64,000 bases of DNA from an uncultured Ruminococcus sp. (GCA_902772845.1 CACYCI010000018.1:2305-66304), one strand, 5' to 3'; counted from the first letter of the stretch, positions 1 to 64,000 are shown. Translations and numbers: made by a program. The notes: generated from the sequence alone by a model not told the origin.

Positions 1-51
1 TGAGCAAATAGCCGAAAACCGTGTTTATCGGGCCAAAAATTGCATTACACA
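1..51 (-). CDS. yidC: YidC/Oxa1-type membrane insertase, first 17 codons only (gene continues beyond the window edge)
   Basis: ATG at 51-49, 2 nt below the yidD stop. Translation MCNAIFGPINTVFGYLL is hydrophobic. Position fits the conserved rpmH-rnpA-yidD-yidC order. Too short for a family call on sequence alone. Confidence 0.4.
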
Positions 52-53
52 TG

Positions 54-278
54 TTAATCCTTTCTCTTTTGAGGGACGGGATCGTACCCGCCTTTGCATA
101 AAGGGTTGCATCTTAAAATACGGTAAAGCGTAAGGAAAAAGCCCACGAACGCCCCCCGCGTTTCAAACGCCTCTATCGCGTATTCCGAACACGTAGGCGT
201 AAAACGGCAGGAAGCCGGAAGATAGGGGGAAATGTGCTTTTTGTAAAACTTTACAAGCGCAATGAACAAACGTTTCAT
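54..278 (-). CDS. yidD: Membrane protein insertion efficiency factor YidD
   Basis: 74 aa with the conserved YidD core [15 protein letters not shown] ... [15 protein letters not shown]. Start overlaps the rnpA stop by 4 nt. Confidence 0.92.
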
Positions 279-631
279 TCTTTTATATCCAGAAGTGCCG
301 CCCTGTTCAATAATTCGGCGAGCTCGTCGTTGATCTGGGCAAAGGTAGCCCCGACCGCGGCCTGCCTGGCGACTGCGACGATAAGATAATTTTCCTTCAT
401 CAGCGGATACAGCAAACGCAGCGATTCGCGCATGCGCCTTTTGACGCGGTTCCTGACGACCGCTTTTCCCCTCGATTTCGAAACGGTAATGCCTATTCGT
501 GTACCGTCGTGACGGCGGTTTTTAAGATAATACACCGCGACGTACCGCCCGAAACAGCTTTTTCCTTTTGAATAAACGCGGGAAAAGAGATAGTTTTCCC
601 GTATGGTGTCGGGTTTGCGGCTCTTTTCCAT
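275..631 (-). CDS. rnpA: Ribonuclease P protein component
   Basis: 118 aa, very basic ([23 protein letters not shown]). Lies 8 nt downstream of rpmH, the usual arrangement. Confidence 0.9.
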
Positions 632-639
632 ATTACGGA

Positions 640-774
640 TCAGTAAGTGAGTCTGGCTCTGCTCTTTGCGCGTCTTCTCTTAAGCACTTTTCTGCCGTTG
701 GCGTCCGCCATTCTCTTGCGGAAACCGTGTTCCATTTTTCTGTGACGTTTTTTGGGTTGATAAGTTCTGAGCAT
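640..774 (-). CDS. rpmH: 50S ribosomal protein L34
   Basis: Not in the supplied ORF track. Minus-strand translation from ATG 774 gives [44 protein letters not shown], near-consensus L34. AGGAGGA Shine-Dalgarno upstream. Confidence 0.95.
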
Positions 775-863
775 GTCTTATGTCCTCCTGAAAATTATAT
801 ATGTCCTGCCGGTCCTTCCGCGGGAACGCCGTAAACCCCGCGCCCGACAAAACGGCAACGTAT

Positions 864-893
864 ATTATAACCATATTTTACCCGAAAAGTCAA
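864..893 (-). promoter_or_regulatory. Candidate sigma-A promoter for rpmH-rnpA-yidD-yidC
   Basis: On the minus strand: TTGACT (893-888), 18-nt spacer, TATAAT (869-864). Confidence 0.45.
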
Positions 894-1135
894 TAGCAAA
901 AAGCAAAATTATGTTCCGGCGCAAAAAATAAAGCGTTCACAAGGCGCCATAAAAACCGTTTTTCACGGTTTGCCACAGGGGTTGATAAAGTTTTCCACAT
1001 TTTCAACAGCTATAAAAATATACATTTTTCGCATTTTTATGACTTTTACATACATTTATACATTTTTCCGCATACGGGCGGGAAAATGAAAAAGCGCAGA
1101 AAATAGAGATATATATAATATATATAAATATATAC
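894..1135. other. oriC, rpmH-dnaA module: DnaA-box-like cluster plus AT-rich unwinding region
   Basis: 9-mers close to TTATCCACA: TTTGCCACA 969-977, GGTTGATAA (inverted) 980-988, TTTTCCACA 991-999, TTTTCAACA 1000-1008. An almost pure A/T block with TA runs follows at ~1101-1135. Location between rpmH and dnaA. Confidence 0.6.
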
Positions 1136-1164
1136 TTGCAAAACGCAAAAACGTGTGTTATAAT
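1136..1164 (+). promoter_or_regulatory. Candidate dnaA promoter with extended -10
   Basis: TTGCAA 1136-1141, 17-nt spacer, TGtTATAAT 1156-1164. GGAGG at 1203-1207 precedes the ATG at 1218. Confidence 0.5.
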
Positions 1165-1217
1165 AAAATAAGAATATAAGTTATCGTGTGGGCACTGTGC
1201 CCGGAGGAAAAACATAA

Positions 1218-2576
1218 ATGGATATGACCGAGCTCAACGAGCATTTTTCGCGGATCCTTTCGGTAATGAAAGAAGAATCCGGCGCTTCCACAATCGACCT
1301 TTGGTTCAAGGACGCGTTCGTCAGCGATTTCGACGGCAGGACCATAACCGTCGCGCTCGAAAACGATTTCAAAAAGAACATAGTCACCAACCGCTACCGC
1401 GAAAAATTAAAGCAAAAATTTTCCGATTCCGCGGGCGGCGATTTTCAGGTGGCGCTCATCTCGCGCGACGAGATCGCCGCGGAAGAATCCAGCATATTCG
1501 TAAGCGCGCCGCAGCCGTACGTGGCAAAGCAGGAAGAACCCGAACCCGACGAAAACGACAGCGTTATCGGCTCCGGCTACACCTTTGATAATTTCGTCGT
1601 CGGCTCTTCCAATCAGGTAGCGCATTCCGCCTGCCGCGCCGTGGCCGAACGCCCCGCCGCAACGATAAACCCGCTGTTTCTGTACGGTCCTTCCGGGCTG
1701 GGAAAAACGCATCTGCTTTTTGCAATAGTCAATTCGCTGCGCAAGACGCGCCCGCACACCAAGGTGCGTTACGTTACCGGCGAGCAGTTCACCAACGAGC
1801 TGATAGACGCCATAACCAAAAAGAACACCGCGTCGTTCCGCAACAAATACCGCAATCTGGATATGCTGCTTATAGACGATATCCAGTTCATAGCCGGGAA
1901 AATGGTGATACAGGAAGAATTCTTCCACACGTTTGACACGCTTTACAAGCTTCAAAAGCAAATCGTACTGACTTCCGATAAAACTCCGAAAGATATAGAA
2001 CATCTCGAAGAACGCCTGCGCACCCGTTTTGAAATGGGGCTTATCACCGATATCCAGCCGCCCGAACCCGAGCTGCGCACAGCCATTTTCAAACAAAAAA
2101 CACAATCCATAGGGCTGGATCTTCCCAACGACGTGCTCGCGTTTTTGGCGGAAAACATACGCTCTAACGTACGTCAGATCGAAGGCGCGGTCAAAAAGCT
2201 CTGGGCGCAGTCGTTCATAACCAACGAACCCATAACGCTGGATATGGCCAAGACGGTGCTTTCGGATTATTTCAGCAAGGAACGCAGCAAGATCACGCCC
2301 GAAGCCATACTTACCCTGCTTTCCAAGCGTTACGGAATGCCGACAGACGAAATAAAGGGCAAACGCCGCAACGCAAATATAGTTTACGTAAGGCACATGG
2401 CAATATATCTTATACTTGAATATACAGACCTAACGCTGAACAAGGTCGGCAAGATTTTCGACAGAGATCACTCAACTATCCACACTGCGCGCAACGGAGT
2501 GGTCGAACGCATCAAAAACGACCCCGAATTCAGCAAAGACATGCAGGATATCAAAGCCGAACTCGAAGAAAGGTAA
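1218..2576 (+). CDS. dnaA: Chromosomal replication initiator protein DnaA
   Basis: 452 aa. AAA+ Walker A GPSGLGKTHL, Walker B LLIDDIQF, C-terminal DNA-binding region (RHMAIYL...DHSTIHTA). Confidence 0.97.
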   Translation: MDMTELNEHFSRILSVMKEESGASTIDLWFKDAFVSDFDGRTITVALENDFKKNIVTNRYREKLKQKFSDSAGGDFQVALISRDEIAAEESSIFVSAPQPYVAKQEEPEPDENDSVIGSGYTFDNFVVGSSNQVAHSACRAVAERPAATINPLFLYGPSGLGKTHLLFAIVNSLRKTRPHTKVRYVTGEQFTNELIDAITKKNTASFRNKYRNLDMLLIDDIQFIAGKMVIQEEFFHTFDTLYKLQKQIVLTSDKTPKDIEHLEERLRTRFEMGLITDIQPPEPELRTAIFKQKTQSIGLDLPNDVLAFLAENIRSNVRQIEGAVKKLWAQSFITNEPITLDMAKTVLSDYFSKERSKITPEAILTLLSKRYGMPTDEIKGKRRNANIVYVRHMAIYLILEYTDLTLNKVGKIFDRDHSTIHTARNGVVERIKNDPEFSKDMQDIKAELEER

Positions 2577-2808
2577 CATATCTCAACATTCGGTCAACAG
2601 CTTTTTCAAACGTTTTCCGGCGGTTTTTCACCGGCCGGGATCAAAGCGCCGCAAGCGGTATTGGCACTTTTCAACATTTTCAACACCCCTACTGCTTGTG
2701 CTGCTTCTACTTTCTTTTTTAAGACATATATAGACACACACCTAAACGCGCGTGTACGCGCGCGAGGGACACAAATCACAGAAAAATACATAAAAAGGAA
2801 CGGTCGAT
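2577..2808. other. dnaA-dnaN spacer with DnaA-box-like repeats (probable second oriC module)
   Basis: Perfect tandem TTTTCAACA TTTTCAACA at 2668-2685, the same 9-mer as 1000-1008. Additional TCAACA cores at 2583-2588 and 2594-2599. A/T-rich run at ~2711-2735. Confidence 0.4.
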
Positions 2809-3933
2809 ATGGCAATCAAATTCACATCAGACAAATCAACGCTGCTTTCGCTCATCACGCCGGCAATGTACGCTTCTTCAAACAAATCCACTCTGCCCGC
2901 GCTCGAAGGTCTGCTTTTTACCTTAAAAGGGAACACGCTCACCGTTTGCGGCTATGACCTCGAAAAAGGCATAAAAGCCGAATCGACCGTTTTCGGCAGA
3001 GAAGACGGCACCGTGGTGCTCAATTCGGTAAAGATATCCGGCATAATCAAAAATCTGCCCGAAAGCGATATCTTCTTTGAATGCGACGAAAAGAACACCG
3101 TATCTATTTCCGCGGGCGAAAGCCGCTTTGCGCTTCACGGCATAGATTCTTCGGTTTTCCCCAGCATACCCGAACTCATGGGCGAAAACACCACCAAGAT
3201 CAAAGCGGACGTGCTGCGCGACCTTATAACTTCAACTAACCACGCCGTCGCCACTTCGGATTCGCGTCCGGTGTTCATGGGCGAACAGTTCCGTATAGAA
3301 AACGGCGATCTCACCGTTGTCGCCGCCGATTACTGCCGTATGGCGGTAAAATCCGCCAAGGGCTGCGTAAAGAGTGAAAAAGAAGAAAACACTTTCGTTG
3401 TCCCCGGCAAGACTCTCAACGACCTTATCCGCCTCAGCGCCGACGCTGAAGAAGACATAGAAATGCAGTTCACGCGCAAATACGTCATTTTCCGCATAGA
3501 TAACGTAATGATGTTCTCGCGTTTGTTGGAAGGCGATTTTCTGGATTATCAGACAGTAATACCCGTTTCGGGCAAGACTTACGTTACCATAGAACGCCAG
3601 GCGTTTTTGGAAAGCGTGGAACGCGCTTCGCTGCTGGTGGATGAAAAACTGCGCACGCCGCTGCGTTTCAGGTTCGAAGGCGACACGCTCACCATTCATT
3701 GTTCCACGCAGATAGGCAAGATCAACGACGTCGTAAAAGTGGAACACACCGGCGACGATATGGAGATCGGCTTCAACAATAAATATATTCTTGACGCGCT
3801 GCGCGCCTGCCGCGACGAAAAAATACGCCTTATGATGACTTCGCCTCACATGGGGATGGTCATTCGTCCGGCGGAACCGAAAGAGGATTCCGATTACACT
3901 TATCTCGTTCTGCCGTTAAGACTGAAGGATTGA
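2809..3933 (+). CDS. dnaN: DNA polymerase III beta sliding clamp
   Basis: 374 aa, directly after dnaA. Three-domain length and a typical C-terminal end ...YLVLPLRLKD. Confidence 0.96.
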   Translation: MAIKFTSDKSTLLSLITPAMYASSNKSTLPALEGLLFTLKGNTLTVCGYDLEKGIKAESTVFGREDGTVVLNSVKISGIIKNLPESDIFFECDEKNTVSISAGESRFALHGIDSSVFPSIPELMGENTTKIKADVLRDLITSTNHAVATSDSRPVFMGEQFRIENGDLTVVAADYCRMAVKSAKGCVKSEKEENTFVVPGKTLNDLIRLSADAEEDIEMQFTRKYVIFRIDNVMMFSRLLEGDFLDYQTVIPVSGKTYVTIERQAFLESVERASLLVDEKLRTPLRFRFEGDTLTIHCSTQIGKINDVVKVEHTGDDMEIGFNNKYILDALRACRDEKIRLMMTSPHMGMVIRPAEPKEDSDYTYLVLPLRLKD

Positions 3934-3946
3934 GTATTTACAAAAA

Positions 3947-5032
3947 ATGTACATAAACAGTCTTACTCTGCGCGATTTCCGCAGCCACGCTCATACCGAG
4001 CTGGAATTTTCGCAGAACGTCAATCTGCTGTGGGGCGAAAACGGCGCCGGAAAGACCAATCTGCTGGAAGCGGTGTTTCTTTTCGCTTCGGGAAAATCGT
4101 TCCGCGGGCAGACCGACCGCGAGCTTATAAGCTTCGGCAAGCCGGAATCTTATTTGAAACTGGTCTTTACGGATAATTATTCCACGCATACGCTGGAAAT
4201 GAACCTGTACAAAAACCGCCGACGTCTGCTTTTTAAGGACGGCTGCGAAATAAAACGCCTTTCGGAATATCTGGGGCTGTTCCGCGCCGTAGTATTTACG
4301 CCGGATCATCTAAAAATAATCAAGGCCTCGCCCGAAAACCGCCGTCGCCTTGCGGATATTGCCATCTGCCAGACTTTCCCGCGGTACGTGGCTTCGCTTT
4401 CGGAATACAACCGCGTGCTTCTGCAAAAGAACAATCTGCTGAAAACGGGCGTTACCGGGCTTTCGCTGCCAATGCTCGAAGTATATAACGAACGGCTGGC
4501 GCAGCTTTCAGCGCTTATAACGCTGAACCGTTATAATTACGTAAGCCGGCTCGGCGAAAAGGCCGCCGCGTATATGAGCGAGATGACAAACGGAAAAGAA
4601 GACCTTAAGCTCGTTTACGAAACTCAGTACGGCGGCGATTTCACGCGCGAAGAGCTTTATAAAAACTGCCTTGCGCTTTACAAACGCCGTCAGGAATCCG
4701 AAATATCAAAGCGCGTTACGCTTTGCGGCTGCCATCACGACGATTTTGCGGTCATTATAAATTCAAAGGACGCCCGTTCGTTCGCTTCACAGGGGCAGCA
4801 GCGTTCGGCGGTGCTGGCGCTGAAGCTCGCAGAAGGTGAGCTTGCAAAGTTCTATACCGGCGAAGAAAGCGTGTTTCTGTTCGACGACGTGCTTTCTGAA
4901 CTCGACGAATCGAGACGCGCATACGTAACTCAAAAATTAAAAGACCGCCAGTTTATCCTTACCGGCTGCGACGCGCCCGAAAGCGATATCCCGGCGTTCA
5001 GGGTGGAAAACACTTTTTCCGCAAAAGACTGA
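3947..5032 (+). CDS. recF: DNA replication and repair protein RecF
   Basis: 361 aa. Walker A GENGAGKTNLLEA, signature SQGQQRS, Walker B VFLFDDVLSELD. Confidence 0.95.
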   Translation: MYINSLTLRDFRSHAHTELEFSQNVNLLWGENGAGKTNLLEAVFLFASGKSFRGQTDRELISFGKPESYLKLVFTDNYSTHTLEMNLYKNRRRLLFKDGCEIKRLSEYLGLFRAVVFTPDHLKIIKASPENRRRLADIAICQTFPRYVASLSEYNRVLLQKNNLLKTGVTGLSLPMLEVYNERLAQLSALITLNRYNYVSRLGEKAAAYMSEMTNGKEDLKLVYETQYGGDFTREELYKNCLALYKRRQESEISKRVTLCGCHHDDFAVIINSKDARSFASQGQQRSAVLALKLAEGELAKFYTGEESVFLFDDVLSELDESRRAYVTQKLKDRQFILTGCDAPESDIPAFRVENTFSAKD

Positions 5033-5041
5033 AAGGCGACC

Positions 5042-7245
<2,204 letters not shown>

Positions 7246-7256
7246 GTGAGGTCAGT

Positions 7257-9806
7257 ATGGCAGAAGAATTTGATGAATTCGATTATTCCGCGCATCAGAC
7301 GCAAAAGATAACGGATATAGATATACAAAAAGAAATACGCACTTCTTATATCGACTACGCCATGTCAGTCATAGTGGGGCGCGCGCTGCCTGACGTCCGC
7401 GACGGGCTTAAACCCGTACACCGCCGCGTGCTTTACGCAATGTACAAGGCGGGGCTGTTCTATAACGTGGCGTACCGCAAATCCGCCACCGTCGTCGGCG
7501 ACGTCATAGGTCATTACCATCCCCACGGCGACGCCGCCGCGTACGATACCATGGTCCGCCTTGCGCAGGATTTCTCGCTGCGCTATCCGCTGGTGGATGG
7601 CCACGGCAACTTCGGCAACATAGACGGCGACGGCGCGGCCGCTTACCGTTATACCGAAGCGCGCATGGCGCGCATAGCCAACCTTATGCTGCAGGATATC
7701 GAAAAGGACACCGTAGACATGGTGCCCAACTTCGATAACCGCCTTACCGAACCCACCGTGCTCCCCAGCCGGTTCCCCAATCTGCTGGTGAACGGGTCCA
7801 TAGGTATTGCGGTAGGTATGGCTACCAATATCCCGCCCCATAATATGAACGAAGCCATCGACGCCGCCATTTACGTTATGGAGCATCCCGATTGCACGGT
7901 GCAGGACCTTATGCAGATAGTCAAGGGTCCGGATTTCCCCACCGCTGGCATAATCCACGGCACCGCCGGGATAAGGGAAGCGTATCTTACTGGCCGCGGC
8001 AGGGTAAAGGTGCGCGCAAAGGCGGAATTCGAAGAAAAGCGCGGCAAAACGTCCATCATCATCACCGAGATCCCTTACCAGGTCAACCGCACCATGCTGC
8101 TTGCGAGCATGGCTCAGCTTGTTAAGGACAAGCGCGTGGAAGGCGTGGCGGACATCCGCAACGAATCCGGCAGAAAAGGCATGCGCATAGTGATAGAACT
8201 CAAGCGCGACGCCAATCCGCAGGTGGTGCTCAACCTGTTTTACAAATACACGCAGCTTCAGGATACCTGCGCAATAAATATGCTCGCGCTGGTGGACGGC
8301 GTGCCTAAGACGCTCAACTTAAAGGAACTGCTTTCGCATTACGTGGCGTTCCAGCAGCAGGTCATACTGCGCCGCACAAAGTTCGAGCTCGAAAAGGCCG
8401 AACGCGAAGCGCATCTGTACGAAGGATATAAGGTCGTCGCCGACCACACGGACGAGGTAATAGCCATAATCCGCGGGTCGGAATCCATACCCGACGCCAA
8501 AGAAAAACTCGCTGCCCGGTTCGATCTCGACGACGTGCAGACCCAGGCGATAGTTGAAATGCAGCTGGGCCGTCTTTCCGGCATGGAGCGCATAAAGATA
8601 GAAAACCATCTGGCCGAGCTTTACGCCAAGATCGCCGAGCTAAGGGCAATAATTTCCGACGAGTTCAAGATAGACGAGATCATAAAGAAAGACCTGCTCG
8701 AAACAAAGGCGCGTTACGGCGACGACAGGCGCACGACCATAGAAGAGGCCGACGACGATATAGTCATAGAAGACCTTATAGAGCGCGAAGACTGCGTCAT
8801 AACCGTTACGGCGGCGGGCTACGTCAAACGCCTTCCGGCGGAAACTTATTCCGCGCAGCGCCGCGGCGGCAAAGGCATAACCGCCATGGCCACAAAAGAG
8901 GAAGACTACGTTACAAACGTCTACATAGCGCATTCGCACGACTTTCTGCTGATGTTTTCCAACATGGGCAGAATGTATATAAAGAAGTGCTACGAGATCC
9001 CCGAAGCGGGGCGCACCGCAAAGGGGATGAACATAGTCAACCTGCTCCAGCTCGGCGAAAACGAGACCATAACCACCGCGATCCCCATAGCGGAATTCGA
9101 CGCCGATAAATACCTGGTCATGATCACCAAATACGGCGTTATCAAGCGCGTGAACCTGGGCGAATACCGCACGCGCCGCACCGCCGGGCTGTTTGCCATC
9201 AACCTGGACGAAGGCGACGAGCTGCTTTATGTGCTCAAGACCGAAGGCAAGTCCACTATCCTTGCCGCCTCGCGCGAAGGGCTCGCCATCCACTTTGACG
9301 AAAACGACGTGCGCGCGGTGGGCAGGCAGGCGCGCGGAGTGCGCATGATGACTCTGCCTCAGGGCGTAACGGTCGTCGGCGCGGCGGCTATCCCCGCCGA
9401 ACGCGACGGCATCTCTGTCCTCACCGTGACCGAGCAGGGCTTCGGCAAACGCACCGATCCAATGGATTTCAGCATTCAGAACCGCGGCGGCAAAGGTATG
9501 CTCTGCCATAAGCTCAGCGAAAAGACCGGCGCGCTTGTGGGTCTGGAGCTCGTGCACGAAGACGACGACTGCATGCTGATAACAGACGGCGGAATAATCA
9601 TCCGCACCGCGGCTGCAGGTATCCCGGTCTACGGCAGAGCGGCTTCCGGCGTTATAGTCATGCGTACCGCCGAAAATACCCGCGTCGCGGGCTTTACGGT
9701 CGTAAAGAACGTAAAAGAAGAACAGCCGGAGCTTTCAGCCGGGCAGGATGAAAGCGAACCGACCGAGCCGACCGAACAGACCGGCGAACCGGCCGAAAAC
9801 GAATAA
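7257..9806 (+). CDS. gyrA: DNA gyrase subunit A
   Basis: 849 aa. [14 protein letters not shown] (QRDR region), catalytic Tyr context [11 protein letters not shown], GyrA-box QRRGGKG, acidic C-terminal tail. Confidence 0.98.
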
Positions 9807-9841
9807 TTCCACAAGCTTACTTACGAAAGGGAAGCAGTAAT

Positions 9842-10378
9842 ATGGCACTGAACATTCTTGTATTAAACAACGACCCCAACCGCGAAACGCGTCACGCCAC
9901 GCTTCTCGAAGCGGTGCGCAGTCATTTCAACAACCCCGAAATAAACATCGAATACACCCGCAAGGGCAAGCCCGAGCTTAAGGGGATAGACCGCCACATA
10001 AGCGTGACGACCGTAGAGGATAAAATGATCTGCGTCATTTCCGAAGGCAAGATCGGCGTGGACGGCGAACACATTTCCCGCTTCACGGGCGAAACCAAGA
10101 CCGATTTCCCCGCAATAGCGGAACGCTTTTTCACCGACGAAGAGGCGGAATACGTCCGCGACGGCGAAGACACCGGAGTGCGTTTCGCCAAGATCTGGAT
10201 CCGCAAGGAAGCGTACAGCAAATACACCGGCAAAGGGCTGGCGGATTTTTCCAACTTTTCCGTCAACGACGGCGAACGCTTCTACGGCAAGGTGAACGGT
10301 ATCCCCATAAAGCGCCTTCAGGTCAATTTCCCGGGCAGCAACGAATACCTGTTTGCGGTCGCGGGCGATAATATCTGA
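9842..10378 (+). CDS. Sfp-type 4'-phosphopantetheinyl transferase superfamily protein
   Basis: 178 aa. PPTase motifs KIGVDGEHI (GxD..E) and WIRKEAYSKYTGKG (WxxKEAxxK). Confidence 0.72.
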   Translation: MALNILVLNNDPNRETRHATLLEAVRSHFNNPEINIEYTRKGKPELKGIDRHISVTTVEDKMICVISEGKIGVDGEHISRFTGETKTDFPAIAERFFTDEEAEYVRDGEDTGVRFAKIWIRKEAYSKYTGKGLADFSNFSVNDGERFYGKVNGIPIKRLQVNFPGSNEYLFAVAGDNI

Positions 10379-10480
10379 TCCCGTTCGGGGCAGGGCCCAC
10401 AACATATTGTATATAAGCTTTCCTTCGCGGCACAAAATATGCAAAACGGCATAAAATATGCAAAAAATGCAAAAAAGGGC

Positions 10481-10509
10481 TTGCATTTGCATAAAAAGTG
10501 TGCTATAAT
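10481..10509 (+). promoter_or_regulatory. Candidate rplS promoter with extended -10
   Basis: TTGCAT 10481-10486, 17-nt spacer, TGcTATAAT 10501-10509. Confidence 0.5.
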
Positions 10510-10576
10510 TGCGTGTCATTTAGGGCGGTCCAATGCAGCTCTGTAAGAACGTCCGTATATTATAAGGAGGAAAGCC

Positions 10577-10921
10577 ATGAGTGAACTGTTAAAGGCTTTT
10601 ACAGATGAGCAATTAAAGGAAAACATTCCTTCCTTCAACGTAGGCGACGGCGTCAAAGTCTATTGCCGTATCGTAGAAGGGACCCGCGTCAGAACGCAGG
10701 TGTTCGAAGGCACGGTCATTGCCAAAAGGAACGGCGGCATAAGCGAAACGTTCACCGTTCGCCGCGTATCCTACGGCGTCGGTACCGAAAAGACCTTCCC
10801 TCTCCATTCGCCCAACGTACAGTCGGTCGAAGTGGTCCGCAAAGGTAAAGTACGCAGAGCAAAGCTCTTCTACCTGCGCGACAGAGTCGGTAAGGCAGCC
10901 AAGGTCAAGGAAAAGATCTAA
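10577..10921 (+). CDS. rplS: 50S ribosomal protein L19
   Basis: 114 aa. ...[47 protein letters not shown]... is typical L19. AGGAGG SD. Confidence 0.95.
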
Positions 10922-10941
10922 GCTTTTTGAATGCTCGGATA

Positions 10942-10976
10942 AAAGCACCTATAGCGGTATAGGTGCTTTTTATTTC
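10942..10976 (+). terminator. Rho-independent terminator after rplS
   Basis: Stem aaagcacctata / tataggtgcttt with loop gcgg, followed by TTTTATTT. Confidence 0.65.
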
Positions 10977-10999
10977 CCAATAAGGAGAGAATAAAAGAC

Positions 11000-11665
11000 T
11001 TGGAAAACGATATCAGAGAAAACGGCGCCAACGGCATTCCCGCGCAGGATCGCGAAGACACGGTCTCGGTCCCCAGCGCCGAAGCCGCGGATGGCGTTTA
11101 CGAAAAAGTGACTTTGCAAAAGAAAAAAGAAAAAGCGGAAAAGATCCCGCCGGTACAGCAGGCGTACGACTGGTTAGAATCGTTCGCGCTGGCGCTTTCG
11201 CTCATGGTGGTGCTGTTCCTGTTTTTATTCAAATACGTCACGGTGGAAGGGCATTCCATGGAAGACACGCTCGAAAACGGGCAGAAACTCATAATAACCT
11301 CGGTCGGCGGTTACGATAACGGCGATATCATCGTCGTCTGCGAGCCGGACAACAACAAACCGCTGGTCAAACGGCTGATCGCACGCGGCGGGCAGACCGT
11401 GAACATAGATTTTGAGACCTGGACCGTATACGTTGACGGCGTGGCGCTGGACGAGCCGTATATCAAGCGCGAGATGGGTATCAATATGAAACGCGACCAG
11501 TTCATGGGGCCGTTCACCGTACCGGAAGGGTACGTGTTCGTAATGGGCGACAACCGCAACCATTCTTCCGACAGCCGGCATTTCGGCTGCGTGGACGAGC
11601 GCGCCATATTGGGAAAAGTGCTTTTGCGCATAACTCCGTTTGCAAAATTCGGCACGGTGGATTGA
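11000..11665 (+). CDS. lepB: Signal peptidase I
   Basis: 221 aa. S26 boxes GHSMEDTL, KRLIARGGQTV, GDNRNHSSDSR. One TM segment after an acidic N-terminus. TTG start preceded by AAGGAGAG. Confidence 0.88.
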   Translation: MENDIRENGANGIPAQDREDTVSVPSAEAADGVYEKVTLQKKKEKAEKIPPVQQAYDWLESFALALSLMVVLFLFLFKYVTVEGHSMEDTLENGQKLIITSVGGYDNGDIIVVCEPDNNKPLVKRLIARGGQTVNIDFETWTVYVDGVALDEPYIKREMGINMKRDQFMGPFTVPEGYVFVMGDNRNHSSDSRHFGCVDERAILGKVLLRITPFAKFGTVD

Positions 11666-11675
11666 AAGTACGGCC

Positions 11676-12545
11676 ATGAAGATAAACGAAAAAGGTTTTA
11701 AAAAGACCGCCATAAACTGGTATCCGGGGCACATGGCAAAGGCGAAGCGGGCTATACAGGATATCCTTCCGCTTATAGACGCGGTCATAGAGCTTGCCGA
11801 TTCGCGCCTGCCGCTTTCGTCCCGCAACCCGGATTTTGACGCGCTTTTCAAAAACAAGCCCAAAATACTTGTGTTCAACAAGTTCGCATACTGCGACGGC
11901 GCGCGTACGCGATTTGTTGCAAGGGCGGAAGAAGAATCCGGCAAGCCGGTGCTTTACATAGACTGCAAAAAGGACCCCGATATGAAATCGGTCACCGCCG
12001 CGTTAAGGCAGGTCTGCGCCGAAAAGCTGGAGCGCAACGCGCAGAAAGGCGTAAGCAAACCGCTGCGCGCGCTTGTGGCGGGGATCACGAACGTGGGCAA
12101 GTCCACTTTTATAAACACGTTCACCGGCACTAAAAAGGCAAAGACCGAAGACCGCCCCGGCGTCACCCGCGCAAACGCGTGGATAGCTTCGCCCTACGGC
12201 GTGGATCTGCTCGACACCCCCGGCCTTTTGTGGCCGCGCTTCAGCGATAAAAGCGTTGGCGTCAAGCTCGCGGCGGTCGGCTCCGTGCGCGACGATATTC
12301 TCGATCTTACGGAGCTCGCCTGCGATACGCTGGGCGTCTTGCGCGAACGCGGCTATTCGCCGCTGCTGGAAGCGCGCTATAAGACCGAAGTGTGCGAGGA
12401 AGACACGAACTACGACCTGCTTCTTAAAATAGGCAAAGCGCGCGGGTTTCTGGTTTCGGGCGGGGAAATAAACGAAGAACGCACGGCAAGCGTGCTGCTC
12501 GACGAATTTCGCGGCGGCAAGATAGGTAAAATGACGCTTGACTGA
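11676..12545 (+). CDS. rbgA: Ribosome biogenesis GTPase A (YlqF/RbgA, circularly permuted GTPase)
   Basis: INWYPGHMAKAKR, G1 GITNVGKST, G3 DTPG. Start moved from the track's 11640 to the in-frame ATG 11676 to avoid overlapping lepB. Confidence 0.86.
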   Translation: MKINEKGFKKTAINWYPGHMAKAKRAIQDILPLIDAVIELADSRLPLSSRNPDFDALFKNKPKILVFNKFAYCDGARTRFVARAEEESGKPVLYIDCKKDPDMKSVTAALRQVCAEKLERNAQKGVSKPLRALVAGITNVGKSTFINTFTGTKKAKTEDRPGVTRANAWIASPYGVDLLDTPGLLWPRFSDKSVGVKLAAVGSVRDDILDLTELACDTLGVLRERGYSPLLEARYKTEVCEEDTNYDLLLKIGKARGFLVSGGEINEERTASVLLDEFRGGKIGKMTLD

Positions 12546-12623
12546 CCGCTCTTTTGTGAAATTCGCACAAAAAACAGCATGATATTTTTATGCTTCGAGC
12601 AACCGCTTTTCACACTTTTCCAC

Positions 12624-12652
12624 TTGATAAATCGCCGGAAATACAGTATAAT
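12624..12652 (+). promoter_or_regulatory. Candidate promoter of the EF-G-like gene
   Basis: TTGATA 12624-12629, 17-nt spacer, TATAAT 12647-12652. Confidence 0.45.
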
Positions 12653-12721
12653 CACTATTTGAGGCGAAATGCCCGTTTTAATGAAAATAAGTAATATATA
12701 TTTTAAGGAGAACAAACAAAC

Positions 12722-14794
12722 ATGGCAAAATTCCAATCCAACCAGATCAGAAATATCTGCCTGCTCGGTCACGGCGGGGACGGCAAGACTTCGCTCACCG
12801 AAGCAATGCTCTATTTGGCAAAAGCCACCGACCGCCTTGGCAAGACCGCGGACGGCAACACGGTTTCGGATTTCGACCCCGAAGAAATATCCCGCGGCAT
12901 ATCTATTTCAGCTTCTCTTTCCAATCTCGTTTGGAACGGTAAAAAAATAAACATACTCGACACCCCGGGCTACTTCGATTTCGTAGGCGAAGTCAAGCAG
13001 GCGCTTTCCGTTGCCGATTCCGCCGTTTTCGTAGTAGACGGCAAATCCGGCTGCAAGGTCGGCACCGAGCTTTGCTGGGAGTACGCCGGCAAAATGCCCA
13101 AAGCCATATTCGTAAATAAGATGGACGACGAAAACGCCAAGTTCGAAACGGTGCTTTCCGGCCTGCGCGACACTTTCGGTTCCGCCGTCTGCCCGCTGTT
13201 CGTTCCGTTCCACGAAGGCGCCGCCGATATGGGCTATTACAACCTCCTTACCGAAAAAGCGTACAGGTTCGACAAAGCCGGCAAGCCCGCTGAATGCGAG
13301 CTTCCCGCCGACATGAAAGGCCAGATGGCCGATTACGTCAACGAGCTCAACGAATCTCTTGCCGAGACCAGCGAAGAGCTCATGGAAAAATTCTTTGCCG
13401 AAGAGCCCTTCACTCATGAAGAAACGGCCAACGCGCTCAACACCGGGCTGTTCACCGGCACCATAACCCCGGTCTTCTCGGGCTCCGCCACCACGCTCGC
13501 GGGCGTTTCGGCCCTGCTCGACACCATAGCCGCTTCCTTTGTTTCTCCGCTCGATAAAACGCATCACGTCGTTATAGACGACAGCGGCAAGCAGACCGAG
13601 ATCGAAGCCAAAGCCGACGGCGCTACCGCTCTGTTCGTGTTCAAGACTTCTGTCGATAACTTCGGCAAAAAGTCGTTCTTCAAGGTAATGAACGGCGAAC
13701 TCAAAAAAGACATGATACTCGTCAACAAAGTTTCCGGCCAGTCCGAAAAGATCGCCCGCATACTCACCTGCGTCGGCAAAAAAGAGACCGACGTCGACGA
13801 ACTCGCATACGGCGACCTGGGCTATACCGTAAAGCTGGTCAACACCAACACCAACGCAACGCTCGCCGCAAACGAATTCGGTTATAAATTCCCCGCCATC
13901 ACCTACCCGACCCCCTGCCTCATGATGGCTGTCGTCCCCAAGGCAAAGGGCGACGAAGATAAGATCTCCACCGGCGTTTCCAAGCTGCTCGAAGAAGACC
14001 TTACCATTAAATATACCACTAACGCCGAAACCAAAGAAATGATCCTAACCGGCATGGGCGATACCCACCTTTCGGTCATCGTTTCCCGCCTCAAGAACCG
14101 TTTCGGCACCTCCGTCGATCTCCAGACGCCCAAGGTCCCCTACCGCGAGACCATCAAGAAAAAAGCGTCTGTCGAAGGCAAGCATAAAAAACAGTCCGGC
14201 GGCCACGGCCAGTACGGTCACGTCAAGATAGAATTCGCCCCCGGCGAACAGGAAGGCCTTGAATTCACCGAATCCGTGTTCGGCGGCTCGGTGCCCAAGA
14301 ACTTCTTCCCGGCGGTCGAAAAAGGCCTGCAGGAATCCATGCAGAAGGGTATACTCGCAGGGTATCCCGTTATCAAAGTCAAGGCCAATCTGTTCGACGG
14401 TTCTTATCACCCTGTCGACTCTTCCGAAATGGCGTTCAAGATCGCTGCCAACCTCGCGTTCAAAGAGGGTATGAAACAGTGCTCCGCCGTCCTGCTCGAG
14501 CCGGTCGGCGAACTCAAGGTCACTATCCCCACTTCGCTTTCCGGCGATATCATGGGCGACCTTCCCAAACGCCGCGGCAAGATCATGGGCATGAGCGAAT
14601 CCGAAAAGAAGGGCTATACCGTAATAGAAGCCGAAGTCCCCGAAGCGGAAATGCTCAATTACGCTACCCAGCTCCGCGCCATGACTCAGGGCAGAGGCGT
14701 GTATTCCTTTGAATTCGTAAGGTACGAGGAAGCGCCTTCCGACGTAGCCGAAAAGGTCATAGAAGCGGCAAAGAAAGAAAACGAGGAAGAATAA
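12722..14794 (+). CDS. Elongation factor G family GTPase (EF-G2-type paralogue)
   Basis: 690 aa. G1 GHGGDGKTS, G3 DTPG, G4 NKMD, domain IV SYHPVDSSEMAFKIA. Not located in a str operon. Confidence 0.86.
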   Translation: MAKFQSNQIRNICLLGHGGDGKTSLTEAMLYLAKATDRLGKTADGNTVSDFDPEEISRGISISASLSNLVWNGKKINILDTPGYFDFVGEVKQALSVADSAVFVVDGKSGCKVGTELCWEYAGKMPKAIFVNKMDDENAKFETVLSGLRDTFGSAVCPLFVPFHEGAADMGYYNLLTEKAYRFDKAGKPAECELPADMKGQMADYVNELNESLAETSEELMEKFFAEEPFTHEETANALNTGLFTGTITPVFSGSATTLAGVSALLDTIAASFVSPLDKTHHVVIDDSGKQTEIEAKADGATALFVFKTSVDNFGKKSFFKVMNGELKKDMILVNKVSGQSEKIARILTCVGKKETDVDELAYGDLGYTVKLVNTNTNATLAANEFGYKFPAITYPTPCLMMAVVPKAKGDEDKISTGVSKLLEEDLTIKYTTNAETKEMILTGMGDTHLSVIVSRLKNRFGTSVDLQTPKVPYRETIKKKASVEGKHKKQSGGHGQYGHVKIEFAPGEQEGLEFTESVFGGSVPKNFFPAVEKGLQESMQKGILAGYPVIKVKANLFDGSYHPVDSSEMAFKIAANLAFKEGMKQCSAVLLEPVGELKVTIPTSLSGDIMGDLPKRRGKIMGMSESEKKGYTVIEAEVPEAEMLNYATQLRAMTQGRGVYSFEFVRYEEAPSDVAEKVIEAAKKENEEE

Positions 14795-14836
14795 GCTCCG
14801 TTTTCCACCGACATCAACTAAAGCGAGGTATTTGTT

Positions 14837-16273
14837 ATGACAAAACGCACCGGCTTAACGGCAATGGCTCTGGTCATTGTAATGCTTTGCGCGCTCGTTT
14901 TCGCGGCTTGCGCGCCCGACGGCGATATCGATTCGCTCGACTCCATACCCGACATCACTTCCAAGGAAGAATCTTCCGAAGAGATCTCCGAAGAAGTCTC
15001 GGTCGAACCGGGGCAGGCGCATCCCCCCGTCGTCACCGATGTGGTCCACGTCACCGAACAGACCGTTATCATAGCGGGCAACTGTGACGAAGGCTGCACG
15101 GTGACCGCCACCGACGGCACCACGGAAGCGTCCACCGAGTCGATATCCGGGTATTTCATAATGGAATACACCATAGATTCCACCAACTTTTCCATCTTAT
15201 CTGTCACCGCCCGGTCTGAAACGCTTACCGAAAGCCCCATAACCGCGCTCCGCGTGGAATATGATTCCACCGCCATGAAGCGCATAGACGGTTACGGCGC
15301 GAATGTCGGTAAAGGGTCGCAGGTGTATTACGATTTCGACCTGGCAAGCTACACCGGCGTGATCAACAATATAGACAAGACCACGTCAAGCACGCTCCTC
15401 ACCCAGACCGAACTCAAAAAATTCCGCAACCGCGTAAACACTTACCTCAACAACTTCCGCAAGCGCGCGGATAATACCGACGTGGATATAATCTACGTCC
15501 TTATCCCCAACAAAGTCACGGTGTATCCGGAATACCTTGTAGACGGCACAAAGCAGGAAAACTACAAGACCCGTTACGAGCAGATAGTCGAATCCCTGCA
15601 GATGACCGACGTCATCACGCTGGATATGCGTTCGGTGTTCGAAGCCGAAAAGGCAAAGGGGTCCAAGCTTTATTACGATACCGACAGCCACATCACCGAA
15701 TACGCGGGCTACCTGGTATATAAAGCCATCTGCGACGAGATCGCAAAGAAATTCCCCACCGCCGCCGCGCGCGACCTTGCCACCGAATTCAAGGCCGAAG
15801 AAAAAACGTTCAAGGGCGGCGACGTCGTTCGCCACCTCGGCATAGACCCTTCGCACCTTTCCGAAAAAGCCACCGTGTACACTCCCGAGTTTTCGCTCAG
15901 GATCGGTAACGAAGACGAAAAGATCGCCACCGCGAGCGGCTATATCTACAAATACGAAAAGTATGCCGAAGACGATTCCATGCTGCTCAATTCCACGGTC
16001 GATACGCTCGCGTTCAAGCTGCTGTTCGCCACCAACCGCAAACAGCTGCCCTGCGCGCTCATCTACCGCGACAGCTTCGCAATGAACTTTTCCGATATCC
16101 TGTGTGAACGCTTCAACCGCGTAATGCTCAACCGCGTGGGCGATTTCAATATCAACCTCACCGACACTCAGCGTTACTACGGCTATAACGCCCAGGGCAA
16201 GGAAAACAGGACTGTCGATTACATCATCGTAATATGCAGTGAATCGTATCTTGATCTTATAGCAAGATCTTAA
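14837..16273 (+). CDS. Lipoprotein with AlgX/AlgJ-like SGNH (DHHW-family) domain, putative polysaccharide O-acyltransferase
   Basis: 478 aa. Lipobox LVFAAC. Asp-x-His motif YYDTDSHITEYAGYLVYKAICDEIAKKFP. Clear paralogue of 32597-33946. Confidence 0.7.
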   Translation: MTKRTGLTAMALVIVMLCALVFAACAPDGDIDSLDSIPDITSKEESSEEISEEVSVEPGQAHPPVVTDVVHVTEQTVIIAGNCDEGCTVTATDGTTEASTESISGYFIMEYTIDSTNFSILSVTARSETLTESPITALRVEYDSTAMKRIDGYGANVGKGSQVYYDFDLASYTGVINNIDKTTSSTLLTQTELKKFRNRVNTYLNNFRKRADNTDVDIIYVLIPNKVTVYPEYLVDGTKQENYKTRYEQIVESLQMTDVITLDMRSVFEAEKAKGSKLYYDTDSHITEYAGYLVYKAICDEIAKKFPTAAARDLATEFKAEEKTFKGGDVVRHLGIDPSHLSEKATVYTPEFSLRIGNEDEKIATASGYIYKYEKYAEDDSMLLNSTVDTLAFKLLFATNRKQLPCALIYRDSFAMNFSDILCERFNRVMLNRVGDFNINLTDTQRYYGYNAQGKENRTVDYIIVICSESYLDLIARS

Positions 16274-16293
16274 CGCAAAAAAACAAACCGTTA

Positions 16294-16331
16294 AAAGCAG
16301 ACTGAAGATCGCCTTCAGTCTGCTTTTTGTT
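16294..16331 (+). terminator. Rho-independent terminator
   Basis: Stem aagcagactgaag / cttcagtctgctt with a 5-nt loop, then TTTTGTTT. Confidence 0.65.
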
Positions 16332-16854
16332 TCTTCTGGATTCTCTTGACGAGCTTATGCGGCTGTGCCTTCCCGAAGGCGGCGCGGTGGTCGTAGGCAG
16401 AAAGATATCTTCGGTCAGCTACAGCCGCTTCGACGGCAGCGACGGGCTCGAGGCGCCGCGCGGCGTATATTCGGATATATTGCGTAATTTTACGCTCACC
16501 CGGTTTTACGTTAAAAACGTTTCCGCCGGCAGCGCCGAAAATATCCCCGCAATCGTCACGCTTGCCGAAGAGTATTCGTTCCGCGACGACGGCAGCGCGT
16601 ATCAGTCCATGCCGCTGTATGCGCCCCCTATATACGGCGACGCCGACTATTTGCTCTTTTTGGCGCCTGACGACGGGTTTTCCAAAGGGACGCAGGACGT
16701 CTGGAAGGTCATGGCGGCCATACGCATAGACGATTTCAGCCGCAATTACGACCGGTACACGCAGGAAGAAGCCGTTGAGTTCATGGAGTCGTACGGATAT
16801 TTTTCCGACTTTGCGGTGGCAAAAGAAGCGATCGCCCGCTTTGCGGACAACTGA
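16327..16854 (+). CDS. Hypothetical protein, start uncertain (possible gene remnant)
   Basis: 175-aa ORF with host-like codon usage and ordinary composition. No family recognised. The only start candidates are TTG 16327 inside the preceding terminator U-tract and ATG 16357, neither with an SD. Confidence 0.4.
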   Translation: MFLLDSLDELMRLCLPEGGAVVVGRKISSVSYSRFDGSDGLEAPRGVYSDILRNFTLTRFYVKNVSAGSAENIPAIVTLAEEYSFRDDGSAYQSMPLYAPPIYGDADYLLFLAPDDGFSKGTQDVWKVMAAIRIDDFSRNYDRYTQEEAVEFMESYGYFSDFAVAKEAIARFADN

Positions 16855-16876
16855 TCTCACCAAAGGCAAAAAAACT

Positions 16877-16912
16877 GCCCGAAGACTTGCAAGTCTTCGG
16901 GCTTTGCTTTTA
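16877..16912. terminator. Bidirectional terminator between convergent genes
   Basis: Stem gcccgaagactt / agtcttcgggc, with an A-run on the left and TTTGCTTTT on the right. Confidence 0.6.
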
Positions 16913-16920
16913 TATTCACG

Positions 16921-17463
16921 CTAAAGTTCGGCGGTATCGTCTTCGGCAGAAGGCATTGGATCGAACGCGGAAGCAAGGATATTGCGGAACATTTCGTCGA
17001 TCTCTCCGTAGGACTTGCCAAGTACGATGGCAAATTCGTTGAACAGCGAATAGCGCGCGGCGCGTTCGAATTCGGTGTCCGTTACGGCGATATGGCGGTG
17101 CGTGCGCATGGCGGCGGCGCGGCGGTGCTGGACGGTTATTATGAGCCGTATATATTCCAGCGGCTCGGCGCTCGCAAGCGCGGCGCGGTAAATATCGCGG
17201 CGCTGTTTTTCGCTGTGGACGGCAAGAGAACGGCATTTGGGCGCCTCTTTCAGCACCGCGGCGGCTTCTTCCGGCGTGAGAAGCGGGCGAATGACCGCTT
17301 TCCCGCCCTCCGCGGGCGTGTAGATGACCGAATCGGCGCTGTCGAGCGGCTGCAATATGTAATAGATACGCATGTCTCCGCCGCCGAAAGGCGAAGTGCA
17401 GGTGCCTTTCACCGTGCAGACTCCGTTTGGGCCGTATACGATTTTTTCACCGGTTATGAACAT
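16921..17463 (-). CDS. CarD/CdnL-family (TRCF RNAP-interacting domain) transcriptional regulator
   Basis: 180 aa. N-terminal MFITGEKIVYGPNGVCTV...YYILQP fits the CarD N-terminal Tudor-like domain. Confidence 0.72.
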   Translation of the reverse strand: MFITGEKIVYGPNGVCTVKGTCTSPFGGGDMRIYYILQPLDSADSVIYTPAEGGKAVIRPLLTPEEAAAVLKEAPKCRSLAVHSEKQRRDIYRAALASAEPLEYIRLIITVQHRRAAAMRTHRHIAVTDTEFERAARYSLFNEFAIVLGKSYGEIDEMFRNILASAFDPMPSAEDDTAEL

Positions 17464-17683
17464 TTTTTACCCCCGAGACCGAAAATTGCCGTGATGCTTG
17501 CGTGGCGTTCCGCGCAGCCGGCGCGGCGCGTGGAAACCGCTTGTTTTTACATTATTATTATACCAAATTATAGTGGATTTTTGAATAGGCGATTTACACG
17601 AAATTTCGACGCGTTTTTTTTAGATTTTGCTTGTTTTTTGTTGCGGCTTTTTCGCGTTTTGCCCGCGCGGGCGGCGTATGCGC

Positions 17684-17720
17684 AAAAAAGCCCAAAGCTG
17701 CGCTTTGAGCTTTGGGCTTT
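17684..17720 (-). terminator. Rho-independent terminator of valS
   Basis: Stem aagcccaaagct / agctttgggctt, followed on the minus strand by TTTTTT. Confidence 0.6.
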
Positions 17721-17746
17721 GTTTACCGTAAATGCCAAAAACGGGT

Positions 17747-20368
17747 TCAGCCGGCGTTGGCGGCGAGCAGGCTTTCTTTAAGCGCGAGCTGTTTTTTGAG
17801 CTTTTCGCGTTCGGCTTCCACTACCTTTGCCGGCGCTTTCGCGCAGAATTCGGCGTTGGAAAGCTTGCGTTCCAGCATTTCTATTTCTTTTTCGCACTTT
17901 TCAAGGTCTTTCTTTATGCGCGCGCGTTCGGCTTCCATATCCACAAGCTCGCCCAGCGGTATATACACCGTGGCGGCGTGGGTTATGGCGCGTACGTTCG
18001 CGGGGAGCGCCGATTCGTCGCTGACCGGCTCCAGAGAAGAGGCGGAGGCGAGGAATTTGAAGAACGTTTCCGCTTCGCCGAAAATATCGGGGCGGTCGGT
18101 CTTTATGAACAGGCGCGTCTTGCGGGAAGGCGGAACGTTGCGTTCCGCGCGGCAGTTGCGCACCGAACGTATAGAGGCGATTATTTCGTTTATCTTTTCT
18201 TCGTCCGCGGCAAAGTCAAAACGCGCGTCGGGCTTGGGCCATGCGGCGCGGCAGATGCTTATGCCTTCGTGCGGGAGCGATTGCCAGATCTGTTCGGTGA
18301 TGAACGGCATGAACGGGTGCAGCAGTCTGCAAACGCCGGAAAGCACGTACGTCAGCACCTTTTGCGCCGTTTCGCCTGTCTGCGAGCCCTTTTGCATAAG
18401 GCGCGGCTTTACAAGCTCTATGTACCAGTCGCAGAACACGTCCCAGATAAAGTCGTAAAGCTTCTGAACGGCAATGCCGAGCTCGAACTTTTCAAGGTTT
18501 TCGGTCACTTCGGCAATAAGCTTGTTATAAAGCGAGACCAGCCAGCGGTCTTCGGTGCAAAGCGCGGAAGTATCCAGCGCGTCGGTCGGCCATTCGCGTT
18601 CAAGGTTCATGTGCACAAAGCGCGCGGCGTTCCAGATCTTGTTGGCAAAATTGCGGCTGGATTCCACCTTTTCGTCCGAAAAACGCATATCGTTTCCGGG
18701 CGAGTTGCCGGTGGCGAGCGCAAAGCGCAGCGCGTCTGCGCCGTATTTTTCTATTATCTCAAGCGGATCTATGCCGTTACCCAGCGATTTGGACATCTTT
18801 CTGCCCAGCGAATCGCGCACGAGCCCGTGGATGAGCACGGTGGAAAACGGCTTTTCGCCCATACATTCCATGCCCATGGAAATCATCCTGGCGACCCAGA
18901 AAGGTATTATGTCGTAACCGGTCACGAGCACGCTCGTGGGGTAAAAGCGGGCCAGATCTTCGGTCTGCTCCGGCCAGCCCAGCGTGGAAAACGGCCACAA
19001 GCCGGAAGAAAACCAAGTGTCCAGCACGTCGGGATCACGGCGCATCGGCTTGCCGCACTTGGGGCAAACGGGCGAATCTTCTTTGGTGACGACCATTTCG
19101 CCGCAGTCGTCGCAGTAGAACGCGGGTATGCGGTGGCCCCACCAGAGCTGACGCGAAATGCACCAGTCGCGGATGTTGCGCATCCAGTTGAGGTATATCT
19201 TGGAAAATCTGTCGGGGACGAATTTGATCTCGCCGCTTTCGACCACTTCAATGGCTTTTTCGGCGAGCGGCGCCATTTTGACGAACCACTGATCCGAAAT
19301 AAGCGGTTCCACCGTGGTGCCGCAGCGGTAGCAGGTGCCCACGTTGTGCTTGCAGGGCTCGGTCTTTACCAGATACCCGCCCGCTTCAAGGTCGGCAAGC
19401 ACCGCCTTACGGGCGGCGTAACGGTCAAGGCCCTGATATTTCCCGCCGTTGGCGTTTATGGTGGCGTCGCCGTTCATTATGTTTATCTGCTCCAGGCCGT
19501 GACGTTCGCCCACCAAAAAGTCGTTGGGGTCGTGAGCCGGGGTGATCTTGACGCAGCCGGTGCCGAACTCTTTGTCCACGTAATAGTCGGCTATTACGGG
19601 GATCTCGCGTCCGACAAGCGGCAGGATCAGCGTCTTGCCCACCAGCGCGGTGTAGCGTTCGTCGTCGGGGTTGACCGCAACGGCGGTATCGCCCAGCAGA
19701 GTTTCGGGGCGTGTGGTGGCGATCTCTACAAAGCCGCCGCCGTCTTTGAACGGATAGCGTATGTGCCAGAAATGGCCGTCTTTTTCTTCGTATTCCACTT
19801 CGGCGTCCGAAAGCGCGGTCTCGCACTGCGGGCACCAGTTGATTATGCGGTGGCCGCGGTAGATCAGGCCCTTATCGTAAAGCGAAACGAAAGTTTCTTT
19901 TACCGCTTTGGAGCAGCCCTCGTCCATGGTGAAGCGTTCACGCGTCCAGTCGCACGAAGAGCCCAGCTTTTTGAGTTGATTTATTATGCGTGAGCCGTAT
20001 TTGTTTTTCCAGTCCCAAACGCGTTCCAAAAACTTTTCGCGGCCCAGGTCATAGCGCGAAAGATGCTCGGTCTCGCGCAGGACGGCTTCGACCTTGATCT
20101 GCGTGGCTATTCCGGCGTGGTCGGTGCCGGGGACCCAAAGCGTATCGCAGCCCTGCATACGCTTAAAGCGGATGAGGATGTCCTGCAGCGTTTCGTCGAG
20201 CGCGTGCCCCATATGGAGCTGGCCGGTGACGTTGGGAGGCGGTATGACTATTGTGAACGGCGAGTTCTGCGGCTTTTCGGGCGGGGTGAACAGCCCGTTT
20301 TCGCACCAGAACATATATATTGAATCTTCAAATTCGCGCGGGTTGTATTTTTTGTCGAGTTCTTTCAT
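17747..20368 (-). CDS. valS: Valine--tRNA ligase
   Basis: 873 aa. HIGH-type [18 protein letters not shown]-terminal coiled coil. Confidence 0.97.
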
Positions 20369-20372
20369 ATTT

Positions 20373-21623
20373 TCACACTTCCTTGAATTGATTGACCGTC
20401 AGGCCCGCGATCAGCTTGGGGTAGAAGTAGGTCGATTTCTGCGGCATTTTTCCGCCCTCCAGCGCAACGGCGCGTATCTGTTCCACTTTGGTGGGGTTCA
20501 GTATGAACGCCGCGGGCGAGGAACCGTTTTTCACCGCTTCGCACGCTTCTGCTTCGCTGCGGGTGTAGACGAGATTCTTTTGATTCTTAAGGTTTTCGCG
20601 GTCTATTTTGAGTATTTTTTCCAAAAGCAGATCGTGAAGCACCGAAACGTCGAGTCCGCTCACTGCGGACGCGCCTACATCCACGGCTTCTTTAAGGACC
20701 AGAAGCCGTACGTCGCCTCCTTTCGTTACCATGGCGAACGCGTGGCGCGCGGAATTTTTCGCAAGCGCCGGCTTTATTTCGCTTTCGCCCGAAAGAACGG
20801 TTATATCAAAGTATTCGCCGGCTTTTTCCAAAAAATCGGGAATATCTATATCCATATTCACAATGACGCGGTGAGTGGGCAGCACCACCAGTCCCGAACT
20901 CTGCATATCCACAAGCGTCATCATCACATAGCCGGAATCGCAGTCTATGCCGTTTTCGCGGCAGTATTTGTCAAACGCGCCGGCGGTCTCGTAGCGGTGA
21001 TGTCCGTCGGCTATGAAAAGCTGCTTGGGCTCGAAAAACCCGGTCAGGGCGGCGCAGATAACGCCGTCTTCTATCTTCCACATACGCTGCTTTATGCCGT
21101 CGTCGCTCGTAAAATCGCAAAGCGGATCGGCGTTTTTGCGGTAGGCGTCTATTATGCGCCTTACGTACCCTTTTTCGTCTTCGAACAGGGAATAGACCGA
21201 AGAAAAGTTGCAGAACGTGGTCTTCATCAGTTCAAAGCGGTCTTTTTTCGCTTTGGAAAGCGTTTCTTCGTGGGGTTTCACTACGTTTTCGGAATAATCG
21301 TAGGTGCGGCAGAGGCAGACCAGACCGTCAAACACGTAGGTCTTGCCGTCGTGCACGAATTCTTCTTCGTAAATGTAATAGCCCGGCTTATCGTCCTTTT
21401 TAAGCACGCCTTCCGCCGTGAACCGTTTCAAAAGCTCGGCGCTTTCGGCATAGCCGTTTTCCCCTTGCGGGAGCCCCAGGCGTATTAGGTTGTATTCCGA
21501 CCTCGCGCACAGCTCGCCGTACATTTGCGGCGTGACTATGTCGTAAGGAGGGCATACGCAGTCGGCGATATTGCCGGCTTTTTTTGTGTAGCGCAGTGCG
21601 CGGAACGGTTTTATGGCTGCCAT
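20373..21623 (-). CDS. DUF1015 family protein
   Basis: 416 aa. N-terminal IKPFRALRY...CPPYDI typical of DUF1015. Stop lies 4 nt from the valS start. Confidence 0.82.
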
Positions 21624-21638
21624 AGGATCACATCTCCG

Positions 21639-24017
21639 TTATATCTGTATTTTTTTGAGCTTTGCAAAAGAAAGCATCAGCTTTTTGGTCTGACCGTTAT
21701 CGAACGAGACCGTCACGAGCGCGTCGCCGCCCATCTGTTCATATTCTTCCACGGTGCCCTTGCCGAATATTGCGTGTTCCACGCGGTCGCCGGGGGCGAA
21801 CACCGCCTTGGGCGCGGGTTTCGGTTCCGGTTGCTTTATCTTAACAAAATCTTCCACAGCGCGGTGCGAATCGTCGTAAAAATCGTGGTGACGCACGGGG
21901 CGCTCAGACGGCGTGTCGGCAAATTCGTTGCGGCGGTAATAAGTCTTCTGCGCAAAATTCTTCAGCTCGGGCGGGATCTCGTCCAGAAATTCCGAAACCG
22001 AAGAGGGGCGGAACATACCGTAGAGCATTCGCGACTGCGTGTAGCTTATATACAGGCGCCGCTTTGCGCGGGTCACGGCGACGTACGCCAAACGGCGTTC
22101 TTCTTCGACGCCGCCTTCGTCCAGCGACATCTGCGAAGGGAATATCCCCTGCTCGAACCCGGGTATGAACACGCTGCCGAACTCCAGCCCTTTTGCCGAA
22201 TGCACCGTCATAAGCGAAACGGCGTCTTCCTGCGAATCGTATGAATCGGTATCCGACACAAGCGAAATTTCCGCCAGAAAGCCCTCCAGATTCGGCTCTT
22301 CGGCGCCTTCGTCGTACAGCGCGCCCGCCGAAACAAAATCGCGCAGGTTCTGTTCGCGGTCGGAATCCATTTCTTCTTTCAGCATATCCGCGTAGCCAGT
22401 GGCTTCTATGGCGTTGGCTATCGTCTCCGCCACTGTGTGCGAAGCGGAAAAATCGGCAAGCTCTTCTATAACGGTGTAAAAGCTTTCGAGCTTCGTACAC
22501 GAACGGGCGAGCTCGGGGCGGCGCGCGGCGGTCGCTATTACCGAAAACATACTTGTGTTTTCATTCGCGGCGATATCGGCGATCTTTTCTATGGTAGTGT
22601 CGCCTATGGCGCGGCGCGGAACGTTGATCACGCGGCGCAGCCGCAGGTCGTCGGCGCGGTTGCATATAAGCGAAAGGTAGGCGATAATGTCTTTTATCTC
22701 TTTGCGTTCGTAATATTTTATGCCGCCGAACACACGGTAGGGTATGCGCGCTTTGACCAGCGCGGTCTCTATAGGGCGCGAAAGCGCGTTTGCGCGGTAA
22801 AGCACGGCTATGTCTTTATATTTTTCGCCGCCGGAATGCAGCTCTTCTATTTGCGAGCGGATAAAATCGGCCTCTTCGGTCTGCGTGTAGAGGCAGCGGA
22901 CTTCTATTTTGCCGCCCCGCTCGCCGCCGGTCCAAAGCGTTTTGCCTTTTCTGCCCTTGTTGTGCGATATCACCGCGTTGGCGGCGTCGAGTATAACGCC
23001 CGTAGAACGGTAATTCTGCTCCAGCTTTACGGTGCGCGCGTCCGGATACGCGGTATCAAAGCTGAGTATGTTTTCCACCACCGCGCCGCGGAACGAATAT
23101 ATAGACTGGTCGTCGTCGCCCACTACGCACACGTTGCGCCAGACCTTGCCCAGCGCCAGCACCAGCGCGTTCTGCGAAGGGTTGGTGTCCTGGAATTCGT
23201 CCACAAAAATGTAGCGGAACTGCTTTGCGTAATATTCAAGCGTTTCGGGCGATTCTTCAAAAAGCGTGAGCGTATTGAGTATAAGATCGTCAAAATCCAG
23301 CGCGGACGCGGCTTTTAAACGCGCCTGATATTCGGCGTAAACTTCGGCTATCTGCTCGTCGCGGCCTTCGCGGGCGGAAAGCTTTGCTTCTTCCGGCAGT
23401 ATCTGCTGTTCCTTATAGCGCGAAACAGCCGCCGCGCAGAGCTTATCCGGCAGATATTTTTCGTCTATGTGCAGGTCTTTCAGCACCTGTTTTATGGTTT
23501 TGCGCGTGTCGTCGGCGTCGTAAATGGTAAAAGAATTTGAAAAGCCGATCTTGTGTATGCTGCGGCGCAGGATGCGCACGCATATTGAATGGAACGTTCC
23601 GGCCCATATACCGTCTGCGCGCTCGCCCAGCATATTGCCAAGACGCGATTTGAATTCATCCGCCGCCTTGTTGGTGAAAGTTATGCACAGCACTTCGTCG
23701 GGCGAAGCGGGGCGCACCGCAAGCGAACGCAGCGCGTCTTTTACGGCGGCGTCGCCGTTTTGCAAAGCGGCTTCCAGCTTTTCCGCCGCCGCGGCAAAAG
23801 GAACGTCCGCGCGGTCAGATTCGGAAAGCAAGCCGAAATTAAGCACGTTGTATACGCGGTCGACCAGCACGGTGGTCTTTCCGCTGCCCGCGCCGGCAAG
23901 GACAAGGAGCGGGCCGTTCACCGCGTAGACCGCCTGCTTCTGACGGTCGTTCAGGCGTGAAAAAACGCGGTCAAAACATTTTCTCTTTATATCTGAATAT
24001 CTTTTTTCGTCATCCAT
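21639..24017 (-). CDS. pcrA: ATP-dependent DNA helicase PcrA/UvrD
   Basis: 792 aa. AGAGSGKTTVL, VDEFQDTN, VGDDDQSIYSFRGA, TVHSAKGLEF, AYVAVTRAK. Confidence 0.93.
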   Translation of the reverse strand: MDDEKRYSDIKRKCFDRVFSRLNDRQKQAVYAVNGPLLVLAGAGSGKTTVLVDRVYNVLNFGLLSESDRADVPFAAAAEKLEAALQNGDAAVKDALRSLAVRPASPDEVLCITFTNKAADEFKSRLGNMLGERADGIWAGTFHSICVRILRRSIHKIGFSNSFTIYDADDTRKTIKQVLKDLHIDEKYLPDKLCAAAVSRYKEQQILPEEAKLSAREGRDEQIAEVYAEYQARLKAASALDFDDLILNTLTLFEESPETLEYYAKQFRYIFVDEFQDTNPSQNALVLALGKVWRNVCVVGDDDQSIYSFRGAVVENILSFDTAYPDARTVKLEQNYRSTGVILDAANAVISHNKGRKGKTLWTGGERGGKIEVRCLYTQTEEADFIRSQIEELHSGGEKYKDIAVLYRANALSRPIETALVKARIPYRVFGGIKYYERKEIKDIIAYLSLICNRADDLRLRRVINVPRRAIGDTTIEKIADIAANENTSMFSVIATAARRPELARSCTKLESFYTVIEELADFSASHTVAETIANAIEATGYADMLKEEMDSDREQNLRDFVSAGALYDEGAEEPNLEGFLAEISLVSDTDSYDSQEDAVSLMTVHSAKGLEFGSVFIPGFEQGIFPSQMSLDEGGVEEERRLAYVAVTRAKRRLYISYTQSRMLYGMFRPSSVSEFLDEIPPELKNFAQKTYYRRNEFADTPSERPVRHHDFYDDSHRAVEDFVKIKQPEPKPAPKAVFAPGDRVEHAIFGKGTVEEYEQMGGDALVTVSFDNGQTKKLMLSFAKLKKIQI

Positions 24018-24106
24018 TTTTTAGTCTCCGTTTCGGCAATAATACCGACTGTACTATTATATAACACGCAGTGCAAAAATGCAAGATATTTCAGCACAAG
24101 TAACTG

Positions 24107-24135
24107 TTGATTTTTGCGCCGGACGTGTGTATAAT
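24107..24135 (+). promoter_or_regulatory. Candidate promoter of the histidine kinase gene
   Basis: TTGATT 24107-24112, 17-nt spacer, TATAAT 24130-24135. Confidence 0.45.
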
Positions 24136-24158
24136 CAAAAATACGGAGGTGGAACAAT

Positions 24159-25580
24159 ATGATCAAAAGCGTTTTTACGCGTTATATGGTTTTTATATCG
24201 CTGCTGCTGGTATTTTCTTTCGCGCTTCTCGTAATAACTCTTTCGGTCATGGTCTCGGATTATTCCGAACGCGCAAAAGAGACCGCTCTTACCGCCGCCG
24301 CCGACCAGGCGATGAAAGCGGTGGCGCCGTATCTGGGCGAAGACGAGGTAAAAGACATCCCCGACGCGGTCGCTTCCGGCGTGCGCGGCTTTGCCGAAGT
24401 CGCGGTGTCTTTTGTGTATTTGGTCGACAAAGACGGCACGCTCTTGCTCACCAACGATCCGGCGTTTTCCGAAGGGTCCGAGTTTATGGAAAGCGCGCTG
24501 GTCGAAAGCATAATGCAAAATTCCGCGTCCTATAAAATGAGCCGCATAGAAAACACTTTTTCCGAAAAAAGGTTCAATACGTTCCGTGTGCTGACCGCCG
24601 CCGACGGGCAAAGCACGGTGATAATCTTCTCGTCGCTTTCCTCGCGCGCAACATCCATGTCGGCGCCGCTTATCCGCACGCTGCTTGTCGGCTCGGTGTG
24701 GATACTTTTCGCTTCGTGCCTTACGGTGTATATACTGCTGCAGCGTATAGTCGATCCGCTCAAGAGTCTCAGCGACGCGGCGCGCGCTTTCGCCAAGGGC
24801 GATTTCAAAAAACGCGTTGCGGTCAGCGGTAACGACGAAGTAGCCGAAGTCGGCAAACAGTTCAACAATATGGCGGCGGTGCTCGAAAAGAACGAAGAAA
24901 TGCGCAATTCCTTCATCGGCTCGGTCAGCCACGACCTGCGCACCCCGATGACCGTCATTCAGGGCTATGTGGACGGCATACGCGACGGCACTATCCCGCA
25001 GGAAAAACACGCGTATTATCTGGATATAATATCTTCGGAAGTAAAACGGCTGTCGCGGCTGGTCAATTCGCTGCTTCAGATCACGCGTATGCAGTCGGGC
25101 GAGCAGAAATACACGCTCACGCGGTTCAACATATCCGAAAAAGCGCGGCAGGTGCTCTTATCGCTGGAAAAGCGCATAGACGAAAAATCGCTTGACGTGG
25201 ATTTTGACAACGAAGAAGATCTGTTCGCGTTTGCCGACACCGATGCGGTGCATCAGGTGCTGTTCAATCTTATGGAAAACGCGGTCAAGTTCGTAGACCG
25301 CGGCGGCACGTTCAGGGTGCGCTTATACAAAGACGGCGGCAAGGCGCACGTCCTTGTGGAAAACAGCGGCGAAGGCATCCCCGCCGAAGAGATACCGCAC
25401 GTCTTTGAGCGTTTCTATAAATCCGACCGTTCGCGCGGGCTGGATAAGACCGGCACCGGGCTGGGCCTTTATATAGCCAAGACCAATATAGAACGCATGG
25501 GCGGCAGCATTTCGGTCAGCTCGGTCCCCGGCGAATATACAAGGTTCGAATTCGATCTGCCGCTGGCTGACGAAAAATAA
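24159..25580 (+). CDS. Sensor histidine kinase (2 TM, HAMP, HisKA, HATPase_c)
   Basis: 473 aa. H-box SHDLRTPMT, N-box LMENAVKF, G-boxes GEGIP / GTGLGL. Two TM segments flank a ~130-aa external loop. Confidence 0.9.
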   Translation: MIKSVFTRYMVFISLLLVFSFALLVITLSVMVSDYSERAKETALTAAADQAMKAVAPYLGEDEVKDIPDAVASGVRGFAEVAVSFVYLVDKDGTLLLTNDPAFSEGSEFMESALVESIMQNSASYKMSRIENTFSEKRFNTFRVLTAADGQSTVIIFSSLSSRATSMSAPLIRTLLVGSVWILFASCLTVYILLQRIVDPLKSLSDAARAFAKGDFKKRVAVSGNDEVAEVGKQFNNMAAVLEKNEEMRNSFIGSVSHDLRTPMTVIQGYVDGIRDGTIPQEKHAYYLDIISSEVKRLSRLVNSLLQITRMQSGEQKYTLTRFNISEKARQVLLSLEKRIDEKSLDVDFDNEEDLFAFADTDAVHQVLFNLMENAVKFVDRGGTFRVRLYKDGGKAHVLVENSGEGIPAEEIPHVFERFYKSDRSRGLDKTGTGLGLYIAKTNIERMGGSISVSSVPGEYTRFEFDLPLADEK

Positions 25581-25656
25581 TTTTCGGTTTTTAAGGTGGA
25601 TTTAAGAATAGAACAGTATACTTATGCCGAAAAGAGAAAAAGGAGGTATATTCTTT

Positions 25657-27096
25657 ATGGATGAAAACGAAAACGTCCGCGAAACAGAGTCGGAACTCGC
25701 TTCCAAGCCGGAAGCGGTACCGGGATCCGCCGCGGAAGATATAACTGAAGGACCCGCCGAAACAGCGGAGGAAGCGCCCGCAAGCGAAAGCAAGCCCGCC
25801 GCGCATTTTACCGAAGGCGAAACCTACGAATGGAACGGCGAAAGCTTTGTAAAAGCCAAAAAGAAAAAAGGTCTGCTCGTGTTCGTCGCCTGCCTTTGCG
25901 TGGCGCTCGTCGCCGCGCTGACGGCGCTGGGGCTGGTGCTGTATAATACCGGCGCTTTCCGCGGTGCGGAAACGGATCTCTCAAAGCAGGAAGAAAAATC
26001 TACGCAGCATTTTCAAAAGCCGGACAAAGATAAAAACGGCGGCAGCGGTCCTGCGGGCGACGTTTCCGGCGATCCCGGACCGAGAGAACACGATTTTCCC
26101 GGCTCCGGCAGCACCGTCATCCGTCCTTCCGAAGGCGACGCGCTTTCCGTGGCTGACCTGTACGAAAAATGCGCGCCCGCCTGCTGCACTATCTACGTCC
26201 CCGTCAGCGGCGGCGCCGTGCTCGGCAGCGGATTCGTCGTGGACGCCGAAAACGGCTACGTCGTGACCAATCACCACGTTATAGAAAAAGCCGGCAAAAC
26301 CATAACCGTTAAGTTTTATGACGGCAGACAGTATCCCGCCGAGCTCGTCGGCAGCGACGAGGATACGGATATAGCGGTGCTCAAAATAGAAGCCGAAAAC
26401 CTCACCGAGCTTCCGCTCGGCGACAGCTCGACCGCCCGCGTGGGCGATCCCGTCATAGCAATAGGCACTCCGTATTCCGAAGACCTCGCCGGAACGCTGA
26501 CCAACGGCATGATCTCCGGCGTTGACCGCAAGTTCGAAGTCAAGGACTATTTCGGCCGCACCGAAAAGATCATGAAACTCATCCAGACCAACGCCGCCAT
26601 AAACAGCGGCAATTCCGGCGGCCCGCTCATAAATATGCACGGGCAGGTGATCGGCATAAACGTCATGAAGCTCATCAACGATTATGAAGGGCTCGGTTTT
26701 GCAATACCAATGTCCAGCGCGGTCACGGTCATAAACAACCTTATCGATTACGGCAAAGTCGTCGACCGCACCGACCTTGTCATCACTCCCGCAAAGCTCG
26801 GCATAACGGCTTCTTCGCTTTCCCCTAACGACGAAGGCCTGCGCGAAGAATACGATCTGCCTGAGGATCTTCCCGAAGGCGTGCTGGTGCTGGAAACTTC
26901 GCGTTCCACCGCGGTGTATAAGGCGGGGCTCAGGAATTTTGATATCATCACCGAATTCGACGGCGTAAAGATCGAAAAGTTCGACGATCTCAAAGCGCAG
27001 CTCGGCGAACATTCCGTCGGCGATACCGTCACGCTCAAATTCTACCGGTTCGAGACCGGCGAAGAAAAAACCATAGAATTCACGCTGGAAAAATAA
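25657..27096 (+). CDS. htrA: HtrA/DegP-family serine protease with PDZ domain, membrane anchored
   Basis: Catalytic contexts VTNHHVI, DIAVLKI, GNSGGPLIN. C-terminal PDZ. N-terminal acidic region plus one TM. Start placed at ATG 25657, 10 nt after AGGAGG (the track starts at 25624). Confidence 0.9.
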   Translation: MDENENVRETESELASKPEAVPGSAAEDITEGPAETAEEAPASESKPAAHFTEGETYEWNGESFVKAKKKKGLLVFVACLCVALVAALTALGLVLYNTGAFRGAETDLSKQEEKSTQHFQKPDKDKNGGSGPAGDVSGDPGPREHDFPGSGSTVIRPSEGDALSVADLYEKCAPACCTIYVPVSGGAVLGSGFVVDAENGYVVTNHHVIEKAGKTITVKFYDGRQYPAELVGSDEDTDIAVLKIEAENLTELPLGDSSTARVGDPVIAIGTPYSEDLAGTLTNGMISGVDRKFEVKDYFGRTEKIMKLIQTNAAINSGNSGGPLINMHGQVIGINVMKLINDYEGLGFAIPMSSAVTVINNLIDYGKVVDRTDLVITPAKLGITASSLSPNDEGLREEYDLPEDLPEGVLVLETSRSTAVYKAGLRNFDIITEFDGVKIEKFDDLKAQLGEHSVGDTVTLKFYRFETGEEKTIEFTLEK

Positions 27097-27099
27097 ACG
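27032..27099 (+). repeat. Direct repeat copy 1 (authentic htrA 3' end and stop)
   Basis: 68 nt, 62/68 identical by hand alignment to 28965-29032. Confidence 0.8.
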
Positions 27100-27110
27100 A
27101 AATAACGTTT

Positions 27111-27150
27111 GCCGCTCCTCCCGTCAAAATGGGGGGAGCGGCGTTTTTTC
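27111..27150 (+). terminator. Rho-independent terminator after htrA
   Basis: Stem gccgctcctccc / ggggggagcggc, then TTTTTT. Confidence 0.7.
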
Positions 27151-27223
27151 GTGCAAAATAATACTTGACTAACGGCGCGCGCTATGGTAGTATAAATTAA
27201 CAAATTGTGCTTGGAGGAAGACA

Positions 27224-28957
27224 ATGAGAAAGCTTTATGTCATGTTCTTCGCCGCCGTGCTGGCGCTTGCGGTCTCGTTTTCTCTGACCGCGTGCGGCGA
27301 AAGCGGGATCCCCCACAGTCTTATCGGCGGCGTTTCTGAAGAAGCGGAGTCTGACGGCGGTCAGCAGCCCGGTACGGAAATAGAAAAACCGCAAGGTGAA
27401 TCTTACCGCGTCGCTTCAATAGAGCCCCTGGAAGAAGACGCCTACGGTCTTGAACTCATCCTCGGCGCCGACGGCAGCTTTTCGCTCATAGCCGCAGAGA
27501 CGCGTTCCGGCGAAAGCGTCGGGGTCTCCGGATTCACCGGCACGGTGACGCGGTATGATATAACGTCCGGATCTTATATCGGGGCGGGCGACACCGTTAC
27601 GCTCGATGCGAAAAAGGAGTTCTTTCGTTACGTCGCGGATTCCGAAGCGAGCAAGGAATATATTCTTGATAAAATGAAAAATCAACTGGGCGAAAGCGAT
27701 TACGCCATGCTGGTGGAAAGCTTCGGCAAAAACGGAGTAGAAAACAACAATTCCGATCAGATCGGCACAGAGCTCGATATCCTGCTTTCCAACGGCGTCG
27801 CCTATATCAAAACCGACGTCCGCAGCAGTGTGCGTACGGAATATGAATATGACGAAGACGGCAGATGCATAAGCCGGACCGTTTCCCAAACGGGCGGCGA
27901 CGTTCATGCGGAGCGTTATAAATACGAAAACGGCAAGCTCGTTCACACGTCTGTTCTTGAAACGAGCGCCGACGGGAAACGCAAGAATTATTCCGAAAGA
28001 GTTTTCAAAGACGGAGCTTCTTCTGTTTTGACTTACATAAGAACAGAAACCGTCGGCGACGACGGCACATATAACGAAGAGATGTTCTGCGACGAAGAAG
28101 GCAGGATAGCAATGTCGGTCGTATCGAAACCCGACGGCAGCAAGACAGAGATATTCTATGACGAAAACGGCGAAACAACGCGCCGCGTCTTAACGGATCC
28201 GGACGGCAGCGTGAAAGACGTGACTTATTCCGCTGACGGAAGCAGGGTCGTTGAGCTGCATTACCCGGAAAGCGGGATAACAAGGCGCTGCGAGTTCGGG
28301 CATGACGGAAAACTGCTGCATGTAGGTTATTCTGACAGCGACGGCAAAGACATAAGTGATTCCGTTACTTACGTCGGCACGGATTGCAGCGGTATCGCGC
28401 TCGATCTTGTCCGCGACGCCGCGTACGGCGAAGGCGTCACGGTAGACGTTCCGGCTAATGAAAACGGCACCTCCGGCACCGTTTCGCTGGTTTGGGATTC
28501 CGAAAACGCCTGCGCGTACGTTTATGCCGACATAAACGACGCGACCGACAGCTTCAGAGCCGTATACGACTATTACGTTTACGACGAGATGCTTTGGATC
28601 GAGATCGGCGAAAACGATTCCGAATATCTGACCTTTTATACCGACAGGCACGATGATTACAGCCGCAACGGCAAATTCGTAAAAGCCGAAAAACCGGACG
28701 GTTCCGGCTGGAAGGTCGAAGGCGTTATATATTACGACAGTTCGTTGGGCGAGATCGGACCCGACTCCGAAGGATTTGTCACACTTTACGCCGGTTTCTA
28801 TTTTGTAGACGAATACTATTACAACGACGAGCCGCTTTCCGGCCTCAGCGACGAGTACCTGAAGTCCGTCGGCTTCGACAGATCCAAAATCGAGTTTGGA
28901 TTTGCTCAGAACGTCGGCAGCATTATCGTAGACACGAACTACCGCGAAGCAGAATAA
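27224..28957 (+). CDS. Lipoprotein with YD (RHS-type) repeats
   Basis: 577 aa. Lipobox SLTAC. YD-like repeats YEYDEDGRCISRTV, ERYKYENGKLVHT, EIFYDENGETTRRV, VTYSADGSRVVEL. GGAGG SD. Confidence 0.7.
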   Translation: MRKLYVMFFAAVLALAVSFSLTACGESGIPHSLIGGVSEEAESDGGQQPGTEIEKPQGESYRVASIEPLEEDAYGLELILGADGSFSLIAAETRSGESVGVSGFTGTVTRYDITSGSYIGAGDTVTLDAKKEFFRYVADSEASKEYILDKMKNQLGESDYAMLVESFGKNGVENNNSDQIGTELDILLSNGVAYIKTDVRSSVRTEYEYDEDGRCISRTVSQTGGDVHAERYKYENGKLVHTSVLETSADGKRKNYSERVFKDGASSVLTYIRTETVGDDGTYNEEMFCDEEGRIAMSVVSKPDGSKTEIFYDENGETTRRVLTDPDGSVKDVTYSADGSRVVELHYPESGITRRCEFGHDGKLLHVGYSDSDGKDISDSVTYVGTDCSGIALDLVRDAAYGEGVTVDVPANENGTSGTVSLVWDSENACAYVYADINDATDSFRAVYDYYVYDEMLWIEIGENDSEYLTFYTDRHDDYSRNGKFVKAEKPDGSGWKVEGVIYYDSSLGEIGPDSEGFVTLYAGFYFVDEYYYNDEPLSGLSDEYLKSVGFDRSKIEFGFAQNVGSIIVDTNYREAE

Positions 28958-28964
28958 GGCGCGG

Positions 28965-29032
28965 CGCTCAAATTCTACCGGTCCAAGACCGGCGAAGAAA
29001 CGGCCATAGAATTCACGCCGGAAAAATAAACG
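28965..29032 (+). pseudogene. Orphan htrA 3'-end fragment (direct repeat copy 2)
   Basis: Would read LKFYRSKTGEETAIEFTPEK*, against LKFYRFETGEEKTIEFTLEK* in htrA. 6 mismatches in 68 nt. No upstream ORF attached. Confidence 0.7.
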
Positions 29033-29050
29033 CAAAAAGCTCAAACAAAA

Positions 29051-29089
29051 ACCGCTTCCGTATATCACAACGGAAGCGGTCGTTTTTAT
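29051..29089 (+). terminator. Rho-independent terminator after the htrA-like fragment
   Basis: Stem accgcttccg / cggaagcggt with a 10-nt loop, then CGTTTTTATT. Confidence 0.65.
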
Positions 29090-29246
29090 TGCTTGGATTG
29101 GAGTGCGCTTATCTGCGCTCTTATTGCGGCTGTACGGGGCAGAGCGCAAAGAAACGAGCGATTTTACGTGAAAAACGAGCGTCGCCGTACAGGCGTACGG
29201 CAGTCGAGTTTTTCGCGTAAGCACAACAAAAAAGCACGATCAGGAG

Positions 29247-29287
29247 AAGGAAAACAAAGGTCATACCGTAAGAAAAACGGTATGACC
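29247..29287 (-). terminator. Rho-independent terminator of the oxidoreductase gene
   Basis: Stem ggtcataccg / cggtatgacc, followed on the minus strand by TTTGTTTTCC. Confidence 0.6.
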
Positions 29288-29344
29288 TTATTCAAATATT
29301 ATCTGATCGTGCGGTAAATCGCCGCTTATCTGCGCTCTGCGCTA

Positions 29345-30409
29345 TTACTCAAGGACGATTTCCTTGCCGGACGCCGAAGAATCGTACATCGCCTGCATCA
29401 TCTTGGCGGTGATGATGACGGTGTCGATATGCGAGGGGAGCTTTTCGCCGGTGCGGATGCAGCGGACGAAAGAATCGATCTCGGTCTGGAAATGCTGGTT
29501 GGGGGTGAATTTGGGTTTGGCGGAAACGAGGCAGCCGCAAGCGGTGGTCCACAGAGTGAAATCTCCGCCGTACTGAAGTCTGATACCGCCCTTGGTGCCG
29601 ATGAAATCTATATAAGATTCGCCAATGCCAATGTTCTGCGCCCACGCGCCGTTGAAGGTGATGGTCGGGCCGGAGGTGCGGACGAAACCGGTGACAAAGT
29701 CGTCAACGTCGTAGGTGCCGTTGAGATCCTTGGTGTTTTCAGCCCACATGGATTCGTAAACGTAGTTCTTCATGTCTACGCCCAGCTTGGAGAAAGCTTT
29801 TGCCGAAACGGTCTTGGGGGTGGGGTCGCCCATGCAGTACATAACTATATCAAGATAATGTACGCCCCAGTCTATAAGAACGCCGCCGCCGGAGATCTCG
29901 TTGGTGGTGAATGCGCCGCCGAGGCCGGGGATGGAACGCTGCGAGCGGAAGCTGACGTAAACGTGGTAAACTTCGCCCAGATCGCCGCGCTGGATCATTT
30001 CGCGGATCTTGTTGACAGCCGCGTTGAAACGGTTGACAACGCCTATGTTGAGCACTTTGCCGTATTTGTGCTGCGCTTCCTGCATTTTGAGCGCGTCGGC
30101 ATAGGTGCGTGCGGCGGGTTTTTCGCACAGGACGTTCTTGCCGGCGGCAAGCGCGTCGCACGAAATGGTCATGTGCATTTTGTTGGGGGTACAAACGGAA
30201 ACGGCTTCGACTTCGGGGTCGGCGAGCACGTCGTGATAATCTACGCAAGCTTTGCCGCATTTGTATTTTTCAACGGCGGCGTCGGCTCTTTCGGGAATGA
30301 TATCGCAGAAATATTTGATCTCTACGTCGGGATTATTGAGATAAGCGGGGATATGCGCGTTGTTGGCGATTGTACCGCATCCGATGATGCCTATTTTCAT
30401 TTTTGCCAT
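29345..30409 (-). CDS. Gfo/Idh/MocA family NAD(P)-dependent oxidoreductase
   Basis: MAKMKIGIIGCGTIANNAHIPAYL Rossmann N-terminus. Start moved to ATG 30409 behind GGAGG. The track's extra 63 N-terminal codons look non-coding. Confidence 0.88.
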   Translation of the reverse strand: MAKMKIGIIGCGTIANNAHIPAYLNNPDVEIKYFCDIIPERADAAVEKYKCGKACVDYHDVLADPEVEAVSVCTPNKMHMTISCDALAAGKNVLCEKPAARTYADALKMQEAQHKYGKVLNIGVVNRFNAAVNKIREMIQRGDLGEVYHVYVSFRSQRSIPGLGGAFTTNEISGGGVLIDWGVHYLDIVMYCMGDPTPKTVSAKAFSKLGVDMKNYVYESMWAENTKDLNGTYDVDDFVTGFVRTSGPTITFNGAWAQNIGIGESYIDFIGTKGGIRLQYGGDFTLWTTACGCLVSAKPKFTPNQHFQTEIDSFVRCIRTGEKLPSHIDTVIITAKMMQAMYDSSASGKEIVLE

Positions 30410-30566
30410 TTGATATATTCCTCCAAACGTTTTTGTTACTTGAATTTTATCACATAAGCGTCGTAAAATCAATAGAAATCTCAAAAATAATGACGGCTTA
30501 TTCACCATATTTTGTGCCTTAGTGCGCAGACGGACGGCACATATGCCGTCTGTCCGCCCGTTTTGC

Positions 30567-30595
30567 TTGACAACCGCGGAAAAAGGGGGTATAAT
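30567..30595 (+). promoter_or_regulatory. Consensus sigma-A promoter upstream of radC
   Basis: TTGACA 30567-30572, 17-nt spacer, TATAAT 30590-30595. Confidence 0.55.
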
Positions 30596-30635
30596 CATTT
30601 TATAAATGAGTAACTACCGTCAGGAGGGATACGCC

Positions 30636-31322
30636 TTGGAAGGAACGCACGAAGGCCACCGGTCCAGACTGCGCGAGCAGTATCTTAACGGCGGCTGCGC
30701 AGCTTTGGGTGACGTCGGAGTGCTGGAGCTTATGCTCACTTACGCCATTCCGCGGCGTGACGTCCGTCCGATCGCGGAAAAACTGCTGGCGAGGTTCGGC
30801 ACGCTGGACGCACTTTTCGGCGCGGACGTGGAAACTATCGCCGCCACCGGACTCGTCAGCAAAAACGCCGCCGTGTTCATCCATTTAACGGGCGAACGCG
30901 CCTACCGCCGCGCAGCGCCTTCGGGCTGCTTTTGCGTTGCGGACGACGCAGCCGCGGCGCAGATATTCGCTCAGGTGTTCAAAGACGCTTCCGCCGAATT
31001 AGTTTACGTGCTGTGCCTGGGCCATGACCGCTGCCTGCTTTACCGCGGCGTGGTGTTCCGCGGCGACATCAATTCGGTAAAGTTCCGCATACGCGATATA
31101 ACCGAACCCGCCGTTTATTGCGATTCGCCTTACGTTTATATAGCGCACAATCATATTTCCGGCGCCGGATACCCTTCGGCCTTCGACGTCGACACCACTC
31201 GCCGGATCGCCGATTCGCTCGCATCCAACGAAATAACGCTTTGCGAACATTTTGTGTTCCGCGGCGAAACGTACAAGGGCGTTTACGAAATGATACGCAA
31301 AAAAGAGGGAGGATCCGAATGA
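30636..31322 (+). CDS. radC: RadC-like JAB/MPN domain protein
   Basis: HEGHRSRLREQYL N-terminus and JAMM-type HNHISGAGYPSAFD. Start placed at TTG 30636, 7 nt after AGGAGGG. The track's ATG 30606 lies only 10 nt past the -10 box and has no SD. Confidence 0.82.
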   Translation: MEGTHEGHRSRLREQYLNGGCAALGDVGVLELMLTYAIPRRDVRPIAEKLLARFGTLDALFGADVETIAATGLVSKNAAVFIHLTGERAYRRAAPSGCFCVADDAAAAQIFAQVFKDASAELVYVLCLGHDRCLLYRGVVFRGDINSVKFRIRDITEPAVYCDSPYVYIAHNHISGAGYPSAFDVDTTRRIADSLASNEITLCEHFVFRGETYKGVYEMIRKKEGGSE

Positions 31323-31816
31323 TACAGACAGCAGTCATGTTTTCCATGAACAACAACCGCATAGCCAGGTTCGAAAAAGTCGATCCGTCGCTCACCGGGA
31401 TCCCCGCGCAGGATATTATCCTGCCCGTGCGCGCCACGGCGGGTTCCGCCGGGTACGATATCCGCACTCCGTTCGCGTTCACGCTCGAGCCGGGGCAAAG
31501 CACCGCCATTTGCACCGGTCTGCGCTGCTTTATGCAGCCCGGCTGGGTGCTCATGATCTATCCGCGCTCCGGGCTGGGGCGCAAATACCGCCTGCGGCTG
31601 GATAATACTACCGGCGTTATAGACAGCGATTATTATTTTTCGCAAAATCAGGGCCATATCATCGTCCCGCTCACAAACTGCGGCGACAAAACGCTCACCC
31701 TCGCAAAAGGCGAATCGTTCTGCCAGGGCGTTTTTCTGCCGTTCGGCATTACCTATGACGATCACGCCACCGCCGTCCGCGACGGCGGGTTCGGCAGCAC
31801 CGACGCAAAAAAATAA
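31319..31816 (+). CDS. dut: dUTP diphosphatase
   Basis: Motifs RATAGSAGYDIR, YPRSGLG, GVIDSDY, RDGGFGST. ATG 31319 overlaps the radC stop (ATGA). The track's upstream extension is Arg-rich junk. Confidence 0.86.
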   Translation: MIQTAVMFSMNNNRIARFEKVDPSLTGIPAQDIILPVRATAGSAGYDIRTPFAFTLEPGQSTAICTGLRCFMQPGWVLMIYPRSGLGRKYRLRLDNTTGVIDSDYYFSQNQGHIIVPLTNCGDKTLTLAKGESFCQGVFLPFGITYDDHATAVRDGGFGSTDAKK

Positions 31817-31840
31817 CAGAGCAGTAAAGGAGAATTGCTT

Positions 31841-32299
31841 ATGAAATGCCCCGCTTGCGCATACGAAGAAAGCAAAGTCGTCGATAGCCGCCCTTCGCCC
31901 GACGGCAATATGATACGCCGCCGGCGCGAATGCCTTGCGTGCGGAAAAAGGTTCACCACATACGAGACCATAGAGACCGCGCCGCTGGTCGTGGTCAAAC
32001 GCGACCGTTCGCGCGAGGCGTACGACAGGAACAAACTGCTTTCGTCCATAATCCGCTGCTGCGGCAAACGTCAGGTTTCGCGCCGGCAGATGGAAGATAT
32101 GGTCAACGAAATAGAGTATAAGCTTCAGAATACGCTTAGCGGCGAAGTCGCCACGACCGAGATAGGCGAGCTGGTCATGGAAAAGCTGCGCCATACCGAC
32201 GAAGTCGCGTATATCCGTTTCGCTTCTGTCTACCGCGAATTCCGCGACGTGGGCGACTTTATGGAAGAGCTCAAAAAGCTGAGCGAAGAAAAGAAATGA
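31841..32299 (+). CDS. nrdR: Transcriptional repressor NrdR
   Basis: MKCPACAYEESKVVDSRP...CLACGKRFTTYE zinc ribbon plus ATP-cone. ATG 31841 behind AAGGAG. Confidence 0.93.
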   Translation: MKCPACAYEESKVVDSRPSPDGNMIRRRRECLACGKRFTTYETIETAPLVVVKRDRSREAYDRNKLLSSIIRCCGKRQVSRRQMEDMVNEIEYKLQNTLSGEVATTEIGELVMEKLRHTDEVAYIRFASVYREFRDVGDFMEELKKLSEEKK

Positions 32300-32472
32300 T
32301 ATAAAAAGAGGTAAAGAGTTTATAGATTCGCGACGGTATAAGCGACATTGAAATATTAAAGACCCTCAGAGACAAGTTCTGACCGGAATGATTCTTCAGC
32401 GCAGCAATATGCGGTATCAATCCGCATTTGCCCGTATACAGAAATAACGTCTGCACCGGCGGTAAAGATCCG

Positions 32473-32516
32473 ATACGCCCCGAGCCGATCTTTGGCTTGG
32501 GGCGTATTTTTGTTTT
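32473..32516 (+). terminator. Strong rho-independent terminator ~170 nt downstream of nrdR
   Basis: 14-bp stem atacgccccgagcc / ggcttggggcgtat, loop gatcttt, then TTTTTGTTTT. Confidence 0.7.
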
Positions 32517-32534
32517 GGCGCGCGTTGTTTTTTC

Positions 32535-32563
32535 TTGCAATATAAATAAAAAGGTGTTATAAT
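32535..32563 (+). promoter_or_regulatory. Candidate promoter of the four-gene envelope operon (extended -10)
   Basis: TTGCAA 32535-32540, 17-nt spacer, TGtTATAAT 32555-32563. Confidence 0.5.
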
Positions 32564-32596
32564 AATATCAAAGACATCAGAATGGAGTGGTATAGC

Positions 32597-33946
32597 TTGA
32601 TCAAAAAGATCCTTTGCCTTTTGCTGCTCGTATGCGTGTTCGCCGTTTCCTGCTCCGGCGGCAATGTTCCTGCCGAAAGCTCCGCTGCCGGATCCGACGG
32701 GTCGGACGCCGACGGCGCGGAACAGAGCGAAACGTCCCTCGGCGAAGAATCCGCCCCTGCCGATATCCCGCTGCCGCGCACGGAAGCCGAAGTCAAAAGG
32801 TACCGCTCCGGCGAAACAGATTCGGAACCCGTAGCCGTGGCTGAATACATTACCGCCGAAGACCGCCGCGGCATAGTGGGCGGCACCTGCCCCGAAGGCG
32901 CGGAAGTTTTCGCGGTGCTGCGCAGCAAGGTCATCGGCTACGCGGCAGGCAGTCACGGCACGTTCATACTCGAGCTGCCGCTGCCGCAGAGCGAAAGCGC
33001 GCTGGACGTAAAGCTTTACTGCTCCGAACAGGGGAAAAACGTGTCGACGCCCGTCACCGTAAAGCTTTCCTCTTACGCCACCGGCGAATACCCCGCGCCG
33101 GGCGTGGTCTGGGTGGGCAAAAACGGCTGGCTGTTTTTTAACAATACCGAAAAACAGTTCACCAATAACGAAGATCTTTCGCAGCGCGTGATAAACCGCA
33201 TATCCAACCGCACTCAAAGGCGCGTCGAAGCGCTCGCGAACCACGGCACCGAACTTATCTACGTGCTCATCCCCAACCCCAACGAGCTTTACCCGCAGGA
33301 AATGCCCGATTCCATACAACAGGGGAGCGTTTCCTTGCGTGAGCAGGCCGCCGCCGCGCTTTCGCAGGCGGGCGCCACGGTAATAGATATGGGGCCCGCG
33401 CTCAAAGCGCAGCTGGGTTCCGGCCGCGAGCTTTACCACCATACGGATTCGCACTGGACCGAATACGCAGCGTATTTCGCGTACAAGTCGATATGCGACG
33501 TGTTTTCAAAGCGTTTCCCCGGCGCCGCCGCGCGCGATATTTCGGAATTCGGTTTTTCCGAAGAATTCCGCGAAGCGGGCGACCTGTATTACGACCTGGG
33601 GATGCAGAAGCATCTGCTCAAATTCCGTTCCACTTTTTCGCACATAACCTTTGAAACTCCCGTCGACCGTCCCAAATACGCTTCGCCCTCCTCCACCGTC
33701 ATAAACAACGACAACATGGAATATATGCAGTTCGTCAACCCGGAAGGCGCCGGCAAGCCCTCGTTCCTCATGCTTCGCGACAGCTATTCCATAATGCTGT
33801 TCGACTGGCTTGCGGAACGCGCGTCGGTATCGTATTACAAACCGCTTTGGGAATTCGAGATCAGCGCCGAAGAGGCCGCCGCGCTCGAAGTAGACTACGT
33901 TATTGTTTTCATCTGCGATATGAACTTGAACAGCGTGCTCAAATAG
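32597..33946 (+). CDS. Lipoprotein with AlgX/AlgJ-like SGNH (DHHW-family) domain, putative polysaccharide O-acyltransferase
   Basis: Lipobox FAVSC. ELYHHTDSHWTEYAAYFAYKSICDVFSKRFP. TTG 32597 (GGAG upstream) is preferred to the track's ATG 32582, which lacks an SD. Confidence 0.72.
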   Translation: MIKKILCLLLLVCVFAVSCSGGNVPAESSAAGSDGSDADGAEQSETSLGEESAPADIPLPRTEAEVKRYRSGETDSEPVAVAEYITAEDRRGIVGGTCPEGAEVFAVLRSKVIGYAAGSHGTFILELPLPQSESALDVKLYCSEQGKNVSTPVTVKLSSYATGEYPAPGVVWVGKNGWLFFNNTEKQFTNNEDLSQRVINRISNRTQRRVEALANHGTELIYVLIPNPNELYPQEMPDSIQQGSVSLREQAAAALSQAGATVIDMGPALKAQLGSGRELYHHTDSHWTEYAAYFAYKSICDVFSKRFPGAAARDISEFGFSEEFREAGDLYYDLGMQKHLLKFRSTFSHITFETPVDRPKYASPSSTVINNDNMEYMQFVNPEGAGKPSFLMLRDSYSIMLFDWLAERASVSYYKPLWEFEISAEEAAALEVDYVIVFICDMNLNSVLK

Positions 33947-33983
33947 GCATTGAGCTTACGCATTTTATGAAAGGAACATTACC

Positions 33984-36554
33984 ATGAAAAGACTTGTCTC
34001 ACTCGTGCTCGCGCTGGTGATCGTGCTTTCGGCGGCTCCCGCCGTCTTTGCAAACGTATCTCTCGCATCACAGACGCCGGAATCGTATTTCTGGCTTTCC
34101 GCGGCAAACGGCGTTACGCCTTCGGTCTCGTTCGTCATACCGGAATCCGCCATTCCCGCTTCGGGCGTGATAACGCTGCGCGCGCGGGTGCGTTTCGGCA
34201 ACGATCTTTATGTGCAGGATCACGGTATAGCTTACGTCAACTGCTATTCTTACTCCGACATCGAACACGTCGGCAATTTCAGCTATCTTATCAACTTCAC
34301 CGATTTTGCAAAATCCAACGCCTCGTTTGCCGAAAACGGAGGCGCTCCGGTCCTGGGCGAGTGGACGGATTTCACTTATGATTTCGATATAGGCGACGCC
34401 GCTTACGCGCTGATAAAGGAAGACACGCGCGTTTCGGTCTCCGACGGCAGGGCGACGTGCCGCGCGCTCGCCGTAAGCGTGGGGTATTATCTCGCCGAAG
34501 GCACGATCGACATAGCGTCGGTATCCGCCGAATACGGCGGCAGCGCCTTCTGGGCGGTCGATTTTTCCGCGTTCGACCCGGCAGCCGACAATTCGCGGCT
34601 CTATCTGTCTTCGCTTTCCGGCATATCCGCCGAAACCGAAGGGATCAACTGGGGCCACGGGACTTCCGGTCAGCAGCCCGCTTCCGAGCTGCTCGGCGAT
34701 TTCGATAACAGCGGCGTGTTCAATTCCGCCGACGCTATATACCTGCTGCGTTACGTACTGTTCGGCGAAGAATATCCCATCACCCAGTCCGGCGACGTCG
34801 ATCTCGACGGCAAAGAGACTTCGGCCGACGCCATACTCACGCTGAGATGCGTGCTTTTCCCGGACGATTATCTGGCGCTGCGCACGCTCGAAAACGTAGC
34901 GCTCGGTAAAAAATATACAGCCAAATCGCGCAATTACCGTTCCGATCCGTACGGTGACAGCAACGACGATCAGGGCATCCGCCCGAGGTTCAAGCTCACC
35001 GACGGACTTGTTGCCAACACCGGGGATTCGGCGCGCATCGCCGGCTATTCCACCGATACGCTTTCGGTCATAGTCGATCTCGAACACACCTGCCTGCTCA
35101 AGGGAGCAAGCATAGATATCTGGGGCGGACAGTTCGGTATCTCCACTCCGGACAAGATAAAGGTAACGTATTCGGTTTCCGACGACGGCATCAGCTTCAC
35201 CAAGCTCGGCACCGTCAGCATCAGGGCATCCGCCGTTACCGCGGAGGGCGACTGGAAAAAAGCCGAATTCAAGCTTAAGATAAACGACGTCCGCGCAAGG
35301 TTCCTGCGTGCGGATATCGTCACGCCCGACTGGGTCTGGGCTTCCGAACTGACCGCCGAAGGTTACACGCTTTCCGGCGAAGGCCGGCTTTCGGATATCC
35401 CCAAGGTGTATGTCGATACCAACGGCGCGGAGATAATCAAGAGCGATTATCGCGAATGCTCCATAACCGTTTACGATCCCACCGGCAAGTATTCTACCAT
35501 CGTCGACCCTCAGGCGACCATAAAGGTGCGCGGCAACTCCACCTCGTCCGGCGCAAAACAGCCGTATAACATCAAATTCAACAAAAAGCAGAACGTGCTG
35601 GGGTTCGGCAAGTGCAAAAAGTGGTATCTCATAGCCAATATGTACGATAAGACGCAGCTCCGCAACAAGCTCGCCTACGGCCTTGCCGACGATATCGGCA
35701 TGGCGTACGTCCAGCAGTCTGAATTCTGCGAACTGTACGTAAACGGCGAATACCGCGGTATGTATATGTTTTGCGAATCCATAGGCGTGGGCGACACCCG
35801 CGTGGATATAGACGTCGAAGGCAACGAATTCCTGTTCGAATACGAACCGTGGCCGCAGTATTCCAACGACGAATGGTTCACCACCCCGCGCTACAACATC
35901 ATACTCGGGCTCAACGATCCCGAGATCCCCACCGCCGATCAGCGCGCCTATATGCAGGAATTCTTCACCGGCATGGAAGACGCGATCCATTCGCAGAAAT
36001 ACGAAGAGATAATAAAATACGTAGATCTTCAGTCGTTCATCGACGCATTCATAGTACAGGAATTCTTCAAGCAGGTCGATTACGGCACAAGCTCCACGCG
36101 CTTTTATATCAAGGACGGTATGCTCTACGAAGGCCCCGTATGGGATTTCGACCTTTCTTCCGGCAACTGCTCTTCCACCTATTACCAAGCTTACAATAAC
36201 GTAAACGGCTCCGGGCTTTCGTGGCAGGGCAGACATTGCTACTCCATCTGGAACGGCCGCCTGTTCAGAGTCCCGCAAATAATGGATATGGTCAAGGCGC
36301 GCTATAAAGAGCTGCAGCCGTATATCGTCAATATCTACCAAGACAACGAGCTTGGCAAGAATCAGATCGACCGCCTGCTCGAGGGATATCAAAAAGATAT
36401 CGACCGCAACTACACCCGCTGGTACACCGACGTCATTTACAGCTCGCTCGAAAAAGAGCTCGTCGACGGCACTTACGAAGCGGAGATAGATTATCTGCGC
36501 GACTGGTTCAAAAACCGCAACGAGTGGATGCTTTCCGATTTCGGCATAGAATAA
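33984..36554 (+). CDS. Secreted multidomain protein: signal peptide, dockerin, discoidin-like module, C-terminal CotH kinase-like domain
   Basis: 856 aa. Signal peptide ...PAVFA|N. Dockerin segments GDFDNSGVFNSADAIYLLRYVL and GDVDLDGKETSADAILTLRCVL. CotH-type KQPYNIKFNKK, LYVNGEYRGMYMFCESI, GPVWDFDLSSGN. Confidence 0.85.
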   Translation: MKRLVSLVLALVIVLSAAPAVFANVSLASQTPESYFWLSAANGVTPSVSFVIPESAIPASGVITLRARVRFGNDLYVQDHGIAYVNCYSYSDIEHVGNFSYLINFTDFAKSNASFAENGGAPVLGEWTDFTYDFDIGDAAYALIKEDTRVSVSDGRATCRALAVSVGYYLAEGTIDIASVSAEYGGSAFWAVDFSAFDPAADNSRLYLSSLSGISAETEGINWGHGTSGQQPASELLGDFDNSGVFNSADAIYLLRYVLFGEEYPITQSGDVDLDGKETSADAILTLRCVLFPDDYLALRTLENVALGKKYTAKSRNYRSDPYGDSNDDQGIRPRFKLTDGLVANTGDSARIAGYSTDTLSVIVDLEHTCLLKGASIDIWGGQFGISTPDKIKVTYSVSDDGISFTKLGTVSIRASAVTAEGDWKKAEFKLKINDVRARFLRADIVTPDWVWASELTAEGYTLSGEGRLSDIPKVYVDTNGAEIIKSDYRECSITVYDPTGKYSTIVDPQATIKVRGNSTSSGAKQPYNIKFNKKQNVLGFGKCKKWYLIANMYDKTQLRNKLAYGLADDIGMAYVQQSEFCELYVNGEYRGMYMFCESIGVGDTRVDIDVEGNEFLFEYEPWPQYSNDEWFTTPRYNIILGLNDPEIPTADQRAYMQEFFTGMEDAIHSQKYEEIIKYVDLQSFIDAFIVQEFFKQVDYGTSSTRFYIKDGMLYEGPVWDFDLSSGNCSSTYYQAYNNVNGSGLSWQGRHCYSIWNGRLFRVPQIMDMVKARYKELQPYIVNIYQDNELGKNQIDRLLEGYQKDIDRNYTRWYTDVIYSSLEKELVDGTYEAEIDYLRDWFKNRNEWMLSDFGIE

Positions 36555-36587
36555 CGTTTTTTCCGCAAAAGAAAGGACCGTTTTGAA

Positions 36588-38087
36588 ATGAAAAGGGAAT
36601 TCCTGCGAGAAGACGGCTTTGTGTTCAGGCATCCGTTCGCCGTTACCGCGCTTGCCTGCTTTGCTTCGGCGCTGCTGTTCGATTATTCCGCAAACCGGCT
36701 GACCACGCTTTCGGCGATCCTGCTTGCAGCGGCAGCCGCGGCGCTTGTCGCGCTCGCGGTGTACTGGCTCGTCAACGGCATGCTCACGCCGAAACGCGCC
36801 GCGTTCCTTATTCTTGCGTTTTCGTTCCTTATAAAGCTCATATACGTGCTTTGCACCGGCGTCGGCGAACGCCAGCACGACGTCGGCTCGTTCAAGCTGA
36901 CGTCCAACGGGCACGCCGGAATGATAATGCGTATGTGGAACGGCGAATTCTTCCCGCCCAAAATAACCAGCATGTGGTATCATCCGCCGCTCCATTACGC
37001 GCTGGAAGCGCTGTGGATGCGGCTGATCACCCTGCGCGGCGTGGCGTTTGAAACCGCGCGCTGCTATGCCACCGCGCTCACGCTGTTCTATTCGTGCGCT
37101 TCCGCGCTCGTGTGCCTTAAACTGTTCGGGGAATTCAAGTTAAAAGAGACCACCCGCAATATGTGCCTGGCGCTCGTCGCGTTCCACCCTTCGTTCATCA
37201 TACTTTCCGCAAGTTATAATAACGATATGCTTTCGGTGCTGTTCATGCTCGCCGCGCTGCTTTTCGCGGTGCGCTGGTACCGCAGACCGGGGTACGGCAA
37301 CACGGTCGCGCTGGCGCTGGCAATAGGGCTGGGCATGATGACAAAGCTTTCGGCGGCGTACGTCGCGCCCGCCACGGCGGTGCTGTTCCTTGTAAAGTTC
37401 GTCCAAAGCAAAGGCGAAAGGGCGCGCCTGTTCCGTCTGTTCTGCGTTTTCGGCGCCGTTTGTATCCCGCTCGGGACATGGTGGTCGTTTTATCTGCGTA
37501 TCGCGCACGGGCTGCCGTTCGGCTACGTTATGCGGCTGGATAATTCGCTGCCGCAGTATATCGGGCAGTATTCTGTCGTTCAGCGCCTGTTCGGGATACC
37601 CCACAGCTTTTCCGAAGGCATCTGGTTCGCCCGCGGCGACTACGGATATTCGTTCTACGAATACAACATACCTTCCGCCATAGTCAAGACCTCGGTCTTC
37701 GGCGAATGGCAGATCGGCAAGGGCGGCGCGTTCACCGAACTGCTCGCACACGCGCTGGTCATACTCAACGCCGCGCTCATTCTGTTTTCGCTCTGGTGCG
37801 CGGCAGGCGCGCTGTTCAAAAAGAAAAACGTGCCGCAAGGCGCGGAAAAATGGTTCATATATCTGTTTTGGCTCACGGTGATGGGGCTGTACGTCAAGTT
37901 CTGCTTTGATTTTCCGCACAACTGCACCATGGATTTCCGCTATATCGTCCCGACCACGGCGGTCGGCGCGCTGCTTATCGGCGTGTATACCGACTCGGCG
38001 GAAAGCAAATGGTTAAAACGCTGCGCCGCCGGCGCGATATACGCGTTCTGCGCGGTCAGCGCGCTGCTTTACTCTGTTTGCGCCTGA
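36588..38087 (+). CDS. GT-C fold integral membrane glycosyltransferase (PMT_2/ArnT-like)
   Basis: 499 aa with >10 hydrophobic segments. First external loop has GERQHDV and YHPPLHY. GLGMMTKLSA as in GT39/GT83-type enzymes. Confidence 0.72.
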   Translation: MKREFLREDGFVFRHPFAVTALACFASALLFDYSANRLTTLSAILLAAAAAALVALAVYWLVNGMLTPKRAAFLILAFSFLIKLIYVLCTGVGERQHDVGSFKLTSNGHAGMIMRMWNGEFFPPKITSMWYHPPLHYALEALWMRLITLRGVAFETARCYATALTLFYSCASALVCLKLFGEFKLKETTRNMCLALVAFHPSFIILSASYNNDMLSVLFMLAALLFAVRWYRRPGYGNTVALALAIGLGMMTKLSAAYVAPATAVLFLVKFVQSKGERARLFRLFCVFGAVCIPLGTWWSFYLRIAHGLPFGYVMRLDNSLPQYIGQYSVVQRLFGIPHSFSEGIWFARGDYGYSFYEYNIPSAIVKTSVFGEWQIGKGGAFTELLAHALVILNAALILFSLWCAAGALFKKKNVPQGAEKWFIYLFWLTVMGLYVKFCFDFPHNCTMDFRYIVPTTAVGALLIGVYTDSAESKWLKRCAAGAIYAFCAVSALLYSVCA

Positions 38088-38122
38088 TATGATATTAACC
38101 GTTAAAAAGAAGGGAACGGGTC

Positions 38123-39661
38123 ATGGAAAACAAAAAGACCGCTGTTATAATAGGCGCCGGCCCCGCGGGGCTGACCGCCGCTTACGAGCTGCTCACCAAG
38201 ACGGATATACACCCCGTCATACTTGAAGAAAGCGGCGAGATCGGAGGCATTTCGCGCACGGTGGTATATAAAGGCAACCGCATGGACATAGGCGGCCACC
38301 GCTTTTTCACCAAAGACGACCGCGTCGACGAGCTGTGGCGGCATATAATGCCGGTCCAGGGCGCGCCTTCGTTCGACGACGCGCTGCTCGGGCGCGAAAA
38401 GCCGCTTGCTCCCGGCGGGCCGGATCCCGAAAAGACCGACCGCGTCATGCTGGTGCGCACCCGCGTTTCGCGCATATATTTCCTTAAAAAATTTTTTGCA
38501 TACCCAATTTCGCTTTCGTGGCAGACCATACGCAACATGGGCTTTTGGCGCACGCTCAAAGCCGGCTGCGGCTATATGTGGTCGGCGGTCTTCAAAAAGA
38601 AAGAGACCAACCTGCGCAATTTCTATATAAACCGTTTCGGCAAGCCGCTTTACGAAATGTTTTTCGAAGACTACACCGAAAAAGTCTGGGGCGTGGATCC
38701 CAAAAACATTTCCGCCGAATGGGGCGCGCAGCGCGTAAAAGGGCTTTCGCTGTTCAAGGCGGTCTGGGCAAAGATCAGCGCGCCGTTCAGAAAGAAAGAT
38801 CCCAAAAAAGTCGAAACTTCGCTTATAGAGCAATACGTGTACCCCAAAAAGGGCCCGGGCCAGCTTTGGGAAGCGCTTGCCGACGAGGTCCGCTCGCTCG
38901 GCGGCGAGATCATAATGAACGCACGCGTCGACGACGTCCGTTCCGAAAACGGCAGGATAGTTTCCGTCCGCGCCGGCGGAAAAGAATATTCGGGCGATTA
39001 TTTCATTTCTTCAATGCCCGTAAAGGATCTGTGCGACAGTATGCACGGCGTCCCCGAAGAGGTGCTCGCCGTCACACACGAGCTGCCTTACCGCGATTTT
39101 ATCACCGTGGGGCTGCTGTGCGACAAGCTTAAGATACGCAATACCACCAAAATGAAGACGCTGGGCGATATAGTCCCCGATTGCTGGATCTATGTGCAGG
39201 AACGCGACGTCCGGCTGGGCAGACTTCAGATATTCAACAACTGGTCGCCGTATATGGTCGCCGATCCCGAGCACACGGTGTGGATGGGGCTCGAGTATTT
39301 CTGCACCGAAGGCGACGATCTGTGGAATATGCCGGATGATGAGTTTATAGGATTCGCCAAGCGCGAAGCGGCGCACATAGGCGTGGTGGACGAAGCGGAT
39401 ATAAAAGACGCGGTCCGCGTGAAGGTGCGCAAGGCGTACCCTTCGTATTTCGGCACTTACGAACGTTTTTCCGTCGCGCGCGAATGGCTGCAAAGCTTTG
39501 TAAACCTTTACTGCGTGGGCAGAAACGGCCAGCACCGCTATAACAACATGGACCATTCCATGCTTTCGGCAATGGTCGCGGTCGATTCCATACGCACGGG
39601 CAAAGACCGGCTCGCCTGCTGGGACGTGAATACCGAAAAAGAATATCACGAAAAGAAATGA
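38123..39661 (+). CDS. FAD-dependent oxidoreductase, UDP-galactopyranose-mutase/amine-oxidase-like fold
   Basis: 512 aa with no signal peptide. [16 protein letters not shown]...EESGEIGG dinucleotide fold, [17 protein letters not shown] (UGM-like YTxKxWG). Confidence 0.78.
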
Positions 39662-39676
39662 CTCCGCAAAAAAACG

Positions 39677-39716
39677 CTGCCGGAAAAGGAAAGCCCTTTT
39701 CCGGCAGATTTTTTTC
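39677..39716. terminator. Bidirectional rho-independent terminator
   Basis: 13-bp stem ctgccggaaaagg / ccttttccggcag, with an A-run upstream and TTTTTTT downstream. Lies between convergent genes. Confidence 0.7.
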
Positions 39717-39725
39717 GGCGGCAAA

Positions 39726-39941
39726 TCAGTCTTTTGCGTCTTTTTCTTTGTAATACAGCATGCAGTGGCAGAACCCTTCGAATTCGGGGTCGGCTATCTG
39801 ATCGCGGAATTCCTTGCACATACACTTGGTGTCGGGCGTGGATTCGCGGCGGCAGGGGCAGTACCCTCCGCGCGCTTTGAGCCCTTCGCGTATGGTCTTC
39901 ACTACTTCTGCGTCCGGATTGAGTTTTATCACGGCGCTCAC
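39726..39941 (-). CDS. Ferredoxin:thioredoxin reductase catalytic-subunit-like mini protein
   Basis: 71 aa with CPC-x9-CMC-x17-CHC (GGYCPCRRESTPDTKCMCKEF...FCHCMLY). Start overlaps the trxA stop by 4 nt. Confidence 0.72.
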   Translation of the reverse strand: MSAVIKLNPDAEVVKTIREGLKARGGYCPCRRESTPDTKCMCKEFRDQIADPEFEGFCHCMLYYKEKDAKD

Positions 39942-40252
39942 CTGTACTGCTCGAACAGACGTGTAAGCTGTTCGGCTTTAAGATACCCTTCGTGCCTGTA
40001 AACGAGCTTGCCGCCTTTTAAGAAAGCCAGCGTGGGTATGGCGTTCACGCGGAACTGATCGGCGAGCTCCGGCTGTTCGTCTACGTTGACTTTGCAGAGC
40101 TTGACGTTTTCGGTATCGGGCATGGAATCGAATTCGGCGGCGATCATGCGGCAGGGACCGCACCAGGTAGCCCAGAAATCCACAACGACAAGTCCTTCCG
40201 CGCCTAAAGCTTCGCTTTCGAAATTATCTTTGGTTATAACGGTGTGTTTCAT
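39938..40252 (-). CDS. trxA: Thioredoxin
   Basis: 104 aa. WATWCGPCRM active site. ATG 40252 behind AAAGGAGG (the track begins 8 codons earlier). Confidence 0.92.
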   Translation of the reverse strand: MKHTVITKDNFESEALGAEGLVVVDFWATWCGPCRMIAAEFDSMPDTENVKLCKVNVDEQPELADQFRVNAIPTLAFLKGGKLVYRHEGYLKAEQLTRLFEQYR

Positions 40253-40297
40253 CTTGTTGCCTCCTTTTGCTAACATGAACTTTGTATCCGTATATTC

Positions 40298-40326
40298 ATT
40301 TTACAATATATCGGCGCATTTGTAAA
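40298..40326 (-). promoter_or_regulatory. Candidate trxA promoter
   Basis: On the minus strand: TTTACA (40326-40321), 17-nt spacer, TAAAAT (40303-40298). Confidence 0.4.
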
Positions 40327-40399
40327 TAGCATATTGAACTCAGATTGTAAATAAATTTTGCACTTTGCGCGAAATTTGCCGCCCCGCCGAGAACGATTA

Positions 40400-40428
40400 T
40401 TGACTTATCCGCAAAGTGATAGTATAAT
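40400..40428 (+). promoter_or_regulatory. Candidate promoter of the LRR-lipase operon
   Basis: TTGACT 40400-40405, 17-nt spacer, TATAAT 40423-40428. Confidence 0.5.
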
Positions 40429-40467
40429 GTGTTAGACAATATATGACAGATGAACGGAGTCAGCTTT

Positions 40468-43400
40468 ATGAAACGCTTTGCTTCTTTCTGGTTTTCGATC
40501 ATTATTCTGTGCTGCAGTTTATTTCCGGCTTTGTCTGTTCGCGTGTCTGCGGGAAGTTACAACGGCTTTTACTATACAAACAGGTACGGCGAACTTGCTA
40601 TAACGGGGTATTACGGCAGCGATCCGTATCCCTCCATCCCTTCTGAAATAGACGGGAAACCGGTTGCGTTTATTGAAGACGCCGCCTTTCAATACAATCG
40701 CACCATTAAAGGGATGACCATTCCAAATACCGTCTGGGGCATCGGCATCGCCGCTTTTGAGCAATGTGTGAATCTTTCCGTTATCACCTTGCCCGAAAGC
40801 GTCTGCTATGTCGGTTGGGCGGCTTTTGCCCGCTGCACTTCTCTCAGGGAGGTCAATTATCGACCCAAGAACGTGGGTGGCATAAACGCTCAGGCGTTTG
40901 AGGATTGTACCGCACTTGAAAAGGTCACGTTTGCCAATGGAGCTGAAGGCGATTTTAACGGCGGCACATTTAAGGGCTGCAAGTCTCTTAAATCTATATC
41001 CCTTCCTAAAAACATCACTTCTATATCGCCAAGCCTTTTTGAGGGCTGCACCTCTCTTGAGGCGCCATCTTTGCCCAAAGGGATTTCATATATATGTGAC
41101 AAAGCCTTTTCCGGCTGCACATTCAAGAGCATCGAGCTTCCTGAAGGGCTGCTGGGGATCGGAGCAGAAGCATTCAAAGACTGTACGTTGCTCAAAAAGA
41201 TCAACATCCCCAAAAGCGTGGTAAGTATAGGGAAAGACGCGCTTTACAACACCGCTCTGTATCGTTCTTTGACTTGGTCGAACGGCCTTCTTTATTATGA
41301 TAATTATTTGCTGAAGGCAAATTCCGAACATGGTAAGAGCGTTAGCGTAAAAGCCGGGACTCTACTCATTGCCGACGGCGTTTTTGAAAACGACACACGT
41401 CTGGAACGCATCGTCGTCTGTGACAGTGTAAAAAGAACGGGTCGATCTGCGTTTTCCGGATGTGTAAACCTTAAAGATGTTGTTCTGCCGTACGGCCTTG
41501 AAAGTATAGACGTGGAAGCGTTTTCCGGATGTATAAACCTTAAAGAGGTTGATTTGCCGGGCGGTCTTGTAAGTATTGGCTGGGATGCTTTCAGCGATTG
41601 TTCTTCTTTGCAGGCGGTCGCTATTCCAAAAAATGTGCGGGAAATAGACTCCAACGCTTTTGCGGGCTGCACGAGCCTGAAAGAGATCACTATTCCTATC
41701 GGAGTGGAACGTCTTGGTGAAACGGTCTTTCAAAACTCCGGTATAAGGGATATCTATTGCGAGATCAACGAAGAACCGCGCGGATGGAGCTATCATTGGG
41801 ATTCGGTAATAACCGGTTATGACTATTCTGTGGATGATTACGGTGTACATCCGCCGATCTACGAAAAAATAGGCGCGAAAATACATTGGGGGGAAAAGCA
41901 GATCGACATCAAAGCTTGCGCTCTCAAAGAGCTTACGGCAGTCGATTTCCTTGCTTTTTCGATACTTGCATACGAAACAGAAGACACGGATATCAAGAGC
42001 ACCGTTTACAGTTTGCTCGGATCCAAGGGCCTTTTAAAACCAGAATCAAAATACGGAAAAACAGAGTATTCGTTCAGTGAGATCTGCAGCGGAATATACG
42101 GGTGGTACGTTTCCGATGTGAAAGAGACAAATATGGAAAGCGGATTTACGGGGATCGCTTTCTGCAACGGGAACGGCGAATACGTTATCGCTTATGAAGG
42201 GTCTAATGGCGACTATGGCCCGCTTTCATTTAATGATAGGAATTCATTTAACGATTGGTATATGAACGATTTTCCAATGTATATGGGGAGATTGACCGCC
42301 CAAATGCCTCAGGCGATGGACTTTTATCTCAAGATCCTTTCCGAAGCGAAAAAGCATTCTGACAATGCGGTTCAAAGTATAGCTGTTACAGGGCATTCGC
42401 TCGGCGGCGGGTTGGCAGACGCGGTATCGTGTTTTTCCGGCAGTTACGGTGAAACCTTCAACGCGGCGCCTTTTATAAACGTGGCGTACAGTACCATGCC
42501 GGAATTTATGGCTCCCAACTTCCACGGCGTGGACAGATGGAATTATTACGACCATGTTAACGAAGCTGATATTTTTGTGGGCGGCTGGAATTACTATGAG
42601 AAGAATTGCATTATTCACAAAAACGACGGCTATAACGAAGGCGGTTTGTTCGGGCCTCATAAATTGAGTTCGTTTTTCGCCGCGCGCGGGGCCGACGGCA
42701 AGGTGACTCTCACAGATTCGGTGCAGGTAAAGGCCACTTTGAACATAGGAAGAAAACAGACCCCGTTACAGACCCCGTTGCAACCCGCAAAAAAAATAGC
42801 CGATTTTCTAAAAGCAATAACTCCGATCAGCGGCGCTATTATCAATATGTATCACGACAACGGCGATTTGTATCTGGGCAACTGCGGCAATGATAGTATA
42901 GCCGCTCCGTATAACACAAAAAGGATCTTTTTCGGAGGCGACGGCGACGATCTTCTGGACGGAAGCGCTGCGGGATCGAGTGTATTCGTCGGCGGTGAAG
43001 GCAAAGATGTGCTTATCGGCAGCAAAAACAACGACATTTATCTCATATCAAAGGACGATCTGACGGAAGGCGACAGCGTCCGCGTGGGCTCCTATTGTGA
43101 TACGATTTCCGATCGCGGCGGAATTGATGGGATATACCTTTACGGTTTTGCGGCGAGCGACAGTATTAACGTGACCGAAGACGACAAGTTTGTATACGTC
43201 AACCTCAACGGCACTCCGATAGCCAAAGTGGTAAAATACAATCGTGGGGACAAGCTCATAATCAAAGCGTTCGATTATCATTTCAAAGAATTGTTCAGCG
43301 CGATTGAAGTCACAAATCCGTTCTTACGTCTGTTTGGTATGCATTTCAAGTTCGCGTGTCCTATCGATGTCAGGATCAAGGATCAGCAGGGCAGAGTCGT

Positions 43401-44097
43401 GTATAAAGTGCCCGACTTTCCGGGGATCTATACCGAAGATTTCGGCGTCTTTACTGTATACGAAGAAAACGGCGAAACAGTGAGAGAATTTGAGCTTGCC
43501 GAAGGCTATTGCCCGGTGATATCAGGTACCGGCGACGGAACGATGAACGTATATTTTGAAGATAATACCGGCGGCGCCGATACAACGTTTGGCAGCACGG
43601 ATATCGCTGTTACTCGCGATTTTTCCGCAGAGATCAATATAGAAGATCCAAACAATGCGGTGCTGAATATTGATCATGATTCCAACGGCAAATTCGATAC
43701 GTCTGTCAAACTTGTTAGCGTAAGAGCGACTGTGACGGTAACGGCAGACAACCCTCAGTTTGCTTCCGAGTATGAGACGATAGAAACGGTCATCGGAGAC
43801 TCCATAAGGATCAGCGCATACGTCGACCCTTTGGCAGAATTTTTGGGATGGTACGAAAACGACGTTTTCATATCAAATGAGTTGACGCTGATATATAATG
43901 TCAAAGGCGACGCCCGGATAAAAGCTGTTTACGGAGATTCTCCGTCAGCTCCCGTAACGCCTTCATCCCCTTTGCTGCCCGGCGGGACCGCTTCCTCCGG
44001 CATGGTGATAGGAATAGTATTCGGTTCGCTGATCGCGGTACTTACGGCCGTGTTTGCCGCGCTTGTGTTAAAAAAGGCAAAAAACGCCCGCGAATGA
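40468..44097 (+). CDS. Surface protein: signal peptide, BspA-type leucine-rich repeats, class-3 lipase-like domain, RTX-type Ca-binding motifs, Listeria-Bacteroides-type repeat, C-terminal TM anchor
   Basis: 1209 aa from ATG 40468 (GGAG SD). LRR units (F.GC.SL..I.IP) at ~40600-41760. GHSLG nucleophile elbow at 42391-42405. GGDGDDLLD and GGEGKDVLI at 42934-43017. FLGWYENDV at ~43840. TM at 43999-44070 plus a KKAKNARE tail. Confidence 0.85.
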   Translation: MKRFASFWFSIIILCCSLFPALSVRVSAGSYNGFYYTNRYGELAITGYYGSDPYPSIPSEIDGKPVAFIEDAAFQYNRTIKGMTIPNTVWGIGIAAFEQCVNLSVITLPESVCYVGWAAFARCTSLREVNYRPKNVGGINAQAFEDCTALEKVTFANGAEGDFNGGTFKGCKSLKSISLPKNITSISPSLFEGCTSLEAPSLPKGISYICDKAFSGCTFKSIELPEGLLGIGAEAFKDCTLLKKINIPKSVVSIGKDALYNTALYRSLTWSNGLLYYDNYLLKANSEHGKSVSVKAGTLLIADGVFENDTRLERIVVCDSVKRTGRSAFSGCVNLKDVVLPYGLESIDVEAFSGCINLKEVDLPGGLVSIGWDAFSDCSSLQAVAIPKNVREIDSNAFAGCTSLKEITIPIGVERLGETVFQNSGIRDIYCEINEEPRGWSYHWDSVITGYDYSVDDYGVHPPIYEKIGAKIHWGEKQIDIKACALKELTAVDFLAFSILAYETEDTDIKSTVYSLLGSKGLLKPESKYGKTEYSFSEICSGIYGWYVSDVKETNMESGFTGIAFCNGNGEYVIAYEGSNGDYGPLSFNDRNSFNDWYMNDFPMYMGRLTAQMPQAMDFYLKILSEAKKHSDNAVQSIAVTGHSLGGGLADAVSCFSGSYGETFNAAPFINVAYSTMPEFMAPNFHGVDRWNYYDHVNEADIFVGGWNYYEKNCIIHKNDGYNEGGLFGPHKLSSFFAARGADGKVTLTDSVQVKATLNIGRKQTPLQTPLQPAKKIADFLKAITPISGAIINMYHDNGDLYLGNCGNDSIAAPYNTKRIFFGGDGDDLLDGSAAGSSVFVGGEGKDVLIGSKNNDIYLISKDDLTEGDSVRVGSYCDTISDRGGIDGIYLYGFAASDSINVTEDDKFVYVNLNGTPIAKVVKYNRGDKLIIKAFDYHFKELFSAIEVTNPFLRLFGMHFKFACPIDVRIKDQQGRVVYKVPDFPGIYTEDFGVFTVYEENGETVREFELAEGYCPVISGTGDGTMNVYFEDNTGGADTTFGSTDIAVTRDFSAEINIEDPNNAVLNIDHDSNGKFDTSVKLVSVRATVTVTADNPQFASEYETIETVIGDSIRISAYVDPLAEFLGWYENDVFISNELTLIYNVKGDARIKAVYGDSPSAPVTPSSPLLPGGTASSGMVIGIVFGSLIAVLTAVFAALVLKKAKNARE

Positions 44098-44128
44098 CGG
44101 GCTTGCGCATACCGAAAGGAGAAAACTT

Positions 44129-44626
44129 ATGAAAAGATCGTTTGCTTTATTGCTCGCCGTGCTGACCGCGGCGGCGTTCCTGGGCTTTGCGGCGCTGGCG
44201 GAAACTCCGTCTACGCTTCCCGGGCAGGAGACATCCGGCGAAATGTGCCGTATAAGCATCAGCAACAAAGAATGCTTTTTCGTGTACGCCGGCACGCGTG
44301 ACACCGTCCCCAACCAACTCGCGGCGGGTACCGAATTCAGTTTCAACATAGTGTTCGACCCGGGCAAGAGCTCAAAGACCGTAACGGTTTATGCCAACGG
44401 GACCGAGATACCCCTTGTCGACGGCAAGTACACCTACACCATCAACGAAGACACCGTCTTCGACGTCGTCACTGACGGCAGCCGTCCTTCCGCATCGTCC
44501 GGAAAAGGGCTCAGCGTAGGCGAAATACTGCTTATCGCGGGCGGCGTGGCGCTTGTGGGCGTGGTCGCGTGGATAGTGCTTGCCAACAAACGCGAAGAAA
44601 AGAAAGCGGGGAACAATAAGAAATGA
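44129..44626 (+). CDS. Small exported protein with C-terminal membrane anchor (hypothetical)
   Basis: 165 aa. Signal peptide ...GFAALA|E, ~100-aa beta-rich middle, TM ILLIAGGVALVGVVAWIVL, basic tail. AAGGAG SD. Confidence 0.62.
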   Translation: MKRSFALLLAVLTAAAFLGFAALAETPSTLPGQETSGEMCRISISNKECFFVYAGTRDTVPNQLAAGTEFSFNIVFDPGKSSKTVTVYANGTEIPLVDGKYTYTINEDTVFDVVTDGSRPSASSGKGLSVGEILLIAGGVALVGVVAWIVLANKREEKKAGNNKK

Positions 44627-46869
44627 AGCTTTGCGACGTTTTCGTTTCGGCTTCCGCGGAAAAGAACGAGTTTTCACGTCATGTGGCGGCGCCTTACATA
44701 AGGAAGAGCTTTAACCTGACCGCAGCACCGCAAAAGGCGGAGCTTTGCGTATGCGGGCTCGGCTTTTACCGCCTTTTCGTCAACGGCAGGGAACTGACCC
44801 GCGGCGTGCTGGCTCCGTATATATCCAATCCGGATGACATTTGCTGCTACGATATCTACGACCTTAAAAACGTGCTCCGCGCAGGGAAAAACGCCGTCAC
44901 TTTCCTTTTGGGGAACGGTATGCAGAACTGCATCGGCGGCGCGGTATGGGATTTTGAAAAAGCGGCGTTCCGCTCTTCGCCCAAGCTGGCGGCCGCGCTT
45001 GAATGCGACGGCGAGACCGTGTTCGGTTCAATGGAAGATGCCGTCTGCGCCGATTCGCCCGTAACTTTTGACGATCTGCGTTCGGGCGAGCATTACGATA
45101 TGCGCCGTTACGACAGCGCCGTGTTTTCTGCCGATTACGACGACAGCGCGTGGAAAAAGGCCGTCAGAGTCGCGGCGCCAAAGGGTGAAAAGCGCGTGCG
45201 CGTTTCCGAACCCGTGGTGATCTCGCATTATCTGCACGGCCGGCTTATAGGCAAGGGGACCTTGAAAGAGCCCGAAAAGCCCATGAAAAACGGGGAATAT
45301 CCGCTCCCCGCCGACGAAGTCATAAGCACCGGATACGTCTACGATTTCGGCGTCAACACCGCCGGTATGTTCCGGTTGGAGCTCAACGCACGCGCCGGGC
45401 AAAAGGTGATCCTGCAGTTCGGCGAAGTTTACGAAAACGGCGTGCTCGACGTAACGCAGATGTATTTTCTGCCCCACGGCTACGACCATCGCGCGGTGCT
45501 CGTCTGCCGTGACGGCGAAAATATCTGTTCGCCTTCGTTCACCTATTTCGGCGCGCGCTACTGCCTGGTCTACGGCATAGACGAAGAGCAGGCCAAAACG
45601 CTCACGCTCGATTTCGGCGTGTGCCACAGCGATCTTGAACGGCGCGGATTTTTCGCGTGTTCAAATCCCGTCGCCAACGCGCTTTACGCAAACTGTATCC
45701 GTTCTGATCTTGCCAATTTCGTGCATTTTCCCACGGATTGCCCTCAGCGCGAAAAGAACGGCTGGACCGGCGACGCTTCGGTCTCGGCCGAACAGTTCAT
45801 GACCAATTTTGAATGCCTGCGGTCGTTTTCCGAATGGCTCAAACATATACAAAAGGCGCAGCGCCCCGACGGCGAGCTGCCCGGAATAGTGCCGACCGGC
45901 GGATGGGGGTTCGACTGGGGCAACGGCCCCGGATGGGACGCGGTCTGCGTCAATCTGCCGTACGCGGCGTGGAAATTCGACGGCGACACCGAGATTTTGC
46001 GCGACAACGCGGATATGATAGACAGATATTTTGATTATCTCGGCTCCAAAGTCCGCTCGGACGGTACTTACGAATTCGGGCTGGGCGACTGGTGCCCGGT
46101 GGGCGGCACGATCAAAGCGCCGCTCGCGCTGACCGATTCCTGCACGCTTTACGATATTCTTCGCAAGGGCGAACTCATATTCAAAAAGCTCGGCATGGAC
46201 GAACGTGCCGAAAAGGCGGCGTCAAAGGCGGCTTCGCTGCGCGCGGCAGTCCGCAAAAACCTTATAAACGGCTGTATAGCCGCCGGCGAATGCCAGACTT
46301 CGCAGGCGATGTGCCTCTATTACGGGTTGTTCGACCCCGATGAATTCGATACCGCTTACGGCGTACTCATGCAGATGATCGGGTCGGCGGGCGGCCGTTT
46401 CGACGGCGGCATTTTCGGCGCGCGCTGCATTTTCCGTCTGCTCGCCGAACACGGCGACGCTGCGAAGGCGTTCGATATGATCTGCCGCACTGACGGACCT
46501 TCGTTCGGCGAATGGATCGCGCAGGGCGCCACATCAATGTACGAAAATTTCGGCGCGCCGCAATCGCGCAATCACCATTTCTACGGCGATATTTCGGCGT
46601 TCTTCATAAAGCATATAGCCGGCATAGACTATTCGCGTTTCGACGGCGTTGCGCGCGCGGTGGTTTCGCCCGCGTTCATCCCCGGGCTCGACCGCGCATA
46701 CGGCGAGACCTGCGGAGTAAGGGCGGAATGGCGCCGTTCCGGCAGAAACGTCATACTCACCGTCGCCCCGGGCGAAGCCGTGGGCAGGATCGTCCTGCAA
46801 AGCGGGACTTTTGAAGACGGCACGCGCGAAAAAGAACTCAAATGCGGAAAATACGTTGTAAATTTATAA
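44623..46869 (+). CDS. Alpha-L-rhamnosidase (GH78)
   Basis: 748 aa. Hallmark FPTDCPQREKNGWTGDA. N-terminal VAAPYIRKSF...GLGFYRLFVNGREL typical of GH78. No signal peptide. ATG overlaps the upstream stop (ATGA). Confidence 0.87.
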   Translation: MKLCDVFVSASAEKNEFSRHVAAPYIRKSFNLTAAPQKAELCVCGLGFYRLFVNGRELTRGVLAPYISNPDDICCYDIYDLKNVLRAGKNAVTFLLGNGMQNCIGGAVWDFEKAAFRSSPKLAAALECDGETVFGSMEDAVCADSPVTFDDLRSGEHYDMRRYDSAVFSADYDDSAWKKAVRVAAPKGEKRVRVSEPVVISHYLHGRLIGKGTLKEPEKPMKNGEYPLPADEVISTGYVYDFGVNTAGMFRLELNARAGQKVILQFGEVYENGVLDVTQMYFLPHGYDHRAVLVCRDGENICSPSFTYFGARYCLVYGIDEEQAKTLTLDFGVCHSDLERRGFFACSNPVANALYANCIRSDLANFVHFPTDCPQREKNGWTGDASVSAEQFMTNFECLRSFSEWLKHIQKAQRPDGELPGIVPTGGWGFDWGNGPGWDAVCVNLPYAAWKFDGDTEILRDNADMIDRYFDYLGSKVRSDGTYEFGLGDWCPVGGTIKAPLALTDSCTLYDILRKGELIFKKLGMDERAEKAASKAASLRAAVRKNLINGCIAAGECQTSQAMCLYYGLFDPDEFDTAYGVLMQMIGSAGGRFDGGIFGARCIFRLLAEHGDAAKAFDMICRTDGPSFGEWIAQGATSMYENFGAPQSRNHHFYGDISAFFIKHIAGIDYSRFDGVARAVVSPAFIPGLDRAYGETCGVRAEWRRSGRNVILTVAPGEAVGRIVLQSGTFEDGTREKELKCGKYVVNL

Positions 46870-48392
46870 AATATCTGCCCGTGTTTGCGGCGGCAGCGCT
46901 TGCGCTCGCCGCCTTTTCCGCCTGCTCGCACGCTTTGCCCGCGCCCGTTCCCCGGGAGCAAGCCGAAAGCGCCGCGCCCGTATCTTCGGCTCCGGAGCCG
47001 AAGCCGGCGTTCGCTTCGTACGAAGAAGCAGAAGAAGCCATATATTCGCTCAGGCGGACGCGGTTCGAATCCGGCGTTTACGTAAGGGAACAGGTGGCGG
47101 CTTTCGATGACGCGTGCTACGAGGCGGTGCAGTATCTGCGCCATAACAAAGAAGACGCCGATTATTTGCAAAAGTGCTGCGAATATTACGAAAAAATGCG
47201 CGTCGCCTGCGAATCGGTCGAATACCGCAAAGGCGACGTTCCGCGCGTGTATATAACCGTCACGGGCGAGATCCCCGCCGACCGCTACGTCAGATGCATC
47301 GTATCGTTCGTGGATAAAGAGGGCGGCGTGCTCGCGCCGGTAAAGGATACTTCCGCCACGGTACGCGTGCGCGGCAATTCGACCGCCGAAGCCGAAAAGA
47401 AGCCGTATAATATAAAGCTTTCTTCCGATATGAGCGTGCTGGGCATGGAAAGCGGTACCAAATGGGCGCTTCTGGCAAATCATTTCGACAAAACGCTCAT
47501 CCGCAACAAGCTCGCGCTGGACCTTGCGTTTCCTGCCGGATGCTACGCCGCGCTCGATTCGCGCTTTGCCGAAGTCTTTCTCAACGGAAAGCTCGTCGGC
47601 AGCTATCTCGTTTGCGAACCGGTCACCGACGGCAAGCACCGCACCGGGATCGACCCCGGTTCGGGCGACTTTATAGCCGAACGCGTAAAGCTGTGGTCTC
47701 AGGCCTCGGCGCAGACGGTCGTGACCCGATCCATGGGTCTGCGGTTCGACCTTGAATACTGCAGCGACCTAAAAAGGGCGGAGCGGATCCTGAACGCCGC
47801 CGAGGAGGCCATCCTTTCGGGCGACGAAGCGCTCATAAGGGAACGTATAGACGTGGATTCGTTCGCGGGGATGTATATACTCCACGAGCTGCTCAAAGAT
47901 TGCGACCTGACCTACGGCTCCACGTATCTGTGCTGCGTGGACGGCGTGCTGTATTTCGGTCCGCTGTGGGATATGGACCTTTCCGCCGGGAACGTTTCTT
48001 ACGTTCACGGCGAAGAGAAATATCAGATATACAACAACGTGCCCCCGTTCGGCGACGGGAGCGGCGACAGCGCCCGGGGCGTGTGGGCGCGGCAGGAATG
48101 GTTCGAAAAACTCTGCGAATGCCGGTTTTTCATGGACGCCGTGCGCAAAAAGTTTGACCGTATGTCCGCCGCCATAGAAGACCTTTACGTATCCGGCGGC
48201 TGTATCGACCGGCTGGAAACCGAATACGGCGCGTCTTTCGACCGGAATTACGCGGAAGCTGGATGGGATATTTCTGCGCACGCTTCCCCGTATGAATCCG
48301 CCGCGGAGTACGCGTCGCGCAAGCAGGCGGTCGAAGAGCTCCGCGACTGGCTGCGCCGCCGGCACGACTTTTTGAAAAGCGAACTCGAATAA
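46842..48392 (+). CDS. CotH kinase-like family lipoprotein
   Basis: 516 aa. Lipobox-like AAFSAC. EKKPYNIKLSSDMSVLG, WALLANHFDKTLIRNKLALD, VFLNGKLVGSYLVCEPV, GPLWDMDLSAGN. Paralogous to the C-terminal half of 33984-36554. Confidence 0.82.
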   Translation: MRKIRCKFIKYLPVFAAAALALAAFSACSHALPAPVPREQAESAAPVSSAPEPKPAFASYEEAEEAIYSLRRTRFESGVYVREQVAAFDDACYEAVQYLRHNKEDADYLQKCCEYYEKMRVACESVEYRKGDVPRVYITVTGEIPADRYVRCIVSFVDKEGGVLAPVKDTSATVRVRGNSTAEAEKKPYNIKLSSDMSVLGMESGTKWALLANHFDKTLIRNKLALDLAFPAGCYAALDSRFAEVFLNGKLVGSYLVCEPVTDGKHRTGIDPGSGDFIAERVKLWSQASAQTVVTRSMGLRFDLEYCSDLKRAERILNAAEEAILSGDEALIRERIDVDSFAGMYILHELLKDCDLTYGSTYLCCVDGVLYFGPLWDMDLSAGNVSYVHGEEKYQIYNNVPPFGDGSGDSARGVWARQEWFEKLCECRFFMDAVRKKFDRMSAAIEDLYVSGGCIDRLETEYGASFDRNYAEAGWDISAHASPYESAAEYASRKQAVEELRDWLRRRHDFLKSELE

Positions 48393-48397
48393 AGAAA

Positions 48398-48434
48398 AAG
48401 CCGAAAAGCTTGTGCTTTCCGGCTTTGTTTTTTT
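48398..48434. terminator. Bidirectional terminator between the CotH gene and rpe
   Basis: Stem aagccgaaaagc / gctttccggctt (1 mismatch), with an A-run on the left and TGTTTTTTT on the right. Confidence 0.62.
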
Positions 48435-48444
48435 GCACGTTTCG

Positions 48445-49116
48445 TTACCGGCCGTTTACGGCTTTGCGCAGCGCTTCGGCGGCGGCGGTGATATCGCCTT
48501 TTCCGAAGATCGCGCTGCCTGCAACCAGCACGTCGGCTCCGGCAGAAGCTGCCGCGGGTGCGGTGCGGACGTCTATGCCGCCGTCAACAGACACCAGCGT
48601 TTTCAGCTTTTTGCGTTTTATGTAATTGGCGGCAAGGCGGATCTTTTCGGTGGCGCTTTCTATGTAGCTTTGCCCGCCGAAGCCCGGCTCCACGCTCATT
48701 ATAAGCAAAAGATCGCATTTTTCAAGCAGGGGATATACGCTTTGCACCGGCGTGCCGGGCTTTACGGATATTCCCGCAAGCTTGTGCTGCGCGTGTATCA
48801 TATCCAGCACCGCGGCGGGCGAAGACGTCGCTTCGACGTGGAACGTTATGCAGTCGCTGCCCGCCTTGGCAAACTGCTCTATATAGCGTTCGGGCGCGTT
48901 TATCATAAGGTGCGTGTCGAAAAACAGCGGGCTCGACTTGCGTATGGACTTTATCACGGGGATGCCGAAAGAGATGTTCGGCACGAACGCTCCGTCCATA
49001 ACGTCCAGATGCAGCCACTTAACGCCTGCGTTTTCAAGCTCTTTGAGCTGTTCGCCGACGCGCGCGAAATCGCACGAAAGCAGCGACGGCGACAGCGTTA
49101 TCTCTTTTTTGACCAT
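48445..49116 (-). CDS. rpe: Ribulose-phosphate 3-epimerase
   Basis: 223 aa from ATG 49116. LSPSLLSCDF...LHLDVMDGAFVPN, MSVEPGFGGQ, VDGGI. The track's 62-codon upstream extension is rejected. Confidence 0.93.
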   Translation of the reverse strand: MVKKEITLSPSLLSCDFARVGEQLKELENAGVKWLHLDVMDGAFVPNISFGIPVIKSIRKSSPLFFDTHLMINAPERYIEQFAKAGSDCITFHVEATSSPAAVLDMIHAQHKLAGISVKPGTPVQSVYPLLEKCDLLLIMSVEPGFGGQSYIESATEKIRLAANYIKRKKLKTLVSVDGGIDVRTAPAAASAGADVLVAGSAIFGKGDITAAAEALRKAVNGR

Positions 49117-49267
49117 TTTCGTTTCCTTTCGTCTGCCCGCGACATAGAATGTAACGTAACGGCAAATCGTTGCCGCCGGCAAAAATTCCGCGGGCGCGCA
49201 CCGGCGCGGAAGTCCAAAACAACAGGAACGCAATTTACTTCCGGCGCGGCCCGCGTTCGTATAGATG

Positions 49268-49296
49268 ATTATATACTGCAAAGCGTTTTTTGTCAA
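49268..49296 (-). promoter_or_regulatory. Consensus sigma-A promoter of rpe
   Basis: On the minus strand: TTGACA (49296-49291), 17-nt spacer, TATAAT (49273-49268). The -35 box abuts the DUF4363 stop codon. Confidence 0.55.
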
Positions 49297-49298
49297 TA

Positions 49299-49655
49299 TC
49301 AAAAGAGCCCGTAAAGATCGGCGTTTTCGCCTTCGGCAAGCTCGGCAAGCGCCGTCATAAGACGGCGCCTGGCTTTTTCATAAGCCGCCGCGTCGCCGGC
49401 TTCCGCCGCGCTTATCAGGTCGCACACCGCTTCGTCCACGCGTTCCAGCTCGCATTCGTGTACTGAGACCGAAATGGATCCGCGCTCGTTCCGCCAGCGC
49501 TTTTCAAAATCCCGCGCGGCTTTGCGGGTCATATCTTCCAACGCTTCCGCCGCGGCAGAAAGATCGCGCACGCGGCGGCGGACCGCGGCTCCGTTTACGC
49601 ACACAAAGCACAGTATAAGCAAAAATATCGCCGCGGATATCAAAAAATGTTTCAT
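49299..49655 (-). CDS. DUF4363 family protein
   Basis: 118 aa, N-terminal TM then a helical domain. Stop/start overlap with the upstream DUF421 gene, the usual DUF421-DUF4363 pairing in Clostridia. Confidence 0.7.
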   Translation of the reverse strand: MKHFLISAAIFLLILCFVCVNGAAVRRRVRDLSAAAEALEDMTRKAARDFEKRWRNERGSISVSVHECELERVDEAVCDLISAAEAGDAAAYEKARRRLMTALAELAEGENADLYGLF

Positions 49656-50341
49656 TGTTTGCGCTCTTTCTTCAGCGCCGCCTTTACGTTGCCGCGGCGG
49701 TCCACCGTTATATAAAGGCAGTCTTCCGCCTTTATGCCCTGCTTTTTCAGCTCGGCGCCAAGCAGATCGCCGCGCACGCGGCGCGCTTCTGCAAAACTGC
49801 GGTTGGCGGCGCCTTCGCTCATCACCGGCAGTTCCGCGCCGTTTTCTTCCGCCGGTATCCCCGCCGCTTCAAACGTCAGCGGCGAAGCGCTTTTGCGCGC
49901 CAGCACGGTTATCTTGCCCGTCTGCTCAAGAATGACGCATTCGGCGTCTTCGGGCGAAGCAAGGCCCGCGCTCCGCACGGCGGCAAGCACTTCGTCGGCG
50001 GATATCCGCGCTTTTTCAAGCGTTTTTTCGCATATCTCGCCGTCTTCCATAAGCACCAGCGGCTCGCCGTAGACGTGTCTGCGCAGCCGCGGTATTTTTT
50101 TGCACGCAAAAGCGACCATGACTTCTGCCGAGCCGAGCGTCAGCACGGGTATCACGCCGTGCAGAAGCGGTATGTCGCGGTCCGCCACCGGAAGCGAAGC
50201 GATCTGCGATATCATTACCGCCGCCACGAATTCGGGCAGCTGGAGTTCGCCGATCTGCCTTTTTCCCATAAGCCGCATCACCGCGGTGAGCGCTATATAC
50301 AGTATAAGCGTGCGCATAAAGATGACCGTCATATAAAACAC
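49652..50341 (-). CDS. DUF421 (YetF-like) membrane protein
   Basis: 229 aa. TLILYIALTAVMRLMGKRQIGELQLPEFV... is characteristic of DUF421. Confidence 0.83.
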   Translation of the reverse strand: MFYMTVIFMRTLILYIALTAVMRLMGKRQIGELQLPEFVAAVMISQIASLPVADRDIPLLHGVIPVLTLGSAEVMVAFACKKIPRLRRHVYGEPLVLMEDGEICEKTLEKARISADEVLAAVRSAGLASPEDAECVILEQTGKITVLARKSASPLTFEAAGIPAEENGAELPVMSEGAANRSFAEARRVRGDLLGAELKKQGIKAEDCLYITVDRRGNVKAALKKERKQ

Positions 50342-50430
50342 CCCTTCTTATTCTTGCCGCACACCGCCCGAATCTTGCGTCCGGCGGAGCATTTTTTGCT
50401 ATTATTTGCTGTTATATATTGAATTATATA

Positions 50431-50459
50431 TTGAATTCAAATATAATTCGTGATATAAT
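50431..50459 (+). promoter_or_regulatory. Candidate apbE/rnf operon promoter
   Basis: TTGAAT 50431-50436, 17-nt spacer, TATAAT 50454-50459. The -35 box lies in the second unit of a perfect 12-bp tandem repeat. Confidence 0.45.
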
Positions 50460-50489
50460 AACATGATAAAATATCATTGGAGGTCCGCT

Positions 50490-51461
50490 TTGAAAAAAGC
50501 CGCGTTAGTCTTTCTGCTGCTTGCGCTGACGCTTGCAGCCGCCTGCAGGCGTCCGTACGAAAACAATGTGGATTTTGCCATGGGCGCCGAAGTGACGCAA
50601 AAACTGTGGGGCGCCGGTGAAGAGACCGCCGAAAAAGCGCTTGCGGCGATCCGCTCGCTCGAAGAAGAGATCTCCTACCGCAAAGAAGGCGGCGCTGCGT
50701 CGCTCAACCGCGGAGGCGAGCTGACCGGCGGCGACGCTTTCGATATCATACAAAAAAGCATAGAACTCTGGCGCGACACAGACGGCGCGTACGATATAAC
50801 CGTGCTACCGATAGTCGAGCTTTGGGGGTTCGATACCGACGAGCCGCATATTCCCGGCGAAGCCGAACTTTCGGCGGCGCTGGAAAAGGCCGGCACCGAA
50901 AAGATAATATGCGAAAACGGCGCGCTCCGTCTGACCGGCGGAGTGCGGGTCGACCTTTCAGCCGCGGGGAAAGGCGCCGCGTGCGGCAAAGCCGTGGAGA
51001 TCTATATGGCTTCCGGCGCGACCGGCGGCATAGTCACCGTGGGCGGCAGCGTGGGCGTTTTCGGCACTAAGAACGGCTCGCCGTTCAGGGTCGCCGTGCG
51101 CAGTCCGTTCGATCCTTCCGCCGCCGCGGCGGTTCTCACGCTCACGGATACTTACGTTTCCACCTCCGGCAGCTACGAAAAACACTTTTTCGTTTCCGGC
51201 GCCGAATATCACCATTTGCTCGATCCTTCCACGGGCTATCCGGTAATGAACGAGCTTATATCAGTCACTGTCGTGTGCGCCGACGGCGCGCTTTCGGATA
51301 TGCTTTCTTCCGCTTGCTTTTGCCTGGGTGCGGAAAAAAGTCTGCCCCTGCTCAAAAAGTATTCCGCTTCGGCGCTTTTCATAAAGCGCGACGGCTCGGT
51401 GCTCGTAACAAAAGAGCTTGCGCCGTGCGTGGAATGCGATTCTTACGAGGTGCTGCCTTGA
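50490..51461 (+). CDS. apbE: FAD:protein FMN transferase (ApbE/Ftp) lipoprotein
   Basis: Lipobox LAAAC. DLSAAGKGAA, TSGSYEKHF, HHLLDPSTGYP. TTG 50490, 6 nt after GGAGG, is preferred because the track's ATG 50463 sits 3 nt after the -10 box. Confidence 0.86.
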   Translation: MKKAALVFLLLALTLAAACRRPYENNVDFAMGAEVTQKLWGAGEETAEKALAAIRSLEEEISYRKEGGAASLNRGGELTGGDAFDIIQKSIELWRDTDGAYDITVLPIVELWGFDTDEPHIPGEAELSAALEKAGTEKIICENGALRLTGGVRVDLSAAGKGAACGKAVEIYMASGATGGIVTVGGSVGVFGTKNGSPFRVAVRSPFDPSAAAAVLTLTDTYVSTSGSYEKHFFVSGAEYHHLLDPSTGYPVMNELISVTVVCADGALSDMLSSACFCLGAEKSLPLLKKYSASALFIKRDGSVLVTKELAPCVECDSYEVLP

Positions 51462-51835
51462 AAACGCGCATGTTCAAAAAAGCCGATCTTTTTATCGCGT
51501 TCGCCGTGCTGTTCGCGGCTTTATGCGCGCTGCTCGCGATCTCGCTTGCGGGCGGGAACGGCCGCACGGCGGTAATAGAATACCGCGGCGAAACAGTTAA
51601 AGTAATAGATCTCGATTCGGTCGCCGCACCGTACACGTTCACGGTCGAAGGCGATCTCGAAGTGGTCATGGAAGTGTCGCCGCAGGGGATACGCTTTGCG
51701 TATTCGCCCTGCCCGGATAAGCTCTGCGAACGTTTCGGCACGCTCGGCAAAAAAGGGCAGGTCGCCGTTTGTATGCCCGCCGGGATATCGGTACGCATAA
51801 CCGGCGAAGGCGAATACGACGGGGTGACGGGATGA
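51458..51835 (+). CDS. NusG domain II-containing protein
   Basis: N-terminal TM then a beta domain ending CMPAGISVRITG. TTG 51458 (GAGGTG SD) overlaps the apbE stop. ATG 51470 is the alternative start. Confidence 0.72.
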   Translation: MKTRMFKKADLFIAFAVLFAALCALLAISLAGGNGRTAVIEYRGETVKVIDLDSVAAPYTFTVEGDLEVVMEVSPQGIRFAYSPCPDKLCERFGTLGKKGQVAVCMPAGISVRITGEGEYDGVTG

Positions 51836-52356
51836 AAAACAGCAAAAAAACGGCGCTCGCCGGTATGCTCGCGGCTTTCGCCGTTGCGGCAGGCGCGCTG
51901 GAATCGTTCGTTCCGCCGCTGCCTTTTGCGCCGCCGGGGTTCCGTATAGGTTTTTCCAACGCGGCATCCATGACCGCCGCCGCAGTTTCGCCGTTCGCGG
52001 CTTTCGCCGTGGCGTCGGTAAAAAGCGCGTTCGTGCTCATAACGCGCGGGGCGACCGCGGCGCTGCTTTCGTTCGCGGGCGGGCTCGCGTCGTGCGCGGT
52101 AACGCTGCTTATGTTCCGCTTTGCCCGCGCAAAAGTGGGCTGCATAGGCATAGGGATCGCTTCCGCAGCGGCGCACAATCTGGCGCAGGTCAGCGTGTAT
52201 TCGCTCATCATAGGCGCCGCCGCGTTCTGGTATCTGCCGTATCTGCTCGTCCTGGGTACGTTCTGCGGAGCACTTACGGGAATACTGCTCGACCTCGCGC
52301 TTAAACTGATTTACAACCGCAAAGACGCGCCGGACGGCGCAAAACATAAAAAGTGA
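51832..52356 (+). CDS. Gx transporter family protein (heptaprenyl diphosphate synthase component I-like)
   Basis: 174 aa polytopic membrane protein, KTALAGMLAAFAVAAGALESFVP.... ATG overlaps the upstream stop. Usual partner of NusG_II and ApbE genes. Confidence 0.72.
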   Translation: MKNSKKTALAGMLAAFAVAAGALESFVPPLPFAPPGFRIGFSNAASMTAAAVSPFAAFAVASVKSAFVLITRGATAALLSFAGGLASCAVTLLMFRFARAKVGCIGIGIASAAAHNLAQVSVYSLIIGAAAFWYLPYLLVLGTFCGALTGILLDLALKLIYNRKDAPDGAKHKK

Positions 52357-52386
52357 CCGCACTTTTACGGTAAGAAAGGGAAATCT

Positions 52387-53721
52387 ATGGAACAGACCGT
52401 TTTTCCTAAAAAGCCGTATTTCTGCCGCGGCGGGGCAAAGACGCCCCATTTCAAGAACACCGCGGGCAGCGAATCGGTGTCTATACCTCTGCCGCAGCAG
52501 ATCGTGCTCCCCGTGCAGCAGCATATCGGCGCGCCCTGCGTGCCGTGCGTCAAGGCGGGCGACCGCGTGCTCGTGGGGCAGCTCATAGCGGATTCCACCG
52601 CTTTCGTTTCCGCGCCGATCCATTCTTCGGTGTCCGGCACGGTAAAAAAGATCGCCAAGATAAAAATGCCCAACGGCTCGCCCTGCGACGCGGTGTTCAT
52701 AGAGCCGGACGGCTTGCAGGAAAAGTCGCCGGATATAAGACCGCCCGAGGTGACCGACCGCGAATCGCTCATAGCCGCCATACGCGCTTCCGGCTGCGTG
52801 GGTCTGGGCGGCGCGGGGTTCCCCACGCACGTCAAGCTCAACGTCACGCCCGATAAAGCCGATACGCTCATAGTCAACGGTGCGGAATGCGAACCGTATA
52901 TCACCTGCGACCACCGCGAGATACTCGAAAACTCCTGGAGCATCATGAGCGGACTTTACTCGCTGCAGGAAATACTCGGCTTCAAGCGCATAATCATAGG
53001 CGTGGAAAACAACAAGCCGGACGCCATAAAGCTTTTGGAAAGCATTGCCGAAAGCGAAACGTACGATCCGGAAGACCATATAAAGGTGCTTAAGCTCAAG
53101 AGCAGCTATCCGCAGGGCGCCGAAAAAGTGCTCGTCCATTCCTGCACCGGCAGAACGGTGCCGACAGGCAAGCTTCCGCTGGACGCGGGCTGCGTGGTCA
53201 TAAACATAACCACTCTTTCGTTTATAGCCGATTATCTCAAGACCGGCATGCCGCTTGTCAAAAAACGCATCACGGTCGACGGTTCGGCGGTGGGAGCGCG
53301 CGGGAACTACGTTGTCCCCGTGGGAATGCCGATATCTGACGTGCTGGATTTCTGCAAAGTCAAAAACGCCGAAAAAGTCCTTATGGGCGGCCCTATGATG
53401 GGCGTGGCGGTATCGGATCTTTCTACTCCGGTGCTCAAGCAGAACAACGCTATTTTGGCGTTTACCGGCAAGGACGCCGGTATCCCGCCCGAAAGCGCGT
53501 GCATCAACTGCGGCAGGTGCATCACCTCCTGCCCCATGCGGCTCCAGCCGGTCCGCATACAGCGCGCCGCGGCGCGCAAAGACACCGCCGAGCTCGAAAA
53601 GCTGGGCGTGATGAACTGTATAGAATGCGGGTGCTGCACCTATAACTGCCCCGCCAAACGCTATATCACTCAGCAGATGCGCATAGCAAAAGCAATTCTG
53701 CGCGAATCAAAGCAGAAATAG
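52387..53721 (+). CDS. rnfC: Rnf electron transport complex subunit C
   Basis: 444 aa. GLGGAGFPTHVK, two ferredoxin-type clusters CINCGRCITSCP and CIECGCCTYNCP. Confidence 0.95.
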   Translation: MEQTVFPKKPYFCRGGAKTPHFKNTAGSESVSIPLPQQIVLPVQQHIGAPCVPCVKAGDRVLVGQLIADSTAFVSAPIHSSVSGTVKKIAKIKMPNGSPCDAVFIEPDGLQEKSPDIRPPEVTDRESLIAAIRASGCVGLGGAGFPTHVKLNVTPDKADTLIVNGAECEPYITCDHREILENSWSIMSGLYSLQEILGFKRIIIGVENNKPDAIKLLESIAESETYDPEDHIKVLKLKSSYPQGAEKVLVHSCTGRTVPTGKLPLDAGCVVINITTLSFIADYLKTGMPLVKKRITVDGSAVGARGNYVVPVGMPISDVLDFCKVKNAEKVLMGGPMMGVAVSDLSTPVLKQNNAILAFTGKDAGIPPESACINCGRCITSCPMRLQPVRIQRAAARKDTAELEKLGVMNCIECGCCTYNCPAKRYITQQMRIAKAILRESKQK

Positions 53722-53723
53722 GG

Positions 53724-54653
53724 GTGGATATCATGGATAAACTCAACGTTTCTTCATCTCCGCACATCCGCGGCGGACGTTCCACGCAAAACATAATGCT
53801 CGACGTCCTTATCGCGCTCGCACCGTGCGTAGTCGCCGGGACCGTGTATTTCGGTTTCCGCGCGCTGCTGCTGGTGGCGGTCACGGGCGCTTCGGCGGTG
53901 CTGGCGGAATACGTTTCGCGCATCGTCATGAAACGCGAACAGACCGCGCACGACCTTTCGGCGCTGGTTTCGGGCGTTATACTCGGGCTCATACTTCCCG
54001 CCGACTGTCCGCTTATTATAGCGGCGTTCGGTTCGGTCGTCGCCATAGTGGTAGTAAAGCAGATGTTCGGTGGCATAGGTCAGAACTTTGCCAACCCGGC
54101 GTGTACCGCGCGCATCATACTGCTGGTATCGTTCGCGGGGGTTTCGCAGTTTTCCAAAACCATATATATGTCGGACGCAGTCACTTCCGCCACTCCGCTC
54201 GCCGCTGAAAAGGGCGCGTATTCGCTGTTCGACCTGTTCATAGGCAACACTCCCGGCTGCGTTGGCGAGACCTGTGCCGTTGCGATCCTTCTGGGCTTTG
54301 TATATCTGCTCGCGCGCAAGGTCATAACTCCCACGGTCACGCTCGCATACGTCGGTTCGGCGGCGCTCATGTCGCTCATCTGCGGGCAGGACGTGCTTTT
54401 CCAACTGCTTTCGGGCGGGCTGCTGTTCGGCGCGGTCTTCATGGCTACCGATTACGCAACGTCCCCCGTCACTTTTGTCGGCAAGCTCATTTTCGGCGCC
54501 GGCTGCGGTATACTCACAATACTTATCCGCGTTTACGCGTCGCTGCCGGAAGGCGTGTCGTACGCGATACTGCTCATGAACATCATATCGCCGCGTCTTG
54601 ACGATATCTATTACGCGCGTCCTCTGGGCGCGGGCAGGAGGGCGGCAAAATGA
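53724..54653 (+). CDS. rnfD: Rnf complex subunit D
   Basis: 309 aa polytopic. SSPHIRGG N-terminus and FMN-attachment context DAVTSATPL. The start could be ATG 53733 instead of GTG 53724. Confidence 0.92.
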   Translation: MDIMDKLNVSSSPHIRGGRSTQNIMLDVLIALAPCVVAGTVYFGFRALLLVAVTGASAVLAEYVSRIVMKREQTAHDLSALVSGVILGLILPADCPLIIAAFGSVVAIVVVKQMFGGIGQNFANPACTARIILLVSFAGVSQFSKTIYMSDAVTSATPLAAEKGAYSLFDLFIGNTPGCVGETCAVAILLGFVYLLARKVITPTVTLAYVGSAALMSLICGQDVLFQLLSGGLLFGAVFMATDYATSPVTFVGKLIFGAGCGILTILIRVYASLPEGVSYAILLMNIISPRLDDIYYARPLGAGRRAAK

Positions 54654-55189
54654 ACGGAAAATTCAAAAAGGTATTCGTTCCCGCGCTTTCGCTGTTCTGT
54701 ATATGCCTCGTCTCGGCGGTGCTGCTGGCGTTTACCAACGAACTCACTCACCAAAAGATAGCCGACGCCGCCCGCAGCGCCGAAATAGAGCAGCGCTTCG
54801 TGGTATTCCCCGAAGGCGTGAGCTTTGAAGAAAAAGAAGATCATGCCGTTGCGTTCGGAGCCGACGGTTCGGTCGCGGGTTACGTCTTCGTCACCCGGGG
54901 CAAGGGCTACGGCGGGACTATAACGGTCATGACCGGCATAGACATAAACGGCGTGATAACCGGTGTCCGGGTGCTTTCGCATTCCGAAACCTCGAGCTAC
55001 GGCGGTAAAGCCATTAAAAACGATTTCACAAACGAATATACCGGCAAACAGGTACAGTATTTTGTCAAGGGCAAGAACATAGACGGCTGGACCGGAGCCA
55101 CCCGCACCACCAACGGCGTGGCACAGGCGGTCAACGCCGCGTGCGACATCTTCAACGGCATCCGTGCCGCGCAGAAAGGAGGCGAATGA
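54650..55189 (+). CDS. rnfG: Rnf complex subunit G
   Basis: 179 aa, N-terminal TM, FMN-binding domain with DGWTGATRT. AGGAGGG SD. Overlaps the rnfD stop. Confidence 0.9.
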   Translation: MNGKFKKVFVPALSLFCICLVSAVLLAFTNELTHQKIADAARSAEIEQRFVVFPEGVSFEEKEDHAVAFGADGSVAGYVFVTRGKGYGGTITVMTGIDINGVITGVRVLSHSETSSYGGKAIKNDFTNEYTGKQVQYFVKGKNIDGWTGATRTTNGVAQAVNAACDIFNGIRAAQKGGE

Positions 55190-55190
55190 T

Positions 55191-55874
55191 ATGGCAGGCA
55201 ACATGAAAGAGTTCACCAAAGGGCTTATAAAAGAAAACCCCACGCTGGTGCTGCTTCTGGGCACATGCCCCACGCTCGCCATTTCGTCTTCCGCGCTCGA
55301 CAGTCTGGGTATGGGGATAGCCGCCACGCTGGTGCTGGTCTGCTCCAACGCGGTCATTTCGGCGCTCAAACGCTTTATACCGGATTCGGTGCGCATCCCC
55401 GCGTTCATCACCGTTATAGCGTCTTTCGTTTCAATAATACAAATGCTCATAAAGGCGTTCGTCCCCGCGCTGGACAAATCTCTGGGCATATTCCTGCCGC
55501 TCATCGTCGTCAACTGCATCATCCTGGGCAGGGCGGAAATGTTCGCTTCCAAAAACAAAGTGTGGCCTTCCATACTCGACGGGCTCGGAATGGGCTGCGG
55601 GTTCACGCTCGCCATAACGACAATGGGCATAATCCGCGAACTGCTCGGCAGCGGAACGCTGTTCGGCCTGCCCGTCACCGAAAAATTCATGGAGCCGATA
55701 GGGATATTCTCCATGACCGCGGGCGGATTCTTCGTATACGGTATACTTATAGCGACGGTCAACAAAATAGCCAAGCGCAGGAACCCCGAACCCGGGTGCG
55801 CTTCCTGCCCCATGGCTTCGCTTTGCCAAAGCAAGGATAAACGCGAATGCGGCGAAGGAGGCGAAGACAAATGA
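55191..55874 (+). CDS. rnfE: Rnf complex subunit E (with Cys-rich C-terminal tail)
   Basis: GLIKENPTLVLLLGTCPTLA, VVNCIILGRAE. ATG 55191 behind AAGGAGG. Confidence 0.92.
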   Translation: MAGNMKEFTKGLIKENPTLVLLLGTCPTLAISSSALDSLGMGIAATLVLVCSNAVISALKRFIPDSVRIPAFITVIASFVSIIQMLIKAFVPALDKSLGIFLPLIVVNCIILGRAEMFASKNKVWPSILDGLGMGCGFTLAITTMGIIRELLGSGTLFGLPVTEKFMEPIGIFSMTAGGFFVYGILIATVNKIAKRRNPEPGCASCPMASLCQSKDKRECGEGGEDK

Positions 55875-56500
55875 TATCTCCCGTCACTTCTCTCATTGCC
55901 ATCGTGCTTTCGTCCATACTCACCGAAAACTACGTTCTGGCGCAATCCATAGGCATATGCCCGTTCCTGGGCGTTTCCAAAAAGACCGGCACCGCGGTGG
56001 GGATGTCGCTCGCCGTAACGTTCGTAATGACTATGGCGGTAGCGGTCACCTGGCCGATACAGCATTTCGTGCTTGAAAAATACGGGCTCGAATATCTGCA
56101 GACTATAGTGTTCATACTCGTTATCGCCGCGCTCGTCCAGCTTGTGGAAGCGATACTCAAAAAATACGTTCCCGCGCTTTACCGCGCTCTGGGCGTTTAC
56201 CTGCCGCTTATCACCACCAACTGCGCGGTGCTCGCCGTAACGGTGCTCTGCGCCGGCAGAACGGGTACCGTGATCTACGGCAATACCTACGGCTACGGCT
56301 CGGCGCTCGTCAACGCGCTGGGTTCGGGCGCGGGGTACCTGGTAGCAATGGTGCTGTTTTCGGGCGTCAGACAAAAAATGGAAAACAGCGACGTGCCCAA
56401 TTTCCTCAAAGGCATGCCTATAACGCTCATAGCCGCGTCGATACTCGCGCTTTCTTTTCTGGGGTTCGGCGGGCTGGTCGAAAATCTGTTGGGGGTGTAA
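55871..56500 (+). CDS. rnfA: Rnf complex subunit A
   Basis: ENYVLAQSIGICPFLGVS, ITTNCAVLA. ATG 55871 behind GGAGG, overlapping the rnfE stop. Confidence 0.93.
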   Translation: MISPVTSLIAIVLSSILTENYVLAQSIGICPFLGVSKKTGTAVGMSLAVTFVMTMAVAVTWPIQHFVLEKYGLEYLQTIVFILVIAALVQLVEAILKKYVPALYRALGVYLPLITTNCAVLAVTVLCAGRTGTVIYGNTYGYGSALVNALGSGAGYLVAMVLFSGVRQKMENSDVPNFLKGMPITLIAASILALSFLGFGGLVENLLGV

Positions 56501-56504
56501 TGCT

Positions 56505-57290
56505 GTGAACGGTATCCTTATCGCCGCTGCCGTCGTGGCGGGAATAGGTCTCGCCGCAGGCGTGCTGCTCGGCATAGCTTCAATAGTCTTTTCGGTAAAA
56601 CAAAACGAAAAAGAGCAAAAACTGCTTGAGATCCTGCCCGGAGCCAACTGCGGCGCCTGCTCGTTCGCAGGGTGCGCCGATTACGCGCGCGCTCTCGCTA
56701 CCGGAAAGGTGAAAATAACGCTTTGCCCCGTCGGCGGCGAAGCCGGAGTCAAAAAAATAGCCGCCGTGCTCGGCGTCGAAGCGGGCGAGACCCGCAAAAA
56801 GGTCGCTTTTGTGCATTGCGGCGGCGATTGCGGCCACGCAAAGGTCCGCGCCGAATATAAAGGCGTGCCGACCTGCTACGCCGCCAATCTGCTGTGCAAG
56901 GGCGAAAAAGCGTGCGCCTACGGGTGCGCCGGTCTCGGCGACTGTGTTGCCGCCTGCAAATACGGCGCAATATCCGTGCAGAACGGAGTCGCCGTTGTGG
57001 ATTGTTCCAAATGCGTGGGCTGCGGTATGTGCGCCGCCGCCTGCCCCAAAAAGCTGATATCGCTTGTGTACGCCGGCAATTTTGCCCGCGTCGCCTGCCG
57101 CAACGCGGATAAGGGCGCCGAAACGCGCGCCGTCTGCTCGGCCGGGTGCATAGGGTGCGGAAAATGCGTGCGCACTTGTGAAAACGGCGCCGTGACTCTG
57201 CTCGATAACCACGCGCAGATAGATATCGAAAAATGCGTCGGGTGCGGAAAATGCGTTTCCGCCTGCCCGGTAGGCGCAATTAGGATGTAG
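56505..57290 (+). CDS. rnfB: Rnf complex subunit B
   Basis: 261 aa. N-terminal TM, CGACSFAGC cluster, several CxxCxxCxxxCP ferredoxin motifs. GTG start. Confidence 0.92.
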   Translation: MNGILIAAAVVAGIGLAAGVLLGIASIVFSVKQNEKEQKLLEILPGANCGACSFAGCADYARALATGKVKITLCPVGGEAGVKKIAAVLGVEAGETRKKVAFVHCGGDCGHAKVRAEYKGVPTCYAANLLCKGEKACAYGCAGLGDCVAACKYGAISVQNGVAVVDCSKCVGCGMCAAACPKKLISLVYAGNFARVACRNADKGAETRAVCSAGCIGCGKCVRTCENGAVTLLDNHAQIDIEKCVGCGKCVSACPVGAIRM

Positions 57291-57297
57291 GTGTGAA

Positions 57298-59133
57298 ATG
57301 ACTTTGATAAGCGAACTCCGGCGCGACGCTTCCGCGCTCGCCGACCATATAAAGGCGCACAGATACCGCGTGCTGCTCGCGCTGTGCGTGGCGCTGCTCT
57401 GCGTGGTACCGCTGCTGTTTTCGGTGGTGGGGACCGGGCATGATTACGGTTATCATCTCGGGCGGCTCCGCTGCCTTGCCGATAATATTCAACACGGCAA
57501 ATGGTTTTCCGCGGTCTACCATTCCGGCCTGTACGACGCCGGTTACGCTTCGCCCGCGTTTTACGGCGATCTGTTCCTTCATATCCCCGCCGTTCTCGTG
57601 TGCCTGGGGCTTAAGGAAGAGCCCGCCATGCGCGTGTTCTATATGCTCGTGACCGCCGCCTGCGCCATGTCGGCGTTCTGGTGCGCCAAAAAGGCGTTCA
57701 AGGACGAACGCGCCGCGTTCCTCACCTCGCTGTGTTACACTTTTTCGGGGTATTTCTGCACCGATATGCTGGCGCGCGCGGCAATAGGCGAAATGCAGTC
57801 GTTCGTATTTCTGCCGCCGGTGCTTTACGGCTTTTACAATATAGTTTTCGGCGATCGCAGGCACTGGTACTGTCTGCCGCTGGGGCTTGCAGGGTGTCTT
57901 GTCAGCCACCTGCTCACTTCCGCCGTTGCGGTCATATTTCTGTTCGTTTTCGCGCTCGTGTTCGCAGTGCGTATCTTCAAAGAAAAACAGCGCCTTTTCG
58001 CGCTGATCAAATCGGCGGGGCTTTTCCTCTGCGTTTCGGCGTTTTTCCTTTTTCCGCTTCTGGAACAGCTTACAAACGCGGAATACGTGGCGACTAACGG
58101 AATGTCCGCGACCCGCTGGGGAACGCTTGCCCGCCGCGCCATGCCCTGGAGCTCCGTGTTTTCGGATTTCTGCCTGGGCAGCGCGCGCACCGGTCTGTGG
58201 ATCCCCAACGGCATAGGGCTTTTCCCCGTGGCGGCGGCGGTCTTTGCCGGAATAAATATCTTCAAAAGCAAACACGTTTCACGCACGGGGGCGGCTTTTT
58301 GCGGAATGGGCGTCTTTACGCTGTTCGTGATCAGCGACCTGTTCCCGTGGAAATCGTTCCAGTCCCTTGCGGGGGGCATGCAGTTCCCGTGGCGCCTGAT
58401 GGTGTTCGCCACGCTGTTTTTTGCGGTGTTCGCGGGCGTAACGGTTAAGAACGCCAAGGGAAAATGGCTTTCCGCCGCCTGCGTCGCGGTCGTTGCGACG
58501 TGTTCGCTGTTTTCGTTCTTTTCGGCGGCGTCGCCTTCGTATTCCAGAATGCTCAAAAACGCGCAGACCGGAACAATTACCACGCCTTCGCGCACTTATA
58601 TAGGCGCGGGCGAATATCTGCCGGTAGATGAAAACACTTTCGCGCTCGATAAAAAGGGAGAGCAAGCAGACGCCGGCACGCTCGTCACCGGAATAAAGTC
58701 CGTTTTCAACAAAAATTCCAAAAAAGCTTTTTCAAATAATCTCGAACAGTCTGCGCTCGTCCTCAAGCGCGGCTACGGAGAACTCACAGTGGAGTTTTCC
58801 GGCAACTCCGCTTCGGACACCTACATAGACCTGCCGCTCGTCAATTACAAGGGGTACGCCGCGTATCTGGACGGCACCGTGCTCAGGACCGGCAACGGCA
58901 CGCTCATTTCCGACGCCACCGTTGACAAAAAGACTTATACGGTCACCTATTCCGGCGCGGTGCGCGTGTATATAGGCAACGTCGAAAGCGGCACCGTCAC
59001 CATCCGTTACGAAGGCACCGCGGTGCAAAAAATATCAAAGATCATAACGCTGTTCACGCTCGTCTGCGCGGTGTGCGTGTTCATTCGCAAAAAAGTCCGC
59101 TCAAGGTCACAAGCGAATACCCCCGCCGCATAA
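57298..59133 (+). CDS. Polytopic membrane protein, YfhO/GT-C-like putative glycosyltransferase
   Basis: 611 aa, >10 TM segments plus a C-terminal soluble domain and final TM. N-terminal loop GHDYGYHLGRL...YASPAFYGDLFLHIP resembles the HDxxxHLxR loop of YfhO-type GT-C proteins. The family call is tentative. Confidence 0.65.
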   Translation: MTLISELRRDASALADHIKAHRYRVLLALCVALLCVVPLLFSVVGTGHDYGYHLGRLRCLADNIQHGKWFSAVYHSGLYDAGYASPAFYGDLFLHIPAVLVCLGLKEEPAMRVFYMLVTAACAMSAFWCAKKAFKDERAAFLTSLCYTFSGYFCTDMLARAAIGEMQSFVFLPPVLYGFYNIVFGDRRHWYCLPLGLAGCLVSHLLTSAVAVIFLFVFALVFAVRIFKEKQRLFALIKSAGLFLCVSAFFLFPLLEQLTNAEYVATNGMSATRWGTLARRAMPWSSVFSDFCLGSARTGLWIPNGIGLFPVAAAVFAGINIFKSKHVSRTGAAFCGMGVFTLFVISDLFPWKSFQSLAGGMQFPWRLMVFATLFFAVFAGVTVKNAKGKWLSAACVAVVATCSLFSFFSAASPSYSRMLKNAQTGTITTPSRTYIGAGEYLPVDENTFALDKKGEQADAGTLVTGIKSVFNKNSKKAFSNNLEQSALVLKRGYGELTVEFSGNSASDTYIDLPLVNYKGYAAYLDGTVLRTGNGTLISDATVDKKTYTVTYSGAVRVYIGNVESGTVTIRYEGTAVQKISKIITLFTLVCAVCVFIRKKVRSRSQANTPAA

Positions 59134-60445
59134 GTTCGGGTATAATGCTTTCCAGCGCCTGCGGCGTGGGACTTTTTCCCGCCACGTAATCATGTAGCAG
59201 CACCACATCGCCTCCATGCACCGCGGAAAGCACCGTCTTCACCACGCTTTCGGCCGGTGGAGAAGCCCAGTCGCGTGCGTCGGTGCGCCAAGACCAAAGC
59301 ACGTATTCAAGTCCCAGCGCGTTCACGCCGCGCGCCGTTTCGGCCCTGTAGCCGCCTCCGGGCGGGCGGAAGAATTTCGGCGTCACGCCAAAGTGCTCTT
59401 TCAAAAAAAGCTGCAGCTTTTCCACGTCTTTCACGTATTCGACATCGCCGCAGTTTTTAAGGTAAACGTGCGAAAAAGTGTGATTGCCTATCTCGTGGCC
59501 TTCGGCTATCATGCGTTCCACCAGCTCGGAGTGTTCCGTTGCGTTCCTGCCTATAACAAAAAACGTGGCTTTTACACCGTACTTTTTCAACACGTCCAGC
59601 ACCAGCGGCGTGTAGAGCGGGTGCGGTCCGTCGTCAAACGTCAGCGCTACCCGTTCCGGGTGCGCGGGGTTGGAACTCAGCGCCGACGAACTGTCCGCGG
59701 CGCACAGTCCCGTACGGGTGTAGAACGCCAGCTCGTCAAGGGTGCCGAACCTGTACCCGCGCGCCTTTATTTCCTTTATCAGGCGGTCGAGTATGGCGGC
59801 GTTCGTGGCGGATGTTGGGTGCAGCAGCAGCACCATCCCGTTGTGCAGGTTGTCGGTTATCTTTTTGTAAGCCCAGTCTTCGTCCTTCTGAGCGGAATCG
59901 TCCCAGTCGGCGTAGGCGAACGACCAGAACACCGGCAGGTATCCTGCGCGGCGGCAGAAATCCAGCGTCTGTTCGCTGAACGCGCCTTCCGGCGGGCGGA
60001 AATATCCGGCCATTTTAAGCCCCGTGTGTTCAGCCAGCGCCTCTTCGCAGCCGCGCAGCTCGCCGCAAAAGGTGTCGTAATCGGTGACCTTCGCCATGTT
60101 GCGGTGCGTGGTCGAATGGTTGCAGATCAGGTCGCCGTATTCAGCCATTTTCAAAAGAACATCCGCATGGGAACGCGCCATTTCCGGCAGAATAAAGAAC
60201 GCGCCGGTCACGCCGTTTTCGTGAAGTATCTCCACTGTGCGCGCCACGTTGCCGTTGTCGTAGCCCGCGTCAAAGGTGAGGTACACGGTCTTTTCTTCGG
60301 GACTTCCCAGGTACAGCGCGCCGTATTCGTCAGGCAGCTTGTCGCCGCCGAAGCAGACCGGCTGTTCGTGGCCGGCGGCCTTGAAATACCAGTTGTATTC
60401 GCCTTTTCCGGCGGAACGCGCGCTCATCAGCATGAATATCGCCAC
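59081..60445 (-). CDS. Polysaccharide deacetylase with two NodB domains
   Basis: YLTFDAGYDNGN...CNHSTTH and ALTFDDGPHPLYT...GNHTFSH. The track start is GTG 60445. The real start is probably ATT 60481 (see findings). Confidence 0.88.
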   Translation of the reverse strand: MAIFMLMSARSAGKGEYNWYFKAAGHEQPVCFGGDKLPDEYGALYLGSPEEKTVYLTFDAGYDNGNVARTVEILHENGVTGAFFILPEMARSHADVLLKMAEYGDLICNHSTTHRNMAKVTDYDTFCGELRGCEEALAEHTGLKMAGYFRPPEGAFSEQTLDFCRRAGYLPVFWSFAYADWDDSAQKDEDWAYKKITDNLHNGMVLLLHPTSATNAAILDRLIKEIKARGYRFGTLDELAFYTRTGLCAADSSSALSSNPAHPERVALTFDDGPHPLYTPLVLDVLKKYGVKATFFVIGRNATEHSELVERMIAEGHEIGNHTFSHVYLKNCGDVEYVKDVEKLQLFLKEHFGVTPKFFRPPGGGYRAETARGVNALGLEYVLWSWRTDARDWASPPAESVVKTVLSAVHGGDVVLLHDYVAGKSPTPQALESIIPELMRRGYSLVTLSGLFCE

Positions 60446-60562
60446 CCCGGCGGCGGCGAGTTTGAAAATAAACCTTTTAATAAAAAATCACCCCGTTCAC
60501 ACATATATTATCGGTTCACGCCGTAATTAAATACAAAGCAAAAAAAGGAAGGAAATTTTGTC

Positions 60563-61735
60563 ATGGATATCCGCGAAGAATCGCTTGCAAAGCATTACGA
60601 ATGGAAAGGAAAGATAGAGATCAAGGCGCGCACTCACGCCAAAAACCGCAAAGAGCTTTCGCTCGCCTACACTCCCGGCGTCGCCGAACCCTGTCTCGAA
60701 ATACAAAAAGACGTTTCAAAATCTTATGAACTCACCCGCCGCTGGAACACCGTGGCCGTCATCACCGACGGCAGCGCCGTGCTCGGGCTCGGCAATATAG
60801 GGCCGGAAGCCGGTATGCCCGTTATGGAAGGGAAATGCCTTCTGTTCAAGGAATTTGCCGATATAGACGCCATTCCGCTCTGCATCCGCAGCAACGACGT
60901 CGACGAGATAATCAACACCGTGCGCCTGCTGTGCGGTTCGTTCGGCGGCGTCAATCTCGAAGACATATCCGCGCCGCGCTGCTTCGAAATAGAAGAAAAG
61001 CTCAAAGCGTGCTGCGATATCCCCATTTTCCACGACGACCAGCACGGCACCGCCGTTATCGTTTCGGCTTCTGTTATCAACGCCTGCAAGGTCACCGGCA
61101 AAAAGCTGGATAAGATATCCGTTGTCATAAACGGCACCGGCGCGGCCGGCACCGCAATAGGCAAAATGTTAAAGAACATAGGCGTTAAAGATATAACCTT
61201 CTGCGACAAAAACGGCGTCCTCTACGAAGGCCGCGAAGATATGACCGACGCGCAGAAGCAGACCGTCATAGGCACAAACAAATCCGGCGTGCGTGGGTAT
61301 CTGAAGGACGCCATGGTCGGCAAGGACGTCGTGATAGGCGTTTCCGTAGGCAACCTTATAAACGAAGAAATGATCAGATCCATGGCAAAAGATCCCATAG
61401 TCTTTGCAATGGCCAACCCCACCCCCGAGATCATGCCCGACAAAGCCAAAGAAGCCGGCGCCGCAGTCGTCGGTACCGGCAGAAGCGATTATCCCAACCA
61501 GATCAATAACGTAATGGCGTTCCCCGGAATATTCCGCGGCGCGCTCGACGCACGCGCTCCGCAGATCACCGAAGGCATGAAGACCGCCGCCGCTTTCGCG
61601 CTGGCAGGGCTCGTTTCCGACGAAGAGCTCAGCGCCGAATACATAATCCCCAACGCTTTCGATCCGCGCGTCTGCCCCGCCGTGGCCAAGGCCGTGTACG
61701 ATCAGGCGATAAAAGAACGCGAGGAAAACAAATGA
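60563..61735 (+). CDS. NAD(P)-dependent malic enzyme
   Basis: 390 aa. LSLAYTPGVAEPC, FHDDQHGTA, VVINGTGAAGTAIGKML. Confidence 0.92.
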   Translation: MDIREESLAKHYEWKGKIEIKARTHAKNRKELSLAYTPGVAEPCLEIQKDVSKSYELTRRWNTVAVITDGSAVLGLGNIGPEAGMPVMEGKCLLFKEFADIDAIPLCIRSNDVDEIINTVRLLCGSFGGVNLEDISAPRCFEIEEKLKACCDIPIFHDDQHGTAVIVSASVINACKVTGKKLDKISVVINGTGAAGTAIGKMLKNIGVKDITFCDKNGVLYEGREDMTDAQKQTVIGTNKSGVRGYLKDAMVGKDVVIGVSVGNLINEEMIRSMAKDPIVFAMANPTPEIMPDKAKEAGAAVVGTGRSDYPNQINNVMAFPGIFRGALDARAPQITEGMKTAAAFALAGLVSDEELSAEYIIPNAFDPRVCPAVAKAVYDQAIKEREENK

Positions 61736-62505
61736 TCATCTGCGTACCGTACGCTTTTCTCATGCGATATCCCGATTCAAACAGCGAACACCTGGACGAT
61801 GTCGTCTACGGCACCGAATGCGAAGTGCTCGACACGCTCGCCGGGTTCTGCCGCGTGCGCACGTCTTACGGCTACCAAGGCTACATCAGGCAGGAGCAGC
61901 TCGCCGAAAAGCTCGCCGAGCCCAACCGCGTAGTCACCGCAAAGTGGGCGGATCTCGTCCGCGACCCCAAGAATTTCCATGCGCCGGAGCTCACGCTTCC
62001 GTTCGGCGCGCTGGTGGACGCGGGTTACCCGCGCGAATACCCCGAATACGCCATGATAGTTTTGCCGGATAAGCGTATGTTCTGGGTGCGTTCAAAGCAC
62101 CTGGGCGCCATACCGGCGCAGACGGACGAACAGACCGCCCGCCGCACGATATGCGAAACGGCGCAGAGCTTTCTGGGCGTGCAGTACCGCTGGGGCGGGC
62201 GCACTCACGCCGGCGTGGATTGCTCCGGGCTGGCGTTCACTTCCTACCGCGCCGCCGGAATAAACGTCTGGCGCGACGCGGATATAGACAAAAACCCGAA
62301 TATGCGCCGCATAGCCAAAGAAGAACTCGCCCCGGGCGATCTGATCTTCTTCCCCGGCCACGTCGCCGTGTATCTGGGGGAAGGCCGTTTCATACACGCT
62401 TCTTCTTCCGCCGCGCAGGTCTGCTATGCTTCGCTCAACAAAGAAGATCCCGAATATAACGAATGGTGCGCAGAGCATATCCTTTGCGCCGCAACGGTGT
62501 TTTAA
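61732..62505 (+). CDS. NlpC/P60 (C40) peptidase with N-terminal SH3-like domain
   Basis: GVQYRWGGRTHAGVDCSGLAF (catalytic Cys), FFPGHVAVYLG (His). ATG overlaps the upstream stop. Confidence 0.87.
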   Translation: MIICVPYAFLMRYPDSNSEHLDDVVYGTECEVLDTLAGFCRVRTSYGYQGYIRQEQLAEKLAEPNRVVTAKWADLVRDPKNFHAPELTLPFGALVDAGYPREYPEYAMIVLPDKRMFWVRSKHLGAIPAQTDEQTARRTICETAQSFLGVQYRWGGRTHAGVDCSGLAFTSYRAAGINVWRDADIDKNPNMRRIAKEELAPGDLIFFPGHVAVYLGEGRFIHASSSAAQVCYASLNKEDPEYNEWCAEHILCAATVF

Positions 62506-63884
62506 TGGAAATATTTGTCAATGCCACGGAAATAGAAAGGCAAAAGAGCATAGCGGAGTCGCTTCGCAGCCGCTTTGCTGCAGAAGGCGCCGAAAAACGC
62601 GTCTTTGCGCGGACGTACGGCTGCCAGCAGAACGAGGCGGACACCGAAAAAATGCTGGGGCTCGCCGCGCTGTGCGGGTATAAAAAAGTCGAAACGCCCG
62701 AAGCCGCCGACCTCATAATCGTCAACACCTGCGCCATACGCGAGCACGCCGAAAAACGCACTTTTTCATGCACCGGGGCGTATAAAAAGCTAAAAGAGCA
62801 AAACCCTTCGCTCATCATACTGTTCTGCGGCTGCATGGCACAGGAACGCGGCGTCGCCGAAAAAATAAAACGCTCGTATCCGTACATAGACGCGGTCGTC
62901 GGCACCGATTCCAACCACCGCCTGCCGCAGATAATAAACGACGTCTTGTGTACGCGCAAACGCTCGTATCATGTAAACGATCTGCCTCACGCGGAATTCG
63001 GCGTGATCGCCGAAGATATACCTTCTTTGCGCGCAAGCGGATACAAGGCGTGGGTGTCGGTGATGTACGGCTGCAACAACTATTGCACTTATTGCATAGT
63101 GCCTTACGTCCGCGGCCGCGAACGCAGCCGCCGTTATGAAGACGTCGTAGCCGAAGTGGGCGGACTTGTGGAAAAAGGGTATAAAGACATCACGCTGCTG
63201 GGGCAAAACGTCAACAGCTATTCGGGCGGCGTAAGCTTTGCAAAGCTGCTCGAAAAATGCGCGTCGTTCGGCGGCGAATACCGTTTGCGCTTTATGACCA
63301 GCCACCCTAAAGACGCTTCCGCCGAGCTCATGGACGTTATGGCCGCGTATCCCAATATTTGCAGCCATTTTCACCTGCCGGTGCAATCCGGCAGCGACAG
63401 GGTGCTTGCGGATATGAACCGCCGCTACACGCGTGAAAGCTATTTGCAAAAGGTCGCGTACCTGCGCGAAAAGATCCCCGGCGTAACGCTCACGTCGGAT
63501 ATAATCTGCGGTTTCCCCGGCGAGACCGAAGCCGATTTCGAGCAGACGCTTTCGCTTATAAGGCAGGTGCGGTTCGATATGCTCTACACGTTCATCTATT
63601 CTCCGCGCCCCGGTACCTCCGCCGCCATGCGTGCGGATCAGATACCTTACGAAGAAAAGCTCCGCAGGTTCGAACAGCTTTCGCAAACGCAGCTTCAGAT
63701 CACCATAGAGCAAAACGAACGTCACGTCGGCAAAACGCTGCGCGTGCTTTCGGAAGGCGAAGGCGCCGCCCGTACCGAAGGCGGAACGCTCGTATCGCTC
63801 GACTCGACGCCGCCGGCCGGGATCTTTGCAGACGCCGTGATCACCGCCGCGCACCCCGCAAATTTAGAAGGCAAGCTTATTTGA
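62505..63884 (+). CDS. miaB: tRNA-2-methylthio-N6-dimethylallyladenosine synthase
   Basis: TYGCQQNEADTE, radical-SAM CNNYCTYC, C-terminal TRAM. ATG 62505 overlaps the upstream TAA by 1 nt. The track's earlier start is rejected. Confidence 0.93.
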   Translation: MEIFVNATEIERQKSIAESLRSRFAAEGAEKRVFARTYGCQQNEADTEKMLGLAALCGYKKVETPEAADLIIVNTCAIREHAEKRTFSCTGAYKKLKEQNPSLIILFCGCMAQERGVAEKIKRSYPYIDAVVGTDSNHRLPQIINDVLCTRKRSYHVNDLPHAEFGVIAEDIPSLRASGYKAWVSVMYGCNNYCTYCIVPYVRGRERSRRYEDVVAEVGGLVEKGYKDITLLGQNVNSYSGGVSFAKLLEKCASFGGEYRLRFMTSHPKDASAELMDVMAAYPNICSHFHLPVQSGSDRVLADMNRRYTRESYLQKVAYLREKIPGVTLTSDIICGFPGETEADFEQTLSLIRQVRFDMLYTFIYSPRPGTSAAMRADQIPYEEKLRRFEQLSQTQLQITIEQNERHVGKTLRVLSEGEGAARTEGGTLVSLDSTPPAGIFADAVITAAHPANLEGKLI

Positions 63885-63909
63885 TCTTACCCGAGAAAGG
63901 ACAACATAC

Positions 63910-64000
63910 ATGAACGACAAAACAGCGAGACTTACCGAAGAATTACGTTCCGCTCTGGCGGAAGAAGAAGCCGTAAAGAATTATCTTGCGGCGAAAGAGG
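63910..64000 (+). CDS. Partial ORF (first 30 codons), possibly a YlbF/YmcA-family regulator
   Basis: ATG 63910 behind GAGAAAGGA. MNDKTARLTEELRSALAEEEAVKNYLAAKE is helical and acidic like YlbF N-termini. Truncated by the window edge. Confidence 0.35.
   Translation, partial: MNDKTARLTEELRSALAEEEAVKNYLAAKE

What the first reader, a model, noticed from the sequence alone, without database searches (positions are those of the whole stretch)
32535..39716. Candidate novel envelope-modification operon: AlgX/J-like acyltransferase lipoprotein, dockerin-CotH kinase-like protein, GT-C glycosyltransferase and UGM-like flavoenzyme
Seen: four same-strand genes are separated by gaps of 37, 33 and 35 nt, with no terminator in any gap. 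One extended -10 promoter lies upstream (32535-32563) and one strong bidirectional terminator lies at the end (39677-39716). Predicted topology is complementary: a cytoplasmic flavoenzyme (no signal peptide, YTEKVWG motif as in UDP-galactopyranose mutases), a polytopic GT-C enzyme that acts on the outer face, an outer-face SGNH/DHHW lipoprotein, and a secreted CotH protein. Established: GT-C enzymes use lipid-phosphate-linked sugars outside the membrane. UGM-type flavoenzymes make furanose donors. AlgX/AlgJ O-acylate exopolysaccharide. CotH is an atypical protein kinase fold. Inference: together they could synthesise, attach and decorate (acylate, possibly phosphorylate) a furanose-containing surface glycan or glycoprotein. 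I do not know of a described pathway with this combination.
Basis: partly seen in the sequence, partly recalled or inferred. Interest (0 to 1): 0.65.

Follow-up and report, generated by a model that had tools for sequence, protein, structure and literature searches.

The report
Furanose-type surface glycosylation operon in Clostridia
Four co-transcribed genes of a gut or rumen Clostridia bacterium pair a sugar-ring-contracting flavoenzyme with a membrane glycosyltransferase, plus an acyltransferase-like lipoprotein and a secreted kinase-like protein, and the enzyme/transferase pair recurs, uncharacterised, across many bacterial phyla.

Summary
Four same-strand genes (32582-39661) are separated by gaps of 37, 33 and 35 nt with no structure in them. 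A strong terminator lies on each side and an extended -10 promoter lies upstream.

All four family calls survive profile and fold tests:
- An AlgX/AlgJ-type SGNH lipoprotein with an intact D-H-S triad.
- A secreted CotH protein with a sub-threshold dockerin.
- A compact GT-C glycosyltransferase (PMT_2).
- A flavoenzyme of the unnamed PRK07208 family, whose closest solved relatives are eukaryote-type UDP-galactopyranose mutases and which keeps their catalytic residues.

The four genes are syntenic in at least five related lineages. Most of these add a fifth 12-TM gene that this window lacks.

The evolutionary core is narrower and much wider spread. In 82 loci from several phyla, the flavoenzyme sits directly beside a large polytopic membrane protein in 56 (about 6 expected), often with GtrA. 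One protein fuses mutase-like, GT2 and GT-C domains.

Best reading: an extracytoplasmic glycosylation system that adds a furanose sugar, with lineage-specific acylation (AlgX-like) and CotH accessories. No biochemistry exists and I found no paper describing it. GtrA, GT2 and MBOAT partners are absent from the window. I rate it a new variant of a known kind.

The parts
32472..32508 (+). Intrinsic terminator of the upstream nrdR unit. It marks the 5' boundary of the operon.
   Evidence: 17-bp stem followed by a T-run. Folds at -30.3 kcal/mol, z = -5.7.
32535..32563 (+). Candidate extended -10 sigma-70 promoter (TTGCAA-17-TGtTATAAT).
   Evidence: Matches 10 of 12 consensus positions plus the TG. 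Sequence read. The leader to the ATG would be only about 12 nt.
32582..33946 (+). AlgX/AlgJ-type SGNH-like lipoprotein, a putative glycan O-acyltransferase or esterase. It has a lipobox at Cys24, an N-terminal beta-rich domain and a catalytic domain from about residue 172.
   Evidence: PF16822 ALGX, E = 1e-22. PDB matches AlgJ 4o8v (8e-6) and AlgX 7ula. D289, H291 and S401 are invariant, as is the lipobox Cys.
33984..36554 (+). Secreted multidomain CotH protein: signal peptide, N-terminal domain, dockerin-like module (aa 234-297, nt 34683-34874), unassigned beta-rich domain, and CotH kinase-like domain (aa 513-849, nt 35520-36530).
   Evidence: PF08757, E = 3.6e-40, covering the full model 1-322/322. 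Dockerin_1 scores 18.2 bits, below the gathering score of 22.9. PDB dockerins match at E about 1e-3. The architecture is conserved in the orthologues.
36588..38087 (+). Compact GT-C fold glycosyltransferase (PMT_2 / 'GT39-like'), with about 12 TM helices and an invariant Asp98 in the first outward loop.
   Evidence: PF13231 scores 29.3 bits against a gathering score of 26.1. AF2 model pLDDT 85.6. The top 34 Foldseek hits are all GT-C enzymes: STT3, PglB, Pmt4, ALG9, ArnT, AftA. Invariant residues.
38123..39661 (+). Cytoplasmic FAD enzyme of the PRK07208 family, UDP-galactopyranose-mutase-like. Putative sugar pyranose/furanose mutase.
   Evidence: NF005546 scores 784 bits against a cut-off of 418. 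Best PDB sequence hits are UGMs: 4dsg at 2e-14, 3ute at 5e-13. Foldseek top hits are UGMs at TM 0.64-0.66. UGM catalytic residues are invariant.
39677..39707 (.). Bidirectional intrinsic terminator. It marks the 3' boundary of the operon.
   Evidence: 13-14 bp stem with T-runs on both strands. Folds at -25 kcal/mol, z = -4.6.

Best explanation
The four genes form one transcription unit that modifies a cell-surface glycan or glycoprotein from the outer face of the membrane.

Core (inferred from conservation). The cytoplasmic flavoenzyme is a UGM-like mutase. It converts an activated pyranose sugar, most simply UDP-galactopyranose, into its furanose form. The furanose is then carried on a polyprenyl phosphate. 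A GT2-type synthase and a GtrA-type flippase, both encoded outside this window, would make and flip that carrier. The compact GT-C enzyme transfers the sugar to an extracytoplasmic acceptor. The acceptor could be a wall polymer or a Ser/Thr-rich secreted protein.

Lineage-specific additions. The AlgX/AlgJ-like lipoprotein, with an intact Asp-His-Ser triad, O-acylates or de-acylates the same polymer at the outer face. The secreted dockerin-bearing CotH protein is an accessory that binds, or possibly phosphorylates, the product or its protein carrier.

What is shown: gene order, family and fold assignments, conserved catalytic residues, and conserved neighbourhoods and fusions.

What is inferred: mutase activity, sugar identity, the lipid-linked intermediate, the acceptor, and any acylation or phosphorylation.
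For: Operon anatomy.

Flavoenzyme.
- The best solved relatives by sequence are more than 25 UGM entries, ahead of any other enzyme.
- By fold, the top 24 hits are UGMs.
- Residues aligned to A. fumigatus UGM are all invariant in 14 family members at 64-86% identity: H63->H59, F66->F62, R182->R204, W315->W355, Y317->Y357, R327->R367, Y419->Y439, R447->R467, Y453->Y473 and N457->N475. Several of these UGM residues were targets of the mutant structures listed (R182K, R327A/K, H63A, Y317A, F66A).

GT-C. Pfam PMT_2 scores above its cut-off. The confident model hits only GT-C enzymes. Asp98 is invariant in the predicted outer loop.

Linkage between the two.
- A membrane protein of at least 400 aa and at least 6 TM helices lies immediately next to the flavoenzyme gene in 56 of 82 loci. 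The background predicts 7.6%, about 6 loci. It lies within two genes in 62 of 82, against 14.6% expected.
- 39 of 54 small TM neighbours are GtrA.
- 27 of the 76 polytopic neighbours scanned match PMT_2 and 12 match PMT.

Fusions.
- P0380 joins UGM-like, GT2 and PMT_2 domains in one ORF inside a Wzx/GT2/GT4 glycan cluster.
- P0271 fuses GT4 to the flavoenzyme, and P0347 fuses an NDP-sugar epimerase/dehydratase to it.
- P0254, P0263 and P0385 fuse it to polytopic domains.

Four-gene synteny appears in five further lineages. The ALGX triad and lipobox are invariant.

Precedents. Multi-component GtrA/GT-C glycosylation, and pentofuranose three-component systems with a cytoplasmic sugar-converting auxiliary enzyme (PMC11127046, PMC8035078). 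A secreted CotH encoded beside a Gram-positive Pel exopolysaccharide locus, whose deletion changed Pel levels and reduced aggregation (PMC12345266).
Against: - No GtrA, GT2 or MBOAT gene is found anywhere in the 64-kb window.
- GT2 genes are rare near the flavoenzyme in general: 7 of about 82 loci. The step that would make a lipid-linked furanose is therefore unaccounted for.
- The flavoenzyme fails the canonical UGM models. TIGR00031 scores 22 bits against a cut-off of 304, and PF03275 gives no hit.
- Protoporphyrinogen oxidases are almost as close by fold: E = 2.5e-20 against 6.7e-22.
- The substrate-binding domain of the model has low confidence (pLDDT 42-60 over residues 120-240).
- Alignment to the UDP-contacting and flap UGM residues (Y104, Q107, N207) is absent or unreliable, so the nucleotide and sugar are unknown.
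- CotH is missing from the sister clade. Unlinked CotH and ALGX paralogues exist in the same window, so those two genes may be functionally independent.
- There is no expression or biochemical data.
Confidence: 0.5

Rival explanations
1. The mutase acts on a lipid-linked sugar. The UGM-like enzyme does not act on a nucleotide sugar. It converts a polyprenyl-(di)phosphate-linked hexopyranose, made by a housekeeping synthase, into the furanose form on the cytoplasmic face. This would parallel DprE1/E2, or the ORF13 epimerase of the pentofuranose systems. GtrA then flips the product and the GT-C uses it.
For: - The conserved module is GtrA + flavoenzyme + GT-C, with no dedicated GT2 in most loci.
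- In the pentofuranose systems, the sugar-converting enzyme is proposed to act after transfer to the lipid carrier (PMC11127046).
- The flavoenzyme is directly fused to polytopic membrane domains in P0254, P0263 and P0385.
- Alignment to the uridine-contacting residues of eukaryotic UGM is not recovered.
Against: - Both diphosphate-binding arginines of UGM are invariant, which fits an NDP-sugar.
- Fusions to a GT4 Leloir transferase and to an NDP-sugar epimerase/dehydratase point to nucleotide-sugar chemistry.
- In the triple fusion P0380, a GT2 sits between the mutase-like and GT-C domains. That is the order expected if the GT2 uses the mutase product.
- I know of no precedent for a lipid-linked sugar mutase.
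Confidence: 0.15
2. The flavoenzyme is a redox enzyme, not a mutase. It is an oxidase or dehydrogenase of the amine-oxidase / PPOX / CrtI superfamily. It would oxidise a sugar hydroxyl (DprE1-like, for epimerisation) or modify the polyprenyl carrier. On this reading the system adds a pyranose or modified sugar rather than a furanose.
For: - Pfam assigns Amino_oxidase at E = 9e-17.
- Protoporphyrinogen oxidases and phytoene desaturases follow the UGMs closely in the fold search.
- Fusion and neighbourhood with GFO/IDH/MocA sugar oxidoreductases occur (P0390; 6 of 67 neighbours; one lies in this window at 29345-30598).
- The mycobacterial cluster GtrA-like Rv3789 / FAD enzyme DprE1 / GT-C AftA is a known analogue (my own knowledge, and PMC11127046).
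Against: - UGM entries outrank every oxidase by sequence: 2e-14 against 5.6e-6 or weaker.
- The His-loop GGH, the YTEKVWG motif, and the Arg and Tyr residues that bind the sugar diphosphate in UGM are all invariant. None of these are features of PPOX or CrtI.
- The hosts are anaerobes, where O2-dependent oxidases are unlikely (inference).
Confidence: 0.15
3. The system performs protein O-glycosylation rather than wall-polymer decoration. The GT39-like GT-C attaches a furanose-containing glycan to Ser/Thr-rich linkers of secreted, dockerin/cohesin-type surface proteins. The dockerin-CotH protein is either a substrate or a partner in that surface complex.
For: - The GT-C matches the PMT/PMT_2 protein-O-mannosyltransferase models, and NCBI names its homologues 'glycosyltransferase family 39'.
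- Pmt4 and the oligosaccharyltransferases are among the best fold hits.
- Cellulosomal glycoproteins of C. thermocellum and B. cellulosolvens carry Galf-containing O-glycans (PMC7278926).
- The operon's CotH carries a dockerin-like module. A neighbouring relative locus encodes an LRR protein with a dockerin.
Against: - The GT-C lacks the MIR and luminal domains of true PMTs, and PF02366 is not hit by the window protein.
- ArnT (lipid acceptor) and AftA (polysaccharide acceptor) are equally good fold matches.
- The same flavoenzyme/GT-C pair occurs in Bacteroidales, Treponema, Planctomycetes and a betaproteobacterium, none of which have cellulosomes.
- The dockerin is below threshold.
Confidence: 0.2
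4. The operon is one of convenience. Only the GT-C and the flavoenzyme work together. The AlgX-like lipoprotein and CotH are independent envelope or secreted proteins that merely share a promoter in this clade.
For: - CotH and ALGX are absent from 75 of the 82 wider loci.
- ALGX is divergently transcribed in the L001/L005/L008 clade.
- Unlinked paralogues of both lie in the same window, at 14837-16273 and 46842-48392. The latter is coupled to a GH78 rhamnosidase.
- No MBOAT partner for the AlgX-like protein is nearby.
Against: - ALGX stays adjacent to the GT-C gene across two clades even though its protein identity has dropped to 47-50%.
- CotH keeps its position between ALGX and the GT-C, and its full four-domain architecture, in five lineages at 53-75% identity. 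It is even duplicated in place in L091.
- The gaps are tight and free of terminators.
Confidence: 0.25

Closest known systems
UDP-galactopyranose mutase (Glf/UGM), especially the eukaryote-type enzymes of Aspergillus fumigatus (3ute) and Trypanosoma cruzi (4dsg)
   Same: It shares the three-domain flavoenzyme fold. It keeps the histidine loop GGH, the YTxKxWG motif, the two diphosphate-binding arginines and the active-site Tyr/Trp/Asn residues. Its size, about 510 aa, matches eukaryotic UGMs.
   Different: Identity is only 19-20%. It fails TIGR00031 and PF03275 and instead belongs to the unnamed NCBIfam PRK07208 group. Alignment to the uridine-contacting residues is not recovered. It has an invariant C-terminal tail that the UGMs lack. 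Its genomic partners are GtrA and GT-C rather than Leloir galactofuranosyltransferases.
Three-component (GtrA/GtrB/GtrC-type) extracytoplasmic glycosylation systems, including the pentofuranose systems of Kelly et al. 2024 (PMC11127046) and the mycobacterial Rv3789/DprE1-E2/AftA arabinan pathway
   Same: In relatives, a small GtrA-type flippase and a GT-C transferase are encoded next to a cytoplasmic enzyme that changes the sugar before export. The logic is the same: a furanose is added outside the membrane.
   Different: The auxiliary enzyme here is a UGM-like flavoprotein, which implies a hexofuranose made by ring contraction. It is not a PRPP-derived pentofuranose made by a UbiA-type synthase and epimerases. 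The lipid-sugar synthase is usually not in the locus. This window has neither GtrA nor GT2.
AlgX/AlgJ alginate O-acetyltransferases and PatB-type wall-polysaccharide O-acetyltransferases
   Same: It matches PF16822. The DxHW and (R/G)DS motifs give an Asp-His-Ser triad. It is located extracytoplasmically.
   Different: It is a lipoprotein with an extra N-terminal domain. It has no AlgX-type C-terminal CBM that could be detected. No MBOAT (AlgI/PatA) donor-shuttling partner lies within 64 kb.
CotH atypical kinases: the Bacillus spore-coat CotH (5jd9), cellulosomal dockerin-CotH proteins, and S. intermedius SIR_1594 in the Pel locus
   Same: It gives a full-length PF08757 match. It is secreted. 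It carries a dockerin-like module, as cellulosomal CotH proteins do (PMC12484212). It is encoded in a surface-glycan locus, as SIR_1594 is (PMC12345266).
   Different: The host lineage's sporulation status is unknown. Two additional N-terminal domains have no family assignment. No substrate is known. The link to a GT-C/mutase module has not been reported in the papers I could search.

Membership tests
Canonical UDP-galactopyranose mutase (TIGR00031 / PF03275 GLF) | Scores above the curated family cut-off | tested here: not met
   TIGR00031 scores 22.3 bits against a cut-off of 303.75, matching only the motif region 168-199. The window protein gives no PF03275 hit at E <= 0.01.
Canonical UDP-galactopyranose mutase (TIGR00031 / PF03275 GLF) | UGM fold | tested here: met
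   The top 24 Foldseek PDB hits are UGMs (E = 6.7e-22, TM 0.62-0.66). PPOX follows closely at 2.5e-20. Model pLDDT is only 74.
Canonical UDP-galactopyranose mutase (TIGR00031 / PF03275 GLF) | Catalytic and substrate residues: His loop, two diphosphate-binding Arg, active-site Tyr/Trp | tested here: met
   H59, F62, Y184, W189, R204, W355, Y357, R367, Y439, R467, Y473 and N475 align to AfUGM/TcUGM residues. All are invariant in 14 homologues.
Canonical UDP-galactopyranose mutase (TIGR00031 / PF03275 GLF) | Pyranose/furanose mutase activity on UDP-Gal | not testable with these tools
   This needs an enzyme assay.
NCBIfam PRK07208 group (NF005546, 'hypothetical protein') | Scores above the curated cut-off over the full length | tested here: met
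   784.3 bits against a cut-off of 418, covering residues 2-512. The family has no assigned function.
GT-C glycosyltransferases (PMT_2 / GT39-GT83-like) | Family HMM above the gathering score | tested here: met
   PF13231 scores 29.3 bits against 26.1. Sources name the homologues 'glycosyltransferase family 39'.
GT-C glycosyltransferases (PMT_2 / GT39-GT83-like) | GT-C membrane fold | tested here: met
   The AF2 model has pLDDT 85.6 and pTM 0.89. Foldseek hits 1-34 are all GT-C enzymes: STT3, PglB, AglB, Pmt4, ALG9, ArnT, AftA.
GT-C glycosyltransferases (PMT_2 / GT39-GT83-like) | Conserved acidic residue in the first extracytoplasmic loop | tested here: met
   Asp98 in the RQHDVG motif is invariant in 35 homologues. 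It lies between helices 68-89 and 109-117. Its outward orientation is inferred from the positive-inside rule.
GT-C glycosyltransferases (PMT_2 / GT39-GT83-like) | Use of a polyprenyl-phosphate-linked donor | not testable with these tools
   Inferred from family membership only.
Protein O-mannosyltransferase proper (GT39, PF02366 + MIR domains) | PMT domain hit and luminal MIR domain | tested here: not met
   The window protein gives no PF02366 or MIR hit. It is 499 aa with no large soluble loop.
AlgX/AlgJ SGNH-like O-acetyltransferases (PF16822) | Family HMM above cut-off | tested here: met
   81.6 bits against 26.5. AlgJ 4o8v matches at E = 8e-6.
AlgX/AlgJ SGNH-like O-acetyltransferases (PF16822) | Asp-His-Ser catalytic triad | tested here: met
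   TD289SH291WT aligns to TDTHWT in AlgJ and GDQHWT in AlgX. D289, H291 and S401 (RDS) are invariant in 8 sequences.
AlgX/AlgJ SGNH-like O-acetyltransferases (PF16822) | Co-encoded MBOAT acetyl-donor partner (AlgI/PatA) | tested here: not met
   The only polytopic ORFs in the 64-kb window are the PMT_2 protein, an RnfD and a YfhO-like protein. No MBOAT appears in the relatives' clusters either.
CotH kinase family (PF08757) | Full-length family HMM match | tested here: met
   138.9 bits against 23.8, covering model positions 1-322/322. The motifs VRGNST..KxPYNIK and WD(F/M)DLS are invariant across orthologues and a paralogue.
CotH kinase family (PF08757) | Kinase activity and substrate | not testable with these tools
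   The only solved relative, 5jd9, aligns over 90 residues at E = 0.002.
Type I dockerin (PF00404) | Family HMM above the gathering score, with two Ca-binding repeats | tested here: inconclusive
   18.2 bits against 22.9, E = 0.003. PDB dockerins 1daq and 2mte match at E about 1e-3. Two repeats, DFDNSGVFNSADAIYLLRYVL and DVDLDGKETSADAILTLRCVL, are visible in the sequence.
Three-component GtrA/GtrB/GtrC glycosylation system | GtrA flippase and GT2 lipid-sugar synthase encoded with the GT-C | tested here: not met
   jackhmmer finds no GtrA and no GT2 ORF anywhere in the window. In relatives, GtrA lies within 6 kb in 49 of 86 loci, but GT2 appears in only 7 loci.

The most novel reading that the evidence does not exclude
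The UGM-like PRK07208 flavoenzyme, GtrA and a GT-C transferase form a widespread, undescribed hexofuranose counterpart of the three-component extracytoplasmic glycosylation systems. It would be present in Clostridia, Bacteroidales, spirochaetes, Planctomycetes, Kiritimatiellae and some Proteobacteria. It would use a lipid-linked hexofuranose donor, possibly made by ring contraction on the lipid carrier itself. That donor type has not been reported. The window's operon would be a Clostridia-specific elaboration that adds outer-face acylation and a dockerin-anchored CotH kinase acting on the glycan or its protein carrier.
Probability: 0.3. Interest if true: 0.8.

Novelty: new variant of a known kind. 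Interest (0 to 1): 0.6.

Why it matters
Furanose sugars are absent from mammals, so the enzymes that make and attach them are antigenic determinants and drug targets.

Hexofuranoses (Galf) are known to enter glycans only through cytoplasmic Leloir transferases that use UDP-Galf. Extracytoplasmic addition has been shown only for pentofuranoses.

A conserved mutase-like enzyme wired to GtrA and GT-C in many gut and rumen phyla would point to a second, outside-the-membrane route for hexofuranose addition. It would also give a function to a large 'hypothetical' family: 1,336 50%-identity clusters at E <= 1e-30.

It could further explain how Clostridia make the Galf-containing glycans seen on cellulosomal proteins. 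And it gives secreted bacterial CotH proteins, whose substrates outside spores are unknown, a concrete candidate context.

Tried and rejected
- **Origin of the window.** Exact-sequence look-ups of the window's own proteins returned no contig. A cluster look-up only says 'Clostridia bacterium' MAG.
- **Literature.** Searches for PRK07208, for UGM with GtrA or GT-C, for lipid-linked Galf, and for C. thermocellum with UGM found nothing that describes this module. The Actinoplanes gsf paper was irrelevant.
- **Riboswitch or leader RNA upstream.** No Rfam match.
- **The fifth gene (X680/X685).** No Pfam hit and no PDB sequence hit even with a profile. Profile-profile comparison to the PMT_2 family gives only 61% probability over the C-terminal half. 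'Second GT-C' therefore stays a guess. It is absent from the window.
- **Discoidin/CBM reading of the CotH middle domain.** Not supported by Pfam at E <= 1.
- **GT2 as a regular neighbour.** Rejected: 4 of 67 mid-size neighbours, and 7 loci overall.
- **Long C-terminal extensions on many family members.** These turned out to be low-complexity E/K/A/P-rich tails, not catalytic domains. Apparent fusions in P0004, P0007 and P0070 were uninformative.
- **Fold search as a discriminator between mutase and oxidase.** It could not separate them cleanly. The argument rests on conserved residues.
- **L093 gene calls.** The public calls showed three minus-strand genes inside the cluster. tblastn shows these are shadow ORFs over a CotH gene.

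Full report
**1. Observation**

The region holds four + strand ORFs: 32582-33946 (454 aa), 33984-36554 (856 aa), 36588-38087 (499 aa) and 38123-39661 (512 aa). They are separated by 37, 33 and 35 nt.

Genes 2-4 have good ribosome-binding sites. The consensus scan reports the extended -10 promoter at 32535-32563 as one of the three best of 16 sites in 10 kb (7.2 expected). It also reports a bidirectional terminator at 39677-39707 and a further strong terminator at 32472-32508, which ends the upstream nrdR unit.

Folding confirms both terminators (-25 and -30 kcal/mol; z = -4.6 and -5.7). The three internal gaps are no more structured than shuffles. No Rfam family matches the region.

One caveat: the -10 box ends 18 nt before the first ATG, leaving a leader of about 12 nt with no Shine-Dalgarno sequence. 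The start codon itself is conserved in orthologues. Co-transcription remains an inference.

**2. What the four proteins are**

*Gene 1.* It matches PF16822 (AlgX SGNH-like) at 1e-22, and the AlgJ and AlgX structures by sequence. Its TDSHWT motif aligns to the Asp/His motif of AlgJ and AlgX. D289, H291 and S401 are invariant in seven orthologues and a paralogue, as is the lipobox Cys24.

*Gene 2.* It has a Sec signal peptide and a full-length CotH domain (PF08757, 3.6e-40, model 1-322/322). A dockerin-like module at residues 234-297 is visible as two Ca-loop repeats. It matches solved dockerins at E about 1e-3 but scores below Pfam's cut-off (18.2 against 22.9 bits). Two other N-terminal domains have no family.

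*Gene 3.* It passes PF13231 PMT_2 (29.3 against 26.1 bits). With 35 homologues it gives a confident model (pLDDT 85.6). The first 34 Foldseek hits of that model are all GT-C enzymes: STT3, PglB, AglB, Pmt4, ALG9, ArnT and AftA. Asp98, in an RQHDVG motif in the first predicted outer loop, is invariant. The protein lacks the PMT and MIR features of true protein O-mannosyltransferases.

*Gene 4.* It is a full-length member of the NCBIfam PRK07208 group (NF005546, 784 bits, named 'hypothetical protein').
- Its best solved relatives by sequence are UDP-galactopyranose mutases. The eukaryote-type enzymes come first (4dsg at 2e-14, 3ute at 5e-13), and bacterial UGMs match the YTEKVWG motif region.
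- The model is of moderate quality (pLDDT 74). Its top 24 fold hits are UGMs, but protoporphyrinogen oxidases follow closely, so fold alone does not decide.
- Residue conservation does. These UGM residues align to residues that are invariant in 14 family members: H63, F66, R182, W315, Y317, R327, Y419, R447, Y453 and N457 of the A. fumigatus enzyme. Several of them were the subject of the mutant structures listed.
- The protein fails the canonical Glf models. I therefore treat it as a sister family that probably works like a UGM, not as a Glf member.

**3. Synteny**

Closer relatives found through the GT-C protein show the cluster ALGX-CotH-PMT_2-X685-flavoenzyme on one strand. This holds in three lineages (L088-90, L091, L092), and L091 has a tandem CotH duplicate.

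L093 has ALGX-CotH-PMT_2-flavoenzyme with no fifth gene, exactly as in the window. Its public gene calls had hidden the CotH gene under shadow ORFs.

Identities to the window proteins are 86-89% (flavoenzyme), 58-68% (GT-C), 53-75% (CotH) and 65-78% (ALGX). In these relatives the cluster follows pgk-tpi; in the window it follows nrdR.

A sister clade (L001, L005, L008) has ALGX divergently transcribed, then PMT_2-X680-flavoenzyme, and no CotH.

X680/X685 is a 12-TM protein with no Pfam or PDB match. It has a weak profile similarity to the PMT_2 family (61% probability). It is absent from the window.

**4. The wider, conserved core**

A scan of one genome per species returned 80 loci. They encode flavoenzymes 55-78% identical to the query, from Clostridia, Bacteroidales, Treponema, Thermoguttaceae, Kiritimatiellae and the betaproteobacterium Viridibacterium.
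- In 82 non-redundant loci, a membrane protein of at least 400 aa and at least 6 TM helices lies immediately next to the flavoenzyme gene in 56, and within two genes in 62.
- Genes further away in the same loci give expectations of 7.6% and 14.6%.
- Of 54 small TM neighbours, 39 are GtrA (PF04138). jackhmmer finds GtrA within 6 kb in 49 of 86 loci.
- Of the polytopic neighbours, 27 match PMT_2 and 12 match PMT. Fifteen loci have X680-like proteins.
- GT2 genes are rare: 4 of 67 mid-size neighbours, and 7 loci overall.
- ALGX and CotH occur only in the window's own clades.

An exhaustive search of 1.84 billion cluster representatives finds 1,336 with E <= 1e-30. Among the best 150 are informative fusions.
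- P0380 joins the mutase-like domain, a GT2 domain and a PMT_2 GT-C domain in one 1409-aa ORF. That ORF sits in a Wzx/GT2/GT4/GFO-IDH-MocA glycan cluster.
- P0271 is GT4 + mutase-like. P0347 is NDP-sugar epimerase/dehydratase + mutase-like. P0390 is GFO/IDH/MocA + mutase-like.
- P0254, P0263 and P0385 fuse the mutase-like domain to polytopic domains.

**5. Mechanism**

The simplest model uniting these facts is an extracytoplasmic glycosylation system.
1. The cytoplasmic mutase-like enzyme makes the furanose form of an activated sugar.
2. A GT2 loads it on polyprenyl phosphate.
3. GtrA flips it.
4. The GT-C transfers it to a surface acceptor.

In the window's clade, an outer-face AlgX-like lipoprotein and a secreted dockerin-CotH have been recruited to the locus. 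They presumably act on the same product.

The domain order of P0380, and the fusions to nucleotide-sugar enzymes, favour an NDP-sugar substrate. The general absence of a dedicated GT2 keeps open a variant in which the mutase acts on a lipid-linked sugar. That would parallel the post-transfer epimerases of the pentofuranose systems (PMC11127046).

A redox role for the flavoenzyme is less likely, given the UGM-specific residues, but it is not excluded.

The acceptor is unknown. The PMT-like nature of the GT-C, the dockerin module, and the known Galf-containing O-glycans on cellulosomal proteins (PMC7278926) make protein O-glycosylation a reasonable sub-hypothesis. However, the pair also occurs in phyla without cellulosomes.

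A precedent for a secreted CotH in a surface-glycan locus exists in Streptococcus intermedius. There, deleting SIR_1594 changed Pel levels and reduced aggregation (PMC12345266).

**6. Weak points**
- The window has no GtrA, GT2 or MBOAT.
- Unlinked CotH and ALGX paralogues lie in the same window, and the CotH paralogue is coupled to a rhamnosidase.
- The substrate-binding domain of the flavoenzyme model has low confidence.
- The identity of the sugar and nucleotide cannot be read from the sequence.
- There are no expression or biochemical data.

**7. Comparison and novelty**

The parts are members of known families: AlgX-like, CotH, GT-C, and a UGM-like sister family. The logic resembles three-component glycosylation systems and the mycobacterial GtrA-like/DprE1/AftA cluster.

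What I could not find described is the pairing of a UGM-like flavoenzyme with GtrA and GT-C, which implies hexofuranose addition outside the membrane. I also could not find its combination with AlgX-like and CotH proteins. Six literature searches were negative, in a library that lacks most subscription journals.

I rate it a new variant of a known kind. Interest is 0.6. The four-gene operon is a clade-specific elaboration. It points, however, to a large, phylogenetically broad, uncharacterised module that is directly testable in cultured carriers (L065, L086).

Noticed in passing
window 46842-48392 (with 44623-46869): A second, shorter CotH protein (516 aa, PF08757 at 1e-29, lipoprotein-like N-terminus). 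Its start overlaps the end of a GH78 alpha-L-rhamnosidase gene by 28 nt, which suggests translational coupling of a CotH with a glycoside hydrolase.
   Followed up: partly
window 14837-16273: A paralogous AlgX-like lipoprotein (478 aa, PF16822 at 6e-19, 27% identical to gene 1). It has the same D-H-S triad and lipobox. It lies directly after an EF-G-like GTPase gene and has no MBOAT nearby.
   Followed up: partly
window 57298-59133: Another GT-C-type membrane protein in the window: YfhO-like (PF09586 at 9e-9, 611 aa, about 9 TM helices). This is the family used for teichoic-acid glycosylation in Firmicutes.
   Followed up: no
window 40450-44097: A 1215-aa surface protein with BspA-type LRR_5 repeats, a DUF6792 lipase-like domain and a C-terminal TM anchor. 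It lies in a patch of lower G+C (0.47 against about 0.55). In relative L006 an LRR_5 protein with a weak dockerin occupies the equivalent position.
   Followed up: no
L088:10580-12637, L091:11634-13703, L092:11655-13721, L001:7949-9991 (absent from window 38088-38122): A conserved 12-TM protein of about 680 aa with no Pfam or PDB match sits between the GT-C and the flavoenzyme in most relatives. In several distant loci it is the flavoenzyme's only polytopic neighbour. It is cleanly missing in the window and in L093. Its similarity to the PMT_2 family is weak (hhalign 61%).
   Followed up: partly
window 39620-39658 (flavoenzyme residues 500-512): The extreme C-terminus of the flavoenzyme (W..VN.E..YHE.K) is invariant across 14 homologues at 64-86% identity. 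It has no counterpart in the UGM alignments. It may be a partner- or membrane-contact motif.
   Followed up: no
proteins P0250, P0252, P0261, P0273, P0293-P0351: About 19 of the 150 best cluster representatives of the flavoenzyme family carry C-terminal tails of 400-1600 residues. The tails are low-complexity, rich in E/K/A/V/P, and repetitive. They have no TM segments and no Pfam domains.
   Followed up: partly
L094:4398-8627 (protein P0380): A single 1409-aa ORF fuses the mutase-like, GT2 and PMT_2 GT-C domains. It is followed by genes for a Wzx-type flippase, a GFO/IDH/MocA protein, two GT2s and a GT4. This is a complete glycan cluster built around the same flavoenzyme family.
   Followed up: partly
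L093:5864-8368: The public gene calls on this contig list three minus-strand 'genes' (53, 163 and 392 aa) where tblastn shows an intact + strand CotH gene. They are arginine-rich shadow ORFs, an annotation artefact that hid the synteny.
   Followed up: yes
window 29345-30598 (- strand): A GFO/IDH/MocA oxidoreductase gene lies 2 kb upstream of the operon. The same family is fused to the flavoenzyme in P0390 and appears among its neighbours in 6 of the 67 mid-size neighbours scanned (probably one lineage) and in L094. This could be coincidence or a sugar-oxidoreductase link.
   Followed up: no
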